64,000 nucleotides of DNA from an uncultured Rikenellaceae bacterium (GTDB lineage Bacteria; Bacteroidota; Bacteroidia; Bacteroidales; VadinHA17), in NCBI GenBank assembly GCA_964494045.1, contig CAZBQM010000004.1:35-64034 (forward strand), written 5' to 3'. Every line of letters starts with the position of its first letter. Position 1 is the first letter of the stretch. The position numbers were made by a program, and so were the translations under genes. Below the pieces are notes generated by a model, which searched no databases, was not told the origin of the DNA, and saw only the letters and a program-made list of their open reading frames with translations. Positions 1-64,000 of the stretch are shown here, in pieces.

Positions 1-75
1 TTAGGTTAATTGCCATCCGGGCCACAGATTCACTACAGGGTTGTCGTCGTGATTTTTGAAATTCACCCGTTATAT

Positions 76-83
76 TATCTTTG
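76..83 (+). promoter_or_regulatory. candidate Bacteroidota-type -7 promoter box (TATCTTTG) for the ugd-rml operon
   Basis: Exact TAnnTTTG match 41 nt upstream of the ugd ATG. TTTG at 55-58 could be the -33 element, but the 17-nt spacing is shorter than typical. Confidence 0.4.
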
Positions 84-123
84 TATCTGATTAATTCAAT
101 CTGTTCCAAATATTCTGCAATAA

Positions 124-1440
124 ATGAAGATAACTGTTATAGGAACAGGATATGTAGGCCTTGTGACAGGCACCTGTTTCTCAGAAAGCGGGGTGAATGT
201 TGTTTGCGTGGACAATGATTCTGAAAAGATCAGGCAGCTGAATAACGGCATTGTACCTCTGTTTGAGCCCGGACTTGAACCGATGATAAAAAGGAATTGT
301 GAAAAGGGAAGGCTCACCTTTACAACCGATGTGGCTGAGGGGATCAGGGATTCTGAAGTGATCTTCATTGCCGTAGGTACTCCCCCCGGAGAAAATGGCA
401 GTCCTGACCTCAGTCAGGTCTTTAAGGTAGCCAGCGACATAGGGAGGAACCTCTCACATTATGCTGTAGTGGCAACCAAAAGTACGGTGCCTGTAGGTAC
501 GGCGGGAAAGATAAGGTCGGTGATAACAGAGGAACTCATGAGAAGGAATATAGTTCCTGATTTTGATATGGCCTCAAATCCTGAATTCCTTAAAGAAGGG
601 GCGGCTGTCGAGGATTTTCTGCGTCCTGAAAGAATTGTTGTAGGTATTGACAACGAAAAAACCGGAGAGGTAATTAAAAGGCTTTTCATGCCTTTCGTAC
701 TGAATAACCATCCCATACTGTTCATGGATATAGCATCTGCCGAAATAACAAAATATGCCGCCAACGCCATGCTTGCAACAAGGATCAGTTTCATAAACGA
801 GATTGCCAACCTGTGCGAGATTCTGGGGGCCGACATCAACCACGTGAGGAAAGGCATAGGCAGTGACTCAAGGATAGGCAGCAAATTTATGTATCCCGGT
901 GCAGGGTATGGAGGCTCCTGTTTTCCCAAAGACGTGAGGGCAATAATAAGAACCGCAGAGGATAACGGTTATGAACTCAATGTGATAAAAGCCGTTGAAA
1001 AAGCAAATGAATATCAGAAGGATGTTCTGTTCAACAAGATATCAACCCATTTCAAATCCAACCTTTCGGAAAAGACAATAGCTATCTGGGGGCTTTCATT
1101 CAAACCCAAGACAGATGACATCAGGGAGTCTTCTTCAGTTCACCTTATCAGGAAACTCGTTGCCGCCGGGGCCTCAGTCAGAGCATATGACCCTGCTGCC
1201 ATGGAAGAGACTGAAAGGCAGCTTGGCAATATGATAACCTATACCGGCGATCCTTACGAGGCCGTGAAAGATGCCGATGCCGTGGTACTGATGACTGAAT
1301 GGTCCGAGTTTCACCTGCCCGACTTCAGGAAGATGGCCACACTCATGAGAGAAAGAGTACTCTTCGACGGAAGGAATATATACGATCCTGAAGAAATCAG
1401 GAAATCAGGCTTCGTCTACCACGGGATCGGAAGGCGCTGA
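124..1440 (+). CDS. ugd: UDP-glucose 6-dehydrogenase
   Basis: 438-aa ORF. N-terminal Rossmann motif GTGYVGLVTG, catalytic-Cys motif GGSCFPKD, and length typical of the UDP-glucose/GDP-mannose dehydrogenase family. Confidence 0.93.
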   Translation: MKITVIGTGYVGLVTGTCFSESGVNVVCVDNDSEKIRQLNNGIVPLFEPGLEPMIKRNCEKGRLTFTTDVAEGIRDSEVIFIAVGTPPGENGSPDLSQVFKVASDIGRNLSHYAVVATKSTVPVGTAGKIRSVITEELMRRNIVPDFDMASNPEFLKEGAAVEDFLRPERIVVGIDNEKTGEVIKRLFMPFVLNNHPILFMDIASAEITKYAANAMLATRISFINEIANLCEILGADINHVRKGIGSDSRIGSKFMYPGAGYGGSCFPKDVRAIIRTAEDNGYELNVIKAVEKANEYQKDVLFNKISTHFKSNLSEKTIAIWGLSFKPKTDDIRESSSVHLIRKLVAAGASVRAYDPAAMEETERQLGNMITYTGDPYEAVKDADAVVLMTEWSEFHLPDFRKMATLMRERVLFDGRNIYDPEEIRKSGFVYHGIGRR

Positions 1441-1490
1441 AGAATTCTGATAACAACCGATATTCAACAACTAACCAATAACTACCAATC

Positions 1491-2384
1491 ATGAAAGGAA
1501 TTATTCTGGCAGGGGGCTCGGGGACCAGACTTCACCCTCTCACAAGCGTAATCTCAAAACAGATCCTTCCCATCTATGATAAACCCATGATCTACTATCC
1601 TCTTTCTGTTCTGATGCTGGCGGGCATACGGGATATCCTGATCATCTCAACACCCAGGGACCTACCGGGATTCCGCGACCTGCTGGGAGATGGATCCTCA
1701 ATCGGACTCAGACTCAGCTACAGGATCCAGCCTTCTCCCGATGGCCTGGCCCAGGCCTTTATTATAGGTGAAGATTTTATTAACAACGAACCGGTTTGTA
1801 TGATACTGGGCGACAACATATTTTACGGACACGCATTCAGTGAGGTGCTTCGCCGTACTGCCGCCCTGAAACAGGGCGCGTGTGTATTCGGCTACTATGT
1901 CACCGACCCCGAACGCTACGGTGTTGTTGAATTTGACAGGAACAGAAAGGTACTCAGCATCGAGGAAAAACCATCGAAACCCAAATCAAACTATGCCGTA
2001 ACCGGACTCTATTTCTATGATCATACTGTTACTTCAAAAGCCCGGTCACTTAAGCCATCACCAAGAGGAGAACTCGAGATAACTGATCTAAACAGACTCT
2101 ATCTTGAGGAAGGAAGCCTTGAGGTCAAATTCCTTGGCAGGGGAATGGCCTGGCTCGATACCGGGACCTATGAAAGCCTTCTCCAGGCTGCCAACTTCTT
2201 TGCCACCCTCGAACAGAGACAGGGATTGAAAGCCTCATGTATAGAGGAAATTGCCTATCAGAATGGATTTATTTCACGCGATCAGCTCCTTGCCCTTGCC
2301 GAACCAATCAAAAAAAGCCAGTACGGGAAATACCTCATCCGCGTCTCAACGGAAGAACCCGGAACCAATGAAGGAATTAACTAA
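1491..2384 (+). CDS. rmlA: glucose-1-phosphate thymidylyltransferase
   Basis: 297 aa. [13 protein letters not shown] nucleotidyltransferase signature and typical RmlA length. Followed directly by rmlC and rmlD. Confidence 0.95.
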
Positions 2385-2393
2385 TCTTTTCAG

Positions 2394-2942
2394 ATGAAAA
2401 TCATAACTACAGAATTTCAGGATCTTGTAATAATCAAACCCGTAATATTTTCAGACAACAGGGGCTATTTCTTTGAAAGCTACAAACATGAATCCATCAT
2501 CAAGGCAGGAATATCTTTCAATCCTGTACAGGACAACGAGTCAAAATCATCCAGAGGAGTAATAAGAGGCATGCACTACCAGATGAAACCCTATGACCAG
2601 GCAAAACTGATCAGGGTTGTATCAGGAAAGGTGTATGATGTCTCCCTCGATCTGAGAAGGAACTCCCCCACATTCGGAAAGTGGTTCGGGATAGTCCTCG
2701 ACTCAGATACTAAAGATCAGCTTTTTATACCACGCGGATTCGCACATGGCTTTTCTGTACTGAGCGATACTGCCATCATACAGTATAAATGCGATAACTA
2801 CTATAATTCACAGGCCGAAAGAGGAATTTCGGTAAAAGATCCTTATCTTGGTATTGACTGGAAAACAGAGATATGCGATTCCCTGATAAGTGGAAAAGAC
2901 TTGAAACATCCGGTTTTCAAGGAGGCTGAGTATAACTTTTAA
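2394..2942 (+). CDS. rmlC: dTDP-4-dehydrorhamnose 3,5-epimerase
   Basis: 182-aa cupin with RGMHYQ and PRGFAHGF motifs. Sits between rmlA and rmlD. Confidence 0.93.
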   Translation: MKIITTEFQDLVIIKPVIFSDNRGYFFESYKHESIIKAGISFNPVQDNESKSSRGVIRGMHYQMKPYDQAKLIRVVSGKVYDVSLDLRRNSPTFGKWFGIVLDSDTKDQLFIPRGFAHGFSVLSDTAIIQYKCDNYYNSQAERGISVKDPYLGIDWKTEICDSLISGKDLKHPVFKEAEYNF

Positions 2943-2954
2943 TTTGAATCTGAA

Positions 2955-3833
2955 ATGGCAGTGATATTGGTTACAGGGGCTTCGGGGCAGCTTGGCAGTG
3001 AACTAAAAATTGAAGCAGAAAACTACAGGGGCTACGAATTTGTTTTTACCGATGTCGACATTCTCGATATCACCGATGCTGAAAAAACAAGAGAGTTCAT
3101 AAAACAGACTGATCCCGGTTGGATCATCAACTGTGCGGCATATACCCAGGTCGAAAAAGCTGAATCGGAACCTGAAAAGGCAACACTCATCAATACCGTT
3201 GCAGTCAGGAACCTTGCTGAGGCAATAAAAGGTACTTCATGCCGCCTTATCCATGTATCCACCGACTATGTGTTTGACGGATCTTCCAACACTCCCTATA
3301 ACGAGATGTCTCCCGTCAATCCCCTTTCTGTCTACGGCAGGTCAAAACTGGGTGGTGAAAGGGAAGCCCTTCTTCATAACCATACCATGGTGATAAGAAC
3401 ATCATGGTTGTACTCTTCATTCGGCAAGAACTTTCTAAAGACCATTTTATCGAATGCTGAGAAAAAAGACTCTCTCAGGGTTGTGTTTGACCAGACTGGC
3501 TGTCCCACTTACGCTGCCGACCTGGCTTCTGCAATCATGAATATTGTTGCCTCAGTGATCAGGAACCGTGTTGCCTTCACTCCCGGCCTATACCATTTTT
3601 CAAACGAAGGTGTTTGCAGCTGGTACGACTTTGCTGTTGAGATAGTGGCCGCGGCAGGCTTCAGCTGCAACATCCTCCCCATCCTCAGCGGTGATTATCC
3701 TTCCATTGTCCGACGCCCTGTCTATTCAGTAATGGACAAGTCAAAGATAAAGGAGACCTATGGCCTTACTATCCCTCACTGGAGGAACAGCATGCTGAAG
3801 TGCTTAACAAAACTTAAACAATCCCGGATATGA
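2955..3833 (+). CDS. rmlD: dTDP-4-dehydrorhamnose reductase
   Basis: 292 aa. VTGASGQLG Rossmann motif and STDYVFDG motif. Its stop overlaps the next start (ATGA at 3830-3833). Confidence 0.9.
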   Translation: MAVILVTGASGQLGSELKIEAENYRGYEFVFTDVDILDITDAEKTREFIKQTDPGWIINCAAYTQVEKAESEPEKATLINTVAVRNLAEAIKGTSCRLIHVSTDYVFDGSSNTPYNEMSPVNPLSVYGRSKLGGEREALLHNHTMVIRTSWLYSSFGKNFLKTILSNAEKKDSLRVVFDQTGCPTYAADLASAIMNIVASVIRNRVAFTPGLYHFSNEGVCSWYDFAVEIVAAAGFSCNILPILSGDYPSIVRRPVYSVMDKSKIKETYGLTIPHWRNSMLKCLTKLKQSRI

Positions 3834-5563
3834 TACCCATAAAAGAGATCAGAGAGAAAGCCATACAGTGGCTGGGCGATGAGTACAATGAAGAGACCAG
3901 GAAAGAAGTCAGGCATATGCTTGACCATGACGAAAAAGCGCTTATTGATGCATTCTATCAGGATCTTGAATTCGGAACCGGCGGCCTGAGGGGAATTATG
4001 GGAGCCGGAACAAACAGGATGAATATCTATACCCTGGGTATGGCGACCCAGGGTCTTTCAAACTACCTTATCAGGAATTTCAAAGACCAGAAGATCAGGG
4101 TAGCTGTGGCCCACGACTGTCGCAACAACAGCCGTTACTTTGCCGAGACAACTGCCGCCATCTTCTCGGCTAACGGGTTTGAGGTCTGCCTTTTCGAAGC
4201 CCTCCGTCCCACCCCTGAACTATCATTTGCCATAAGGCATTACGGATGCCGGAGCGGTGTTGTGATCACTGCCTCCCATAATCCGCCTGAATACAATGGT
4301 TACAAAGCTTACTGGGACGACGGCGGTCAGGTTGTGGCACCTCACGATTCGGCAATCATTGAGGAAGTCCGCAAGATAAGGTCAGTAAGTGAGATAAGAT
4401 TCAACGCTGATCCATCAAAGATCAGGATCCTGGGGAAAGAGACAGATGATCTTTTCCTTAAGGAGGTCCTGAAGATGAGGCTAAATCCCGGGATTATCAG
4501 TAAATATGGCGACACGCCAATCGTCTTTACTCCCATCCACGGTACTGGCTCGACCCTTGTCCCGGACGCTCTTAAGCTTTTCGGTTTCAGAAACATAATC
4601 AGGGTACCAGGGCAGGAAGAACCTGATGGCAACTTCCCAACTGTCAAATCGCCCAATCCCGAGGAACCAGGTGCCATGAAAATGGCTATCTCCAGAGCCC
4701 TTGAGACAGGGGCCGAACTTGTGATGGCAACAGATCCCGATGCCGACAGGCTCGGACTTGCCGCCACCAACAACAAGGGTGAATTCGTCCTGCTTAACGG
4801 TAACCAGACGGGGGTGATACTCTCGTACTACATACTCTCACAGTTCAGGGAGAAAAAGCTCCTTAAAGGAAACGAATACATAATAAAGACAATAGTCACA
4901 ACCGACCTTATCGGTAAAATAGCTGAGGGCTTCGGGGTAAAATGCTATGATGTCCTGACAGGTTTCAAATTCTTTGCCGAGCTTATCAGGAAGCTTGAAG
5001 GAAAAGAGAAATTCATCGGGGGAGGAGAAGAAAGCTACGGATTCCTGCCCGGCGACTATGTCAGGGATAAGGATGCTGTCGGATCCTGCGCACTGGCAGC
5101 CGAGGCCCTTGTCTGGGCAAAAAGCAGAAACCTTAACCTCTTCGGACTTCTGTCTGAGATCTACATGAAATACGGTGTTTACAGGGAGAGACTTGTAAAC
5201 ATTGTCAGAAAAGGTAAAGAAGGAGCAGATGAGATAAGGGCCATGATGAAAGGCTACCGCGACAATCCTCCTGAAATGATCAACAACAGCAGGGTTGTCA
5301 GAATCGATGATTACAAGGATCTTATCTCAGTCAACTGCCTTTCGGGAGCAAAAAGCGCCATAAGCCTTAACAGTTCTGATGTACTTCAGCTCTTTCTCGA
5401 AGATGGATCAAAGATATCGGTACGTCCCTCGGGAACCGAACCCAAGATAAAATTTTACTTCAGCGTCAGCATGATGCCACAATCGGCAGATGACATTGAA
5501 AACACGGGAAGCCTTCTCGGGAAAAGGATAGATGGCATTATTTCTGATATGAAACTGGCCTGA
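3830..5563 (+). CDS. phosphoglucomutase/phosphomannomutase family phospho-sugar mutase (PgcA-like length)
   Basis: 577 aa. Phosphoserine loop TASHNPPEYNGYK and metal-binding DPDADR motif. Confidence 0.9.
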   Translation: MIPIKEIREKAIQWLGDEYNEETRKEVRHMLDHDEKALIDAFYQDLEFGTGGLRGIMGAGTNRMNIYTLGMATQGLSNYLIRNFKDQKIRVAVAHDCRNNSRYFAETTAAIFSANGFEVCLFEALRPTPELSFAIRHYGCRSGVVITASHNPPEYNGYKAYWDDGGQVVAPHDSAIIEEVRKIRSVSEIRFNADPSKIRILGKETDDLFLKEVLKMRLNPGIISKYGDTPIVFTPIHGTGSTLVPDALKLFGFRNIIRVPGQEEPDGNFPTVKSPNPEEPGAMKMAISRALETGAELVMATDPDADRLGLAATNNKGEFVLLNGNQTGVILSYYILSQFREKKLLKGNEYIIKTIVTTDLIGKIAEGFGVKCYDVLTGFKFFAELIRKLEGKEKFIGGGEESYGFLPGDYVRDKDAVGSCALAAEALVWAKSRNLNLFGLLSEIYMKYGVYRERLVNIVRKGKEGADEIRAMMKGYRDNPPEMINNSRVVRIDDYKDLISVNCLSGAKSAISLNSSDVLQLFLEDGSKISVRPSGTEPKIKFYFSVSMMPQSADDIENTGSLLGKRIDGIISDMKLA

Positions 5564-5597
5564 CAGGTGCTTCTTCAGGTTTGGTTTATCCAGTGAT

Positions 5598-7025
5598 TCA
5601 CGATCCGAAGAAACTGTCGTCGAAGTTAACCAGGTAAACCCTGTCGGTAGCCCTCGTAAGGGCTGTATAAAACCATCTCAGGTAATCTGAAGTAATATCG
5701 GTCCTATTGAACATCCCCTGGTCGATAAAGACCCTCTCCCATTGCCCACCCTGGGCCTTATGGCAGGTAACCGCGTAGGCAAATTTAATCTGCAGGGCAT
5801 TATAATAAGGATCCTCCCTTACGGCGCTCAGTTGTTTCCTGCGGGTTTTAAGATGTAGGTAATCTGCCAGTACATTCTGATATAGCTCCCTGCTCCTGTC
5901 TGACGGCAGGGAAGGGGAATCAAGATGCAGCACATCGAGCATCACCTTCGACTCTATCTCGATGTCATAATCAGGAAACTTAAGCGACATCTCAGCAAAC
6001 CTGAAACCATATATCTCCTCATATTTCCTTATCCTTCTTACCTCAGCTATGTCGCCGTTGGCAATAAAACCCGGCCCGTCTTCCCCGTCCGCAATGCTAT
6101 AGTTGTTTCTTACAACCATAACCATGTCGCCGGTACTTATCTCCTCTTCCCTGAAAAAGATCCTGTTCCTTATTCCCTGGTTATACCTGTTTGCCTGTTT
6201 ATTCGAGTTCACCACTATGATGGTGCCTTCAAGTCCGCATTTGTTGTATGCCTCCGAAATCTCATCAATCAGGTCCTCCCCGCTGATCCGGGTTATATCG
6301 CTGAAGTCGCTGCAGTTAAGAGAAGGACGTGAAAGATCACCTGTTGCAATCTGCAGGCGCAGTGCGGTTGCATTCATCAATACTCCCGACGACTCGCTCT
6401 GCCTTACTACCTGCTTTAGTTCAGTAGTCTCAAGACCAAAGCCGTACTGACCCAGGCTGCCGGGATCGAGGGCCGGACTCTCAGCCGAGCCAACCGGAGG
6501 CAACTGGGCTGTGTCACCCACAAGAATCAGCTTGCAGTCAATACCCGAATATACATATTCGATAAGGTCATCGAGAAGTTTTCCGCTCCCAAAAAGCGAT
6601 GCATCGCCCGATATGTTGGAGATCATTGAAGACTCGTCCACAATGAAGAAGGTGTTCCTTGAGAGGTTCCTGTCGAGAAGGAACCTGCCCATGACATCAA
6701 CTGAAGATTTCTGCCTGTAAATTTTTTTATGAATGGTGAAGGCCTCGCGTCCTGAATAGGAAGCCAGCACCTTTGCTGCCCTTCCGGTCGGCGCCATCAG
6801 AACAGATTTAACCCGGAGCTTGTCGAGAGTCCTGACCAGTGAACTTATTATGCTTGTCTTTCCCGTGCCCGCGTAACCGGTAAGAAGAAAGATCCTGTCG
6901 TTGCTGTTCTCGCATATATATGCCGACAGCTTTTCGAGTGACAGGGACTGATCGCCGGTCGGAACGTTTCCCAGGTTCTGGCAAAGTTCATTGTAGATTA
7001 ATGTCTCACGCATTTTGACCGGCAT
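5598..7025 (-). CDS. short RecD-like SF1 DNA helicase / AAA ATPase
   Basis: 475 aa. Walker A GYAGTGKTS, Walker B FFIVDESSM, and a C-terminal TCHKAQGGQW motif typical of RecD/TraA-type helicase C-terminal domains. Confidence 0.85.
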   Translation of the reverse strand: MPVKMRETLIYNELCQNLGNVPTGDQSLSLEKLSAYICENSNDRIFLLTGYAGTGKTSIISSLVRTLDKLRVKSVLMAPTGRAAKVLASYSGREAFTIHKKIYRQKSSVDVMGRFLLDRNLSRNTFFIVDESSMISNISGDASLFGSGKLLDDLIEYVYSGIDCKLILVGDTAQLPPVGSAESPALDPGSLGQYGFGLETTELKQVVRQSESSGVLMNATALRLQIATGDLSRPSLNCSDFSDITRISGEDLIDEISEAYNKCGLEGTIIVVNSNKQANRYNQGIRNRIFFREEEISTGDMVMVVRNNYSIADGEDGPGFIANGDIAEVRRIRKYEEIYGFRFAEMSLKFPDYDIEIESKVMLDVLHLDSPSLPSDRSRELYQNVLADYLHLKTRRKQLSAVREDPYYNALQIKFAYAVTCHKAQGGQWERVFIDQGMFNRTDITSDYLRWFYTALTRATDRVYLVNFDDSFFGS

Positions 7026-7220
7026 GGTTGAAGCTTGGATTATTTTTATAATTTTGTATAAACTGATACAAACTTAACAATAGAAAGCATATCCTCTCCG
7101 TCATATCATTACAAATATCCGGACTGCTTTCCCGGAACATGAGGTCAGATGGTGAATAAGACCGGCAGACTCCCATGAAGGGAAAGAGAGACAGCGGAGG
7201 GCAAATTACTGAGACACAAG

Positions 7221-8063
7221 ATGGCGTTTACCGAACTGTTTGACGAGACCCTTGACATCAACGCCACCGAAAACTATGAGTTATCGGTCATGGTTGCATA
7301 TGATGGCCTCAGCTTTACCATACTCGATACTCTCAGGAACAAGTTTGTACTTATCAGGTCATATGAACCGGATGAAGGCAGAAATTTCAATGCCGAAAAG
7401 ATATCCGGGATAATAGACAGCGATGATTTCCTTCTGAGGAAGTTTAAAAAGTCCGTTGTTCAGACACCCTCCCGGAAGTCGACTGTCATTCCGGCAGCGC
7501 TCTACGATCCGGGAAAAAAAGACAGATACTTCACCTTCAACCATACCACCGAACCCGGCCAGGTGATACTCGCCAACAGGATAAACGATCCGGCATCCTA
7601 TGTCGTTTTTCAGATACCTGCTGCTCTCAGTGAAGTGCTGAACCATCATTTTCCCGGTCTCAGCCTGTACCACCACAGCAAGCCGCTTCTCTGGTATGCT
7701 TCCCGCAGGGCACGCCCGGCTGAGGGCTTATATGTACAGGTACACGTTGAGAGGGATTTCTTCACCCTGGTCATCTTTGGCAATGGCGATCTGAAATTCT
7801 GCAATTCTTTTGTTTACAGAAACATCTCCGACATAATGTATTATGTGCTGAACGCTTTCAGAAAGATGAATATAGGCCAGGAGGAAACCATTTACTTCAG
7901 TGGACGTGCGGGGATATATGACGACATCACCTCTGGATTCTCGGTGTATGTAAGAAACATCAAATTCTGCGAACCCTACGGTAATCACAGTTTCAGCTAT
8001 GTATTCAGCGAGACGGGTCTGCAGCGACACCTTAACCTTTTCAGTGCTCTGAGTTGCGAATAA
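7221..8063 (+). CDS. conserved hypothetical protein (DUF3822-like; family name recalled, not verified)
   Basis: 280-aa ORF with an ATG start and no catalytic motif that I recognise. From memory, this Bacteroidota family is commonly encoded just upstream of rsmD. It overlaps rsmD by 10 nt. Confidence 0.6.
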   Translation: MAFTELFDETLDINATENYELSVMVAYDGLSFTILDTLRNKFVLIRSYEPDEGRNFNAEKISGIIDSDDFLLRKFKKSVVQTPSRKSTVIPAALYDPGKKDRYFTFNHTTEPGQVILANRINDPASYVVFQIPAALSEVLNHHFPGLSLYHHSKPLLWYASRRARPAEGLYVQVHVERDFFTLVIFGNGDLKFCNSFVYRNISDIMYYVLNAFRKMNIGQEETIYFSGRAGIYDDITSGFSVYVRNIKFCEPYGNHSFSYVFSETGLQRHLNLFSALSCE

Positions 8064-8608
8064 TAAGCGGAAAATACAAGGGAAGGAGGATCTCTCCTCC
8101 GGGCAGTTTCAGTTCAAGGCCGACCACGGACCTTGCCAGGGAAAGTCTTTTCAACATATTGAATAACCGTGTTGACTTTGAAGGCTTAAGTGTGTTGGAT
8201 CTCTTCTCCGGTACGGGGAGCGTCAGTTTTGAGTTTGCCTCCAGAGGAGCAGAAAGTGTTCATCTTGTCGAGAAGGACTTCAGGCATATTGTCGGAATAA
8301 AAAAAGTAATAAAAGAACTGGGGATAACCGTTATCAGGCCGGTACATATTGATGTCAAAGCCTTTCTCAGGACCTGTACATCGAAGTATGATATAGTTTT
8401 CGCTGATCCTCCATACAATCTACACTGGCTGAAGGAGATACCCGAAATGGTTCTTGGAGCCGGGGTACTTAAGGAAAATGGTTTTCTTATCCTTGAACAT
8501 CCGGATGCTCTCAGGTTCAATGAGAATCCGGGTTTTTATGAGCACAGGAACTACGGAAGGGTCAATTTCAGTTTCTTTGCTCCCCCCTCTCCTTCCCCGA
8601 TAGTGTAA
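8054..8608 (+). CDS. rsmD: 16S rRNA (guanine966-N2)-methyltransferase RsmD
   Basis: 184 aa. N-terminal RIISGKYKGRRI and DPPY motif (VFADPPYN). The ORF-track start is TTG at 8054, so the exact start is uncertain. Confidence 0.85.
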   Translation: MRIISGKYKGRRISPPGSFSSRPTTDLARESLFNILNNRVDFEGLSVLDLFSGTGSVSFEFASRGAESVHLVEKDFRHIVGIKKVIKELGITVIRPVHIDVKAFLRTCTSKYDIVFADPPYNLHWLKEIPEMVLGAGVLKENGFLILEHPDALRFNENPGFYEHRNYGRVNFSFFAPPSPSPIV

Positions 8609-8661
8609 CATGCAGATATACTGCAATACATGACCAGATGAAAATTTTATTTATTCAAAAA

Positions 8662-8692
8662 TTTGGCATAATAAAAAATTGGATTAATTTTG
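8662..8692 (+). promoter_or_regulatory. candidate promoter of tRNA-Asp (-33 TTTG at 8662-8665, -7 TAATTTTG at 8685-8692)
   Basis: Both Bacteroidota consensus elements are present with a 19-nt spacer. The -7 box ends 18 nt before the tRNA 5' end. Confidence 0.55.
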
Positions 8693-8709
8693 CCACGCGT
8701 TTGAGACCT

Positions 8710-8783
8710 GGTGCGGTAGTTCAGTTGGTTAGAATATCGGCCTGTCACGCCGAGGGTCGCGGGTTCGAGTCCCGTCCGCACCG
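8710..8783 (+). tRNA. tRNA-Asp (anticodon GTC)
   Basis: Hand-folded 74-nt cloverleaf. Acceptor GGTGCGG/CCGCACC, D arm GTTC..GAAT, anticodon stem TCGGC/GCCGA with loop CTGTCAC, T arm GCGGG-TTCGAGT-CCCGT, discriminator G. CCA is not encoded. Confidence 0.93.
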
Positions 8784-8802
8784 CAAAAAGAGGTAAAAAC
8801 AA

Positions 8803-8833
8803 AAAGCCGCCTGAAAGGCGGCTTTAGTTTTTT
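8803..8833 (+). terminator. rho-independent terminator after tRNA-Asp
   Basis: aaagccgcc-tgaaa-ggcggcttt forms a 9-bp stem, followed by agtttttt. Confidence 0.7.
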
Positions 8834-8893
8834 ACTATGGCGGCATTTATTCCGCTTTAGCGGGAATAAAGGAGGACATAGTAAAAAGCGTCA

Positions 8894-8921
8894 GCTGAGG
8901 CTCAGCCTCAGCTTTGTTTTT
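8894..8921. terminator. terminator-like hairpin with flanking A and T runs (possibly bidirectional)
   Basis: gctgaggc-tca-gcctcagc forms an 8-bp stem. It is preceded by aaaaagcg and followed by tttgttttt. No gene ends here. Confidence 0.4.
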
Positions 8922-8977
8922 ACCTCTTTTTGCCAAGGTAACCCGTGGAGGAAAGGGTCCGGCGAAGCCAATCCCGT
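8913..8977 (+). repeat. 65-bp direct repeat, copy A (truncated tRNA-end-like unit)
   Basis: 63/65 identical to 9060-9124 by manual alignment. Its first 21 nt are the exact reverse complement of 8783-8803 (tRNA discriminator plus 3' flank). Confidence 0.85.
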
Positions 8978-9059
8978 ATTCTCTGTCAAAAATCCACCCT
9001 GCAGCCTGGCTCCTCGCTATCCAGACATACAATGTCTGAACTTTACGCTCAGCCCCATT

Positions 9060-9146
9060 TTTGTTTTTACCTCTTTTTGCCAAGGTAAACCGTGGAGGAA
9101 AGGGTCCGGCGAAGCCAGTCCCGTCCGCACCGCAGGAAAAACAAAA
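9060..9146 (+). repeat. 65-bp direct repeat copy B, extended by an exact copy of the tRNA-Asp 3' end (att-like; DR2 = 9092-9146)
   Basis: 9118-9134 gtcccgtccgcaccgca is identical to tRNA positions 8769-8785. The following ggaaaaacaaaa mimics the native tRNA flank. Confidence 0.85.
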
Positions 9147-9176
9147 AGCCATCCGTCAGGATGGCTTTAGTGTTTT
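9145..9176 (+). terminator. terminator-like hairpin paralogous to the tRNA terminator
   Basis: agccatcc-gtca-ggatggct forms an 8-bp stem followed by ttagtgtttt. It shares the flanks (aaaaagcc...ggctttag) of 8803-8833 but has a different stem interior. Confidence 0.5.
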
Positions 9177-9307
9177 AATATCGTCACTTCGCTGTCACTC
9201 CCTCGCCTTTTCCACCGATTCTCCATGGCGGACATAAGCTATTTGCCAAATAATCCAAATACAGTACAAAATATTATTGCCACTAAAATATTTATTATCT
9301 TGCATTT

Positions 9308-11995
9308 ATGCTTCTGACTAAACTACATATTCCTTCTTCAGGAGAGTATATTGTTCATCGTTCTGGACTTTTTGAGAAATTGAACATTGGACTGACCCGG
9401 AAGCTAATTCTCATTTCTGCTCCCGCAGGATTTGGTAAAACAACCCTGGTAAGTGACTGGATCAATCAAACCCGTATTACGACAGCGTGGTTTTCGCTCG
9501 ATAACGGAGATAACGACCCGGTAGATTTTTTAAACTATACTATTTCAGGAATTCAAATTATACATCCGGCATTCGGTCAAAACGCAATCAAACTACTAAA
9601 TTCTCCGAATAAACCATCCAGCGAATCAATAACCAGTCTGTTAATTAACGAAATACTCAATATCAATCAAAACTTTTTATTGGTATTCGACGATTTCCAT
9701 TTGATTAAGAATAATGATGTATTAAAAATTGTAAGCTATTTATTAGAGCATATTCCTGATAATATCCATATTGTAATCCTAACCCGTTCTGACCCGGCAC
9801 TATCTGTTTCAAGGTTAAGAAGTCAACATCAATTAGTTGAGTTACGTTCATCAGACCTTGGTTTTTCGGCAAACGATATTTCCGTGTTGTTCAATAAAAA
9901 GCTGAAATTAGGCTTATCTCTTGATGATGTTTATTCTCTTGAAACCAAAACAGAAGGTTGGATTGCTGGCTTGCAGTTAACTGCTATATCTATGCAAGGC
10001 CGGGAGGATGTTTCTGAATTTATTCAGGACCTGAAAGGAGATAATCGCTATATCATGGATTACCTGATGGAGGAAGTACTAAGGATTCAAAACGATGACA
10101 TCAAAGAATTTCTATTAAAGACTTCTGTTCTGGAGCAAATGTCAGCTCCATTATGTGACTCTATCCTGGATAAAAATGATAGCCAGCTGATTCTTGAGAC
10201 CCTGGAAAGAAATAACATGTTTGTTATACCCCTGGATACTGAGAGAAATTGGTTTCGGTATCATCATCTATTTGCAGGGTTATTAAAACAGAGACTCCAT
10301 CTGGGAGACAAGAAAATTATATATGATCTTCATAACAAGGCAATTGAGTGGTTTATTGATAATTCAATGCCACTTCTGGCAATTGAACATTCGATAGAGA
10401 TTAAGAACTTTGAAAAAAGCATACTATTTCTTGGAGACATAGTAGAAACTATGTGGAAAAACGGCCAGCATGCTGCTATACTGAAATATGGTGATTTATT
10501 ACCTGCTGAAACAATTAAAAAAAATGAAAATTTTTGTTTATACTATGCCTGGATATTGATAAAAGCCGGTAAAATTCAGAAGGCTGAACCTTTTTTAACA
10601 AATGCGGAAATAATTACAAAACAGATCATTGATGACAAAAGCTCGTCAGGAGAGATCATCCAGTTTAATAAAAAGTTGTTAGGGAAGATATCCGTTGCAT
10701 TTGCTTACCTCTACTCAATAGCAGCAAACCCGGAAAAAACTTTCAGCTATTGCAAAATGGCCATGGAAAATCTTTCGGAGGATGACCCCTTATGGTATAG
10801 CTGGGGATGGTACACAATTGGTATTGCAGAGTTCTCGCGTGACAACCTGAAGGAATGTATTAAAGCATTTGAAAATGCTCTGGAATATGGTAAAAAATCA
10901 GGCAACATCGATCTCTTAACTACTATTGCAAGCAGGTTATCACCCATTGAAGGCAGGATGGGGCTTTATACATCATCTTATAAGAGATGCTCCGACCTCA
11001 TTTCCTTCATGAAAGAAAGTGGGTATTCCCAAATTACAAAATCGGAATGCACTTATGCAGGAGTGTATTCATATATGGCTGGTGTTGAATCCATGAGGAC
11101 AGATTTCGATGATGCTCTCGAAAACATTAAAACTGCCTATATATTATGTAAAGACGAGGCGGATAATACAATTAAAGTGCGAGTCATAACGATGTATATC
11201 TTTACCTTATACGGACGTGGAGACCTTTCTGGTGCTAAAAAGCTGCTAAATGAGGCAGACGATATCCTGAAACAAAATATTATTTATCCCGGATCTATGT
11301 CGCTGTATATAGCTATGAAGGGATTTATGCTGATTAAACTTAATGAAATTGAAAAGGCCAATTGTTATTTTAAGGAAAATGGATTGGAATATGATAAAAA
11401 AATAACTTATTCAGATGACCTTGGTTATTATCCCTATGCTCTTTTATTAATAACCGAAAAGAAATTCAGGGAGGCGGAGATTCTTCTTTCAAAATTATTA
11501 AAATTGGCACTGGCCGAAAAAAGGATTGAGAGAATAATTGAAACTAAAGTCATATATGCAAATCTGAATAATGCCACAGGTGATAAAGCAAAAGCCTTGA
11601 CAAACCTGATTGAAGCACTGGAGTATGCCGCTGACGAAAAGATATTGATGCCTTTTATTCTTTATCATTCCGGAATAAGTGAATTATTAAATGAAGTTTA
11701 CAAAATACAGGCTACTACAAAAACCAATATCACCAAGAACTTAATAGATAAACTTAAACGGGCAATTGAAAAAAGGCAAAACCGTATTATCATCCACGCT
11801 ACAGAAGGGCTAAGTAACCGCGAAACAGATATCCTTAAATTAATTGCCGATGATTTATCAAGCCAGGATATTGCTGATAAACTATTCATTTCCCTGAACA
11901 CAGTTAAAACCCATTTAAAAAATATTTATTTAAAACTTGATGTTGACAGCCGGTTAAAAGCTATAGTTAAAGCAAAAGAGATAGGATTGCTCTGA
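9308..11995 (+). CDS. MalT-like STAND ATPase / LuxR-family transcriptional regulator
   Basis: 895 aa. MalT-type N-terminus with Walker A LISAPAGFGKTTL, a long helical-repeat middle region, and a C-terminal LuxR HTH (LSNRETDILKLIADDLSSQDIADKLFISLNTVKTHLKNIYLKL). Confidence 0.88.
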   Translation: MLLTKLHIPSSGEYIVHRSGLFEKLNIGLTRKLILISAPAGFGKTTLVSDWINQTRITTAWFSLDNGDNDPVDFLNYTISGIQIIHPAFGQNAIKLLNSPNKPSSESITSLLINEILNINQNFLLVFDDFHLIKNNDVLKIVSYLLEHIPDNIHIVILTRSDPALSVSRLRSQHQLVELRSSDLGFSANDISVLFNKKLKLGLSLDDVYSLETKTEGWIAGLQLTAISMQGREDVSEFIQDLKGDNRYIMDYLMEEVLRIQNDDIKEFLLKTSVLEQMSAPLCDSILDKNDSQLILETLERNNMFVIPLDTERNWFRYHHLFAGLLKQRLHLGDKKIIYDLHNKAIEWFIDNSMPLLAIEHSIEIKNFEKSILFLGDIVETMWKNGQHAAILKYGDLLPAETIKKNENFCLYYAWILIKAGKIQKAEPFLTNAEIITKQIIDDKSSSGEIIQFNKKLLGKISVAFAYLYSIAANPEKTFSYCKMAMENLSEDDPLWYSWGWYTIGIAEFSRDNLKECIKAFENALEYGKKSGNIDLLTTIASRLSPIEGRMGLYTSSYKRCSDLISFMKESGYSQITKSECTYAGVYSYMAGVESMRTDFDDALENIKTAYILCKDEADNTIKVRVITMYIFTLYGRGDLSGAKKLLNEADDILKQNIIYPGSMSLYIAMKGFMLIKLNEIEKANCYFKENGLEYDKKITYSDDLGYYPYALLLITEKKFREAEILLSKLLKLALAEKRIERIIETKVIYANLNNATGDKAKALTNLIEALEYAADEKILMPFILYHSGISELLNEVYKIQATTKTNITKNLIDKLKRAIEKRQNRIIIHATEGLSNRETDILKLIADDLSSQDIADKLFISLNTVKTHLKNIYLKLDVDSRLKAIVKAKEIGLL

Positions 11996-12022
11996 CTTTC
12001 TATCCTGATATCATCCTGAAAA

Positions 12023-12061
12023 ATCACCCTTAAAAATCATCCTTGAGGGTGATTTTTTTTT
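12023..12061 (+). terminator. rho-independent terminator after the MalT-like gene
   Basis: atcaccct ... agggtgat forms an 8-bp stem with a 15-nt loop, followed by a run of 9 T. Confidence 0.7.
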
Positions 12062-12106
12062 ATTGGTATCGCCCCAAATTTGAATCAGATTTTAATCATA
12101 AGAAAC

Positions 12107-12307
12107 ATGACTGGTAAAACTATAATAAAAGTTCAGGGACAGCTTGATAAGAAATGGGAAGACAGCTTTGAAGATATCGAAATTGGTTATGAAGGAACCA
12201 ATACAATCATGAAAATAACCATCAGGGACGAGTCGCATTTACATGGTATCCTGAATCTGATTAGAGATTTAAACTTAATACTTATATCAGTTAACCCTGC
12301 TGATTAA
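12107..12307 (+). CDS. small conserved protein of unknown function (66 aa)
   Basis: I take the ATG at 12107, since the ORF-track start at 12080 is TTG. The pattern IKVQGQLDKKW...HLHGILNLIRDLNLILISV matches, from memory, a widespread uncharacterised small-protein family (V.G.LD..W ... ALHG.L..IRDL.L.L.SV). Confidence 0.6.
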   Translation: MTGKTIIKVQGQLDKKWEDSFEDIEIGYEGTNTIMKITIRDESHLHGILNLIRDLNLILISVNPAD

Positions 12308-12349
12308 GAGTATCCTAAAAGGGTATTAATAACTGTCAAACAGAATAAT

Positions 12350-14770
12350 ATGAAACAACTTATTACTACAACATTGCTGATTGCAATATTCACATCACTT
12401 AGTTTTAGTCAAAAACTTGAACAAACAGTAAGAGGGACTATAATTGATAATGACAGTAAATTGCCTTTAACAGGTGCTACTGTAGTTATACCTGGTTCCA
12501 ACCCGCTCATTGGTACGGCAACCGACACAAATGGAAATTTCAGATTGGAAAACATACCAATAGGTAGAATTTCAATCAGTTTATCATACCTGGGCTATGA
12601 TGCCGTTACCATTCCAAATATTGAGGTGAAATCCGGAAAGGAGGTCTTCCTGGAACTATCAATGAAAGAATCTGCTGTAAAAATTGATGAAGTAGTTGTC
12701 AGGGCATCCAAAAAAGGAGTTGCAATAAACAACATGTCACTACTTAGCGCTCGTTCCATATCAGTGGAAGAAACAAAACGCTATACCGGAGGAATGGACG
12801 ACCCGGCACGTGTGCTTTCGAGTTTTGCAGGTGTAGCTGCAACACCCACTGGTGGCAGCGATATTATTGTTCGTGGTAACTCGCCAAAATACTTACAGTG
12901 GCGGTTGGATGGGATCGAAATTTCAAGCCCCTATCATATGAACGACCAAAACGCATCAACCGCCGCGCTTACTGCGCTAAACAATAATTTATTGACTACT
13001 TCAGATTTTTATACCGGTGCGTTTTCACCCGAATATGGCGATGTGTTATCGAGTGTTATGGATATGAAACTCCGGACAGGGAACAACGAAAAATTTGAAG
13101 CTGCCTGCGGGGTTGGTATTATGGGTACTGACCTCACAATCGAAGGTCCATTTAAAAAAGGTTATGCTGGCTCATACCTTGTAAATTACAGATATTCTAC
13201 AATTTCTCTGATTAACAAGCTTGGTATAGTGAATATCACCGGGGCAGTAAATTATCAGGACGCGACATTTGAGTTATTTCTGCCAACCAAAAATTCCGGC
13301 ACTTTTTCTGTTTTCGGATTGGCTGGATTAAGCGGCTTTACAATGGAAAATGCTTTCAAAGTGCCAGGAAAATCTATTAAGAATGCTGCCATTAGTAATG
13401 ATTATATAAAGGATAATTTTCTGTCGAACCTTGGAGTAACCCATACCATAACAATTAATAACAGAAGCTATGTTAAAACATCTTTGTCCTATTCAGCAAC
13501 AGGAATGAATGATGATGCTTTCGAGAGCAACATAATAGAAATATACAACAGTAAGGGAGACCTGGTGAGCGATTCGTCGGACAACAGGATTAAGACTTTT
13601 GAAAGCCGGATAATAAATTCGGCCTACCGTGCCGCCATTGTTTATAATAATAAACTTGATGCAAAAAATAAAATTCAAATAGGGATCAAATACACATTGA
13701 ATGGAAATAAATACAACCAGAGCATATACGATTATCAGGCTGCTGTTTTGGCTAATGTTACGGATTTTAATAACAGCATAAGCATCATGAATAATTTCAT
13801 ATGCTGGAGACACAGCTTTAACGATAATATTACCATTGTGGCTGGTCTTCACAATATGAATGTTTTACTTAACCAAAAGAGTACCCTGGAACCCAGAATT
13901 GCCATGAACTGGAAGATTAGCAAGTCAAATTCAATTATGGTAGGATACGGTAGACACAGCACCATGGAAAGCGTTCACAACTATTTTACCAGGATAAAAC
14001 AGTCCGATGGAAGCATATCTGAACCTAATATAAACTTAGATCTGCTGAAAGCCGACCATTTTGTAATTGGTTATGCAAACCATTTAAGCGACAATTTACT
14101 TGCTAAGGTTGAGGTATATTACCAACACCTTTATAACTTACCGGTAGAAAACTGTGATTCAAGTTATTATGCTACTATTAACGAAGGCACTGATTACAGG
14201 TATGTTGCGCTGGTAAACAAAGGCGTTGGAAAAAACTACGGGATTGAGATTACAATTGAGCGCTTCTTCGACAATGATTACTACTTTCTAATTAACGGAT
14301 CGTTGTTCGATTCAGAATATAAAGCGTTAGAAGGAATTTGGAGAAACACCCGTTACAATAATAACTATCTGGCCAATATTTTGTGTGGCAAAGAATTCAA
14401 AAAACTGGGTAAAAAACAGAACAAAACACTGGCTATTAATACTAAATTATTATTCGAGGGTGGCGAAAGGTACATTCCCCTCTTAAGGGATGCCGAAGGG
14501 AATGTAGCTGTCGACCCTGCACACGACAGATATTACGATTATAATAAAGCTTACAACGATAAACTTGATAATATTTTTTTATTGAACTTATCTGTAAGCT
14601 ACAAAATAAACAAACCAAGGGCTACCCATGAAATTTTCCTCGATATAATGAACCTTACCAATAATCAGTCCAGGGTATTCGAATATTTCGATCCAAACAA
14701 ACCGGACAAAGTTGGTTATGTCACCCAATTTGGTATGTTTCCAAACTTAATGTACAAGGTGTATTTTTAA
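12350..14770 (+). CDS. TonB-dependent receptor with N-terminal carboxypeptidase-regulatory-like domain
   Basis: 806 aa. Signal peptide, CarboxypepD_reg-like segment (GTIIDNDSKLPLTGATVVI...TDTNGNFRLENIP), plug region, and beta-barrel ending in a terminal aromatic (YKVYF). No SusD-like partner lies downstream. Confidence 0.85.
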   Translation: MKQLITTTLLIAIFTSLSFSQKLEQTVRGTIIDNDSKLPLTGATVVIPGSNPLIGTATDTNGNFRLENIPIGRISISLSYLGYDAVTIPNIEVKSGKEVFLELSMKESAVKIDEVVVRASKKGVAINNMSLLSARSISVEETKRYTGGMDDPARVLSSFAGVAATPTGGSDIIVRGNSPKYLQWRLDGIEISSPYHMNDQNASTAALTALNNNLLTTSDFYTGAFSPEYGDVLSSVMDMKLRTGNNEKFEAACGVGIMGTDLTIEGPFKKGYAGSYLVNYRYSTISLINKLGIVNITGAVNYQDATFELFLPTKNSGTFSVFGLAGLSGFTMENAFKVPGKSIKNAAISNDYIKDNFLSNLGVTHTITINNRSYVKTSLSYSATGMNDDAFESNIIEIYNSKGDLVSDSSDNRIKTFESRIINSAYRAAIVYNNKLDAKNKIQIGIKYTLNGNKYNQSIYDYQAAVLANVTDFNNSISIMNNFICWRHSFNDNITIVAGLHNMNVLLNQKSTLEPRIAMNWKISKSNSIMVGYGRHSTMESVHNYFTRIKQSDGSISEPNINLDLLKADHFVIGYANHLSDNLLAKVEVYYQHLYNLPVENCDSSYYATINEGTDYRYVALVNKGVGKNYGIEITIERFFDNDYYFLINGSLFDSEYKALEGIWRNTRYNNNYLANILCGKEFKKLGKKQNKTLAINTKLLFEGGERYIPLLRDAEGNVAVDPAHDRYYDYNKAYNDKLDNIFLLNLSVSYKINKPRATHEIFLDIMNLTNNQSRVFEYFDPNKPDKVGYVTQFGMFPNLMYKVYF

Positions 14771-14805
14771 TTTAAACCAGGTCTCCATTTCAGAAATCAG
14801 TTTTA

Positions 14806-14860
14806 GTGGAGGAAAGGATTTGGCGAAGCCAATCCCGTCCGCACCGCAGGAAAAACAAAA
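14806..14860 (+). repeat. DR3: 55-bp direct repeat containing the tRNA-Asp 3' end (att-like)
   Basis: 51/55 identical to 9092-9146. 14833-14848 tcccgtccgcaccgca equals tRNA 8770-8785. Confidence 0.85.
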
Positions 14861-14904
14861 TATGGCAGCGTTGATCCCGCCCAGCGGGAGCAAAAAAGTA
14901 ACGA

Positions 14905-17712
14905 TCAGTCCTTTAAAAGTATGGGCTTCCCGAATCCTACCTTTTCGAGTTCCTTAAGCTGTGTTTTGGCATCACCGGCAACAACATAATACATCCTCGA
15001 CGGATCAATATATTTCCTTGCCAGGTCAAGCTGCTTATCAACGGTCAGGTTCTTAACAAATGCCTCTTCATTCTTAATGTAATCAACCGGAAGGCCATAG
15101 TCCGAAATATTGTTCAGCATTCCCAGCAGTCCTCCAAGTGTTTCAAAACTGCGGGCGTTACCCTTCAGTAGGGCTGATTTTGTGAAATCAATATATTCCT
15201 GGGGTATGGTATCACGATATTTTTCCATCTCGGTCTTAAAAATATTGACTGATTCGAGGGTCGAATTTGTGCGTACCATCGATGAAGCTACAAATGTTCC
15301 GTAATTCCTTGCACCGCTGAAATATGATCTTGCACCGTATGTGAAGCCTTTCTCTTCTCTCAGAATGAGATTAAATAACCCGTTAAATGATCCTCCAAGC
15401 TTATAATTGGTAACATATGCAGGATAGTAATCGGCATCGGCACGTTTGATCGAAGGGCAGCCTATATAGATAACTGACTGTTTTGCACCCGGAACATCAA
15501 TAAAATATATCTGTGATTTTGCCGGAGCTTCCTGAAGAGTAATCTCTGGTAAGGCAACATTTTTAGACTGCCATTTTGAATTAATCCCCGACAGGGCAGC
15601 AACAACTCTCTCCTGGTCAATATTGCCGGCAACAATAAACTGGGCCAGCGAAGGAGAAAAGTTCTTATCATAGAAATTCTTAAGGTCATCAATTGTTATT
15701 GAGTCTACTGACGCTTCTGTGCCGACCGTTTCGATTGCCAGAATATTGTCGGCGCCGAAAATAAGTTTGTTTAATGCGTTGGAAGCCAGATAGCTTGGAT
15801 TAGCCTTGTTGCGTTTCAGATTATTTATGACCCGGCTTTTGGCAAGTGCAAACTGCTCCTCATCCCAGCGCGGTTCAAAAAGCATCTCTTCAACCAGACC
15901 AATGGTCTTTTCAAAGTTACGTGCCAGGGCGCTTACCCTTATTGTAATGCTTTCATTGCCTCCGTAAACAGAGATATTTGCCCCAAGGAGCTTTATCGCA
16001 TCCTCCAGTTCTTCCGGAGTCTTGTTCTTTGTCCCTTCATTCATCAAGGAGGCTGTCAGGCTAGCAACACCAGCCTTGTCTATTCCATCGAGAAGATGAC
16101 CACCTGAAATTATAAGCGCATACTGAACCAGCGGTAACTCGGTCTGTTGTATTCCGTATAATTTAATACCATTTGCGAGAGATCCTGTCCATACGGGAGG
16201 AATGTTTACTTCCGGATCAGGGCCTATTGGCGGCTGGACTGACCTGTCAAAAGACGTGGGGGTCTTGATAATGGTATCATTTTCAGGCAGGACATCCTTA
16301 ACTTCAGCTGCTTTGGTCACGTCTTCCTCAACAATGCCGGCATTAACAGCATTCTCAGCTATTAGTGTAACTTCTCCTTTCGGGACAAAACTTGTTTCAA
16401 CAAAATTCTTTCCTTTAATATACTTCTGATATACATTCTTAACATCTTCCGATGTCACGGACTGGGCATCGGCAAAGGATTTAGAAAAGTATTGAGGATC
16501 ATTTTTAAACATCTGATATTGTCCCAGCATGAAAGCTTTATTCAGGATGCTGCTGAACGAATTATAGAATGAAGTCTCGTTTCCGGCTTTTATTCTTGTA
16601 AGATCGTCTTCAGAAAATCCTTCCTTTTCAAACATGTCGAAAGCTTCAAAGATCGCCTTTTCGACTTCGGTAAGATTTACCCCGGGGTTTGCTGTAACTG
16701 AAATCTCGAAACTGCCGGCAAGCTCCTGTGCATTATTCCATGCAGAGACAGATGAAGAAAGCTTTTTGTCCTTGACAAGAATCTTATAGAGCGGAGTCTT
16801 TTTCCCGTTTGACAGAAGATCAGCGAGATAATCGAGAGCATAGGATTCTTTAGTCAACTGCTCAACAGTCGGGAATACGATTGTAATGCGGGGAGCCTTT
16901 GCAAAATTATCTTCATGGTAAAGCTTCACTGTTGATGAAAGAGAGGCAGGCATTGCTGCCCTTGTTTCAATTGCCTCACCTGCAGGGATCTCTCCGAAAT
17001 ATTTCCCGATAAGGGTTTTTACTTCATCTTTATTAATATCGCCGGCAACAACCAGTGTTGCATTGTTTGGAGAATACCATTTTCTGTGAAAAGCTTTTAC
17101 ATCATCAACGGTTGCATTCTGAAGGTCTTCCATCTCTCCGATTACATCCCAGCTGTATGGATGACCCTGTGGATACAGGTTCTTCAGTAAAAGATATTCA
17201 TTAAATCCGTATGGGGCATTATCCACACTCTGACGTTTTTCGTTCTGAACCACATTCTGCTGATTTGCAAAAGCTGCGTTGGTTACCGTGTTTTCGAGAT
17301 AGCCCATCCTGTCCGATTCGAGCCATAATGCCATTTCAAGAGCATTTTTGGGAATCACCTCATAATACATGGTTACATCCTGGCTGGTGCCGCCATTCAG
17401 CTCTCCACCAGCTCCCTGGATAAGTTTAAAAAGCTGGTCCTCACCAACATTCTCAGACTTCTGGAACATCATATGTTCGAAAAGATGTGCAAAACCTGTT
17501 TTACCCGGTGTTTCGCGGCTCGATCCAACATGGAAAACAATAGCTACAGCGGCAATAGGATCAGATTTGTCCTCATGAAGAATAACTGTCAATCCGTTAG
17601 GAAGAGTATACTTTTCAGACGGAACAGTAATGGCAGGTTCTGTCTTTTTTGTATTACAGGAGAACAAGAGCCCCGTAATAAGGATCAGTAAAAACGAAAA
17701 TGTCTTTTTCAT
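14905..17712 (-). CDS. M16 (pitrilysin/insulinase) family zinc peptidase, lipoprotein
   Basis: 935 aa. Lipobox LLFSC, HxxEH zinc motif (HLFEH), and a duplicated M16 active/inactive domain pair consistent with the length. Confidence 0.9.
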   Translation of the reverse strand: MKKTFSFLLILITGLLFSCNTKKTEPAITVPSEKYTLPNGLTVILHEDKSDPIAAVAIVFHVGSSRETPGKTGFAHLFEHMMFQKSENVGEDQLFKLIQGAGGELNGGTSQDVTMYYEVIPKNALEMALWLESDRMGYLENTVTNAAFANQQNVVQNEKRQSVDNAPYGFNEYLLLKNLYPQGHPYSWDVIGEMEDLQNATVDDVKAFHRKWYSPNNATLVVAGDINKDEVKTLIGKYFGEIPAGEAIETRAAMPASLSSTVKLYHEDNFAKAPRITIVFPTVEQLTKESYALDYLADLLSNGKKTPLYKILVKDKKLSSSVSAWNNAQELAGSFEISVTANPGVNLTEVEKAIFEAFDMFEKEGFSEDDLTRIKAGNETSFYNSFSSILNKAFMLGQYQMFKNDPQYFSKSFADAQSVTSEDVKNVYQKYIKGKNFVETSFVPKGEVTLIAENAVNAGIVEEDVTKAAEVKDVLPENDTIIKTPTSFDRSVQPPIGPDPEVNIPPVWTGSLANGIKLYGIQQTELPLVQYALIISGGHLLDGIDKAGVASLTASLMNEGTKNKTPEELEDAIKLLGANISVYGGNESITIRVSALARNFEKTIGLVEEMLFEPRWDEEQFALAKSRVINNLKRNKANPSYLASNALNKLIFGADNILAIETVGTEASVDSITIDDLKNFYDKNFSPSLAQFIVAGNIDQERVVAALSGINSKWQSKNVALPEITLQEAPAKSQIYFIDVPGAKQSVIYIGCPSIKRADADYYPAYVTNYKLGGSFNGLFNLILREEKGFTYGARSYFSGARNYGTFVASSMVRTNSTLESVNIFKTEMEKYRDTIPQEYIDFTKSALLKGNARSFETLGGLLGMLNNISDYGLPVDYIKNEEAFVKNLTVDKQLDLARKYIDPSRMYYVVAGDAKTQLKELEKVGFGKPILLKD

Positions 17713-17876
17713 TTCAGAGTTAATTAGGGTTATGCTGCATTTTTTATGACAATCTAAGATAATAAATAAATACTTGCGGTCAGAGAAATAAAACTAAAAT
17801 TAATCCTGATGGATAACTTAATCTTTAGCACTTGTTGTCATGTTCCTCGGGTCTTACAAAAGATAACCATTGGATA

Positions 17877-17920
17877 AAAGGTCCCGGCGAAACCACCCCG
17901 TCCACACCGCAAAAAACAAA
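17877..17920 (+). repeat. DR4: degenerate copy of the tRNA-Asp-3'-end repeat
   Basis: aaaggtcccggcgaaaccaccccgtccacaccgcaaaaaacaaa aligns to DR2/DR3 with several substitutions and small indels. Same orientation. Confidence 0.6.
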
Positions 17921-17989
17921 CGATTGACCCATCCCGGAATTATCCCACTATATTGTGAAACTCATAATCCGGGAGACCAGTGCAAAAGT

Positions 17990-18352
17990 TTATTTCAAAT
18001 TCTGTTTCTTCAACATGAAATGATATACATAACCATTCTGAGAGTCCCCGATGGTGTAGGCCTGAACAAATTCCCATCCGCTTTTTCCCATGAAGTTAAG
18101 TGCATCAACCATTGAGTTAAATACAACAGCTTTCCCCGTAGCCGGATCCTTATACCTATTGTCCTGAATTAATTTTGAAGCCTGACCAAAATCCAGCTCA
18201 ACCGTCACTTTCTTGCTAAGAATCTTCCCGGTTCCGACAATTTCACAGTAAGAGTATTGCGCAACTCCGGTGGTATCAACGATAGGATCTGATTGCCCGT
18301 AGGAAGCAATACCTGCAGACAGGAAGAATAAAATAACAACTAACCTTTTCAT
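17990..18352 (-). CDS. small secreted hypothetical protein
   Basis: 120 aa, ATG start, N-terminal signal peptide (MKRLVVILFFLSAGIASYGQ). No motif recognised. Confidence 0.6.
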   Translation of the reverse strand: MKRLVVILFFLSAGIASYGQSDPIVDTTGVAQYSYCEIVGTGKILSKKVTVELDFGQASKLIQDNRYKDPATGKAVVFNSMVDALNFMGKSGWEFVQAYTIGDSQNGYVYHFMLKKQNLK

Positions 18353-18683
18353 AATCTTGTGTTTTCAGTAAAGTATAAAGAATTAAATATTTGTTTGAAT
18401 TCAGATGATCTGCCCGTCTATTGGTTAATCGAAGATAATACATATGTTGAATAATAATGCCTGGGATAAACGTAGAAAGCCAAAGATTAAGAAGATGAAT
18501 TCGTAGTTCCTTTTATCCGAATCACCAAGGCCTCAACCAGTGGACCTTTAACTCCTGCAGATGCTTCGGTCAGCGCAGCATATCCACACCCATGGCGAAA
18601 GCGTGAGAATGACCATCTGTTCTTTAAAGTTTCAGATCCTGGTTAATAATATTTTGTACCTTAGGCATTTATTTTTAATCATC

Positions 18684-20618
18684 ATGGGAGGGCAGAATAC
18701 AATACCCGGCTGCCATCGGGATGAGAGTGAAATAGGATATCAGGCTATCTTCAACCATAGTTTTGATGGCATCCTGCTCACTATTCCTGATGGAAGGATT
18801 CTGGCAGCCAATCCTGCGGCATGCAGGATGTTCGGACGAAGTGAGGAGGAAATCTGCAGGCTGGGCCGTAACGGTTTAATAAATCTGGATGATCCGGGAC
18901 TACTGCCGGCCCTTTCACAGCGTGAACGTACGGGTGAGTTTTCCGGTGTTCTCACAGGTCGTCGGGCGGATGGGACAATCTTCCCTTTCGAGTTGTCTAC
19001 CTCTGTTTTTACTGACATGTCGGGTGAACTCAGATCGAGCATGATTATACATGATATCTCCGATCAGGAAAAAAGCAATCAGAAACTTCGCACAACAGAG
19101 ATGCTGCTGCAAAGTATTATTTCCAATGTTCCACTATCTATTATTTCAACCGACAAAAACGGGATTATTACCCTGCTGGAAGGCAGGAGACTTAAAGAAG
19201 TAGATCTTAGGCCTGGTGAATATGTAGCCACTTCTGCATATGATATTTACGGTTCCAGGTCTTATACAGAACCATCTGGAGAGACAATAAGTGGAAAGGA
19301 AGTCATTGACCGTGTTCTTTCCGGTGAAAACATGGTCGTGTCAAATGAATTCAAGGGATACTATTTTGAAAATCACCTCGGTCCTATAACTGACGAAAAT
19401 GGTGAAATTACAGGTTCTGTTGGCCTTGTGCTCAACATCTCTGACCGGAAAAAAGCCGAACTAGAGAAGGAAAAAAGTGAGATGAAGTACAGGGATCTTC
19501 TTGAAAAAGCAGTAGTCCCGATCTGGGAGAAAGATTATTCTGAAGTAAAGAAGTTCATTGACAAATTGCGGAAAAAGGGAGTCAGGGACCTAAGGAAATA
19601 CTTTAGTGAATACCCTGAGCATGCAGCATATTGTGTCTCCCTGGTACAAACCACATTTATTAACCAGCCGGGACGGAAGTTTTTTGGCATTAAGGAAAAA
19701 CAGGATCTGAATAAGGATCGCGGATACTTGCTGACTGATAAAAATCTGAAGTTTTTCATTGAAGAGATAATAGTACTTACCGAGGGCAAAAGAGAGTATG
19801 ACTGTGATCTGCCAATAACCCTGCTCTCAGGTCAGGAGAAAAATGTACACCGGAAAGCATACGTAATATCCGATAAGGCCGATAACCTGTCACAGGTTCT
19901 GGTCTCGTGTATTGATCTTACCGACCGCATAAACTATGAAAATGAACTATTAAAATCGGGCGAAACTCTCAGACGGCTCAATATGTATATTGAAGAAGCC
20001 AGGGAAAAAGAAAGATCACATATTGCCATGAACCTGCATGACGACCTTGGGCAGAAACTAACTGCCTTAAAGATGAATCTTTCATGGCTGAAAAAAAGGA
20101 TCGGGGTTCAGTCCGACCTGGTATCTGATAAGCTTGAGGAAATAGGACATATAATTGATAGCTCAATATCTACTGTTCAGACAATATCTTCTGAACTCAG
20201 ACCAACCATTCTGTACGATCTGGGGCTAAAGGAAGCTATTGAATGGCATCTGAAACATTACCTTGAACCTGCCGGGATAAAGTGTTCCTTCAGAATGTCG
20301 CCCGCTGACCTCAGAATTGATGAGCACAGATCTATTGTACTGTTCAGGGTGGTACAGGAATCTCTGACCAATGTTATAAGGCACTCCGCAGCTAAAAATG
20401 TATCGATAACAATAACAGGATCCGTTTCATTCATCCAGCTTGTTATCAGGGACGATGGTAAAGGAATAAATGCTGAAGCCATTAATAATCCTGAATCTTT
20501 GGGAATCGCAAGCATGAAGGAGAGAGTAAAAAGCATTTCAGGCGATTCCTGCATAACAGGTACTGAAGGTCATGGCACCATGATCACCGTGAAAATACCT
20601 TTATCTAAAAACAATTGA
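18684..20618 (+). CDS. PAS-domain sensor histidine kinase (HisKA_3 / NarX-type)
   Basis: PAS-like repeats, H-box HIAMNLHDDLGQKLTAL, and a C-terminal HATPase_c. I prefer the ATG at 18684, because the ORF-track extension from 18561 translates to non-protein-like sequence. Confidence 0.85.
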   Translation: MGGQNTIPGCHRDESEIGYQAIFNHSFDGILLTIPDGRILAANPAACRMFGRSEEEICRLGRNGLINLDDPGLLPALSQRERTGEFSGVLTGRRADGTIFPFELSTSVFTDMSGELRSSMIIHDISDQEKSNQKLRTTEMLLQSIISNVPLSIISTDKNGIITLLEGRRLKEVDLRPGEYVATSAYDIYGSRSYTEPSGETISGKEVIDRVLSGENMVVSNEFKGYYFENHLGPITDENGEITGSVGLVLNISDRKKAELEKEKSEMKYRDLLEKAVVPIWEKDYSEVKKFIDKLRKKGVRDLRKYFSEYPEHAAYCVSLVQTTFINQPGRKFFGIKEKQDLNKDRGYLLTDKNLKFFIEEIIVLTEGKREYDCDLPITLLSGQEKNVHRKAYVISDKADNLSQVLVSCIDLTDRINYENELLKSGETLRRLNMYIEEAREKERSHIAMNLHDDLGQKLTALKMNLSWLKKRIGVQSDLVSDKLEEIGHIIDSSISTVQTISSELRPTILYDLGLKEAIEWHLKHYLEPAGIKCSFRMSPADLRIDEHRSIVLFRVVQESLTNVIRHSAAKNVSITITGSVSFIQLVIRDDGKGINAEAINNPESLGIASMKERVKSISGDSCITGTEGHGTMITVKIPLSKNN

Positions 20619-20621
20619 CTT

Positions 20622-21257
20622 ATGATCAAAGTAATAATAACAGATGACCACCCCATAGTAAGGCAGGGCATCAGGCAGATCCTTGAAGATGACAGGGATC
20701 AGAGATTTGACGTCATTGATGAGGCTCCCGACAGTACTGTTCTGCTTGAAAAGATCCTTACCAGGAAGTATGACGTAATCCTGCTCGATATCTCACTCCC
20801 GGGCAGAAACGGACTTGATATACTTCCTGACATCAAAAAAAGATCTCCTGCTTCAAATGTCATCGTACTAAGCATATATCCTGAAGAACAGTACGCGGTT
20901 AAAGCACTGAAAACCGGGGCTTCAGGTTATCTTACAAAATCAAGTGCTCCCGAGGAACTTATATCAGCAATCATCAAAGTCTCAAACGGAGAACGATACA
21001 TCACCTCCTCTCTTGCTGAGCTGATAACCCTCAGCTATATAACCGACCATGAGGAGAAGTTACATAACAGTCTGTCTGTCAGGGAACTGGAAGTAATGAA
21101 ACTCCTTGCCGCGGGAAATAAACTTGCCACGATAGCAAAACTTCTTGCAGTAAGCCCTAAGACAATAAGTACTTACCGGTCGAGGATAAAAGTAAAATTG
21201 AGGCTTAATACTACTGCAGAAATAATCAGGTATGCTTTTGAAAACAACCTCGCGTGA
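20622..21257 (+). CDS. NarL/FixJ-type response regulator (REC + LuxR HTH)
   Basis: 211 aa. Phospho-acceptor context VILLDISLPGRNG and C-terminal HTH LSVRELEVMKLLAAGNKLATIAKLLAVSPKTISTYRSRI. Lies 3 nt after the kinase. Confidence 0.92.
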   Translation: MIKVIITDDHPIVRQGIRQILEDDRDQRFDVIDEAPDSTVLLEKILTRKYDVILLDISLPGRNGLDILPDIKKRSPASNVIVLSIYPEEQYAVKALKTGASGYLTKSSAPEELISAIIKVSNGERYITSSLAELITLSYITDHEEKLHNSLSVRELEVMKLLAAGNKLATIAKLLAVSPKTISTYRSRIKVKLRLNTTAEIIRYAFENNLA

Positions 21258-21556
21258 AGTTTTAAAGGGACTGATCCGCCTGCTTTCAGTCTTCAACTTC
21301 CCTCCTTGTTTTTAGTCTCTAAAGCATTTATCCACATAGGTTTCCTTTACTTAATGTAGGATTTTCCCTGACATTTATTTCAGAATATTACTCTCATTCT
21401 TCCGAAAATCTTGCAGTTAAATTTATATCAGTTTTTTATCATCTGTTATTGAATATTAGTGTCATTTTCATGAATCAGTGGATTGACAGGTACTATACCG
21501 GGTTGTGAAGTCACTAATTCCTATGATGCGCCATAGATAAATAAGGAGGCAATATT

Positions 21557-22723
21557 ATGATCAATCCTGGAATGAGGGCTATTTATTTCAGCTTCGTGAT
21601 AGCAGACGTGACCATTACAATGTTCATGATACTGTTTGCCTTCCAGAATCACAGGAGATTCAAGGGATTGAACTCATGGGTTATATCGTTTCTTCTCCAG
21701 AACCTTGCAGTGATTCTGATTGTTCTGAGGGGTATTATCCCTGACTGGAGTTCTATCGTCCTCTCAAATACCATTCTCATAGGCAGTTTGCTGGCAGGTC
21801 TGAAGGGCCTGTGTGGTTTCACCGGAGTGAAGCTTAATCATTACCACAATTATTTGATAATCGCGCTCCTTGGCATAATCCAGGCATGGTTCACATATGT
21901 TGACCCTGACCTTTCTGTAAGAAATCTCAGTCTGGCAGTTGCCATGCTGCTCCTGTCAGCTCAGTTTGTATGGCTGGTGTTCATCAGTGTTGACAGAAAT
22001 ATGAGAAAGCTGGCTGCCGCGATCGGCATGGTTTACATCGGGTCTTCTATGGTAAGTCTGTTCAGAATTATCAATTTTTTCACCGGCGACAAAACTTCAG
22101 ATGACTATTTCCAGGCAGACACTTTTGAAAAAATGGTTTTCATTGCCTACCAGGTAATATTCATCTTTCTCTCGTACACTCTTGCATTGATGTATAACCG
22201 CTGGCTACATTTTAAGATCGCAGCCCAGGAGGAAAAGTTTGCAAGGGCATTCAACTCATCCCCCTGCGCTATCCTTTTAACCCGATTCTCGGATGGAGAA
22301 ATAATTGAACTAAACAAAGGGTTTACGAAGATAACCGGATACGATTATAAGGACGCGATCGGGCATACCACAGAGAGTCTTGGCCTCTGGATACAGGAAG
22401 GTGAAAGGTCGAAGTTCACAAGGGAACTGTCGGGAGGAGGCATTTATGAAAAGAAAGAACGTTTCAGAACAAAATCAGAGAAGATAATTACCGGATCATT
22501 GTCTGCCGAGTTGATATACATCAATAATGAGAAGATGATCATTACCAGTATCAATGATATTTCACTCCTGACACAGAAAGAGATGCTTCTTCATGAAAAG
22601 GTTAACGATCTTGAAAGGATTAATAAATTCATGATGGGCAGAGAACTGAGGATGATTGAATTAAAGAATGAAATCAATGAATTGCGTGAAAAACTTGGTC
22701 TGGAAAAAAGATACCAGGTCTGA
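21557..22723 (+). CDS. 7-TM membrane protein with a PAS domain and C-terminal coiled coil, no output domain
   Basis: 388 aa. About seven hydrophobic helices in the first 215 aa, then a PAS-like segment (FNSSPCAILLTRFSDGEIIELNKGFTKITGY) and a helical tail (GRELRMIELKNEINELREKLG). Confidence 0.75.
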   Translation: MINPGMRAIYFSFVIADVTITMFMILFAFQNHRRFKGLNSWVISFLLQNLAVILIVLRGIIPDWSSIVLSNTILIGSLLAGLKGLCGFTGVKLNHYHNYLIIALLGIIQAWFTYVDPDLSVRNLSLAVAMLLLSAQFVWLVFISVDRNMRKLAAAIGMVYIGSSMVSLFRIINFFTGDKTSDDYFQADTFEKMVFIAYQVIFIFLSYTLALMYNRWLHFKIAAQEEKFARAFNSSPCAILLTRFSDGEIIELNKGFTKITGYDYKDAIGHTTESLGLWIQEGERSKFTRELSGGGIYEKKERFRTKSEKIITGSLSAELIYINNEKMIITSINDISLLTQKEMLLHEKVNDLERINKFMMGRELRMIELKNEINELREKLGLEKRYQV

Positions 22724-22751
22724 TGAGAATGGATTGTAATACCTGCTTAAG

Positions 22752-25478
22752 ATGGATTTTGCAAACACTCTTTTCCTGTTAATGTTCAATATTTCCCGCC
22801 TTCACAACAAGGGAAGGATGATTGATTTATTTGTTAAAGGGCTCAACGAGATCTTTACTCCCTGCAGATTCAGGTTTTTTGGACAAAACACCCTTGACAG
22901 GGAAGGAATTTTTGAAATCAGTACAGAAAAAAGCTCATTCGGATTTATTGAGGCTCATTATCCCGGGAACAAAGATTTTTCTTATTCATTGCTTGTTGGT
23001 AGCGCTGCTCAGATGCTTGCCATATTCATTGAAAACCTCAACTACCAGGATCATCTGGTAAAGGAAAAAAGCGAGTATGAAAATCTTGCAGCTCTCAAAA
23101 TCAATGAACTCAGACAATCTGTAAAAGAGCTTGAGGATGCGCGCAGGGCAGCAATAAATATTATTGAAGACCTGTCGCTTGAGATTGAAAAACGAAAGCA
23201 GGCAGAAAAGAAAATAAAGGAAAGTGAACATAAATACAGGCAGTTGTTTGAAAACATGACACACGGGGTTTTCTATCAGGCTGCAGACGGCTCACTGACC
23301 GATATCAATCCTGCCGGTCTGAAAATTCTTGGCATTACTGAAGAACAATTCTCCGCTTGTATTTCTTACCATTACGACAGGGAGATCAGCGACGAAGAAG
23401 GAAAAGTACTGGAGAAAAAGGACTATCCCGCAATACTTTCCTTAAAGTCGGGACGCCCAACAAGTGCAATCGTTAAAATTTACAATCCTGTTATACACGA
23501 CAACAGATGGCTCATAGTAAATGCACATCCTGAATTCCTTGACGGAGCAAGGGAACCCTACAGGGTCTTTCTTACCATGCATGATATTACTGAACGCAAA
23601 CGAGCCCTGGAAGATCTCAGACTCTTGTCTGCCCGTTATGAGGCAATACTTGGATCAGTCCCTGACATAATAATGGAAATTGACGGGAACAGGACTTATA
23701 CATGGGCAAACAAGGCAGGATATGAATTCTTCGGCGATGATGTGATCGGGAAAGAGGTGGTCTCGTACTTTACCGGTGAACAGGATACCTATGAAACTTT
23801 AGCTCCTCTGTTTAACAATCAGAGCGATATTGTCTCCGTGGAAAGCTGGCAAAAAAGGAAAGATGGTGAGATCCGTCTGCTTGCCTGGAGATGTAAAGTA
23901 CTGCGTGATGACAGGGGTAAATGGAAAGGAATACTTGCTTCAGCAAATGATATCACCGGCATGTGGCACATCGAAAACAAGATCCGCGAAAGTGAGAAGA
24001 AATTCAGAAGCCTTTTTGACAATTCTCCGCTGGGTAAATCCATTACAAACATTGAAGGGTCAATGTACGCCAACAGAAGCTTTTGTGATATGCTTGGATA
24101 TTCTCATGAAGAGCTCCGCAAAAAAAACTTCATGGAAATTACCCATAGTGATGACAGGGCCCTGACTGAACAGGTGACCAAAGCCTTGCTTCACGGTGAG
24201 CAGGATCAGTACAAGTTCGAAAAAAGATTCGTCCATAAAAACGGGACTATAGTGTGGACGGAGGTCTCCATATTTATGCAGCGTAATGAAGATGGAGAAC
24301 CTTTAAACTTCATCTCGGCCATAAATGATGTTACCGAGCGGAAAAAGCTTGAGGAAGAGAAGTTCAGGTTGCTTGACCTTATCGACAACAGTCTTAATGA
24401 GATCTATACCTTCAACAAGGACAATCTGAAGTATGAATATCTGAACATGGGAGCAATTAAGAACATAGGATACTCAATGGCAGAGATGAAGGAACTTACT
24501 CCTTTTGATATACAGTCGGACTTTAGCAGGGCTTCCTTTGATCTTAATCTAAATCAGCTTATAAGCGGCGAAAGGAAGATTCTGATATTTGAAACTGCCC
24601 ACCAGAGAAAAGATGGCAGTGTATACCCGGTTGAAGTTCACCTGCAGTATTACAATAAAGATAACACCAATCTCTTCTATGCAATAGTTAATGATATTAC
24701 TGAAAGGAAAATAGCTGATGAAGCCATAAGAAAACTAAATGAAGAACTTGAAGACAGGGTAAGGCGACGGACAGCCCAGCTGGAGGTCGCCAATAAGGAG
24801 CTTGAGGCTTTCAGCTATTCAGTGTCTCACGACCTGAGAGCTCCCCTCAGGGCTGTGCACAGTTTTACCTCAATTCTGAAGAATGACTATGAAAAAGTAC
24901 TTGACAAGGAAGGATGCAGAATCTGCGGAATAATTGAAGACAGTTCAATACGCATGGGAACCCTTATTGATGATCTGCTTGCATTTTCAAGGGTCGGCAG
25001 AAGCATGATAAGTTACTCAACTGTCAACATGGGAGCTGTTGCCCGTAAAGTCTTTGAGGAGATCACAGATGACGGGAAAAAGGACAGAATTACGTTTAGG
25101 GTTAAGAAAGCTGCAAAAGCATCAGGAGACCCGTCGCTTTTAAGGCAGGTCATCACAAACCTGCTGTCGAACGCAATAAAGTATTCGTCAAAAAATGAGC
25201 ATCCCGTCATTATCTTCCAATCCGAACAAAAGGATGATGAGATCATTTACTCCGTGACTGACAACGGGGTCGGCTTTAACATGAAATATACAGATAAGCT
25301 GTTTAAAGTCTTCCAGCGGCTTCATTCCGACAGGGAATTTGAAGGTAACGGTGTTGGCCTGGCCATAGTGCAGAGAATTATCGCCCGACATGGAGGCAGG
25401 GTATGGGCAGAATCAAAGCCCGGTGAGGGTTCGGTATTCTATTTCTCTCTTCCTGCCAGGCAGAAAAATCAACAGTAA
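22752..25478 (+). CDS. soluble multi-PAS sensor histidine kinase (HisKA + HATPase_c)
   Basis: 908 aa, no TM segment. Several PAS/PAC repeats, H-box FSYSVSHDLRAPLRAV, and C-terminal ATPase (NGVGLAIVQRIIARHGG). Confidence 0.9.
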   Translation: MDFANTLFLLMFNISRLHNKGRMIDLFVKGLNEIFTPCRFRFFGQNTLDREGIFEISTEKSSFGFIEAHYPGNKDFSYSLLVGSAAQMLAIFIENLNYQDHLVKEKSEYENLAALKINELRQSVKELEDARRAAINIIEDLSLEIEKRKQAEKKIKESEHKYRQLFENMTHGVFYQAADGSLTDINPAGLKILGITEEQFSACISYHYDREISDEEGKVLEKKDYPAILSLKSGRPTSAIVKIYNPVIHDNRWLIVNAHPEFLDGAREPYRVFLTMHDITERKRALEDLRLLSARYEAILGSVPDIIMEIDGNRTYTWANKAGYEFFGDDVIGKEVVSYFTGEQDTYETLAPLFNNQSDIVSVESWQKRKDGEIRLLAWRCKVLRDDRGKWKGILASANDITGMWHIENKIRESEKKFRSLFDNSPLGKSITNIEGSMYANRSFCDMLGYSHEELRKKNFMEITHSDDRALTEQVTKALLHGEQDQYKFEKRFVHKNGTIVWTEVSIFMQRNEDGEPLNFISAINDVTERKKLEEEKFRLLDLIDNSLNEIYTFNKDNLKYEYLNMGAIKNIGYSMAEMKELTPFDIQSDFSRASFDLNLNQLISGERKILIFETAHQRKDGSVYPVEVHLQYYNKDNTNLFYAIVNDITERKIADEAIRKLNEELEDRVRRRTAQLEVANKELEAFSYSVSHDLRAPLRAVHSFTSILKNDYEKVLDKEGCRICGIIEDSSIRMGTLIDDLLAFSRVGRSMISYSTVNMGAVARKVFEEITDDGKKDRITFRVKKAAKASGDPSLLRQVITNLLSNAIKYSSKNEHPVIIFQSEQKDDEIIYSVTDNGVGFNMKYTDKLFKVFQRLHSDREFEGNGVGLAIVQRIIARHGGRVWAESKPGEGSVFYFSLPARQKNQQ

Positions 25479-25569
25479 AACCTGTGATGGAGATATAAAA
25501 TGCATTTATGATTATAAAAGACTCTGATTATAATTACTGAATCGTAGCACTTTATTAAATATTCATCAG

Positions 25570-26013
25570 ATGACAGACAAAGAAGTAGTAGATATACTGA
25601 TCGTTGAAGACGATCCGCGCGACGCAGAACTGACATTGAGAGCCCTAAGAAAGAACAACCTGGCAAATCATGTTTATGTTGCTGAAGACGGAGAGGAAGC
25701 CCTTGATTTCTTTTTCTGCAGAGGCAAATTTGCCGAGAGGAATCTCAATTCACCACCCAAAGTGGTTCTTCTTGATCTTAAGCTTCCCAAAATAGACGGA
25801 CTGGAGATCCTGAAAATAATAAAGAAAGACAATCGCACCATGCACATTCCAGTCGTGATAGTGACTTCATCAAAGGAAGAACACGATATAAAAAAAGCCT
25901 ATGAGATGGGCGCGAACAGTTACGTGGTAAAACCGGTAGACTTCGACACATTTGTTAATGCAATGAGCAGCCTTGGGTTATACTGGCTTCTGGTCAACCA
26001 GCCAATGAAATAA
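25570..26013 (+). CDS. stand-alone CheY-like receiver protein
   Basis: 147 aa. [10 protein letters not shown], acceptor [13 protein letters not shown], conserved Lys context YVVKP. No output domain. Confidence 0.9.
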
Positions 26014-26037
26014 ATCAACTGTTTATTTACACAGATT

Positions 26038-28368
26038 ATGAAGGATATAACAAAAATTCTCTTTGTGGAGGACATCCTGACGGATGCTGAACTTATCTGG
26101 AGGGAGATAGAGAAAGATGATATAATATTTGAAAAGAAACTTGTTGATAATGAACAGGACTTTGTTTTTGCCATTTCAGATTTCACACCCGACCTTATAA
26201 TATCTGATTATACACTTCCTCAGTTCGATGGTTTATCTGCCCTGACGATAAAAAACACCCTGTCACCAGGTATCCCATTCATCCTTGTTACCGGTTCCGT
26301 AAATGAAGAAACTGCAGTTAAACTTATGAAAGCCGGAGCGGATGATTATGTCATTAAGGAAAATTTATCAAGGCTTGGAGAAGCTATCAGATCAGCAATC
26401 CTGAAAAAAGATTCTCAGAGAGTTAAGGAAAAAGCACTCAATGCCCTGAGGGAAAGCGAGGAGCGATTCCGACTGGCGGTCGAAAACTCACCCGTCCCGG
26501 TTATGATCCACGATGAAGAGGGTAAAGTGTTAATGCTCAGCAAAGGATGGACAAGCTTTTCCGGCTATTCATTAAATGATATACCTACTGTCGCAGACTG
26601 GACAAGAGCGGCATTCAATACCCACGACTGTTCAGAAAAGGCTTTTTATGATCAGTTGATCAATATAAACGAAACCAAAGATATCGGTGAGTGGGCACTA
26701 AACACTAAGAATGGAGATACAAGGATCTGGGATTTTCACGTAACTCCCCTGGGCAGGGTAAGTGAGGGGAAAAGAGTGTTCCAGAGTCTTGGCACTGATG
26801 TGACAGAAAGCAGGAAGATGCAGAAAAAACTTATCGAATCCGAAGCCTATTACCGTACTCTGATAGATATTTCTCCTGATGGCATAATCACCACTGATCT
26901 CAAAGGCAAAATAACCTATAGTTCAATAAAATCGTGGGTGATTTTCGATATCCCCGACGGAATGTCTCCCAACGGTACCATAATAACCGACTGGGTGATG
27001 CCTGAAGAAAAACAGAAAGTCCGTGTCCGCTTTGCAGGGCTTGTCTCTGGTACAGCTGTCAATGAGACAAAGGAGTATTACCTGAAGAAATTTCAGGGTA
27101 AACCATTCTGGGCTGAGCTTTCCTCATCGCCACTCTCTGACAGGGATGGCAACATGTCAGGTCTGCTCATCGTATGCCGGGATATCTCAGAAAGGAAAGA
27201 ATTCGAAAAAGAACTGATCTTTGAACGCGACAGGGCTGAAGAGAACGACAAATTGAAGACAGCTTTTCTTCATAATATTTCTCATGAGATAAGAACACCT
27301 ATGAATGCCATCATAGGGTTCTCTACATTACTGGCAGAACCTGGTCAACACGATGAACAGAAAGATTTATATTCAGAAATCATTATGAACAGCTGTGACC
27401 AGTTGGTGGAAGTGGTCTCTGACATAATAGAAATCTCAAACATTGAAGCAGGCATCCTGAAATACAAAAAAGGAACCTTTAATATTAATTCACAATTTGC
27501 ATCAATTTACAGTCAATATCTGGTAAAAGCATCAGGGAAGGAAATAGTGCTTAATTATTCAACCATGCTCTCTGACGATGAGGCTGTTATCGAGACCGAC
27601 CTGTCAAAGCTGGTAACCATAATGACAAACCTTCTTAATAATGCTTTTAAATTCACCCACACAGGCACAATCGAATTCGGATGTTCAAAGGAAGGCAATC
27701 TCCTCCGGCTTTATGTATCGGATACCGGCATAGGCATTCCGGAAGACAAGCAAAGCAGGATATTCGAGAGGTTCTACCAGGTTGAACACTCTGTATCGAG
27801 AGGCTATGAAGGTGCCGGGCTTGGTCTCTCCATTTCAAAAGCCTTTGCCGAGTTCCTGGGAGGCAATATAAGCGTCAGGTCAAAGTCCGGAGAGGGTTCA
27901 CTCTTTGTTGTTACTCTGCCTTATACAAAAGCTGATGAGAAGGATCTGAATGCCGGCATCCGTCTTTCCAGAAACAAGACTTCTTTTTCGTCCACTAAAA
28001 CCATCCTTGTTGCTGAAGACGATGATAATAATTACAGGCTTATTGAACGGATTCTCTCAGCCCCCGACTGGAAGGTCATACGGGCTACAAACGGCAGGGA
28101 AGCTGTTGAGATGTGCTATTCAAGCCCGGCACCCGATGTCATTCTCATGGATATCAAAATGCCTGTCATGGATGGTTACTCTGCAGCCGGGGAAATCAAG
28201 AAACTATGGCCCCATATCCCGGTCATTGCACACACTGCCTATGCTTATGAGAGCGACAGGGAAAAGGCGATGGAATCAGGCTGCGATTACTATATATCAA
28301 AACCGATTAAGAAGGATGAGCTTAAGTCAATCCTCGAAAAGTCCACTAACGTGCATAACCATATGTAA
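26038..28368 (+). CDS. hybrid sensor histidine kinase (REC-PAS-PAS-HisKA-HATPase-REC)
   Basis: 776 aa. N-terminal receiver (IISDYTLPQFDG), PAS repeats, H-box FLHNISHEIRTPMNAI, ATPase, and C-terminal receiver (VILMDIKMPVMDG). Confidence 0.9.
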   Translation: MKDITKILFVEDILTDAELIWREIEKDDIIFEKKLVDNEQDFVFAISDFTPDLIISDYTLPQFDGLSALTIKNTLSPGIPFILVTGSVNEETAVKLMKAGADDYVIKENLSRLGEAIRSAILKKDSQRVKEKALNALRESEERFRLAVENSPVPVMIHDEEGKVLMLSKGWTSFSGYSLNDIPTVADWTRAAFNTHDCSEKAFYDQLININETKDIGEWALNTKNGDTRIWDFHVTPLGRVSEGKRVFQSLGTDVTESRKMQKKLIESEAYYRTLIDISPDGIITTDLKGKITYSSIKSWVIFDIPDGMSPNGTIITDWVMPEEKQKVRVRFAGLVSGTAVNETKEYYLKKFQGKPFWAELSSSPLSDRDGNMSGLLIVCRDISERKEFEKELIFERDRAEENDKLKTAFLHNISHEIRTPMNAIIGFSTLLAEPGQHDEQKDLYSEIIMNSCDQLVEVVSDIIEISNIEAGILKYKKGTFNINSQFASIYSQYLVKASGKEIVLNYSTMLSDDEAVIETDLSKLVTIMTNLLNNAFKFTHTGTIEFGCSKEGNLLRLYVSDTGIGIPEDKQSRIFERFYQVEHSVSRGYEGAGLGLSISKAFAEFLGGNISVRSKSGEGSLFVVTLPYTKADEKDLNAGIRLSRNKTSFSSTKTILVAEDDDNNYRLIERILSAPDWKVIRATNGREAVEMCYSSPAPDVILMDIKMPVMDGYSAAGEIKKLWPHIPVIAHTAYAYESDREKAMESGCDYYISKPIKKDELKSILEKSTNVHNHM

Positions 28369-28373
28369 AGCCC

Positions 28374-30299
28374 CTATTCCAACGGATCAATCCTGGCTGC
28401 GAAACCACCACGGCGCAAAAGCCTGACATTCACCGTGCTTGATCTATCCACGACCATGTATTGAACGTTAAAATCCTGATCATGCTTTCCGTCTGACAGA
28501 AGCGTAAGCTTGTATTTCAGGCCTTCCTGCAAAAAAGGAAAGCTGATGGTTTTGTTCCTTTCAAATCTTTCAGAACTTAAACCTCCCAGGTACCACGATT
28601 CACCTTTCCTCCGGGCAATGGTAATATTACGGCCTGGATAGCCGTCAACAAATCTGGTATCGTCCCATGCATTCGGAACTTCTTTCAGGAAGGTCCTTGC
28701 GGTAAAAGGTAATCCGTAATAACCAGAAGGCCGGTCAGCCATATGCTGCAGTCCCGATTCAAAAACGACACTTAATGCCAGTTCGTGACCGTACGAAGTG
28801 GTATGCGGGTATTGCGAGTTCGTAAAGGTAACCGGCGTATAATCCATCGAACCTACCACATTCCGTGTGAACGGCAGTATGGTGTTATGCTCCGGGGCCG
28901 TCGTGGTCAGATCAGGCCCGTTATTGTACCACTCGGCTCCGCGGACGCCCTCATACGTCATCAGGTTCGGATAGGTACGGGACCAGCCCCTGGGGACAAT
29001 GCAACCATGGAAATATACCATCATCCCAAAATCGGCAGCATCATCGAGAATGTCGAGATAATACCTGATCATATTCTGTTTCTCACTCTCGAAGAAATCT
29101 ATTTTAACACCAACGACTCCAAGTTCTTTTAGTTTTGTGAATTCCTCAACACGGTTTTCATGGGTAAGCATGCGGTCGCGGGGAGTTGAAGGCACTCCGG
29201 TGTGCGGGCCTCCCGAGTTGTACCACATCAGAGGCTTTACTCCAATTGATTGTATGTATTTCAGTGCATCATTCAGGTTCCCTCCGTTAGCCATTCCATC
29301 CCATTCCCAGTCGAGAAGTGTGTATGGCCAGTTCATGCTTGCAGCCAGGTCGGCAAAATCACAGACAATCCTGAAATCTTTCGTTCCGTGGTTACTCGAC
29401 CAGTAATTCCACGACACAAGACCTGGTTTAATCCAGTCAGTATTTTTCAGCACTGAAGGAGTGGAAACATCATCAACGAGGGTCGATTCGACGATATCAG
29501 AAAGGCTGCCCATAACAATTACCCTCCATGGTGACTTCCAGGGCAGGCTGATTTCGGGCTGCGACTCTCCGAGTCCGTTACCATCTTTCTGATCGGGGAA
29601 TGTGATCTTGTACTGTGATTTTTCTTCCAGGTTGCTGAGTTTTGAACCACAATAGTTCCTGTCGACATCTGCTTCGTGAATAAGATACCAACAACCATCA
29701 TCGGCTGTATTGAAGAGGGCCGGATAACACCAGCTCTGTTGAACATTATCATCACTCATCGCGCTGTAAAGGCCCTCATTGGCCGGATTCCATTTCTCCA
29801 GCCATCGTTTTGCGGCCGGGGGAATGGTATATGAGGTGAACTCGTCCCTGACAATAAATGAACCTTCCTTATCAGGAAATTCATAGCGGAAAGCAACACC
29901 ATCGTTATAAGCCCTTACTATTATGTTCATCTTCGCCTTACCCTGATTCTCAAAATACAGTACCTTTTCAGTAGCCGAATTGCTGCACTGTGATTTTTTA
30001 CCATGAATGGCTGAATAATTCTCTTCGATAAGCACATCTTTCCCTGCCTTGATGAATTCAAGATCCTTCAGAAAATCCTGATCGCTCCGTGACAATCCCA
30101 GTGTGATCCGGGGTATTGCCTCACTTATCTGACCATTGTTTATATAGCTTAATTTCAGAAACCATCCGGTGTTACCGGCATTTTGTTCACTAAACAATTC
30201 AACATCTATTTTCCGGTTGGGAGAAACGATATTGATTTTCTGAGGCATTGCTGCTATTACAGTCAACGACAGGATCACTGTCATCAGAGCTCTTTTCAT
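28374..30299 (-). CDS. glycoside hydrolase family 97 (SusB-like alpha-glucosidase/alpha-galactosidase)
   Basis: Signal peptide. Catalytic-region pattern GVKIDFFESEKQ...MVYFHGC..PRGWSRTYPNLMTYEGVRGAE resembles SusB. ATG at 30299 preferred over the TTG at 30314. Confidence 0.85.
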   Translation of the reverse strand: MKRALMTVILSLTVIAAMPQKINIVSPNRKIDVELFSEQNAGNTGWFLKLSYINNGQISEAIPRITLGLSRSDQDFLKDLEFIKAGKDVLIEENYSAIHGKKSQCSNSATEKVLYFENQGKAKMNIIVRAYNDGVAFRYEFPDKEGSFIVRDEFTSYTIPPAAKRWLEKWNPANEGLYSAMSDDNVQQSWCYPALFNTADDGCWYLIHEADVDRNYCGSKLSNLEEKSQYKITFPDQKDGNGLGESQPEISLPWKSPWRVIVMGSLSDIVESTLVDDVSTPSVLKNTDWIKPGLVSWNYWSSNHGTKDFRIVCDFADLAASMNWPYTLLDWEWDGMANGGNLNDALKYIQSIGVKPLMWYNSGGPHTGVPSTPRDRMLTHENRVEEFTKLKELGVVGVKIDFFESEKQNMIRYYLDILDDAADFGMMVYFHGCIVPRGWSRTYPNLMTYEGVRGAEWYNNGPDLTTTAPEHNTILPFTRNVVGSMDYTPVTFTNSQYPHTTSYGHELALSVVFESGLQHMADRPSGYYGLPFTARTFLKEVPNAWDDTRFVDGYPGRNITIARRKGESWYLGGLSSERFERNKTISFPFLQEGLKYKLTLLSDGKHDQDFNVQYMVVDRSSTVNVRLLRRGGFAARIDPLE

Positions 30300-30416
30300 A
30301 AGTCTGAATGTCAAGGAATGAATAATTGCGTATTTCCCCCGGAAAGTGGTTCAGCTAAGCAACTTATCAGACATCATCTGAAAAGTTGTAACTGAACCTT
30401 CCCCTTATAGAAATAT

Positions 30417-31577
30417 CTATTTAAAAATCTTTTGTGCAAAATCATGTAGTGACTTTCTCCAGACCTGCCATTCATGGCCACCCGGGAATGAAGAAAAGCC
30501 TACATTCAGACCTTTATCCCTGAATGTCGCTACCATTTTCTTAGTGGGCTCAATTCTGGGATCCTGTTCCCCTACAGATATATAGAACAACTTAAGTTTT
30601 TTATTAAACGAAGCGGAATTTGTCAGGATACCGGGTATGGTTGATTCGGCATCAAAGGAAGCACTGCCTGCTCCGGGACGTGCTATGCCTCCGAAAAGAC
30701 CGGTGCTGAATACACCGACACTTCCGAAAATATCAGGATTCCTCAGACCTGTATAAAAAGCCTGGCCTCCGCCCATGGATAATCCCGAAATGGCCCTGTT
30801 TTCAGAACCGGGTTTCACCCTGTAGTTCTTTTCGATGAAGGGTATTATATTTTCAATCATCTCTTCACCAAAAGCAGCCATTGCCTCATCGTTATAGCCT
30901 CCGGCTGCCATTCCCGGCTTTGATACGTTGCCATTGGGAATTACAACAAGCATCGGCTTTGCCTTACCTTCGGCAATCAGGTTGTCGAGTATGATATCTG
31001 TTTTCCCCTGGACAGTCCAGCCACGCTCATCTTCACCCCCGCCATGCATGATATAAAGAACCGGGTATTGCTCTGTGCCCGAATTATCGTAACCGGGGGG
31101 TGTATAAATATACAGGCTTCTCCAGGTACCTGTTGTCTTTGAGAAATAGTTCTTATGCCTTAAGTCTCCATGGGGTACATCCTTTATTGTATAGAAATCA
31201 ACCCCTGGTTCGGGGATGTCAATTGCACTCGACATCCTGCCTGTTCCGTAAAAGGTTTCGCTTGCAGGATCGGAGACTCTCATCCCGTCAATAACCAGTG
31301 AATAGTAGTGAAAACCCGGTTCCAGGGGATCGGTTGTGACTACCCAGGTACCTTTCTCATCCTTCTGCCCGTCGTACAGTTTGCCCACTTCTATCTGGAT
31401 CTTTGAGGCCTGGGGTGCGTTGACATGAAAGACAACTTTCCCGTCGGGCAGTATCCTCGGATAACCACCGGCAGCTATGTTGGTCGGAGCCGGAATGCCC
31501 TGTAAGTCTACCTGGGCGTTCATCATTCCTGCTCCTGCAAGGAGAAGGAATAAAATACAGAAATATTTTCTAATCAT
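30417..31577 (-). CDS. secreted esterase (CE1 / enterochelin-esterase-like alpha/beta hydrolase with N-terminal Ig-like domain)
   Basis: Signal peptide, YPVLYIMHGGGEDERGW, and nucleophile elbow GLSMGG. ATG at 31577 preferred over the TTG at 31583. Confidence 0.82.
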   Translation of the reverse strand: MIRKYFCILFLLLAGAGMMNAQVDLQGIPAPTNIAAGGYPRILPDGKVVFHVNAPQASKIQIEVGKLYDGQKDEKGTWVVTTDPLEPGFHYYSLVIDGMRVSDPASETFYGTGRMSSAIDIPEPGVDFYTIKDVPHGDLRHKNYFSKTTGTWRSLYIYTPPGYDNSGTEQYPVLYIMHGGGEDERGWTVQGKTDIILDNLIAEGKAKPMLVVIPNGNVSKPGMAAGGYNDEAMAAFGEEMIENIIPFIEKNYRVKPGSENRAISGLSMGGGQAFYTGLRNPDIFGSVGVFSTGLFGGIARPGAGSASFDAESTIPGILTNSASFNKKLKLFYISVGEQDPRIEPTKKMVATFRDKGLNVGFSSFPGGHEWQVWRKSLHDFAQKIFK

Positions 31578-31663
31578 AAACAATCTTTAATTCTTCTGCC
31601 CATGCCTGCCCTTGAACCAGAATGCGGATCAGGGCAGGCGGACAGGGTTAATAATCTAAGCTA

Positions 31664-32860
31664 TTATTTGAATAATAGTTGTGCGAACTGGTAAAGTGAC
31701 CTTCTCCAGGTCTGGAATTCATGTGCTGTAAGTGGTGAGACATAGGAAACACCCTTTATTCCTGCCTGGTTCAATGCGTCAGCAGCAGCTTTTACTCCTT
31801 CTGAACCGCGTTCCCTGCTTCCATAGCTCATAAACACGAGATTAACCTTTGACTTGTCAGTAATCTCTGAGGGGCTGATTGTGCCGCCACTGAAAAGTCC
31901 GATATATCCGAAAGTATCGAGATGAGCAAGGGTTACCGACTTGGTACACATGGCGCCCATTGAAAGTCCCGACATTGCACGGTTCTTCTGGTCTGTAAGG
32001 GTACGGAAGTTTTTCTCAATATAAGGAATCATATCGTTGATCATAACCTCGGCATAAGTGTCAAAAGAAAATCCACGACGCTGGGGTGCCGGTGCAGCCT
32101 GACCAGCGGGTGCAGGCTGTGCGGGTGCGGGAGCTGCAGCAGGGCGTGGCTGTGGAGCAGCTTCACCTGGTTTGTATGCAGCACTGGTTTCCATCACAAC
32201 GATAAATGGTTTGCATTTGCCTTCAGCAAGCAGGTTGTCAAGAATAAGGTTTGTCCGTCCCATCTCAGTCCATACCCTCTGATCTTCGCCACCTCCATGC
32301 TGGAGATAAAGTACTGGATAACGGGCCGAGGTGTTTTTCTCATATTCAGGAGGAGTATAGACGTAAATCATACGCCATGAATTGGTGGTTTTTGAGAAAT
32401 AATTCCTGATAATCACATTCCCGTGAGGTACATCTTTCAGATCATAAAATCCGCCTTCAGGATCAGAAATCTCAAAGGCATTGCACAAACGGCTATAGCC
32501 GATGAAACCATCTGTAGCAGGATCAAGTACAATTGCACCGTCAACAACCATCCAGTAATTATGATAACCCAGATCCTGGGGTTCACTGGTGTAGGTCCAT
32601 ACACCGTCGGCACCCTTGACCATATCATAAGGAACGTTTGCTATAGCAACCTGTACCTTCTGGGCATCCGGGGCAGTAAAACGGAAGGTTACACGTGAAT
32701 CGGGCTCAATGCGGGGAAACTGGGCTCCGTAAAGATTGTACGGTGAAGGATGTGCCGTACCGGCAGCCTTTGAAGTTACCATCGGTTGACCTGTCTGGGC
32801 CTGGCAGACTGCACTGACTGACATTACAATCAGTAGCATGAATTTAAAAACTTTTACCAT
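31664..32860 (-). CDS. secreted esterase paralog with a Pro/Ala-rich insertion
   Basis: 398 aa. Same architecture as 30417-31577 (YPVLYLQHGGGEDQRVW, GLSMGA) plus a roughly 30-aa insertion, EAAPQPRPAAAPAPAQPAPAGQAAPAPQRR. Confidence 0.82.
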   Translation of the reverse strand: MVKVFKFMLLIVMSVSAVCQAQTGQPMVTSKAAGTAHPSPYNLYGAQFPRIEPDSRVTFRFTAPDAQKVQVAIANVPYDMVKGADGVWTYTSEPQDLGYHNYWMVVDGAIVLDPATDGFIGYSRLCNAFEISDPEGGFYDLKDVPHGNVIIRNYFSKTTNSWRMIYVYTPPEYEKNTSARYPVLYLQHGGGEDQRVWTEMGRTNLILDNLLAEGKCKPFIVVMETSAAYKPGEAAPQPRPAAAPAPAQPAPAGQAAPAPQRRGFSFDTYAEVMINDMIPYIEKNFRTLTDQKNRAMSGLSMGAMCTKSVTLAHLDTFGYIGLFSGGTISPSEITDKSKVNLVFMSYGSRERGSEGVKAAADALNQAGIKGVSYVSPLTAHEFQTWRRSLYQFAQLLFK

Positions 32861-32959
32861 TTTAAAATGTATTAAATTTATTGATCAAAAAGAAAATTTG
32901 TACTCGTCAGTATTGAGTTCAGTTAAAAAGCATTGGCATAAAAACCGAACTGCATCCTG

Positions 32960-34231
32960 CTATTTTCCCCACCATTTCTCTCCTTCAACCAGATTCTTAA
33001 CTGCCACTTCCTTGTTGAGATCAAGTCCCAGCCCCGGTTTATCAGAAAGCTGGATATAACCATCCTGAATTATCTCCCTGTCATACTCAATAAGCGTTTC
33101 CCATCCGGCATGACCGTCACGCGAAGTGGTCTTGTAATCATAACTCTCGTGTCCGATAAAATCAAACATGGTTGCTGCACAGTTAGCTGATGCTATAGTG
33201 GCAACGGGTCCCATAACATTGTGTGTTGCCACCGGCATATAATAAGCATTTGCCAGGTCGGCTATCTTTTTTGCCTCAAGCAGTCCACCTGCCATCGAGA
33301 TGTCAATTTCGACCATATGAACGGCCTGTTTTGTTATAAAAGGCAGAAAATCATGAAGTGTGTAGAGGTTCTCTCCACACAGGATGGGAATCGGAGAGGC
33401 CGCTGTCAGCTTGGCCCAGGTATCGACATATTCAATAGGCATCGGATCTTCGATCCACCATGGCCTCATCGGCTCAAGGGCTTTTGCAAAGCTGAGGGCA
33501 TCCCAGAAAGCAAACTCCCAGTGGCAGTGTACTATTATCTCAAAATCATCGCCGGCGGCTTCCCTCATGTTGGTAAATCCGGCAACGTTATTCTTCAACT
33601 CGGCATGCGACAGACGACGGTTGAGCTCAGCTCCGGGACGACGTGACATCCTGAAGGGTTTTACTGCTGTCCATTTCTGAACTGAATTGTTGACATAATC
33701 CATCCATTCGCTGCATACTGCCTTATCAAGCATGTTCCTGGGCTGACTGGTCAGATACGCCCTTACCTTATCAGTGTGACATCCTCCGCCAAGTATCTTG
33801 CGCACAGGCATTCCCAGCAGTTTACCCACAAGGTCCCAGAGAGCTACCTCACATCCTGTGACGGCATGTATACCTATACCTCCGTTACCCCCCAGGTACG
33901 AAACACGGAACTTCATCTGCTCCGTCAGTCTTGCTATGTCAAAAGGGTCCTGATTTACAAGTATCTGTTTGAAAGCATTTTCAACCACATCCTTGGCTCC
34001 AAGTCCTGTTACATCATGATGACATTCCCCGATACCGTAAACCCCGGAATCAGTATCAATCCTTACCAGAGGGAGAACATGTCCCCTGCCTCCCATCTGA
34101 ACCCTCATACATTTTACATCGGTAATTTTCACTTTGCCAGCTTCCGTCTCCGCAAAATGGCCAAGCCCCGGTACAACAGTAGCTGCCGGTACCGTAGCAG
34201 CCATCGTCTTTAAGAAATTGCTCCGTTTCAT
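32960..34231 (-). CDS. enolase-superfamily (mandelate racemase/muconate lactonizing enzyme-like) protein with Tat-like signal
   Basis: 423 aa. N-terminal MKRSNFLKTMAATVPAATVV resembles a Tat leader. The capping-domain plus barrel pattern is typical of MR/MLE dehydratases. Substrate unknown. Confidence 0.75.
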   Translation of the reverse strand: MKRSNFLKTMAATVPAATVVPGLGHFAETEAGKVKITDVKCMRVQMGGRGHVLPLVRIDTDSGVYGIGECHHDVTGLGAKDVVENAFKQILVNQDPFDIARLTEQMKFRVSYLGGNGGIGIHAVTGCEVALWDLVGKLLGMPVRKILGGGCHTDKVRAYLTSQPRNMLDKAVCSEWMDYVNNSVQKWTAVKPFRMSRRPGAELNRRLSHAELKNNVAGFTNMREAAGDDFEIIVHCHWEFAFWDALSFAKALEPMRPWWIEDPMPIEYVDTWAKLTAASPIPILCGENLYTLHDFLPFITKQAVHMVEIDISMAGGLLEAKKIADLANAYYMPVATHNVMGPVATIASANCAATMFDFIGHESYDYKTTSRDGHAGWETLIEYDREIIQDGYIQLSDKPGLGLDLNKEVAVKNLVEGEKWWGK

Positions 34232-34414
34232 ATTATAAGCATTATATTCTGTGTATTTTTAAATAAGTGTAAATAACACATTAAATTTAATTAATGCTTC
34301 GGAACAACGGAGATTTAAAGAAGTTTTTTTTAGGGATTATACATTTTTAACACCTGCCACCTCGCTATCAGGATAATTTGAAGTCAGATCAACGCTCCCG
34401 GGCAATCCTTGCCA

Positions 34415-37400
34415 TTAAGATCTCTTCCTGTATATATACCAGTATGCCAGCGGAATAAAGAAAAGACTCACTAAGGTACCAAGCGACATACCACCCATCA
34501 GGGCCAGAGCCATGGGACGTTGAAGCTCCGAACCCATACCCTGGCTGAAAAGCATGGGAGCCGTCGAAAACAGGGAGGCCATTGCCACCATGATGATCGG
34601 TTTGAACCTTCGCGATCCACCTGTATAGATAGCCTCCACCAGACCCATCCCTTCTGCCCTCAGGTTATTAATGGTATCAACCTTAAGTATAGAGTCGTTT
34701 ATTATGACACCCGACATGACAATCAGACCTATCATGGTTATTATATTGATTGTCCCGCCCCAGAGTTTAACCAACAACAGTGCTCCGGCTATATCGATGG
34801 GTATCTCAAGCAAAACGATCAGCGGCTGCGTAAGTGATTCAAACTGGGCGGCAAGGATAAAATAAAGCAACAGGAGAGCAACCACCAGTATAACTGAGAG
34901 TTCCCTGAAGAGTTGCTGTCCTGTGATGAGAGTTCCGCTGAAATTGACTGTCAGTGACTGATCGGCTGTGATAATATTCCGTATTTCGGTTGTGACCTGC
35001 TCAGGCCTGTTTGTTGTGATATTCATATTAACCGGCACATACTCACCGTTCATCCCTCCCATTATGGCTTTATAGTCATGCTCACGCTTTATACTTACTA
35101 TCTCCCTGACGGGAATGAACTGTCCCATTGTGTTCAGTACCGATCCGGTCGAGATGATCTCTGAAATCTGTTTCTCCCTGTCCGAAAGAACTATCGGGAG
35201 AAGTTCATCCGACGACCTCAGCTCTCCTATATTGTATTGATTAAGAGATGACTTCAGGGTATTGTAAAGAGTAACAGGCGCTACATCATAGAGCAACAGC
35301 TTCCCGGGATCTATCTTCAGATGTATCTTGTCTTCAAGCTGAGGCATCGAGATCCCGGCATCGGGCCACCTCTTTCTTAATTCTTCAGTTATCCCGGTCA
35401 TCCGGTCGACGGGCGGTACTTCTTTTTCCTTCATCAGGCTTACCTCAGCAACAAGCTGCACGGCTGAAGCATCGAAGATCTTTTCAAAGATGTTCTGCTG
35501 TGCTCCTACATCTATCAGGGCTCCGGGATACTTATTACCTATGAAACTGTAGCAATTGGTTCTTATAGCGTCAGCCTCGTCATAGCCCGCCGCCTTGATA
35601 TATACCTTAGCCTGGGTGAACGACTGGTCATAATCACGGTTGAAGAGGAATTGCTGCTCCCCGATGAAAGAGTTGGTCTGAAGAAGAAGATCCCTGTTGA
35701 TTGCCGTCATCTCCCTGATCCTGTTAAGGTTTTCATCAAGGGTTATATTCTCGTTCCAGTCGACCGATATGACAAGCTCATCTTTTTTTACTTCAGGGAA
35801 CCTCTCCTTTTCCATAACCATAAACAGCCATCCCATGCAGAGTAGTATCAGTCCGAAAGTTACCATCGTCATGGTTCTGTATCTGAAAAAGAAATTCATC
35901 CCTTTCTCATACCTGTTTTCAAGGTTCCTGAAGCTCACTTTTTTTACCAGTACAGTAAGAAGACCCTCTTTCCCGTTTTTGTAAAGCAGATAGTACATTG
36001 TAGGCAAAAGAGTTATACCGACAAGCAGCGACACCCCCTGCCCTATTACTATTGCAATTGCCTGGTCGTAAAAGATCGCTCCTGAAATTCCACTGAGGAA
36101 GATAAGGGGGATGAACACTGCACAGGTCACAAGAACACTGGAGATAAGAGGAGTAATGATCTCATTTGTACCTTTTACGCACGCATCGGGAAGCGACAGA
36201 CCCTTCGCTGTCCATTGTGTTATGTTTTCAATCACAACAATCGAGTTGTCAATCATCATACCAATACCAAGAATCAGTCCGGCAAGTGATATAATATTCA
36301 CCGACAGCCCAATGAGATAAAAGAACAGAAGGCTTATCACAAGAGTGGCAGGGATGCTGAAACCAATGATTAAAGGTGATTTCCCATCCTTTAAAAAGAA
36401 GAACATAAGCATGAAGGCGAGCAGTCCGCCCGCCAGAAGGTTCCCTTTCAGGTTTGAGATCGAATAATCGAGCAACCTCGTCTGGTCCTGCGAGATCTCA
36501 AATTCCATCCGGGGATATTCCTCCCTGAATACGGAGATCATCTCGGCCATCTTTTCTTTAAGGTCCGACATCTTAGCCGACGATTCCTTGATGATAGCCA
36601 GGGATATTGCCCTGTCTCCGTTCGAGTAATAGGCTCCCCTCAGTCTTTCCTGTCTTATTCCGACCCCGGCAATGTCCTTCATCTGTACTATCCGGTCGCC
36701 TTTCCTTATATATATATTCTTCACATCCTCGACTTCCTTCAGGTAGGAACTGAACTCAAGGTTGTACAGATACTTACCGTCCTTTACAAGGATACTTCCG
36801 ATATTAATGTTGTTAAGCCTTACGGCCGACTCCAGATCATCGTCTGTAAGACCCAGGCTGACCATCTTGTCTTCGTCGGGAGTGATATAAATCTCTCTTC
36901 TGACCTGTCCCGTGATATCAGCCATCCCTATCTCAGGCAGCTGTTCTATTCTTTTCTTGATCACTGTCTCGGCAAATTCGCTCAGCTCTATAAAGCCTTC
37001 CTCCCCGGCATCCTTGTCGGCCAGACTTATGTTGAGCATGAAAACAGGAATATCTGTGGCACTTGCCTTTATTATCCTGGGACGTTCCAGATCGCCCGGA
37101 AGGTTATTCATTGACCCGTCAATTTTTTCGTTAACTTCCATAAAGGCAAGGTCAATATCGTTTCCGAATTTGAAGATCAGCCTGAGAAGAGCGCTTCCGT
37201 TCCTTGATTCCGATTCGATCCTGTCGATACCCTGGACCTGCAGAAGGTTCCTCCTGATAACGCTTACCACGGTGTTCTCTATTTCCCTGGCGCTTACATC
37301 AGGCCGGGTTACTGCCACCGTGATCTCAGGTATATCAATGTCGGGCATAAGTGATACCGGCAGCCTCCCTGAGGCCACTATTCCCAGCAGCAATAAGGCC

Positions 37401-37450
37401 AGAAAGGTCATAATCACTGCCACGGGTCTTTTTATCAGAAAACGAACCAT
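34415..37450 (-). CDS. RND efflux permease (AcrB/AcrD/AcrF family), second of a tandem pair
   Basis: 1011 aa. N-terminus MVRFLIKRPVAVIMTFLALLLLG, two large periplasmic loops and a 12-TM layout. Confidence 0.9.
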   Translation of the reverse strand: MVRFLIKRPVAVIMTFLALLLLGIVASGRLPVSLMPDIDIPEITVAVTRPDVSAREIENTVVSVIRRNLLQVQGIDRIESESRNGSALLRLIFKFGNDIDLAFMEVNEKIDGSMNNLPGDLERPRIIKASATDIPVFMLNISLADKDAGEEGFIELSEFAETVIKKRIEQLPEIGMADITGQVRREIYITPDEDKMVSLGLTDDDLESAVRLNNINIGSILVKDGKYLYNLEFSSYLKEVEDVKNIYIRKGDRIVQMKDIAGVGIRQERLRGAYYSNGDRAISLAIIKESSAKMSDLKEKMAEMISVFREEYPRMEFEISQDQTRLLDYSISNLKGNLLAGGLLAFMLMFFFLKDGKSPLIIGFSIPATLVISLLFFYLIGLSVNIISLAGLILGIGMMIDNSIVVIENITQWTAKGLSLPDACVKGTNEIITPLISSVLVTCAVFIPLIFLSGISGAIFYDQAIAIVIGQGVSLLVGITLLPTMYYLLYKNGKEGLLTVLVKKVSFRNLENRYEKGMNFFFRYRTMTMVTFGLILLCMGWLFMVMEKERFPEVKKDELVISVDWNENITLDENLNRIREMTAINRDLLLQTNSFIGEQQFLFNRDYDQSFTQAKVYIKAAGYDEADAIRTNCYSFIGNKYPGALIDVGAQQNIFEKIFDASAVQLVAEVSLMKEKEVPPVDRMTGITEELRKRWPDAGISMPQLEDKIHLKIDPGKLLLYDVAPVTLYNTLKSSLNQYNIGELRSSDELLPIVLSDREKQISEIISTGSVLNTMGQFIPVREIVSIKREHDYKAIMGGMNGEYVPVNMNITTNRPEQVTTEIRNIITADQSLTVNFSGTLITGQQLFRELSVILVVALLLLYFILAAQFESLTQPLIVLLEIPIDIAGALLLVKLWGGTINIITMIGLIVMSGVIINDSILKVDTINNLRAEGMGLVEAIYTGGSRRFKPIIMVAMASLFSTAPMLFSQGMGSELQRPMALALMGGMSLGTLVSLFFIPLAYWYIYRKRS

Positions 37451-37460
37451 CTCTTTTGTA

Positions 37461-40400
37461 TTATTTTACAGAATTATTTCTGAGCTTAAACCTGAAGGAC
37501 CACCTGCCTTTGCGATCATTGCCTCCTTCAACCTCTTCCACCTTCCTACCCGACCATGATTTCAGCATCAGAGGCTGGAAAACCATCAGTCCAACCATAC
37601 TGAAAACAAGTCCGCCTATAGTCCCGGCAGCCAGTGCAAACCAGAACCTTTCATCCTTTCCTGTAAGCAGAAAGGGCACAAGCCCGATTATGGTGGCAAG
37701 ATTTGTCAGTATAATGGGTATGATCTTGCCGTTAAAAGCCTTTACATAAGCAACCCTTTCAGGCATCAGCGGCTTTCTCCTTCTAAGGCTGTTGAAGTCG
37801 TTAAGGATATATAATGTCGCGTTGACCACTATTCCGCATAGCAGGATAAAAGCCGCGAACACTCCTTCATCGGCAGGGACATTGAATAAGGGGAAAGTAA
37901 GAAAGACCCCGATAAAAGATAAGGGTATCAGGCATATTACCATAAATGGCTGACTGAATGATTCAAGAAGGATGGCACAGATAAAATAAATAATAAGTAT
38001 CACAAGCAGTATAAGATAGTAGTTTGACCTGGCTTCTTCCCACGAATATGAATACACACCGCTTCTTGCTGTGAATCCAAGCGGCAGAAGAGCATTTGTC
38101 TCGTCAATATTCCTGTCGAGTATCATCCTTCCAAGTTCACCATTGCCGACAAAATCAAATCCGACAGTCAGAATATACTGCTGGTTCTCCCTGCTGATGG
38201 TATTGTCGCTTATCTCCCTGGTGACTGTGGCAAAATTCTTAAGTTTGACGCTGTTTCCGGTACCAGTTCTGAGGGGAGCATTGTCGAGGCTCCAGAGATC
38301 GTAATCACCTGACTGCATCGACTTTATATTAACAGATATTCTCTCGCCTGCTATAAAAGCAGCCTGGAGTGTCCGTGTACTCCGCGAATATCTTTCAGCC
38401 TCCGTATAGGCAAAGGCTACATTGGTACCACTTTCAGCCAGGTAATATTTATCCATGCCAAGCCTGTTCCTGTAAACCTTTCTGTTCCTGCTTCCTATCA
38501 TATAATCTTCATATACCGCACCCAGAATGTAAACATCCTTTATCCTCCCCTTCCCGCTTTCAATAAGCCTTTCCCTGAGCGCCTCAGCATACCCGTAAAT
38601 CTGGTCGTAGTTATATCCATTCATTATCACCTTATAGGATGTCATGATATAGTCAGAATAAGTTTCATTGCTGAAGGCTTTTCCAACCCCCGATACTGAG
38701 GCATTATAGCTGCCTATCCCATTCATGTAATCTTCGATCCTGATTTTCAGAACAAAAGGGAAAATAGTAAAATCATGTTCGGGCCTGAAGTTTATGTTGA
38801 CAAGAGCCTCTTCGGCATTGTATATGTTAGTCGTGAACATGTCTATCTCATCATAGGAGGCCAGCATGTTCTCAAGTCCCGCGCATACATTATTAATATC
38901 CTCTGCAGTAAGTCCCTGTTCCGCAAGGTTTATACTGACACGGAGTGTTGTTCTCTGCAACTCGTCTGAACCTCCGTAATACCTGTACCTGCTGCCGGCC
39001 GTTTTCTCATTGAATAACCTCCATGTTCCTCCCAGTACCTTGTTGACAACCGGTTTTATGTCCTGCACGTATTTGCTGTTTCCCAGTGTCCGGTCATAAA
39101 ACCGGGTAAATCCGGTTTCCTGCTCTACCTCGGTGCTCCCCCGGTTTTCATCCTCACCAAGTTTATCGGGAAGAAAGAAAACAGGCAGACCGAACATTAA
39201 AATGGCAGCTGCAATAAGTATTTTCCTGTGCCGGGTTATAAACCCCATCGAAGCGAGATATTTTTCCGTGAACCTGACTATCCTTCTTCTGCGCCTTACC
39301 ACCATCTTACCTGATTCGCGATCGAGCCCGATCTTTTCAATAAGTGAGGGTATGAAGAACAGGGCAACGGCCAGAGATACCGTAAGGTTTATGATGACCA
39401 CTGCTGCAAAATCAGATAGTGTGATTCTGGAAGCTTCATCAAGGAAGAAGATGACTGCGAGAGCCCCGATGGTGGTTGCTGTAGCGGCAAGAAGCGAAAC
39501 AGCTACCCTGCGGTTACCCTGGTAACGCATATGATCGGCCATAACAATCGTGTTATTGATTATTATACCGAACGAGACCGTTATCCCGGCCAGGGAATAC
39601 AGGTGGATCTCCAGCCTGAAGAGATAGTAAAATATAAAGGCAATAAGTATGTTGGCAACAAGACTTATTGTGATTATCAGAAGGTATTTGAGTTCCCTGC
39701 TGATGGCAAGGACGAAAAGAAGGAGCAATACAACAGACAAAACTGATCTGAAGATATTCTTTGATATCTCTTTCTTCAGATACAATGTGTTGTCGGATGA
39801 GATGCGAATACTGTAGCCTGGCGGCAGATCCTTTTTCAACTGATCAATGACAGCCTTTACTTCTTCGGCAACCTTTATTGTATTCTCATTTCTCCCGGCG
39901 CTGATGGTAATATTAACAGTGTTCAGCCCGTTGATCCTGTAATAACTCTGAGGCTTCGAATCCTTGAGCTTCACAGAAGCGATATCAGTCAGATGAACTA
40001 TCCTTCCCCCGGCCTTTGCCACCGGGATCTTGTCCCATGAGAAACTGTCGTAACCGTTGCCTGTCAGGGTAAGATAGGTCCTCTTTCTGAGACCATCCTG
40101 CATTATCTCATCAGCCCCTCCAAGCTCCCTCTCAAGCAGATAGTTGTTTATTGCGGGACCAATAAGCGCTGATGAAAGGCCCAGTGCCTCAAGTTTCTCC
40201 TGATCGTACAGTACCTCCCATTCGCGTGGAGTGGCCCCGTAGACATTGACACTATATACCCCGGCAACCCGTGAAATGGCAGGTTTGACCATTTCCTCAG
40301 CAAGATTATATATATATGCAGTGCTTGCATTACCGTTAAGCTGGAGGCTCATTATCGATGAGCCCGACTCGTTCGATGGCATGTTCATCGAGATAACAGG

Positions 40401-40781
40401 ATATGATACCCTTTCCGGAAGTCTCTTTCTCGATTCCCTTAGCAGGGATGCCACCTCGAATCTTTTTGCGTTAAGATCGACATTCCTGTCAAACTCTACA
40501 GTTATATTACCTCCTCCGTTCCATGTCGACGATGTTATGTCTTTGACACCGGAAACTGTGGTAAGAACACCTTCAAGGTTCGTTGTCACCTCCTGCTCCA
40601 CCACCCTGACCGGCGCTTCGGGCCACGACCAGCTTATTGTAAGTGAAGGCAGGTAACGAGTAGGGTTAAGCTGAAGCGACAGCAATGGAATCATTGCCGC
40701 CCCGGTTATCATCAGCATAACAAAAATAATATTGACAGTGAATGCTGACAGTAAAGGCGCCGGTTGAGGATCGCTTCTCAT
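37461..40781 (-). CDS. RND efflux permease, first of a tandem pair
   Basis: 1106 aa with the same two-loop/12-TM layout. Lies 10 nt upstream of the second permease and overlaps the MFP gene by 4 nt. Confidence 0.88.
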   Translation of the reverse strand: MRSDPQPAPLLSAFTVNIIFVMLMITGAAMIPLLSLQLNPTRYLPSLTISWSWPEAPVRVVEQEVTTNLEGVLTTVSGVKDITSSTWNGGGNITVEFDRNVDLNAKRFEVASLLRESRKRLPERVSYPVISMNMPSNESGSSIMSLQLNGNASTAYIYNLAEEMVKPAISRVAGVYSVNVYGATPREWEVLYDQEKLEALGLSSALIGPAINNYLLERELGGADEIMQDGLRKRTYLTLTGNGYDSFSWDKIPVAKAGGRIVHLTDIASVKLKDSKPQSYYRINGLNTVNITISAGRNENTIKVAEEVKAVIDQLKKDLPPGYSIRISSDNTLYLKKEISKNIFRSVLSVVLLLLFVLAISRELKYLLIITISLVANILIAFIFYYLFRLEIHLYSLAGITVSFGIIINNTIVMADHMRYQGNRRVAVSLLAATATTIGALAVIFFLDEASRITLSDFAAVVIINLTVSLAVALFFIPSLIEKIGLDRESGKMVVRRRRRIVRFTEKYLASMGFITRHRKILIAAAILMFGLPVFFLPDKLGEDENRGSTEVEQETGFTRFYDRTLGNSKYVQDIKPVVNKVLGGTWRLFNEKTAGSRYRYYGGSDELQRTTLRVSINLAEQGLTAEDINNVCAGLENMLASYDEIDMFTTNIYNAEEALVNINFRPEHDFTIFPFVLKIRIEDYMNGIGSYNASVSGVGKAFSNETYSDYIMTSYKVIMNGYNYDQIYGYAEALRERLIESGKGRIKDVYILGAVYEDYMIGSRNRKVYRNRLGMDKYYLAESGTNVAFAYTEAERYSRSTRTLQAAFIAGERISVNIKSMQSGDYDLWSLDNAPLRTGTGNSVKLKNFATVTREISDNTISRENQQYILTVGFDFVGNGELGRMILDRNIDETNALLPLGFTARSGVYSYSWEEARSNYYLILLVILIIYFICAILLESFSQPFMVICLIPLSFIGVFLTFPLFNVPADEGVFAAFILLCGIVVNATLYILNDFNSLRRRKPLMPERVAYVKAFNGKIIPIILTNLATIIGLVPFLLTGKDERFWFALAAGTIGGLVFSMVGLMVFQPLMLKSWSGRKVEEVEGGNDRKGRWSFRFKLRNNSVK

Positions 40782-41833
40782 TCTTCCCGTACTATTGTCT
40801 CATGTGCAAGGTTAATATTGCCTGCCACAATTACCAGGTCACCCGGTTCAAGTCCTTCACTGACCGAAACACTGGTGCTGTTCTCATATTCTACCTTGAC
40901 ATATTTCCATATGGCCAGAGAATCCTGCCTTACAAAGATCACATCTTTACCCTGTCTTATTACAAGCGCTTCCTTGGGAACTACAAGACGCCCCGGAACA
41001 GGTTTCCTTATCACCACCCTCACATTCATGCCGTCGATAAGCTTTCCGTTGTTCCTGAATCCGGCCCTTATCTTTATCATCCCGGTCTCATCAACCTGCG
41101 GATTGATCTGCGTCACCGTCCCTGTTATTATCGTTGAATCATTAATAAAAGGTATTATATTAACCGGCATACCCTTTTCCAGAAACGAATATTCCGACTC
41201 GATGACAGGAAAGGTGACCTCCATCATCTCATCATTAATGATGGTGCAAAGGTTGGTGTACGACGAGGAAGGATTCCACTGTATGGCTTCCATGTTGGCA
41301 ACAGTACCGCTTATCGGGGCATAAAGCCTCGTGTTATCTAAGTTGTACCTGGCCAGATCAAGAGCCGTTTCTGCATCACCCAGTCCGCTTCTGATGCGGA
41401 TTACCCTTGTCCTCTCCGAGGGCATCGCCCCTGTGTCGGCAACAAGATACCTGCTGTAGAGTTCGTCCTGAAAGTTGATCTTTGCTTTTTCAAGGTTCAT
41501 TTCTGCCGTCTCCATACGCGACCTGTATTCAAAATCCTCAATGACGGCAAGCAGATCCCCTTCATTTACCTTCTGTCCGTTAACAATATTAAGCTCCCTT
41601 ATCATTCCACTTACCCTAAAAGGCACTATAGCCTTTAGTAAGGAAGTTACCTTCCCGTTGCTGATAAGTTCATGATAAAAAGTTGAAGCTACAAGTCTTT
41701 CAGTTCTTACAAGGACAGCTTCGGGACGTGATGACAACCTTGCCATCTCCTCAAGATCAGGGGCTTCCTTTTGCTTACACGAGAATAAAGTTACAGCAAG
41801 AACTAACAGGATTACAGGGTTCAGGTATTTCAT
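40778..41833 (-). CDS. RND periplasmic adaptor (membrane fusion protein, HlyD family), lipoprotein
   Basis: Lipobox LFSC. Lipoyl, alpha-hairpin and beta-barrel pattern. ATG at 41833 preferred over the GTG at 41842. Confidence 0.85.
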   Translation of the reverse strand: MKYLNPVILLVLAVTLFSCKQKEAPDLEEMARLSSRPEAVLVRTERLVASTFYHELISNGKVTSLLKAIVPFRVSGMIRELNIVNGQKVNEGDLLAVIEDFEYRSRMETAEMNLEKAKINFQDELYSRYLVADTGAMPSERTRVIRIRSGLGDAETALDLARYNLDNTRLYAPISGTVANMEAIQWNPSSSYTNLCTIINDEMMEVTFPVIESEYSFLEKGMPVNIIPFINDSTIITGTVTQINPQVDETGMIKIRAGFRNNGKLIDGMNVRVVIRKPVPGRLVVPKEALVIRQGKDVIFVRQDSLAIWKYVKVEYENSTSVSVSEGLEPGDLVIVAGNINLAHETIVREE

Positions 41834-42057
41834 AATAAACACAACTTGGTTAGAATTGGGGTTGAATTGGTTTTAAATTTAGATAATCATTTTCTAAATC
41901 CAAAGGAAAATTAACTAAATCTATCTCCAAATTACAAAAAATCTCCATGTCAGAAACACGGAGATACCCTCACGAACAAGAAGAATGCCGTGTAAGAGAA
42001 TGAAGATCAATTACTCATGGGTAAAAATATGGGGAAAGACATTCTGACCAGGCCCGA

Positions 42058-42489
42058 TCAGAACCAGCTTTGAGCCAGCTCCTTGCTGTCGTGCTGAAAG
42101 GCGCTTATCTCATACCATACCTTCCGGTCGCCGTCATTTTCAATCTGGTAACGCCAGTAACCTAACATCTCTGGTGCCTGGTAGACCCTTCTTATATATA
42201 GCCTGTCACCAGGTGTAAATTCACATTTTTTCGAATAGGCTGATATCTTTCCGTAAACAGAATCCTGGGTGGTCTTTATCCAGACTATGTGGGGGCCGCC
42301 AAAACTCTCGGGACCAGTGTAGCGATAATCAACAAAATCGCCTACATATTTCCTGGTCAGAAGAAGCTCATCCTCTCCAAGTATGTCGCTCCTGTCAATG
42401 GTGGCACACGAAAAGACAAGCATCAGGAAAAGCAGAAGGCCGGCTTTCCCGATTATATTCAAAATCAAATTATTGTCTCTGGATGTCAT
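42058..42489 (-). CDS. hypothetical lipoprotein
   Basis: 143 aa with hydrophobic leader and lipobox VFSC. No recognised domain. Confidence 0.6.
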   Translation of the reverse strand: MTSRDNNLILNIIGKAGLLLFLMLVFSCATIDRSDILGEDELLLTRKYVGDFVDYRYTGPESFGGPHIVWIKTTQDSVYGKISAYSKKCEFTPGDRLYIRRVYQAPEMLGYWRYQIENDGDRKVWYEISAFQHDSKELAQSWF

Positions 42490-42643
42490 AATTCAATGAT
42501 TCAGTATCCCGTAATCAACGTTGTTAATAAAGACTAAACTGTTACGAATTTATAAAATTGTTTCAAACATTAAAAACACTGTCTAGTTTCTGAGTGTAAA
42601 ATAATGTCATTCCGCTTCCTGCCTGTCCCCGGGTCAGGGATAT

Positions 42644-43072
42644 TCACCTATCATCCAGGGGAGTCAGGCTCTGACGGGTACCCATATATTCAAGCACTAT
42701 GTCTTTCAGAATATTGGCAAATCTGATATCTTTTACCTCCTCAGGTCTGAAGTACCGTGGATAGTCCCCCTCCAGAAGGGTTACTTTCTCAATCGGCAAA
42801 TCGAAAGGACCCGAGTATATATATTTTATATTGGGGTAAGCATCACCCTCGAGGCAGGTGTATTTCTTAAAGAACCTGAATTCCTTCAGATCAAAGTCAA
42901 GTTCTTCCTTCACTTCCCTTTTAAGAGCCTGTTCAGGAGTCTCACCTTCTTCCACATGACCGCCTATCAGGTCCCAGTGAGCAGGAAAAGGTATCCCGGG
43001 CTTATCATCCCTCATATAAAAAAGGAACTCACCCTTTTTGTTTTCAAGTATTATTGCAGCAATCTCTTTCAT
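42644..43072 (-). CDS. NUDIX hydrolase
   Basis: Nudix box GGHVEEGETPEQALKREVKEELD. I start at the ATG at 43072 (MKEIAAIILENK). The longer ORF-track version to 43252 reads through microsatellites. Confidence 0.85.
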   Translation of the reverse strand: MKEIAAIILENKKGEFLFYMRDDKPGIPFPAHWDLIGGHVEEGETPEQALKREVKEELDFDLKEFRFFKKYTCLEGDAYPNIKYIYSGPFDLPIEKVTLLEGDYPRYFRPEEVKDIRFANILKDIVLEYMGTRQSLTPLDDR

Positions 43073-43077
43073 TAAAG

Positions 43078-43098
43078 AAAAGACAAAAGACAAAAGAC
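43078..43098. repeat. (AAAAGAC)x3 heptanucleotide tandem repeat in the NUDIX 5' leader
   Basis: Three exact units plus a degenerate fourth (aaaagta). On the minus strand, caaaagta at 43098-43105 reads TACTTTTG, a TAnnTTTG box 26 nt upstream of the NUDIX ATG. Confidence 0.9.
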
Positions 43099-43173
43099 AA
43101 AAGTAAAAAGTATGTATATATATAAATATTAAGTATATATATGATATATGTATGAATTTAACTTTGAAACTCT

Positions 43174-43215
43174 GGAACAAGGAACAAGGAACAAGGAACA
43201 AGGAACAAGGAACAA
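43174..43215. repeat. (GGAACAA)x6 heptanucleotide tandem repeat
   Basis: Six exact consecutive units counted by hand. Intergenic, about 100-140 bp upstream of the NUDIX start on the minus strand. Confidence 0.95.
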
Positions 43216-43280
43216 GAACCGAAGCAAAACCGAGCTCGCCGAAGGCAAACAAGAAACCCTATCTTTTCTACACTTGTGAT

Positions 43281-43307
43281 TTTTGTCTTTTGTCTTTTAT
43301 CTTGTTC
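43281..43307. repeat. (TTTTGTC)x2 plus degenerate units, inverted relative to 43078-43098
   Basis: The run ttttgtc ttttgtc ttttatc ttgttcc is the reverse complement of the AAAAGAC-type units. The last unit, ttgttcc, is the reverse complement of GGAACAA. Overlaps the stop of the upstream TIM-barrel gene. Confidence 0.8.
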
Positions 43308-44142
43308 CCCTCAAAACTCCCTTCCAGTAGCCTATCGACTCAGCCAGTCCGGCAAGAGGATCCTTCATATCCTTCTCAAATTCAAGGCTGCATTTTCCTG
43401 AATAACCGATCTTCCTCAGCGATGCCACCACCTTTGGTATGTCAATAATTCCCCTTCCGCTTTCAACCGTTTTCCCCTCCTTCGAAGGTTTGTCAACATC
43501 TTTGATATGAACATCATAGATCCTGGCTGCATATTTCATGATATCTTCCGACGGATCCTGTCCGTCGCGTGTTGTATGGCCTATATCTATACAGATACCT
43601 ATCCTGCTGTCGAGATCCTTCACGTGGTTCCAGATATCGGCCGCGTTGGGATACAGGGGATTGTCTGGACCATGATTGTGGATGGCAAGCCTTATGTTGT
43701 ATTTCCTTACTTTCTCCTCAACATAGGGCAGCAATTCATAGTTTGGGGCGCAGACCATCATATCCTTACCGGCCATGCTTGTATATTCAAAGGCCTGGTC
43801 GACCGATTCCTTTGTTTTCATATACACCACGCCCACAGTATATACATTTATTCCTCCCTCACTGAATTTTGCCAGGATGCTATGAATGGCTTCCCTGGTG
43901 CTGTCCATGGGCATATGGAAATCTTTAAGCGACAGGTTTGAGACACCGATCCTGTTCATCATGGCAATGGTCTGGTCAACTGAGAATTCCCTGAAGCTAT
44001 AGCCCGCTATACCCAGCGAAAACTTCTCATCTTCTGTTTCAGCGCCGATGCCGTGTAATGGATTTGCACCTGCAAAAGGTACCACACCTGCAGCAAGCAT
44101 CCCTGTTCCTGCAATCCTGATAAACTGACGACGTGATTTCAT
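43297..44142 (-). CDS. xylose-isomerase-like TIM-barrel protein (sugar phosphate isomerase/epimerase family) with Tat signal
   Basis: Start chosen at the ATG at 44142, giving MKSRRQFIRIAGTGMLAAGVVPFAGA (twin-arginine motif). Internal IRLAIHNHG-type motif. Confidence 0.8.
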   Translation of the reverse strand: MKSRRQFIRIAGTGMLAAGVVPFAGANPLHGIGAETEDEKFSLGIAGYSFREFSVDQTIAMMNRIGVSNLSLKDFHMPMDSTREAIHSILAKFSEGGINVYTVGVVYMKTKESVDQAFEYTSMAGKDMMVCAPNYELLPYVEEKVRKYNIRLAIHNHGPDNPLYPNAADIWNHVKDLDSRIGICIDIGHTTRDGQDPSEDIMKYAARIYDVHIKDVDKPSKEGKTVESGRGIIDIPKVVASLRKIGYSGKCSLEFEKDMKDPLAGLAESIGYWKGVLRGTR

Positions 44143-44172
44143 ATATGACAGAGTTGGTTTGTAATGACAGTC

Positions 44173-44201
44173 TGACCGGCTGGCGTTCCGCCAGCCGGTC
44201 A
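44173..44201. other. perfect 13-bp GC-rich hairpin (tgaccggctggcg-ttc-cgccagccggtca)
   Basis: Hand-verified perfect inverted repeat between the LTA-synthase-like stop and the TIM-barrel start. No adjacent T-run on either strand. Confidence 0.8.
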
Positions 44202-44258
44202 TCAGGTTCAACCAAAGATAGTAAATGTTTTTAAACCCTCATATATGTGTTATTTACT

Positions 44259-46199
44259 TCAGGGGGTCAGTCTGTTATCGAGCATTCTTTCGTTATACGA
44301 CTGAATGACAGCCTTTAGCAGATTTTCCATGTCCGGCTGAATATCAGGTTCCTTTCCCAGAAGGTTTGATTCAAGCAATTTGTCGTTGCGGTAATTGTAA
44401 AGAGCTACAGGCTTCGTGTCTATCATTTCAAGCAGATGGTCCTTCATATAAAGATGATAGGTGCTCCCCGCAGTATTGAAGGCAAAAGACATACCTGAGT
44501 CATTGAACAGATCATTTCCGAATGCAATATATTCACCCTCATAACCAAGATAATTCAGAACAGTAGGCATGATGTCAATCTGCTGTGCAATCCTTTCCTT
44601 CCTGCCCCTGAGCTCACTACCGGGTTTGTAAAAGATAATGGGGATGCTGTAAGTACCGAAGTTATTCAGGTATTCCTTATGTATCAGCTCATTTGTATGA
44701 TCGGCCGTAATAATGAAAAGAGTGTTCGCGAACCACGGAGCCGTGGCGGCCTTTTTAAAGAACTCCCTGAGGGCGAAATCGGTATAACCGACGACCTCTA
44801 CGACGGGTGCCGGTCCTTTTCTGAATCTGTCCTTGTACTTCTCCGGGACCTTGAAAGGATGGTGTGATGAGACTGTAAACACAGAGGCAAGAAAGGGTTC
44901 TCTGAACTCATTCAGCTTGTCGGCAAAGAATCCGAGGAAGGGCTCATCCCACACACCCCAGATGCCGTCAAAATCATTCCTGTCGGGATACTGATCCAGT
45001 CCGAAGTAGTCATCAAAACCAACCAGACGTGCAAAGGAATCAAAGCCCATGGATCCGTTGGGGGCACCATGAAAGAATGCCGAGTAATAGCCCTTTTCCC
45101 TGAGAAGTCCGGGCAGTCCGTTAATAAGGTTATTTGCATAATGCGATATCGTATAGGGAGTCTCAAGCGAAGGTATCGACGCGAATACCGAAGGCATGGC
45201 CTCTATCGACTTCTTACCGTTGGCTATTGACACATCGAATGTAAGACTCACATCAAGAAGTGAATCAATAAAAGGAGTATATCCCTGGTATGTACCGCCG
45301 TCAAGATCCCTGTTTAGTGCCCCGATATACTCACGGGCAAAACTCTCGAGAATTATAATGACTACATTCTCCTTCCTGAATGATCCTCCTGAAGATGGAC
45401 CATAATGAGTATTATAAAGGGATGCCAGCTCATCATCGTTGTAAAACTTATAGCGTGTAAGGGTTTTCTTTCCGAAGGTCCTTATGATACTGAAGGGGGT
45501 ATTAAGGACTATTGCCACCTCACGGGGATTTCTGACAAACCTGGTGGCATTGCTGATGGTAATGGGCCGGGTCGAATGTCTGACTCCCCCCCTGGCACCG
45601 GCAACAGTGAGCCCTGCCAGAAGTGCAGTAAGTACCAGGTTTACTCCATGATAGATTATTACCTTTGATGGATTGGGTTTTACAGGTTTCACCCTTCTGT
45701 ACAGGAAGAAAATAAGGAAAAACAGAATGAAGGTAAAAAGCACCACAGGCCAGTAGTCGATCTGAAACTTAAAGAACAGCTTAACAAAATTGTCTTCATT
45801 CTTAAAGGTACCGAAGATATCGGAAGTCGCCCTCTTGTCAACAAACCTGTAGTAGATGAAATCCGCGTTGTTCGCGGCGAGTGCAAGAAAATTGGTCAGA
45901 TAATAAAGATACCCGGTCACTCTCTGATAAACTTCGTTATACCTGATATCAAACGGTATGATATGAAGGAATATGAATAGAATATTAATATAGATTACCG
46001 CGGAGATATCGAAAAGCAGGCCTCCTTTCATTATGTTCAGAAACTCACCAAAACCAGGTTCGGGGAACATGCTTTTATTGAAGATATAGAAAGCTATCCT
46101 GCATATTGAATAGGCCAGCATGATAATTGCCAGTCTGTAGAGCAGGACAGCGAAAATATTCCTCGACAGCAGCTGTTTTTTCATCTTCAGGATGTTCAT
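44259..46199 (-). CDS. LTA synthase family protein / membrane-anchored sulfatase-like phosphoglycerol transferase
   Basis: 646 aa. Five N-terminal TM helices, then an alkaline-phosphatase-superfamily domain (NVVIIILESF..., FIITADHTNE). Confidence 0.82.
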   Translation of the reverse strand: MNILKMKKQLLSRNIFAVLLYRLAIIMLAYSICRIAFYIFNKSMFPEPGFGEFLNIMKGGLLFDISAVIYINILFIFLHIIPFDIRYNEVYQRVTGYLYYLTNFLALAANNADFIYYRFVDKRATSDIFGTFKNEDNFVKLFFKFQIDYWPVVLFTFILFFLIFFLYRRVKPVKPNPSKVIIYHGVNLVLTALLAGLTVAGARGGVRHSTRPITISNATRFVRNPREVAIVLNTPFSIIRTFGKKTLTRYKFYNDDELASLYNTHYGPSSGGSFRKENVVIIILESFAREYIGALNRDLDGGTYQGYTPFIDSLLDVSLTFDVSIANGKKSIEAMPSVFASIPSLETPYTISHYANNLINGLPGLLREKGYYSAFFHGAPNGSMGFDSFARLVGFDDYFGLDQYPDRNDFDGIWGVWDEPFLGFFADKLNEFREPFLASVFTVSSHHPFKVPEKYKDRFRKGPAPVVEVVGYTDFALREFFKKAATAPWFANTLFIITADHTNELIHKEYLNNFGTYSIPIIFYKPGSELRGRKERIAQQIDIMPTVLNYLGYEGEYIAFGNDLFNDSGMSFAFNTAGSTYHLYMKDHLLEMIDTKPVALYNYRNDKLLESNLLGKEPDIQPDMENLLKAVIQSYNERMLDNRLTP

Positions 46200-46324
46200 T
46201 TAAGTCCGGCCTGGGTTTCCGCCCGGCCACAAAAGCTACAAATTTATAAAAAGGCTTCAGACCTTATTCATCCTGAAGAATTTTTAGAATTATCAGAGTC
46301 TTTTGAGCCAGCTTTGATGAAAGG

Positions 46325-46363
46325 AATAAAAAAAGCCGGATCACTCATAAGATAACCCGGCTT
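46325..46363 (-). terminator. rho-independent terminator after the YIP1-like gene
   Basis: The minus strand reads aagccgg-(17 nt)-ccggctt followed by ttttttatt. Confidence 0.55.
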
Positions 46364-46383
46364 GCATTTTTTTATGCAGTAAA

Positions 46384-47046
46384 CTATTCTTCAGCTTCTT
46401 CCTTTAAATCATCAATCATCTCCTGAAGATCCTGTTTATCATAATCATTCATCATCCGGTTCACCCTGTTCTTTGCAACCATCCCCAGAAGCATGAACAG
46501 CACCAGTAGCCCTGTCAGTATGTACATTACCAGCTTTGAGGTTTCAGCCTTGGCTTTGAGTGTCTCAACCAGACCATGGTAAAGCAGGTACAGCGTGTAT
46601 ATGTTCACGGCCAGGCCCACTATGGCTCCGAGCCAGATGTTTATGCCGGAGGTGAAACCCAGGAGTGCCGATACAGGCATCATTACCAATGCTGAGGCAA
46701 CAACCCTTGTATTTGCCTCAAAGTCGGTATTACCTTTACAGATGGAGGATATCACAAGCATGATGACAGCACCTACAAAAAGTCCAATGATAGCCGCGAT
46801 GATATACCAGACCAGGGCCATTGCCCCTATTGCCCCACCAAGGACACCGCTCGAGACGGCACCCAGACCAAGCAGGCTCCAGATAAAGACAATAACACCT
46901 GCTATAACGCCATAGATGACAGCCTTTATAAATGGTTCGATAAACCCTCCGGCTGTTTTCAGATTGGAGAAATGTACTTTCGGAGATACAAGAACTTCTT
47001 TCGATTCTGTAATAAATCCGTTAAGATCAAAGGTAGAATTACTCAT
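46384..47046 (-). CDS. YIP1-family-like multipass membrane protein
   Basis: 220 aa. Soluble N-terminus, then about five TM helices and an acidic C-terminal tail. Family assignment is from memory of Yip1-domain layout. Confidence 0.5.
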   Translation of the reverse strand: MSNSTFDLNGFITESKEVLVSPKVHFSNLKTAGGFIEPFIKAVIYGVIAGVIVFIWSLLGLGAVSSGVLGGAIGAMALVWYIIAAIIGLFVGAVIMLVISSICKGNTDFEANTRVVASALVMMPVSALLGFTSGINIWLGAIVGLAVNIYTLYLLYHGLVETLKAKAETSKLVMYILTGLLVLFMLLGMVAKNRVNRMMNDYDKQDLQEMIDDLKEEAEE

Positions 47047-47154
47047 GGTCAGATAAATTAAAGGTTACTGGAACATAGAGTTGAAAAAGAGTTATACAAG
47101 ATAAAACTATTTTTTAAACCTGAACCATGATTATAAAGAATTTTAGTCACCTGG

Positions 47155-49047
47155 CTATTCAAGATATGTGTAGCCGTAAAGTCCCGATCTGTAGTTCGAC
47201 AGGAATTCCTTACCCTCTTCCAGGGTGATTATCCCGGCCTTGACTGAAGTGGTCACCCAGGTCTCGACAGTGCGCACAAGCTTTTTAGAGTTATACTGGA
47301 CATACTCAAGCACCTCGGCAACTGTCTCTCCATCAATGACCTGATCAATCTTATAGCCGTCCTCATCAACTGAAACGTGAACTGCATTTGTGTCTCCGAA
47401 TAGGTTATGGAGGTCTCCAAGTATCTCCTGGTAAGCTCCTACAAGAAAGACACCCAGGTAATACGATTCTTTTGCCTTAAGAGGATGGACCGGGAGATGA
47501 TATGAAAGATTCGTTGTGGCAATGAAGTTGTCGATCTTACCGTCCGAATCGCAGGTCATATCCTGAATGGTGGCTGTCCTTACAGGCTCCTCATTCAGGC
47601 GGTGAATAGGCATAATCGGGAAGATCTGGTCAATTGCCCAGGCATCGGGCAGTGACTGGAAAAGTGAGAAGTTGCAGAAATATTTGTCCGACAGTATCCT
47701 TGATATCTGCCGCAGTTCATTCGGGACATGTTTGGTGAGGTTTGCAGTCTGGTAAACCCTCCTGGCCACTGACCAGAAAAGCCTTTCAATCTGTGCTCTT
47801 GTCTTTAGATCGAGAAGTCCGAGACTGAACCTGTCGAGAGCTTCCTCCCTTATCTGCTGTGCATCGTGCCATGTCTCGAGCATCTTGATCTGGTTTACAT
47901 TGTTCCACAGGGCATACATATCCCTGACGAGTTCATGATCCTGCTCATTGATAGTCTGTTCAGGATCCCACGAAGGCAGGGTGGTGGTTTCGAGAACCTC
48001 AAAGATCAGTACCGAATGATGCGCTGCAAGCGAACGGCCCGATTCCGTGATCACATTCGGATGAGGGATGTTGTTCTTGTTGCTTGCATCAACAAAGGTG
48101 CTTACTGAGTCGTTGACATACTCCTGAATGGTGTAGTTCATGCTGCTTTCGCTGTTTGACGAGCCGGTACCGTCATAATCGACCCCAAGCCCGCCGCCAA
48201 TATCGACAAACTCAACATTAAAGCCCATCTTCCTGAGTTGAACGTAGAATTCAGCGGCCTCCCTGAGAGCAACCTTGATCCTCCTGATTTTGGTAACCTG
48301 GCTTCCTATATGAAAGTGAATAAGGCGAATACAGTCGCGCATCTTATTCTTTTCAATAAAATCGATGGCCTCCAGGAGTTCGCTCGGCGTCAGACCGAAT
48401 TTACTGATGTCACCACCCGAATCTTCCCATTTTCCGCTTCCCACACTGGCAAGCTTGATCCTGATGCCAAGGTTAGGTTTTACCTTCAGGCGACGTGCAA
48501 TGGTGGCCACCAGCTTCAGTTCATTGAGCTTTTCTATGACAAGGAAAATCCTTTTACCCATCTTCTGGGCGAGAAGAGCCAGTTCAATATAGTCTTCATC
48601 CTTGTACCCGTTGCAGATAATAAGCGAATCGGGATCCGTATTGATGGCTATCACGGCATGGAGTTCAGGCTTGGAACCGGCTTCGAGACCTATGTTGAAC
48701 TTTTTACCGTGACTTACAATCTCCTCCACCACAGGCCTCATCTGGTTGACCTTAATAGGATAGATAATGAAGTTCTGGGCCTGGTAGTTATATTCCTCGG
48801 CAGCTGTCTTGAAGCACTTTGATATCGTGATGATCCTGTCATCCAGAATATCCGGGAACCTGATCAGCAAAGGAGTGGTCACGTCTGAAAGGCTCAGTTC
48901 ATCAACCAGTTCCTTAAGATCAACAGCCACCCCGTCCTTCAGAGGCTTTACCTCTACATTACCCTTTTCATTGATCGAAAAATAGTTTACACCCCAGCCG
49001 TTTATGTTATAAAGCTCGGCAGAATCTTCTATACGCCATTTTCTCAT
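47155..49047 (-). CDS. speA: biosynthetic arginine decarboxylase
   Basis: 630 aa. N-terminus W.IEDSAELYNINGWGVNYFSINEKGNV and overall length typical of SpeA (PLP fold-III decarboxylase). Confidence 0.92.
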   Translation of the reverse strand: MRKWRIEDSAELYNINGWGVNYFSINEKGNVEVKPLKDGVAVDLKELVDELSLSDVTTPLLIRFPDILDDRIITISKCFKTAAEEYNYQAQNFIIYPIKVNQMRPVVEEIVSHGKKFNIGLEAGSKPELHAVIAINTDPDSLIICNGYKDEDYIELALLAQKMGKRIFLVIEKLNELKLVATIARRLKVKPNLGIRIKLASVGSGKWEDSGGDISKFGLTPSELLEAIDFIEKNKMRDCIRLIHFHIGSQVTKIRRIKVALREAAEFYVQLRKMGFNVEFVDIGGGLGVDYDGTGSSNSESSMNYTIQEYVNDSVSTFVDASNKNNIPHPNVITESGRSLAAHHSVLIFEVLETTTLPSWDPEQTINEQDHELVRDMYALWNNVNQIKMLETWHDAQQIREEALDRFSLGLLDLKTRAQIERLFWSVARRVYQTANLTKHVPNELRQISRILSDKYFCNFSLFQSLPDAWAIDQIFPIMPIHRLNEEPVRTATIQDMTCDSDGKIDNFIATTNLSYHLPVHPLKAKESYYLGVFLVGAYQEILGDLHNLFGDTNAVHVSVDEDGYKIDQVIDGETVAEVLEYVQYNSKKLVRTVETWVTTSVKAGIITLEEGKEFLSNYRSGLYGYTYLE

Positions 49048-49402
49048 GGTCTTTTCTGTTTTCCCTTTTTTAATACATTAAAGTTCTTAAAAAAAAATAT
49101 CACCTGCAACAGTAACATTAAGGAAGACATCACTGCCTGAAACGGGACTTGCCATTTCCGGGACCTGTGCTGAAAACCTGTAAACGTTTCTGTACCTTCA
49201 GGAAAAATCCTGCAATTATAACAGTTTTTATCCTGAAAAACCATTTTTTGAACAAAAGGCAGATCAGGGGTCGGAAAATTCAGGGATTAACACATCTGCT
49301 GCCATGAGACAATAAAAAAATCATATCACTTTTAATTATTGATATTTGGTTAATATGAATATTATTGCGTACATTGCAGCCCTAATTTTAAAACACATCA
49401 AA

Positions 49403-49594
49403 ATGAACAAAGGAACAGTTAAATTTTTCAACGTGTCTAAAGGTTTTGGATTTATCAAAGACGCAGATTCGGATAACGAATATTTCGTACATGCATCCGG
49501 ATTGAAAGATCAGATCAGGGAAAATGACCAGGTTACCTTCGAACTCGCTGAAGGGAAAAAAGGAATAAATGCAGTAAATGTAAAACTTGCGTAG
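49403..49594 (+). CDS. cold-shock protein (CspA family)
   Basis: 63 aa from the ATG at 49403. RNP-1 motif KGFGFI and RNP-2-like YFVHAS. The ORF-track start at 49346 is TTG and adds hydrophobic sequence. Confidence 0.92.
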   Translation: MNKGTVKFFNVSKGFGFIKDADSDNEYFVHASGLKDQIRENDQVTFELAEGKKGINAVNVKLA

Positions 49595-49620
49595 TTTACA
49601 ATACTTGAATTTATCACACA

Positions 49621-49650
49621 AAGACTGCCTGCGGGCAGTCTTTTTTTGTT
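49621..49650 (+). terminator. rho-independent terminator after csp
   Basis: agactgcc-tgcg-ggcagtct followed by a run of 7 T. Confidence 0.8.
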
Positions 49651-49781
49651 TTCTCCGGAGCCTGAGACAACAGAACACTACCCGGAACACTGATCAGAAT
49701 TACCTTTAATGATAAGGGGATAAACGTCAAAAGTCTGCCTGTACAGAAACAGACAGACTTTTGCAGATCATAATCAGCCCT

Positions 49782-49892
49782 TTATTTGCCCTTCTCTTCC
49801 TTTTTGGCCTTTTTGGCAGCACGTTTCTCTTTGAGATTTTTTGCTGCAGGCTTCTTGTCCTTAGCTTGTTCTTTTGATTTCTCGTGTGACAT
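49782..49892 (-). CDS. possible 36-aa lysine-rich micro-protein (MSHEKSKEQAKDKKPAAKNLKEKRAAKKAKKEEKGK)
   Basis: ATG-to-TAA ORF, translated by hand and too short for the ORF track. Followed on the minus strand by a hairpin (49728-49762). No homology evidence. Confidence 0.35.
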   Translation of the reverse strand: MSHEKSKEQAKDKKPAAKNLKEKRAAKKAKKEEKGK

Positions 49893-50155
49893 AGCAATAA
49901 GTTTTTAAGAATTAAACAAGTCATTCAAATATATAAAAAACAACCGTAAACGAGAACTACTGTTGAAAAGAGACCCTTATTGTTAATAAAGAACCCTGTA
50001 CGATAGCCTTAAAGGAAACCTTAGCCGGAACATGCACCGGGATGATTTTATCACCATTATGCTGTTTTTACTATTGTATTTTAACCTTTTCCAACTTTTT
50101 AATATATTTTATTAATTTATTTACCATTTATTGCAATATTTATTAAGATATTTCT

Positions 50156-50163
50156 TATATTTG
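50156..50163 (+). promoter_or_regulatory. candidate -7 promoter box (TATATTTG) for the gltB leader
   Basis: Exact TAnnTTTG match 18 nt upstream of the short ORF and 181 nt upstream of the gltB ATG. The -33 element is weak (only a TTG at 50131-50133). Confidence 0.45.
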
Positions 50164-50180
50164 TCGAAATTTATTAAAAC

Positions 50181-50243
50181 ATGAATCATCATAATATAAA
50201 GATGGCGGCAGTTGATGCCAGGAGACTACAGCAGACTTACTGA
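50181..50243 (+). promoter_or_regulatory. candidate 20-codon leader ORF (MNHHNIKMAAVDARRLQQTY)
   Basis: ATG to TGA, translated by hand. The stop codon overlaps the 5' arm of a possible anti-terminator (50242-50250). Confidence 0.35.
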
Positions 50244-50269
50244 GAATGGTATATATTACATATAATGAA

Positions 50270-50315
50270 GGACCGTTCTCTGATGTCATAAAGAGAGAAC
50301 AGTCCTTTTTGTTTT
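50270..50315 (+). terminator. intrinsic terminator 29 nt upstream of gltB (candidate attenuator)
   Basis: ggaccgttctct (50270-50281) pairs with agagaacagtcc (50294-50305) at 11 of 12 positions, followed by tttttgtttt. There is no upstream plus-strand gene to terminate. Confidence 0.6.
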
Positions 50316-50343
50316 GCGGTACAATTAATTAATTATTAAATAT

Positions 50344-53300
50344 ATGAAAAGTGTCAGGCCCTGTCAGCAGGGATTATACAGCAGTGAATTTGAACATGGA
50401 AGTTGCGGAATAGGCTTTGTTGCCCATATAAAAGGCAGAAAATCACATTCCATTATAAGGCAGGGGCTGGAGGTTCTGGCCAACATGAACCACAGGGGAG
50501 CAGAAGGAGCCGACAGCAAGACCGGGGATGGTGCAGGAATACTTATCCAGATCCCCCGCGACTTCTACCTGATACAGGGTTATGCTCTTCCTCCTGAAGG
50601 CCGCTTCGGAACCGGAATTATCTTCCTTCCACGTGATGAGAAGGATGCCGGAAAATGCCTCGACATAATGCTTTCTATAATGAAGGAGGAAAAGACCGAC
50701 CTGATAGGCTTCAGGGAAGTACCCACGGATAATTCAGGCATAGGAGCAATAGCCAAAGCATCGGAACCGGTGATGAAGCAGATCCTGATCGGTGCCGATA
50801 TAGCACCTGAAGAACTTGAACGTAAGCTGTATATAATAAGGAAGAGAACCGAAAGGGCTGTCAGGGAATCCGATATAGTACAGAAAGATTTTTTCTATAT
50901 AACAAGCCTTTCAAACAGGGTCCTTGTCTATAAAGGAATGCTTACATCCCTGCAGCTGGGCGAATATTTTCCCGACCTTAAGGATGAACGCATGCAGAGC
51001 GCAATAGCACTGGTCCATTCACGTTTCAGCACCAACACCTTCCCTACCTGGGACCTTGCCCAGCCTTTCAGAATGCTTAGCCATAACGGCGAGATAAACA
51101 CTATAAAGGGAAACAGGTACTGGATGGAAGCACGTGAGTCAATTCTCAGATCTGACAGACTCGGCGATCTCGCCCGCATCTACCCCGTCATCGAACCAGG
51201 CAAGAGCGACTCGGCCTCACTCGACAACGTCCTTGAATTCCTTGTCATGAGCGGAAAATCACTGCCCTACGCCATGTCGATCCTTATCCCTGAATCGTTC
51301 AACCAGAAGAACCCTATATCTGACGACCTGAGAGCCTTCTATTCATATCACTCAACCTTTATGGAACCCTGGGACGGTCCTGCCTCCCTTGTCTTCAGCG
51401 ATGGTCGCTATATAGGAGGAATGCTCGACAGAAACGGCCTCAGACCATCGAGATACCTCATCACAAACAACGACCTTATTGTACTTGGATCTGAGACCGG
51501 CGTCCAGAGCTTCCCTCCTGATGAGATCAGGGAAAAAGGAAGACTAAGGGCAGGGAAGATGTTGCTCGTCGACACCCTTGAAGGGAAGATCTATCACGAC
51601 AAGGAACTGAAAACCAGGCTCGCCGGCGAATATCCCTACGCTAAATGGATAGAGCAGAACATGGTACTGCTTGAAGACATAGAGACCGGGCACCAGATCT
51701 CTCCCAGCCTTGGGGAAGACTACAACAGGTATCTTACCGCCTTCGACTATTCTCTCGAAGATACCGGCAAGATAATAAAGGAGATGGCTTCCACAGGAAA
51801 GGAACCCATCGGCTCGATGGGCAATGACGTTCCGGTAGCAGTACTCTCTCCAGGACCCGCCAGACTCTTCAGCTATTTCCGGCAGCTGTTCGCCCAGGTC
51901 ACCAACCCTCCTATCGATCCTATCAGGGAAGAGCTTGTGATGACTTTATCGGGATACCTGGGGTCATTACAGCAGAACCTTCTCGACGAGACTCCTGATC
52001 ATGTCAAGATGGTAAAATTCAAAAACCCTGTCATCTCAAACACATATTTTGAAATTGTCAGGAACCTGAAATACAAAGGATTCTCTTCATCAACCCTTTC
52101 AATGCATTTTGATGCACTGAAAGGTCCCGAAGGACTCCGGCAGGCTGTTGACAGACTCTGCCACGAGGCCGAGAAAGCCGTCGACTCAGGTAAAAACTAT
52201 ATAATCCTCACCGACCGCGGGATAAGTCCTGAGAATGCCCCCATTCCCTCACTCCTTGCAGTATCGGCGGTCCATCACCACCTGATAGCCAGGAGAAAGA
52301 GGATGCAGATCGACATAGTTGTGGAGTCGGCCGAACCCCGCGAAGTGATGCACTTTGCCCTTCTTTTCGGCTATGGCGCCAGCATCATTAATCCCTACAT
52401 GAGCTTCGCTGTAATTGATAACCTTGTTAACACCAGGACTATCCAGCTCGACTATCAGAAAGCTGAAGAGAATTATATCCATGCCATCAACAAGGGTATC
52501 CTCAAGATAATGTCAAAAATGGGCATAAGCACACTGAGGAGCTACCGTTCCTCACAGATCTTTGAGGCAGTGGGAATCCACCCCGACGTAACCGACAGGT
52601 ATTTCAGCGGTACCGTGTCGAGGATCGGTGGAATAGGCCTTGATGAAATCGCCGGGGAGGTCCTGATCCCCCATAAAAAGGCTTTCAGTGGTGAAGAGAT
52701 ACCAGCTATAGTAAATGAAGGAGCCTATTCATTCAGGAAACACGGGGAACATCACGCCTGGAACCCTGAGACGATAGCCCTCCTCCAATGGAGCACTGCC
52801 ACCGCTGACTATAAGAAATTCAAAGAGTATTCCTCAAGGGTCGACAGCGACACAGCCTCTCCCGGATTCATCAGGGGTCTGCTCAGGCTGAGGGAAAATC
52901 CCATCCCTCCCGAAGAGGTTGAACCCGCTGAGAATATAATGAGACGCTTTGTCACAGGAGCCATGTCATTCGGCTCCATAAGCCGTGAAGCCCATGAGTG
53001 TCTGGCCATAGCCATGAACAGGATAGGAGGCAGAAGCAATACAGGAGAAGGAGGAGAAGATCCTGAAAGGTTCAGACCGCTTGAAAACGGCGACAGCGTC
53101 AGAAGTGCAATCAAACAGGTCGCCAGCGGACGTTTTGGCGTTACTGCCCATTACCTGGTTAATGCCGACGAGATCCAGATCAAAATAGCACAGGGGGCTA
53201 AACCAGGTGAAGGGGGTCAGCTCCCCGGACATAAGGTTGACAAGATCATTGCCCGTACAAGGTATTCCATACCAGGTATTACCCTTATCTCACCTCCCCC

Positions 53301-54870
53301 CCACCACGACATATATTCAATCGAGGATCTGGCCCAGCTTATCTTCGACCTCAGAAACGTCAATCCGCATGCCACGATAAGTGTCAAACTGGTTTCAGAG
53401 ACTGGCGTTGGTACCATTGCGGCCGGAGTAACCAAGGCCGGCGCCGACCTCATAACAATCAGCGGTTACGAGGGTGGAACAGGCGCCAGTCCCGTGTCAT
53501 CGGTGAAACATGCCGGACTGCCGATTGAACTGGGACTCTCGGAAACCCAGCAGACCCTGGTGATGAATAACCTCAGAAGGAAGGTAAAACTACAGGCAGA
53601 CGGGCAGCTCAAGACAGGCAGGGATATTACCATTGCCGCGCTTCTGGGAGCCGAGGAATTTGGTTTCGCAACAAGTGCCCTTATAGTAATGGGCTGTGTC
53701 ATGATGCGTAAATGCCATCTTAATACATGTCCTGCAGGGATTGCCACCCAGAATCCTGAGCTAAGAAAGAGATTCATGGGAAAAGCCGATAACCTGGTGA
53801 CCTTCTTCAGGTTCCTTGCCGAAGAGGTCCGCGAAAACCTGGCGGCACTCGGGTACAGGAAACTCGATGACATCATCGGAAGGGCCGACCTGCTTGAGAG
53901 AAATCCTGCAGTTAACCACTGGAAGATAAAAAACATAGACCTCTCCCGGATCCTTACCATCCCACCCGAGGCCGCAACAAATGCCAGACGCTTTATCGCG
54001 AACGGGAAACCCGATCTTTCAGGCGTTATTGATGCTGAGCTCATAAAAGAGGCTGAGAAGGCACTTATGACAAAGGAACCCATTGTCATAGAAAGAAGCA
54101 TCAGGAATACTGACCGTACAACAGGCGCCATGCTCTCGGGTAGAATCACTGAAATCCATGGACCATCAGGACTTCCCGACAGTACTATAAAATGCAGGTT
54201 CAGGGGTTCGGCCGGCCAGAGTTTTGGGGCTTTCCTCGTGCCCGGGGTGGAACTTTTGCTTGAAGGCGACAGTAACGACTACCTGGGTAAGGGACTGTCG
54301 GGAGGACGTATCATTGTTGTACCTCCTGCCGGTTCGGTTTTTGAACCCGATAAAAACATAATCACTGGTAACACTGTCCTTTACGGAGCAACCCGGGGCG
54401 AAGCCTACATCTCCGGTATGGCCGGTGAAAGATTTGCTGTCCGTAACAGCGGCGCCACCGCTGTGGTGGAAGGAGCCGGCAACCACTGCTGTGAATATAT
54501 GACAGGAGGCCGTGTCGTGGTCCTCGGCACCACCGGAAGCAACTTCGCTGCCGGTATGAGCGGCGGGATAGCCTATGTGTTCAACGAGAATGGGAACTTC
54601 GACTACTATTGTAACATGGGAATGGTCGAACTGTCACTAGTCGAGGATCAGGCCGATATCAGGGAACTCACCGGACTAATCTCGGCCCATTACAGATACA
54701 CCGGCAGTAAAAAGGCCCGGATGATACTCGATAAGCCTGAAATCATTCCTGAGATGTTCATAAAAGTCATACCCTACGACTATAAGAAAGTACTTCAGGA
54801 ACAGAAACTCGAGGAACTCAGAACGAAGATTTCCGGGGTCGAACTTGATGTTGAATTCGGAACAAGATGA
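50344..54870 (+). CDS. gltB: glutamate synthase large subunit
   Basis: 1508 aa. N-terminal amidotransferase Cys (GSCGIGFVAHIKG), followed by central, FMN and GXGXG domains of typical length. Confidence 0.96.
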   Translation: MKSVRPCQQGLYSSEFEHGSCGIGFVAHIKGRKSHSIIRQGLEVLANMNHRGAEGADSKTGDGAGILIQIPRDFYLIQGYALPPEGRFGTGIIFLPRDEKDAGKCLDIMLSIMKEEKTDLIGFREVPTDNSGIGAIAKASEPVMKQILIGADIAPEELERKLYIIRKRTERAVRESDIVQKDFFYITSLSNRVLVYKGMLTSLQLGEYFPDLKDERMQSAIALVHSRFSTNTFPTWDLAQPFRMLSHNGEINTIKGNRYWMEARESILRSDRLGDLARIYPVIEPGKSDSASLDNVLEFLVMSGKSLPYAMSILIPESFNQKNPISDDLRAFYSYHSTFMEPWDGPASLVFSDGRYIGGMLDRNGLRPSRYLITNNDLIVLGSETGVQSFPPDEIREKGRLRAGKMLLVDTLEGKIYHDKELKTRLAGEYPYAKWIEQNMVLLEDIETGHQISPSLGEDYNRYLTAFDYSLEDTGKIIKEMASTGKEPIGSMGNDVPVAVLSPGPARLFSYFRQLFAQVTNPPIDPIREELVMTLSGYLGSLQQNLLDETPDHVKMVKFKNPVISNTYFEIVRNLKYKGFSSSTLSMHFDALKGPEGLRQAVDRLCHEAEKAVDSGKNYIILTDRGISPENAPIPSLLAVSAVHHHLIARRKRMQIDIVVESAEPREVMHFALLFGYGASIINPYMSFAVIDNLVNTRTIQLDYQKAEENYIHAINKGILKIMSKMGISTLRSYRSSQIFEAVGIHPDVTDRYFSGTVSRIGGIGLDEIAGEVLIPHKKAFSGEEIPAIVNEGAYSFRKHGEHHAWNPETIALLQWSTATADYKKFKEYSSRVDSDTASPGFIRGLLRLRENPIPPEEVEPAENIMRRFVTGAMSFGSISREAHECLAIAMNRIGGRSNTGEGGEDPERFRPLENGDSVRSAIKQVASGRFGVTAHYLVNADEIQIKIAQGAKPGEGGQLPGHKVDKIIARTRYSIPGITLISPPPHHDIYSIEDLAQLIFDLRNVNPHATISVKLVSETGVGTIAAGVTKAGADLITISGYEGGTGASPVSSVKHAGLPIELGLSETQQTLVMNNLRRKVKLQADGQLKTGRDITIAALLGAEEFGFATSALIVMGCVMMRKCHLNTCPAGIATQNPELRKRFMGKADNLVTFFRFLAEEVRENLAALGYRKLDDIIGRADLLERNPAVNHWKIKNIDLSRILTIPPEAATNARRFIANGKPDLSGVIDAELIKEAEKALMTKEPIVIERSIRNTDRTTGAMLSGRITEIHGPSGLPDSTIKCRFRGSAGQSFGAFLVPGVELLLEGDSNDYLGKGLSGGRIIVVPPAGSVFEPDKNIITGNTVLYGATRGEAYISGMAGERFAVRNSGATAVVEGAGNHCCEYMTGGRVVVLGTTGSNFAAGMSGGIAYVFNENGNFDYYCNMGMVELSLVEDQADIRELTGLISAHYRYTGSKKARMILDKPEIIPEMFIKVIPYDYKKVLQEQKLEELRTKISGVELDVEFGTR

Positions 54871-54916
54871 CAAAAAACACACTAACATATAAAGCAACTA
54901 TTTATTTATCAATATA

Positions 54917-56335
54917 ATGGGAGACATTACAGGATTTCTTAAGATAAAAAGAAAAGAAGCAGGAAACCGTCCCCTGCACGAAAGGATATGCGACTTCAGC
55001 GAGGTTGAACAGGTTCTTAACAGTGAGGACCGCATGCTTCAGGCCTCACGATGCATGGATTGTGGCATTCCGTTCTGCCACTGGGCCTGCCCTGTCGATA
55101 ACCTTATACCCGAATGGAACGACCTGCTTTACAGGGGAGACTGGCGTAGCGCCTACGACAGGCTTCACTCAACAAACAACTTCCCTGAGTTTACAGGCAG
55201 GATATGCCCTGCCATTTGCGAACATGCCTGCGTCCTTAATATAAACCACGAAGCGGTAACCATCAGGGAAAATGAGGTTGCCATTGTAGAAAAAGCATGG
55301 GCCGAAGGCTATATCAGGCCTGCTCCCCCAAAAAACAGATCAGGTAAAAGGGTGGCCGTAATAGGCAGCGGTCCCGCCGGAATGGCCGCCGCCGACACTC
55401 TTAACAAAAAAGGACACCTTGTTTCACTCTTTGAAAAGGACCAGAAGGCGGGCGGACTGCTCCGCTACGGGATACCCGACTTCAAACTGAGCAAGGCCAC
55501 TATTGACCGGCGGCTTGATCTGATGATCAGTGAGGGTCTGAATCTCCAGACCGGCATCTGTATAGGCAGTGACATACCGGCTGCCGGATTCGTCAGTCAG
55601 TTCGATGCAGTCTGCATAACTACGGGCTGCGGCCAACCAAGGGATTTGGATATCGAAGGGAGAGACCTGAAGGGCATCCTGTTCGCCCTCGACTTCCTCT
55701 CATCGCAAAACAGGATCAATTCCGGGGAATCCAACCCCACCCCCGGCCGTATCACCGCCGAAGGGAAAAAAGTACTTGTCATAGGAGGAGGCGATACCGG
55801 ATCCGACTGTGTGGGAACCTCCATCCGCCAGAAAGCACAGAGTGTCACCCAGATAGAAATAATGCCAAAACCTCCCGCCTCAAGAACTCCTGGCAACCCG
55901 TGGCCATGGTATGCCAGAGTGCTCAAGACATCCACCTCGCACGAAGAGGGCTGTACAAGAATGTGGAACCTCGCAACACTTCGCTTCACGGGCAGCAACG
56001 GAACCGTCAGTGGCGCTGAGGTGGAAGAGGTCGAATGGATACAACAAAACGGCAGGATGGTAATGAAGCCCATACCCGGCACAGCAAGAACTATTGAAGC
56101 CGACCTTGTGCTGCTTGCCCTCGGATTCGTCCACCCGGTACTCGATGGACTTATCTCGGAACTCGAAGTCGAACTCGATGCAAGAAAAAATGTGAGGACA
56201 AACGACGGGTTATCAACAAGTGTGCCAGGTATCTTCGCTGCAGGAGATACCACAACGGGGGCTTCCCTCGTCGTGAATGCCATTGCATCGGGACGGAAAG
56301 CCGCCTTCAGTATCGACAGCTTCCTCCGGAGCTGA
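54917..56335 (+). CDS. gltD: glutamate synthase small subunit (NADPH-dependent)
   Basis: 472 aa. Fe-S cysteine clusters (CMDCGIPFCH, CPAICEHAC) and dinucleotide fold VAVIGSGPAGMAAA. Confidence 0.94.
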   Translation: MGDITGFLKIKRKEAGNRPLHERICDFSEVEQVLNSEDRMLQASRCMDCGIPFCHWACPVDNLIPEWNDLLYRGDWRSAYDRLHSTNNFPEFTGRICPAICEHACVLNINHEAVTIRENEVAIVEKAWAEGYIRPAPPKNRSGKRVAVIGSGPAGMAAADTLNKKGHLVSLFEKDQKAGGLLRYGIPDFKLSKATIDRRLDLMISEGLNLQTGICIGSDIPAAGFVSQFDAVCITTGCGQPRDLDIEGRDLKGILFALDFLSSQNRINSGESNPTPGRITAEGKKVLVIGGGDTGSDCVGTSIRQKAQSVTQIEIMPKPPASRTPGNPWPWYARVLKTSTSHEEGCTRMWNLATLRFTGSNGTVSGAEVEEVEWIQQNGRMVMKPIPGTARTIEADLVLLALGFVHPVLDGLISELEVELDARKNVRTNDGLSTSVPGIFAAGDTTTGASLVVNAIASGRKAAFSIDSFLRS

Positions 56336-56383
56336 AAGATCTTTGTGCTGACATACCTCTGCAATCATTTGTCCGTGAGGTCA

Positions 56384-56420
56384 AGGGGCTGAAAGGAGAC
56401 ATCCTCTCAGCCCCTTTTTA
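56384..56420 (+). terminator. rho-independent terminator after gltD
   Basis: aggggctga ... tcagcccct forms a 9-bp stem followed by ttttt. Confidence 0.75.
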
Positions 56421-56574
56421 CATCAAAAAATTCTTCAGGCAGGGCTTCCGTAACGGTTAAAACCATATATTTACACAGGGATGATGGCCAGGTCGCCTGA
56501 CCTTAACCAAAGACCTGAACCTTAACTGGTTCATCACAAAATAAAAAGCAGTTCTAACCCATGAACCGTTGATC

Positions 56575-58644
56575 ATGACTAGACTATCGATCTGCCTGGC
56601 CGGCATTATAGCAATTATGCTCTCAGCCTGTTCCGGCAGGAACAAAACTCCGGACTACAAAGGAAACACCAAACCCCTGATGGAAAACGCATACATAAGG
56701 CTACCCCTTGGTTCCATAAAACCGGCGGGCTGGCTAAAGTCCCAACTTGAGGTTCAGGCCTCAGGCCTGACAGGCAGTGTGGATGACTTCTGGCCCGATC
56801 TTGTCAATTCGGCATGGAGGGGAGGCGAAGGCGAAGCCTGGGAAAGAGGACCATATTTCCTCGATGGTCTGGTTCCGCTTGCCTGGCTTCTCGACGACGA
56901 AAAACTCAAGAACAAGGTGTCTTCATGGATTGAACCTGTACTGGCAAGCCGCCAGGACTCGGGCTGGTACGGACCTGCCGCTAACAAGGACAGATGGCCC
57001 CTGGCCGTGGCTAACAAGGTATTAATGCAATACTACGAAGCCACAGGCGATCAGAGGGCCCTCGACGTACTGACAGCCTATTTCAGATACCTTCAGAAAA
57101 CAGCCCCCGACTGGCCCGATAAGGAATGGAGAGGTGTCAGGGCCATGGAAAATGCCGTAACGGGATACTGGCTCTTCAGACAGACCGGAGAACCATGGCT
57201 GCTCGATGTCATAGCATCAATCCATAACAACAGCTTCGACTGGACAGCCTATTACGAAACCTTCCCCTGGGATTCAGCCGCCTCAGCAGAAGGCAAAATT
57301 CCGCTTAACTGGGGTCCGGAGGGCCTTACAGCCCACGTGGTCAACAATGCCATGGCAATAAAATATCCCGGACTCTGGTACCAGCAGTCAGGCGACCAGA
57401 GATTTAAAAATGCAGTGTTTGAAGGGATAAGGAAGTATGACCTTAACCACGGACAGGTGGCAGGACGGTTCTCGGGCGATGAACATCTGTCGGGAAAAAG
57501 CCCTGACCGTGGCACCGAGCTATGTTCCGTGGTCGAATATATGTATTCACTGGGTGAACTATATACCATCTTCGGCGACAATACCCTCGCCGACAGGCTT
57601 GAGCTGCTTGCCTTCAATGCCCTTCCCGGAACCACAACCCCCGACATGTGGGCGCACCAATACGACCAGCAGTCAAACCAGGTACTCGTCAGCGGAGATG
57701 AGAGACCATGGAGTACAAATAAAAACTACTCAAACATCTACGGCCTTATGCCCAACTTTGCATGCTGCCTGGCAAACATGCACCAGGGATGGCCGAAATT
57801 TGTCCAGAACCTGTGGATGGCAACCAACGACAACGGCCTGGCTGCCGTCATCTTCTCACCGTCAAGGGTTGAGGCAAAGGTTGCCGGCGGAAAAACTGTA
57901 AGTATAACTGAAGAAACCGCATACCCCTTCAACGGGAATGTTACAATGACCCTGTCGACATCCGGAAAAGTGAAATTTCCCCTTTACTTAAGGATACCCG
58001 GATGGGCCGGCAAAACGGTGATCTCATGGAAGGGAGGAACCATAACGGGAGACGCCGGAAGTACGGTCAGACTGATGGAGAAATGGGAAGATGGAGATCA
58101 GGTAAACATCGTGATGCCAATGGATATCCGCAGCGAGAGAAGGTACAACAACTCGATGTCACTTATCAGGGGTCCCCTCTACCTGTCGCTGAGGATCGAC
58201 AAGGAATACAGAAGTGTAAAGATCAACTACGATAATTACAACTATAAAGGCAGCGTCGATTGGGAAATACATCCCATGAGTGCGTGGAACTACGGACTTA
58301 TGGCCGATGAGAAAAACATCTCAAGAGGTATCAGGGTTACGGAAAATGATCCGGGCAGCTATCCTTTTGCCGACAGGGGCGATATGATATGGGATCCTGA
58401 TTCAGCACGCTATATTACATGGACAAAGGATGCTGCCCTGGTAGTTACGGCAAGAGGAATGAAGATCCCCGGATGGACCATGAAAGATAACTCAGCCGGT
58501 ATTCCCCCCATGAGTCCTGTCAATCCCACAGGCATCACCGAGGTGATCACCCTCATACCCTACGGCAGCGCAAAACTAAGGATAACTGAATTCCCTGTGA
58601 TAGATATCTCAAGGATGGAAGATGTTATTTCAAACGGCGATTAA
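56575..58644 (+). CDS. GH127-like beta-L-arabinofuranosidase family protein (DUF1680-type), lipoprotein
   Basis: Lipobox LSACSG. N-terminal pattern WERGPYFLDGLVPLAWLLDD and Cys-Cys motif NFACCLANMHQGWPKF are reminiscent of the GH127/GH146 zinc-Cys site. Family is from memory. Confidence 0.6.
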   Translation: MTRLSICLAGIIAIMLSACSGRNKTPDYKGNTKPLMENAYIRLPLGSIKPAGWLKSQLEVQASGLTGSVDDFWPDLVNSAWRGGEGEAWERGPYFLDGLVPLAWLLDDEKLKNKVSSWIEPVLASRQDSGWYGPAANKDRWPLAVANKVLMQYYEATGDQRALDVLTAYFRYLQKTAPDWPDKEWRGVRAMENAVTGYWLFRQTGEPWLLDVIASIHNNSFDWTAYYETFPWDSAASAEGKIPLNWGPEGLTAHVVNNAMAIKYPGLWYQQSGDQRFKNAVFEGIRKYDLNHGQVAGRFSGDEHLSGKSPDRGTELCSVVEYMYSLGELYTIFGDNTLADRLELLAFNALPGTTTPDMWAHQYDQQSNQVLVSGDERPWSTNKNYSNIYGLMPNFACCLANMHQGWPKFVQNLWMATNDNGLAAVIFSPSRVEAKVAGGKTVSITEETAYPFNGNVTMTLSTSGKVKFPLYLRIPGWAGKTVISWKGGTITGDAGSTVRLMEKWEDGDQVNIVMPMDIRSERRYNNSMSLIRGPLYLSLRIDKEYRSVKINYDNYNYKGSVDWEIHPMSAWNYGLMADEKNISRGIRVTENDPGSYPFADRGDMIWDPDSARYITWTKDAALVVTARGMKIPGWTMKDNSAGIPPMSPVNPTGITEVITLIPYGSAKLRITEFPVIDISRMEDVISNGD

Positions 58645-60428
58645 CCCTCAGCGATTATTGTCTTCGTCTTAAGCCATTCCGCCTCCTCCGGAGGCAGGCC
58701 CGGACTTAGTCTTTCATTTACCTCCCTGTGGTAGTTCTTAAGCCACGCCAGTTCGGACCTGTCGAGCATTGTTCTGTCTACAAGTGCCATGTCAATATAA
58801 CACAACGACATGGTATCAAACCTCAGGAACCTCCCGAACTCAGTCTCCTCATCCTCATAACACAATATCAGGTTCTCAGTCCTGATCCCATACTCTCCCT
58901 CCCTGTAGATGGCAGGTTCATCCGACATCAGCATGCCAGGCACTATTACTGTCCTGTTCTCAGCAGGGGTAATACTCTGGGGACCCTCATGAACACTCAG
59001 GCAGAAACCGACACCATGTCCGGTGCCATGCCCGTAGTTCAGTCCCTGTTCCCACAGATACCTTCTGGCCAGAATATCAAGCTGATATCCCCTTGTTCCA
59101 AAGGGAAACCTGGCCCTTGCCAATGAAATCATTCCCTTAAGCACAAGGGTAAAATCCTTCTTCTGCTTTTCATCAGGCATGCCCAGCGCCACGGTCCTTG
59201 TAATATCAGTTGTTCCATCGTGATACTGAGCACCCGAGTCAATAAGCAATATACCACTGCCGCTGATCTCCCTGGCTGACGAAGATGAAGCTGTATAGTG
59301 TGGCATGGCTCCGTTTTCATTGAAAGCTACTATAGCCTTGAAGGAGGGACAAATAAACTCTGGCTGCTCACTTCTGAAACCGTGAAGCTTCTCAGCAACA
59401 TTGTACTCATTAAGTTCTCCGTCGGTGGATGCCTGTTCGAGCCAGTAGAAAAAACGGGTAAGGGCAATACCATCCTTTACCATAGCTCTTTCCATATTTT
59501 CTGTCTCAACCCGGTTCTTTACAGCCTTCATCCTGGCCGGAATGCTTGTCTCTTCCTTTATTTCCGCACCCCCGGGAACCGACTTGTAAAGGGCAAGTGA
59601 AGTGGTATCGGGATTAAGCAGAACAACAGAACCATCAGGAATAAACTCTGTCATCGAAGCAGCTTCCTCATACGGAAGAATCACTATGTCTTCTGAGTCA
59701 AAGGCCATGGCAAGCCTCGGACCTATCTTTCTTTCATCAACAAAAAGCAATATCTGCAGCTCCGTTATTAGGGCAAAACAAAAGATAACCGGAGTATACT
59801 CAAGGTCCCTGCCCCTTATGTTCAGAAGCCACATGATATCGTCGGGAGAAGAAAGCAGGTGATGGGTAACTCCGGCCTCCTTCATCGTCTCCCGCACTTC
59901 TGAAATCTTTACCGCTCTTTCCTTCCCGCTATACCTCACCGGGTGGTCAAAAGCAGGAGAACCAGGCATGGAGGGACGATCATCCCATATATCTTCAAAG
60001 AGGTCACAGTCAGTATTTATTGCTATACCTGCCCTGCCAAGCTCTTCCTCAATCTTTCTTATCCGCGTAACCGAAAACAGACGTCCGTCGAGAGCCACCT
60101 TCGACTTCTTGCCGCACGCTGAGGCAAGAATGAAGAGATAGTCATTATCCTTCGGAACCACGGGCCTTCTGAATCCGACACCCGACCCTTCAAGCTCGGC
60201 AGCGGCCTGAAGATAATATCTCGAATCGGTAAAGAGATCGGCCTTATCGCGGGTCACAACAACAGTTGCTGCCGATCCGGTAAAACCTGTCAGCCAGTTA
60301 ATTATCTTCCAATGATCCGGAACATATTCCCCCAGATGGGGATCAGCCGATGGTATTATGGTGGCATCGAAGCCCTTTTCCTTCATTACCCTCCTCAGGG
60401 CCTCCACTCTCTCTTTATATGTACCCAT
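58641..60428 (-). CDS. pepP: aminopeptidase P family (M24B Xaa-Pro aminopeptidase)
   Basis: 595 aa. Creatinase-like N-terminal domains and M24 metal-site motif GHGTGHGVGFCLSVHEGP. Its stop overlaps the convergent GH127-like stop (shared TTAA). Confidence 0.88.
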   Translation of the reverse strand: MGTYKERVEALRRVMKEKGFDATIIPSADPHLGEYVPDHWKIINWLTGFTGSAATVVVTRDKADLFTDSRYYLQAAAELEGSGVGFRRPVVPKDNDYLFILASACGKKSKVALDGRLFSVTRIRKIEEELGRAGIAINTDCDLFEDIWDDRPSMPGSPAFDHPVRYSGKERAVKISEVRETMKEAGVTHHLLSSPDDIMWLLNIRGRDLEYTPVIFCFALITELQILLFVDERKIGPRLAMAFDSEDIVILPYEEAASMTEFIPDGSVVLLNPDTTSLALYKSVPGGAEIKEETSIPARMKAVKNRVETENMERAMVKDGIALTRFFYWLEQASTDGELNEYNVAEKLHGFRSEQPEFICPSFKAIVAFNENGAMPHYTASSSSAREISGSGILLIDSGAQYHDGTTDITRTVALGMPDEKQKKDFTLVLKGMISLARARFPFGTRGYQLDILARRYLWEQGLNYGHGTGHGVGFCLSVHEGPQSITPAENRTVIVPGMLMSDEPAIYREGEYGIRTENLILCYEDEETEFGRFLRFDTMSLCYIDMALVDRTMLDRSELAWLKNYHREVNERLSPGLPPEEAEWLKTKTIIAEG

Positions 60429-60601
60429 AGGTTTTTATCTTACTGACAAGCCTGAAGATAACAGAAAAAAACAAGTAATAATATCACTACTGTACGGAAA
60501 AAATATCTCATGTTAATTTAAAACAAGTATTATTTGTATCCTTACTTAGTGGCTTCATTTTTATGGGATTACTTATCTTTTTATTAAAACTTAATCAATT
60601 A

Positions 60602-60751
60602 GGAGATTCCTCCCTTCGGTCGGAATGACATTTGATGATAGTAGTATAGCGTGATGGGGCAGTGTTGGCGGCAGAGCCGCCAACACTGCCCCATCACAAT
60701 AATTTAAGATACATTGTCATTCCGAACGGAACGCAGTGGAGTGAGGAATCT
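60602..60751. repeat. 150-bp nested palindromic element (REP/MITE-like)
   Basis: The inner stem is a perfect 22 bp (60651-60672 with 60676-60697, 3-nt loop). The outer arms agattcctc...cggtcggaatgaca (60604-60630) pair with tgtcattccgaacgg...gaggaatct (60715-60751). Confidence 0.85.
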
Positions 60752-60877
60752 ACAGATCAACATGCTTTTACAATTTTTTAAAAAATCTGCCTCTTATAAA
60801 TGAGACCATAATTATTCCGGACAATATAGTAATAAAATAATTTCAGTACTGAACTTCAGGTCCGGTAATGACAGGTT

Positions 60878-63043
60878 CTACCTGGCCCCAAAACTCCTCA
60901 GCCAGAAGTTGTGTTCCTCAATTATTGAATGGACAGCCCTGTTCCTGGTGAAGGAGTGACGGTTGCCGGGATAGAGCATAAATTCAAAGCTCTTTACCTC
61001 ATCCTGCAGCTTCGAAATCAATTGCAGGGAATTCTGAAGATGTACATTGTCGTCAATATCACCGTGACAGATATATAGTTTTCCCCTGAAATTGCCGGTC
61101 CAGCTCATTGCCGAGGCTTCACTGTAGCCTTCCGGATTGTCTTCCGGTTTACCCATATAGCGCTCTGTATAAACGTCATCGTACAACCTCCAGTCGGTAA
61201 CCGACGATTTTGCATAGCCATGAGTCCAGAAGTCAGCGCCCCTTGTTAGTGCCAGACATGTAATATATCCGCCATAGGAGCTGCCCGTGATACCTATCAT
61301 TGATGACTCCACATAAGGTTTCTCCCTGAGCCATGCCACAGCATCACTATAGTCCTGTATCTCCCATTTTCCCAGCGAATGGAAAAGGTAATCCTCTCCT
61401 TTCTTACCGAAATGTCCGGAGCCCCTGTGGTCGACAGTGAAGACTATGATGCCGTGCATTGCATCCCATGATGGAGTAAGATCCTTCCACTCATCAGTGA
61501 CATCTTTCCTGCCGGGTCCCCCGTAGATCCTGAAGATGACCGGATACTTTCGTGAGGGATCGAAACCTGCCGGATAGGATATGAGGGCCGGAAGGCTGAA
61601 TTTACCGTCTGAGGTGGGTATCCTGACAAGTTCACGCCTCTGGATAAGATCAGGGTCAAAGGATGGTCTTACAGCCCTGTAAACCTCTCTTATCTGCTTT
61701 CCCTTTTTGTCATATGCAACCATGGCTCCCGGATCATCAGTATTGCTCCATGTATCAATAAAATAGCTACCTGACGGTGAAGCCGAAACCTTATGTGTAC
61801 CCCTTCCCTGCGTTATCTGAAGCAGGTCACTTCCGTCAAGGGCCACTCTGAAAAAATGGGAATCAGTCGAAAACGGACCCGTTGCATAGAAATAAACCAT
61901 CTTTGATTCTTCATCGACCCTTTCAATGGAGGTCACATTGAAATCCAGACCGGTGACATCTGATATAAGCCTGCCATCCCATCCAAGATAATAAATGTTG
62001 GTCCATCCCCCTTTGTATCCTGTAAGTATGTAACCCGAGCCATCTTTCATCACATACACTTTTTCGTGGAATTCGAGCCATGTGTCGCTATGCTCCCTGT
62101 GTATCTCACTAAAGTCACCCGTAGAAGGATCGGCCAGTATGACAGAAAGCTCATTCTGAGCGCGGTTCACTATCTGTATGGCGAGCCTGCTTCCGTCAGG
62201 CGTCCAGAATGGCCATGCAAGATACTGGTCAGTGTTCTCATCAGTCTTTACCCATGCAACTGTTGCGTCTTTTACATCGGCTATTCCCATTCTTACCCGC
62301 GGATTCGGATCCCCGGGTTTGGGATAAGGCACCTGTTCAAGAGTCCCGTGTAAACCATCCGCCTCATCAAGACGGTTAAGAGTGAATACCGGCACATCTG
62401 ATTCATCAGTCCGGAGAAATGCTATTCTGCGGCTGTCGGGCGACCACCAGAAAGCTGAATACTTACTTTCCCTTCCAAGAATCTCCTCCATATAAACCCA
62501 TGAAGCATAGCCATTATAAACCCTTGATGAAGCATCGCTGGTGAGCCGTTTCTCGCTGAAAGCCTTCAGGTCGTAGAAGTACAGATCTCCTCCCCTGGTG
62601 TAGGCAATTCCTGAACCATCGGGAGCAAAGGCCACATTCAGTTCAGGAGTGTTGCCTGAGGTCAGCCTCCTGAAGGGAGTAATGCCTTCTCTGAAAAGAT
62701 AAAGATCATTGTCTATGGTTACTATGGCGCAGGTGTTGCCGGGACTGATTATAAAGGGCAGGCTATCCCTGATCTCTGCAGGAAGGGTCGCTGTAAATGA
62801 ATCCCGGGGAGTCTCCGGTGCAGTATACCCGGTACTTCTTCCATTTCTTATGTCAACACGTTTCGTAATACTTCCGCCACTTCCGTCAGGCATCTGTATA
62901 ATGTAGTGATTGTCATCGGTCCATCCTGTGACAGCCACACCATTGATTCCAGACATTCGCTGCCATGCATGAAGTTCCCCTTCAGCTATGGGGAAGATGA
63001 TGATCATTGATATAAAAAAAAGCAGACAGGCAGATTTCTTCAT
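60878..63043 (-). CDS. S9 family serine peptidase, dipeptidyl-peptidase IV-like
   Basis: Start chosen at the ATG at 63043 (MKKSACLLFFISMIIIFPIAEG signal peptide). Beta-propeller region, then catalytic GITGSSYGGY and a C-terminal Asp/His region. Confidence 0.88.
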   Translation of the reverse strand: MKKSACLLFFISMIIIFPIAEGELHAWQRMSGINGVAVTGWTDDNHYIIQMPDGSGGSITKRVDIRNGRSTGYTAPETPRDSFTATLPAEIRDSLPFIISPGNTCAIVTIDNDLYLFREGITPFRRLTSGNTPELNVAFAPDGSGIAYTRGGDLYFYDLKAFSEKRLTSDASSRVYNGYASWVYMEEILGRESKYSAFWWSPDSRRIAFLRTDESDVPVFTLNRLDEADGLHGTLEQVPYPKPGDPNPRVRMGIADVKDATVAWVKTDENTDQYLAWPFWTPDGSRLAIQIVNRAQNELSVILADPSTGDFSEIHREHSDTWLEFHEKVYVMKDGSGYILTGYKGGWTNIYYLGWDGRLISDVTGLDFNVTSIERVDEESKMVYFYATGPFSTDSHFFRVALDGSDLLQITQGRGTHKVSASPSGSYFIDTWSNTDDPGAMVAYDKKGKQIREVYRAVRPSFDPDLIQRRELVRIPTSDGKFSLPALISYPAGFDPSRKYPVIFRIYGGPGRKDVTDEWKDLTPSWDAMHGIIVFTVDHRGSGHFGKKGEDYLFHSLGKWEIQDYSDAVAWLREKPYVESSMIGITGSSYGGYITCLALTRGADFWTHGYAKSSVTDWRLYDDVYTERYMGKPEDNPEGYSEASAMSWTGNFRGKLYICHGDIDDNVHLQNSLQLISKLQDEVKSFEFMLYPGNRHSFTRNRAVHSIIEEHNFWLRSFGAR

Positions 63044-63350
63044 TGAGATAACCATGTTAAAAATATACAAGGCTGTAAAAATAATTAAAAACAAAAAGCG
63101 AGCACAAAGACCTGCAATCAAGGTTCTGGTTCTTAAAAAATGACGTACTTTGTCAGTGCCTCTGTCACTGAAAGGTGACGGAGGCAGACCATCTTCCATG
63201 TTATGAATTTTTAACATTTCAATGCTGGCACCGATGCGCGTTTTCTTTACAACACCTCTCTCTGTATCAACCCGATCAGGATTGCTATTTAGAAGAATTA
63301 TAAAGACGTGTTAATCTATTCACATTGTTATTTTTTTCACAGATAAATAT

Positions 63351-63358
63351 TATATTTG
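63351..63358 (+). promoter_or_regulatory. candidate -7 promoter box (TATATTTG) for the DRTGG operon
   Basis: Exact TAnnTTTG match 35 nt upstream of the ATG at 63393. Confidence 0.4.
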
Positions 63359-63392
63359 CCTCGTTATTCCTGAAATATCTGGTTTGGAAACG

Positions 63393-63758
63393 ATGATGAA
63401 TAAAAGCAGTAAAATGACTATCAGGGAAATAGTTGATAGAATTGACGGAAAGGTTCTGAGCTGCGAGGATAGGTTATCAACGGAGATCGAATATGCTTTT
63501 TCATCAGATCTGATGAGCGACGTTCTGACGGTCAGGAAGGAGAACATACTTCTGATAACCGGTCTGGCAAACATTCAGGCCATTCGCACTTCGGAGATGT
63601 CGGAAATCAACTGTATAGTCTTCGCCCGCGACAAGAAACTCAGTGATGAAATGATTGCGCTGGCAAAGGAAAATGATATGGTGGTTATTGAGAGTCCCCA
63701 TTCAGTGTTCAAAATCTCGGGGGAATTGTTCAAAGCGGGGATCAAACCAATATTTTAA
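63393..63758 (+). CDS. DRTGG-domain-like small regulatory protein
   Basis: About 121 aa. The pattern DLMSDVL...LLITGLANIQAIRTSEMSEINCIVFARDKK matches my memory of DRTGG-domain proteins. The ATG at 63393 or 63396 is preferred over the TTG at 63384. Confidence 0.6.
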   Translation: MMNKSSKMTIREIVDRIDGKVLSCEDRLSTEIEYAFSSDLMSDVLTVRKENILLITGLANIQAIRTSEMSEINCIVFARDKKLSDEMIALAKENDMVVIESPHSVFKISGELFKAGIKPIF

Positions 63759-63760
63759 GA

Positions 63761-64000
63761 ATGCAGTTCAGGCAGAAAATAGCCGGTGGTGATTTTGTAA
63801 ATGCTGGTAACGTTGCTAGTTCACTTAAGAAGATCCTGCATCAGCTCAACATCGACCATGCCATTTCAAAGAGGATAGTGATAGCTCTTTACGAAGGTGA
63901 GGTTAATGTTGTTGCCCATGCATGGTCAGGGATTGTGGAGATTGAGATCGACAGCAGCAGGATCAGGATACTCATTTCTGACAAGGGTCCGGGTATTCCT
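63761..64000 (+). CDS. anti-sigma-regulatory-factor-like / histidine-kinase-like ATPase (5' partial, runs off the window)
   Basis: Translated by hand as MQFRQKIAGGDFVNAGNVASSLKKILHQLNIDHAISKRIVIALYEGEVNVVAHAWSG...ISDKGPGIP. The N-box-like E..N.. .H and DxGxG (SDKGPGIP) are typical of GHKL ATPases. Open to the window end. Confidence 0.6.
   Translation, partial: MQFRQKIAGGDFVNAGNVASSLKKILHQLNIDHAISKRIVIALYEGEVNVVAHAWSGIVEIEIDSSRIRILISDKGPGIP

Follow-up and report, generated by a model that had tools for sequence, protein, structure and literature searches.

In Bacteroides, the mobilizable transposons NBU1 and NBU2 insert at the 3′ termini of tRNA-Leu and tRNA-Ser genes, producing short direct repeats (at least 13-14 bp), and encode a tyrosine integrase, a mobilisation protein and an oriT. 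Other mobile units manage without such equipment: Xer-dependent elements, pdif modules and integron cassettes are recombinase-less gene modules between copies of one short site, moved by a recombinase encoded elsewhere. CIMEs related to ICESt1 and ICESt3 of Streptococcus carry att-like repeats, accrete in tandem at tRNA genes and are defined as decay products of an ICE or IME (PMC5704250). The ssrA islands of Dehalococcoides form multiple tandem low-GC islands downstream of that tRNA-like gene, with 3′-end repeats of roughly 20 bp, a conserved non-gene motif directly upstream of each repeat and an inferred insertion in the T-loop region; most contain a CcrB-like large serine recombinase module, while some, called possible CIMEs, have no integration module (PMC3146451). 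Here, we analyze a low-GC islet beside a tRNA-Asp gene in a 64-kb stretch of DNA from an uncultured Bacteroidales bacterium (henceforth termed the window).

The 3′-terminal 17-mer of tRNA-Asp, GTCCCGTCCGCACCGCA, occurs at 8769, again exactly at 9118 and with one mismatch (16/17) at 14832, with 0 chance matches expected from shuffles. A preliminary description of this DNA had reported this recurrence as well as two 55-nt direct repeats in tRNA orientation (9092-9146 and 14806-14860) that agree at 51 of 55 positions, and our alignment returned the same figure (93% identity). In each repeat, a left arm of 26-37 nt precedes the tRNA core, the two together being termed R; the longest perfect identity between the two complete copies, R1 and R2, is 28 nt, and the proximal one lies 349 nt past the tRNA. 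The locus also holds a third, truncated copy (8934-8977) within a tandem duplication of a 147-nt unit (8900-8977 versus 9047-9124, 94% identical), neither of which featured in the earlier account. A 21-bp inverted repeat pairs the tRNA trailer (8783-8803) with 8913-8933 and with 9060-9080. Both the truncated copy R0 and the R copy of a relative (L010) break off inside the core, after AATCCCGT and AATCCCG, respectively. To the right of R1, the segment 9135-9178 is closer to the native trailer and first hairpin (hp1) of relatives than to those of the window, and over 9117-9181 the identity to L005, L009 and L004, from their tRNA end through trailer and hp1, is 82-87%. R2 carries three substitutions in its left-arm hairpin (GGATTTGGC), and the sequence to its right (14862-14897) matches the hairpin found natively downstream of tRNA-Asp in relatives; this hp2 copy is terminator-like on the minus strand and abuts the 3′ end of an M16 peptidase gene. 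In all, the locus comprises 3.5 core copies arranged in tandem (Table 1).

Table 1. Features of the tRNA-Asp locus, in window coordinates.
Feature	Position	Strand	Composition, match or evidence
tRNA-Asp(GTC)	8710-8784	+	ARAGORN; Rfam tRNA, 70.9 bits
Core (last 16-17 nt of tRNA-Asp)	8769-8785	+	Recurs at unit boundaries; core search
Spacer N	8783-8933	+	Trailer, hp1, hp2, hp3, anti-trailer
tRNA trailer, 5′ arm of long helix P1	8783-8803	+	Inverted repeats I1/I2
hp1, terminator-like hairpin	8803-8825	+	Terminator scan
hp2	about 8837-8875	+	Within spacer N
hp3, terminator-like	8893-8913	+	Terminator scan
Anti-trailer, 3′ arm of P1	8913-8933	+	Inverted repeats I1/I2
R0	8934-8977	+	Conserved left arm CAAGGTAACCCGTGGAGGAAAGGGTCCGGCGAAGCCA and first 7 core nt; ends after AATCCCGT
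69-nt segment, R0 to second unit	8978-9046	+	No match in compared loci
Second unit	9047-9134	+	Family D2; 94% identical to 8900-8977
Duplicate of hp3 3′ half and anti-trailer	9047-9080	+	Part of second unit
R1	left arm 9081-9117, complete core 9118-9134	+	Exact 17-mer
tRNA-trailer-like sequence and terminator-like hp1′ (9145-9168)	9135-9178	+	Alignment, terminator scan
AT-rich cargo	9179-14805	+	Promoter region, three genes, about 26 nt (14780-14805)
MalT/LuxR-type regulator	9308-11995	+	895 aa; ORFs, Pfam
Small protein	12107-12307	+	66 aa, or 75 aa from TTG at 12080
CarboxypepD_reg/Plug TonB-dependent receptor	12350-14770	+	806 aa; ORFs, Pfam
R2	14806-14861	+	3′ 26 nt of left arm, core 14832-14848 (16/17), 13 nt of trailer
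hp2 copy (ATGGCAGCGTTGATCCCGCCCAGCGGGAGC)	14862-14897	+	89-94% identity to L005 hp2
M16 peptidase gene	14905-17712	-	Right of hp2 copy

The DNA between the repeats is foreign. With a GC content of 36.5%, compared with 45.3% across the remainder of the window, 9147-14805 is the lowest 5.66-kb stretch (others 40.9-51.6%, sd 2.7); its tetranucleotide distance is 0.35 versus a median of 0.14, and GC3 of the three genes is 0.34-0.38 compared with 0.41-0.58 elsewhere. The preliminary description was right in calling the interior AT-rich, and the sliding GC and tetranucleotide profiles it had proposed both mark the islet as an outlier, whereas its hand counts (25-37% inside, 45-60% in the flanks) exaggerated the contrast. 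Its reading of the cargo as a regulator, a small protein and an outer-membrane receptor is borne out by ORFs and Pfam, and all three genes (895, 66 and 806 aa) are full length relative to homologs. This operon type is widespread in Bacteroidales: one copy (L025) is homologous over 9286-14771 at 72% nucleotide identity, and the nearest, at 89% over 11947-14779, resides in a 36%-GC contig (L024). Homology to the latter ends 9 nt past the receptor stop codon, and since the L024 operon runs on into further genes, the window copy was cut just 3′ of the receptor gene. Only about 107 nt lie to the left of the plain operon and 35 nt to its right, which leaves no space for a decayed integrase, and the cargo holds no pseudogene or spare ORF space. 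An independent Logan contig bridges R2, matching the window at 100% identity from within the receptor gene to within the M16 gene, and on the left it extends to the core; the islet is not an assembly chimera.

The claim that the window encodes no recombinase also held. A Pfam scan covering 31 of the 35 non-overlapping ORFs of at least 150 aa in the 64-kb window found no integrase, transposase, resolvase or relaxase; the four ORFs left out (1491-5563) match sugar-nucleotide enzymes of L013, their orthologs (81% DNA identity) being rhamnose-pathway enzymes and phosphoglucomutase. A recombinase with specificity for the 17-nt core did not turn up. A small serine recombinase adjoining core-bounded elements is interrupted in L009 and in a metagenome-derived genome (MAG, L014) and reduced to a fragment in L017; in L026 it is intact, yet no core lies nearby.

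Relatives carry R about 150-190 nt 3′ of tRNA-Asp with or without an island, and R with its core was found downstream of this gene in L004, L005, L007, L009 and L010. The stretch from the tRNA to R0 in the window is colinear with these loci at 73-79% identity, and R itself is about 100% conserved: the 44 nt of R0 match L002 without a difference, the R copies of relatives occupy the orthologous position and align with it, and R stays invariant across genomes whose adjoining DNA is only 70-80% identical. In three relatives, the tRNA-Asp 3′ end is a genuine integration junction. L012, which is 96% identical to window positions 7130-8784, diverges exactly at 8784, the last tRNA base, and carries another element there; in L009, a 4.2-kb element is flanked by the tRNA core on one side and a further core on the other, and the MAG has about 15 kb between 298-nt repeats (core, N, second core, right arm) that are 98.7% identical. 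Overall, the core-bounded segments of relatives span 4-15 kb, and L017 contains a tandem R duplication without cargo (110-nt units, 2.5 copies). Among the compared loci, no contig was seen in which R is followed directly by hp2 and M16, nor was an empty site, a circular junction or a second genomic location of the islet found. In no relative is M16 adjacent to tRNA-Asp, and the whole 14.9-28 kb side has a lower GC content than the left side, so what is taken for the right "chromosomal flank" may in turn be an older island.

Comparison of seven genomes revealed strong covariation in N. Its 31 pairs are 87.6% paired versus 45-53% in slid controls, with 15 compensatory pairs, a result reached in 0 of 500 shuffles. 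Cognate P1 arms average -22.7 kcal/mol compared with -10.7 for non-cognate arms, and 1 of 5040 permutations was as good. In R, a longer hairpin replaces the central one in L017, substitutions in R1, R2 and L006 restore hairpin pairing, and wobble pairs favor opposite strands in different stems. As hp1 and hp3 resemble bidirectional terminators, a transcript spanning P1 would require read-through. Searching N, R and the right arm against Rfam 15, only the tRNA passed the gathering score; Phe_leader and DUF3577 matches fell below threshold over terminator hairpins. The N/R locus is a candidate new structured element beside tRNA-Asp.

The preliminary description had interpreted the 55-nt repeats as attL and attR. 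Foreign DNA does lie between copies of the tRNA-Asp 3′ end, but a pair created by a single integration into the tRNA is not supported, because the proximal copy belongs to a conserved N+R module that is island-free in relatives. We consider it probable, if only just, that 8785-14897 is a tandem segment array at a tRNA-Asp hot spot and that the operon is a non-autonomous, CIME-like unit that entered through R/core recombination. In this lineage of uncultured Bacteroidales, tRNA-Asp as a rule precedes the structured spacer N (about 150 nt), with R next in line, and the tRNA core and the R core both serve as junctions for incoming DNA. A 5.7-kb unit with an intact three-gene operon, putatively derived from a lineage of about 36% GC, would have arrived with an R copy of its own, the diverged R2, and with a left end of trailer plus terminator. 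Its R/core may then have recombined with the resident R/core, either site-specifically by a recombinase encoded in trans or by Campbell-type homologous exchange via the 28-55 nt of identity. This mode of entry, and any present mobility of the islet, we infer. Several observations speak against it: the missing empty site, circular junction and second location, the lack of a core-specific recombinase, the possibly island-like right flank, an R2 that is without the 5′ part of its arm and is set off from the cargo by about 26 nt, and the absence of hp1 on the right, such that a simple P-O-B′ prediction does not fully agree with the locus. The layout of R2 could stem from an illegitimate join just as readily as from a clean att site.

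An alternative without a mobile element is plain RecA-fixed horizontal transfer, in which a donor fragment with R-like sequences used short homologies at the tRNA-Asp/R locus and the repeats are a by-product on which no site-specific recombinase acts. R duplicates in tandem without any cargo, both as the 147-nt units of the window and in L017; a Logan variant resembles a deletion between two 14-nt AAAAACAAAAAGCC repeats rather than between cores; perfect identity between R1 and R2 is short; no recombinase was found; and the cargo is an ordinary operon. Against it stand the insertions in relatives that start exactly at the core and the truncation of R at one shared core position in a pair of genomes; nor does homologous exchange alone account for different, unrelated cargos that invariably border on the same 16-17 nt. 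We regard this route as unlikely, though a serious contender. Decay, offered by the preliminary description as an alternative to mobilisation in trans, would make the islet a fixed remnant of an autonomous integrase-bearing island or IME in tRNA-Asp that lost its integrase by deletion. The classical layout of tRNA 3′ direct repeats around foreign DNA and the decayed recombinase genes in neighboring element types of relatives are in line with this, and at tRNA sites decayed elements are often encountered in tandem (PMC5704250). The tight limits of the islet, its full-length genes, its intact ORF content and its homology to ordinary chromosomal operon copies across 9286-14779 argue against decay, which appears quite improbable.

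N+R might instead be chiefly a structured RNA or DNA element with a host function, such as a processing/termination module or a small RNA, whose likeness to the tRNA end reflects that function and between whose tandem duplicates the operon landed. The covariation in N, the invariance of R, the replacement hairpin in L017 and the pairing-restoring substitutions speak for such a role; the resemblance of hp1 and hp3 to bidirectional terminators, the wobble pattern favoring opposite strands and the absence of an Rfam match speak against it, and the start of foreign DNA at the core would go unexplained. As a full account we find it very improbable, although a structured element is compatible with R/core entry and does not exclude it. 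A generic REP/MITE-like intergenic repeat, which would render the island reading coincidental, has only hairpin potential in its favor. Such a repeat should occur in many dispersed copies, the outcome that the preliminary description had set against its own reading. Every copy in the window falls within the tRNA-Asp locus (8934-9146, 14806-14860), and scans of sequence collections hit nothing but tRNA-Asp loci, all from a few Bacteroidales: among 185,579 species genomes, 2 held the unit, at 3 sites, and a metagenome collection gave 5 true sites. For the collections searched this reading is refuted, and its probability is close to negligible.

A bolder extension of R/core entry would see N+R as a dedicated landing pad: a second copy of the tRNA 3′ 16-17 nt at which a recombinase encoded elsewhere inserts, stacks and exchanges plain operons while the essential tRNA stays untouched, akin to an integron-like or pdif-like capture platform on which R x R recombination moves recombinase-less units between genomes. 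We think this improbable, and we know of no recombinase for R. Should one acting on N+R exist, uncultured Bacteroidales could swap regulator-receptor operons for nutrient uptake at a fixed site; even otherwise, the tRNA core and R provide a clean marker for strain-variable DNA in such genomes. Recombinase-less tRNA islands are usually dismissed as decayed. At this locus, an ordinary operon was captured intact, and the repeat at its boundaries is a module found throughout the lineage, under strong conservation and structural constraint.

Like a CIME, the islet keeps att-like ends from the 3′ end of its target gene, is without integration and transfer genes, stands in tandem with other units and would rely on a recombinase from another element for mobilisation. 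Unlike a CIME, it does not present as a deletion derivative of an ICE or IME: it is a tight, ordinary operon whose homology (9286-14779) leaves no remnant of a mobility gene, and no integrase-bearing partner occurs within the 64 kb. With the Dehalococcoides ssrA islands it shares low GC, tandem arrangement, tRNA-end repeats and a conserved upstream left arm, but it has no integration module, and R occurs island-free in relatives, set in a structured spacer. NBU1 and NBU2 belong to the same phylum and likewise form a tRNA 3′-end direct repeat; the islet lacks their tyrosine integrase, mobilisation protein and oriT. Measured against integrase-bearing tRNA islands in general, it has the far-end tRNA 3′ repeat and the foreign composition without an element-encoded integrase. 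A Bacteroidales prophage in IMG/VR (IMGVR_UViG_3300002220_000740; attP form IMGVR_UViG_3300037486_000490) uses this tRNA-Asp as well, the 3′ ends being identical, and its host carries the same spacer N; unlike the islet, it spans 92 kb and has a tyrosine integrase beside attR, its 45-nt identity block begins in the anticodon loop, and its att left arm is unrelated to R. Likeness to Xer-dependent elements, pdif modules and integron cassettes concerns possible working rather than membership: the islet is a recombinase-less unit at a site with hairpin potential and a variable center, but it has no dif-like or attC motifs, R is without RYYYAAC/GTTRRRY boxes, the window contains neither IntI nor attI, and the operon has its own regulator, promoter and upstream region. 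The arrangement is known in kind, but the repeat here is part of a conserved, structured module beside tRNA-Asp in related Bacteroidales.

A repeat-bounded, AT-rich stretch of DNA beside tRNA-Asp, as proposed in a preliminary description made from the sequence alone, is upheld by our analysis. An exact copy of the last 17 nt of the tRNA (henceforth termed the core) is found at 9118-9134 and a copy with a single mismatch at 14832-14848 (0 matches expected from shuffles), and the surrounding 55-nt repeats at 9092-9146 and 14806-14860 share 93% identity. The enclosed 5.66 kb, termed the islet, has a GC content of 36.5% versus 45.3% in the remainder of the window, and GC3 values of 0.34-0.38 for its genes versus 0.41-0.58 for other window genes. 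The GC and tetranucleotide check suggested in the same description was run, and the islet is the window minimum in GC for its length and the top tetranucleotide outlier. An additional copy of the left arm of the repeat, overlooked at first reading, is located at 8934-8977 (R0) and ends after AATCCCGT, within the core. This truncated copy is included in a 147-nt tandem duplication (8900-8977 and 9047-9124, 94% identity). Perfect 21-bp inverted repeats link the tRNA trailer (8783-8803) to both 8913-8933 and 9060-9080, and two of the three hairpins between the trailer and anti-trailer arms resemble bidirectional terminators. Neither the 69-nt segment behind R0 nor the 26 nt preceding the distal repeat (R2) matched any of the related loci compared; the 69-nt segment may be the final trace of another inserted unit.

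Features of the tRNA-Asp locus, the islet cargo and related loci (window positions unless a related locus, L, is named)
Feature	Position	Strand	Remarks
tRNA-Asp(GTC)	8710-8784	+	Single tRNA found; ARAGORN, Rfam
69-nt segment	8978-9046		Small hairpin (CAGACATACAATGTCTG); between truncated R0 and duplicated unit
tRNA-trailer-plus-terminator look-alike	9135-9178		Right of proximal repeat
Copy of second hairpin	14862-14897		Right of distal repeat; adjoins M16 peptidase gene end
MalT/LuxR-type regulator			Full-length; AAA, TPR_MalT and GerE domains; NCBIfam MalT E = 1.6e-116
Small cargo protein			66-75 aa; no family match
Outer-membrane receptor			CarboxypepD_reg/Plug domains
Recurring GCCACAAAAT module	L012 1657-2481; L009 5837-5004; L014 10001-13420; L026 343-3270		
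Prophage loci	L032 1-1446; L039 3157-3232 (IMGVR_UViG_3300002220_000740); L038		

Comparison with relatives revealed a constant layout wherever the upstream part is visible: tRNA-Asp is followed by its trailer and three hairpins (together the spacer N), by R, an invariant left arm CA(A/G)GGTAACCNGTGGAGGAAAGGGTCCGGCGAAGCCA, and by a second copy of the last 14-17 nt of the tRNA. From the tRNA to R0, the window is colinear with these loci at 73-79% identity, with R conserved to nearly 100%, so the proximal repeat (R1) occupies the position that R has in island-free relatives. The earlier reading of the repeats as attL and attR created by this integration is thus not supported: R is a module conserved downstream of tRNA-Asp even where no island is present. 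Pattern scans for left arm plus core gave no site in IMG/VR; among 185,579 species genomes, two MAGs held three sites, and the metagenome collection contributed five true sites. The carriers are just a few sequences, all from Bacteroidales. A unit scattered genome-wide in the manner of REP elements, named in the preliminary description as the case against integration, was checked in these scans and in the window; the unit is confined to tRNA-Asp loci, which rules out a generic REP family.

In L017 (9770-10020), a variant R unit forms a 110-nt tandem repeat of 2.5 copies, in which a longer hairpin stands in place of R's central GGC-GAA-GCC hairpin and the last partial unit passes directly into the start of a conserved small ORF (119-aa form). 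In the syntenic relative L010 (ca. 5990-6150), tRNA-Asp is cut in the T-loop between GGTTCGAGT and GCGGCG, so ARAGORN detects no tRNA there, and R is cut after AATCCCG, the same core position as the truncation of R0 in the window. Either the core was genuinely rearranged here or the assembly is defective.

In the window (8783-8933) as well as in L004, L005, L007, L009, L017 and L002, N folds into a long helix between the tRNA trailer and the segment directly before R, arranged around the three hairpins. Covariation is strong and in line with this fold: its 31 pairs are 87.6% paired as compared to 45-53% with slid partners, and compensatory changes occur in 15 pairs, a result attained in 0 of 500 shuffles. 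The trailer and anti-trailer arms are wholly different between genomes, yet their complementarity is kept, with cognate arms averaging -22.7 kcal/mol versus -10.7 kcal/mol for non-cognate ones; only one of 5040 permutations was equally good. Since no Rfam family matches the N/R structure, we regard N as a candidate for a new structured element of RNA or DNA. For R itself, strand-specific pairing signals conflict between its stems, and neither a tRNA-like T-arm/minihelix nor a minus-strand small RNA was adopted as an interpretation.

Several relatives carry other DNA at the same position. One contig (L012) is 96% identical to window 7130-8784, up to the last base of the tRNA; beyond that point come a hairpin, four GCCACAAAAT repeats and a conserved ORF, here of 135 aa. 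L009 has the same left end after the tRNA core, followed by 4.2 kb that encode the ~136-aa ORF, an AbiE toxin-antitoxin pair and a small serine recombinase, and then by a second core with native N and R. In the MAG CAVUAX010000003, a 298-nt repeat (core, N, R, core, right arm) stands at either end of ca. 15 kb, its two copies being 98.7% identical. A prophage of 92 kb, with its tyrosine integrase gene beside attR, also sits in this tRNA-Asp, its host flank having the same N; the identity block is a 45-nt copy of the tRNA-Asp 3' part, and the attP (free-phage) form is found in another viral contig. These arrangements mark the core as a genuine junction of inserted DNA in this lineage, as does the truncation point of R shared by the window and L010. 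The downstream genes differ in every relative; the locus is therefore a hot spot with several occupant classes. A module that recurs in L012, L009, L014 and L026 joins a hairpin and 3-4 GCCACAAAAT repeats to the ~136-aa ORF, which has 206 homologs and no Pfam match, to a toxin-antitoxin pair of the AbiE or HipBA kind, and to the small serine recombinase. The GCCACAAAAT right arm and the 136-aa ORF, markers of another element type at this tRNA, are both absent from the window.

The islet itself was recovered in a second assembly. A Logan contig (SRR8925774_152244) is 100% identical to window 9137-19888, crossing R2 and running from the receptor gene into the M16 peptidase gene; its left end holds the core, a tRNA-type trailer and the island-side hairpin (L001 10753-10768; in window coordinates, 8780-8806 fused to 9153). 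An assembly chimera is ruled out by this independent contig, which crosses the right junction and extends as far as the core on the left. Its junction corresponds to the window minus 8807-9152 (346 nt), between two AAAAACAAAAAGCC 14-mers, and lacks the three hairpins, R0, the 69-nt segment and R1. In SRR8925774, nothing would separate the islet from the tRNA. The left junction of the islet is thus structurally polymorphic. Exact-protein look-ups with the M16 peptidase, the regulator and RsmD returned the same contig or nothing, so no empty site was obtained.

In agreement with the preliminary description, which noted no integrase, transposase or relaxase, Pfam detected no integrase, transposase, resolvase or relaxase in 31 of the 35 non-overlapping window ORFs of at least 150 aa; the other four (1491-5563) have orthologs in L013 that are rhamnose-pathway enzymes and a phosphoglucomutase. 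The sole recombinase seen near core-bounded elements is a resolvase-type small serine recombinase of 209 aa, a possible integrase for the core. Its gene is disrupted in L009 and in the MAG, and in L017 a 47-aa fragment is all that is left of it; intact versions (209 aa, YSRVSS motif) occur in L026-type contigs beside BREX genes, without a core nearby. R1 is a chimera. On the left it is of the resident type and pairs with the trailer of this genome, and on the right it is similar to the trailer and terminator found in other lineages. The left arm of R2 is diverged, its three substitutions preserving the hairpin, and on the right R2 matches the native second hairpin. Recombination of an incoming R/core with the resident one would yield this pair of repeats, the exchange falling somewhere in a 38-nt stretch that reaches from GGCGAAGCCA to the trailer. 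This exchange could be either a site-specific event supplied in trans or a Campbell-type homologous exchange. Of the integration model originally put forward, the repeats, the foreign DNA and the core as junction are supported; the repeats as a product of this insertion are not.

Regulator, small protein and receptor form a conserved operon, found in L025 at 72% nucleotide identity over window 9286-14771, and the receptor family is common across Bacteroidales (hundreds of homologs, 65-73% identity). The nearest cargo copy, L024, lies on a contig of 36% GC and shares 87% amino acid identity and 89% nucleotide identity over 11947-14779; its operon runs on into further genes, and identity with the window ends 9 nt past the receptor stop codon. 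Non-homologous DNA around the cargo amounts to ca. 107 nt on the left and ca. 35 nt on the right. Judged from these homology limits and the L024 and L025 copies, the cargo is a tight, intact operon derived from a lower-GC lineage; there is no space for a lost integrase within the islet. An element in L016 (9293-9700, 15735-20411) that starts with the core and GCCACAAAAT arm contains homologs of the regulator (52% amino acid identity) and small protein (64%) in opposite orientation; its core, arm and small ORF are located ca. 215 nt downstream of tRNA-Pro(CGG), not tRNA-Asp. To the right of the islet, 14905-28400 encodes the M16 peptidase, a 120-aa protein and several PAS/histidine-kinase and response-regulator genes at ca. 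0.38-0.45 GC, compared with 0.45-0.50 on the left side of the window. Since the M16 gene adjoins tRNA-Asp in none of the relatives examined, this region may be an older acquired block.

We found no literature on tRNA-Asp integration in Bacteroides. Among known systems, the islet arrangement works similarly to cis-mobilizable elements (CIMEs) and tandem accretion at tRNA genes (PMC5704250). Especially close is the likeness to the ssrA islands of Dehalococcoides, which are tandem and low in GC, carry a ~20-bp repeat of the gene 3' end with a conserved non-gene motif directly upstream of each repeat, and in some cases have no integration module (PMC3146451). The islet differs from a CIME, which is defined by descent from an ICE or IME, and by their respective criteria it is neither an integron nor a REP element. 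Its novelty relative to these known kinds is modest and consists in the combination of a resident, structured N+R module with a plain operon as cargo.
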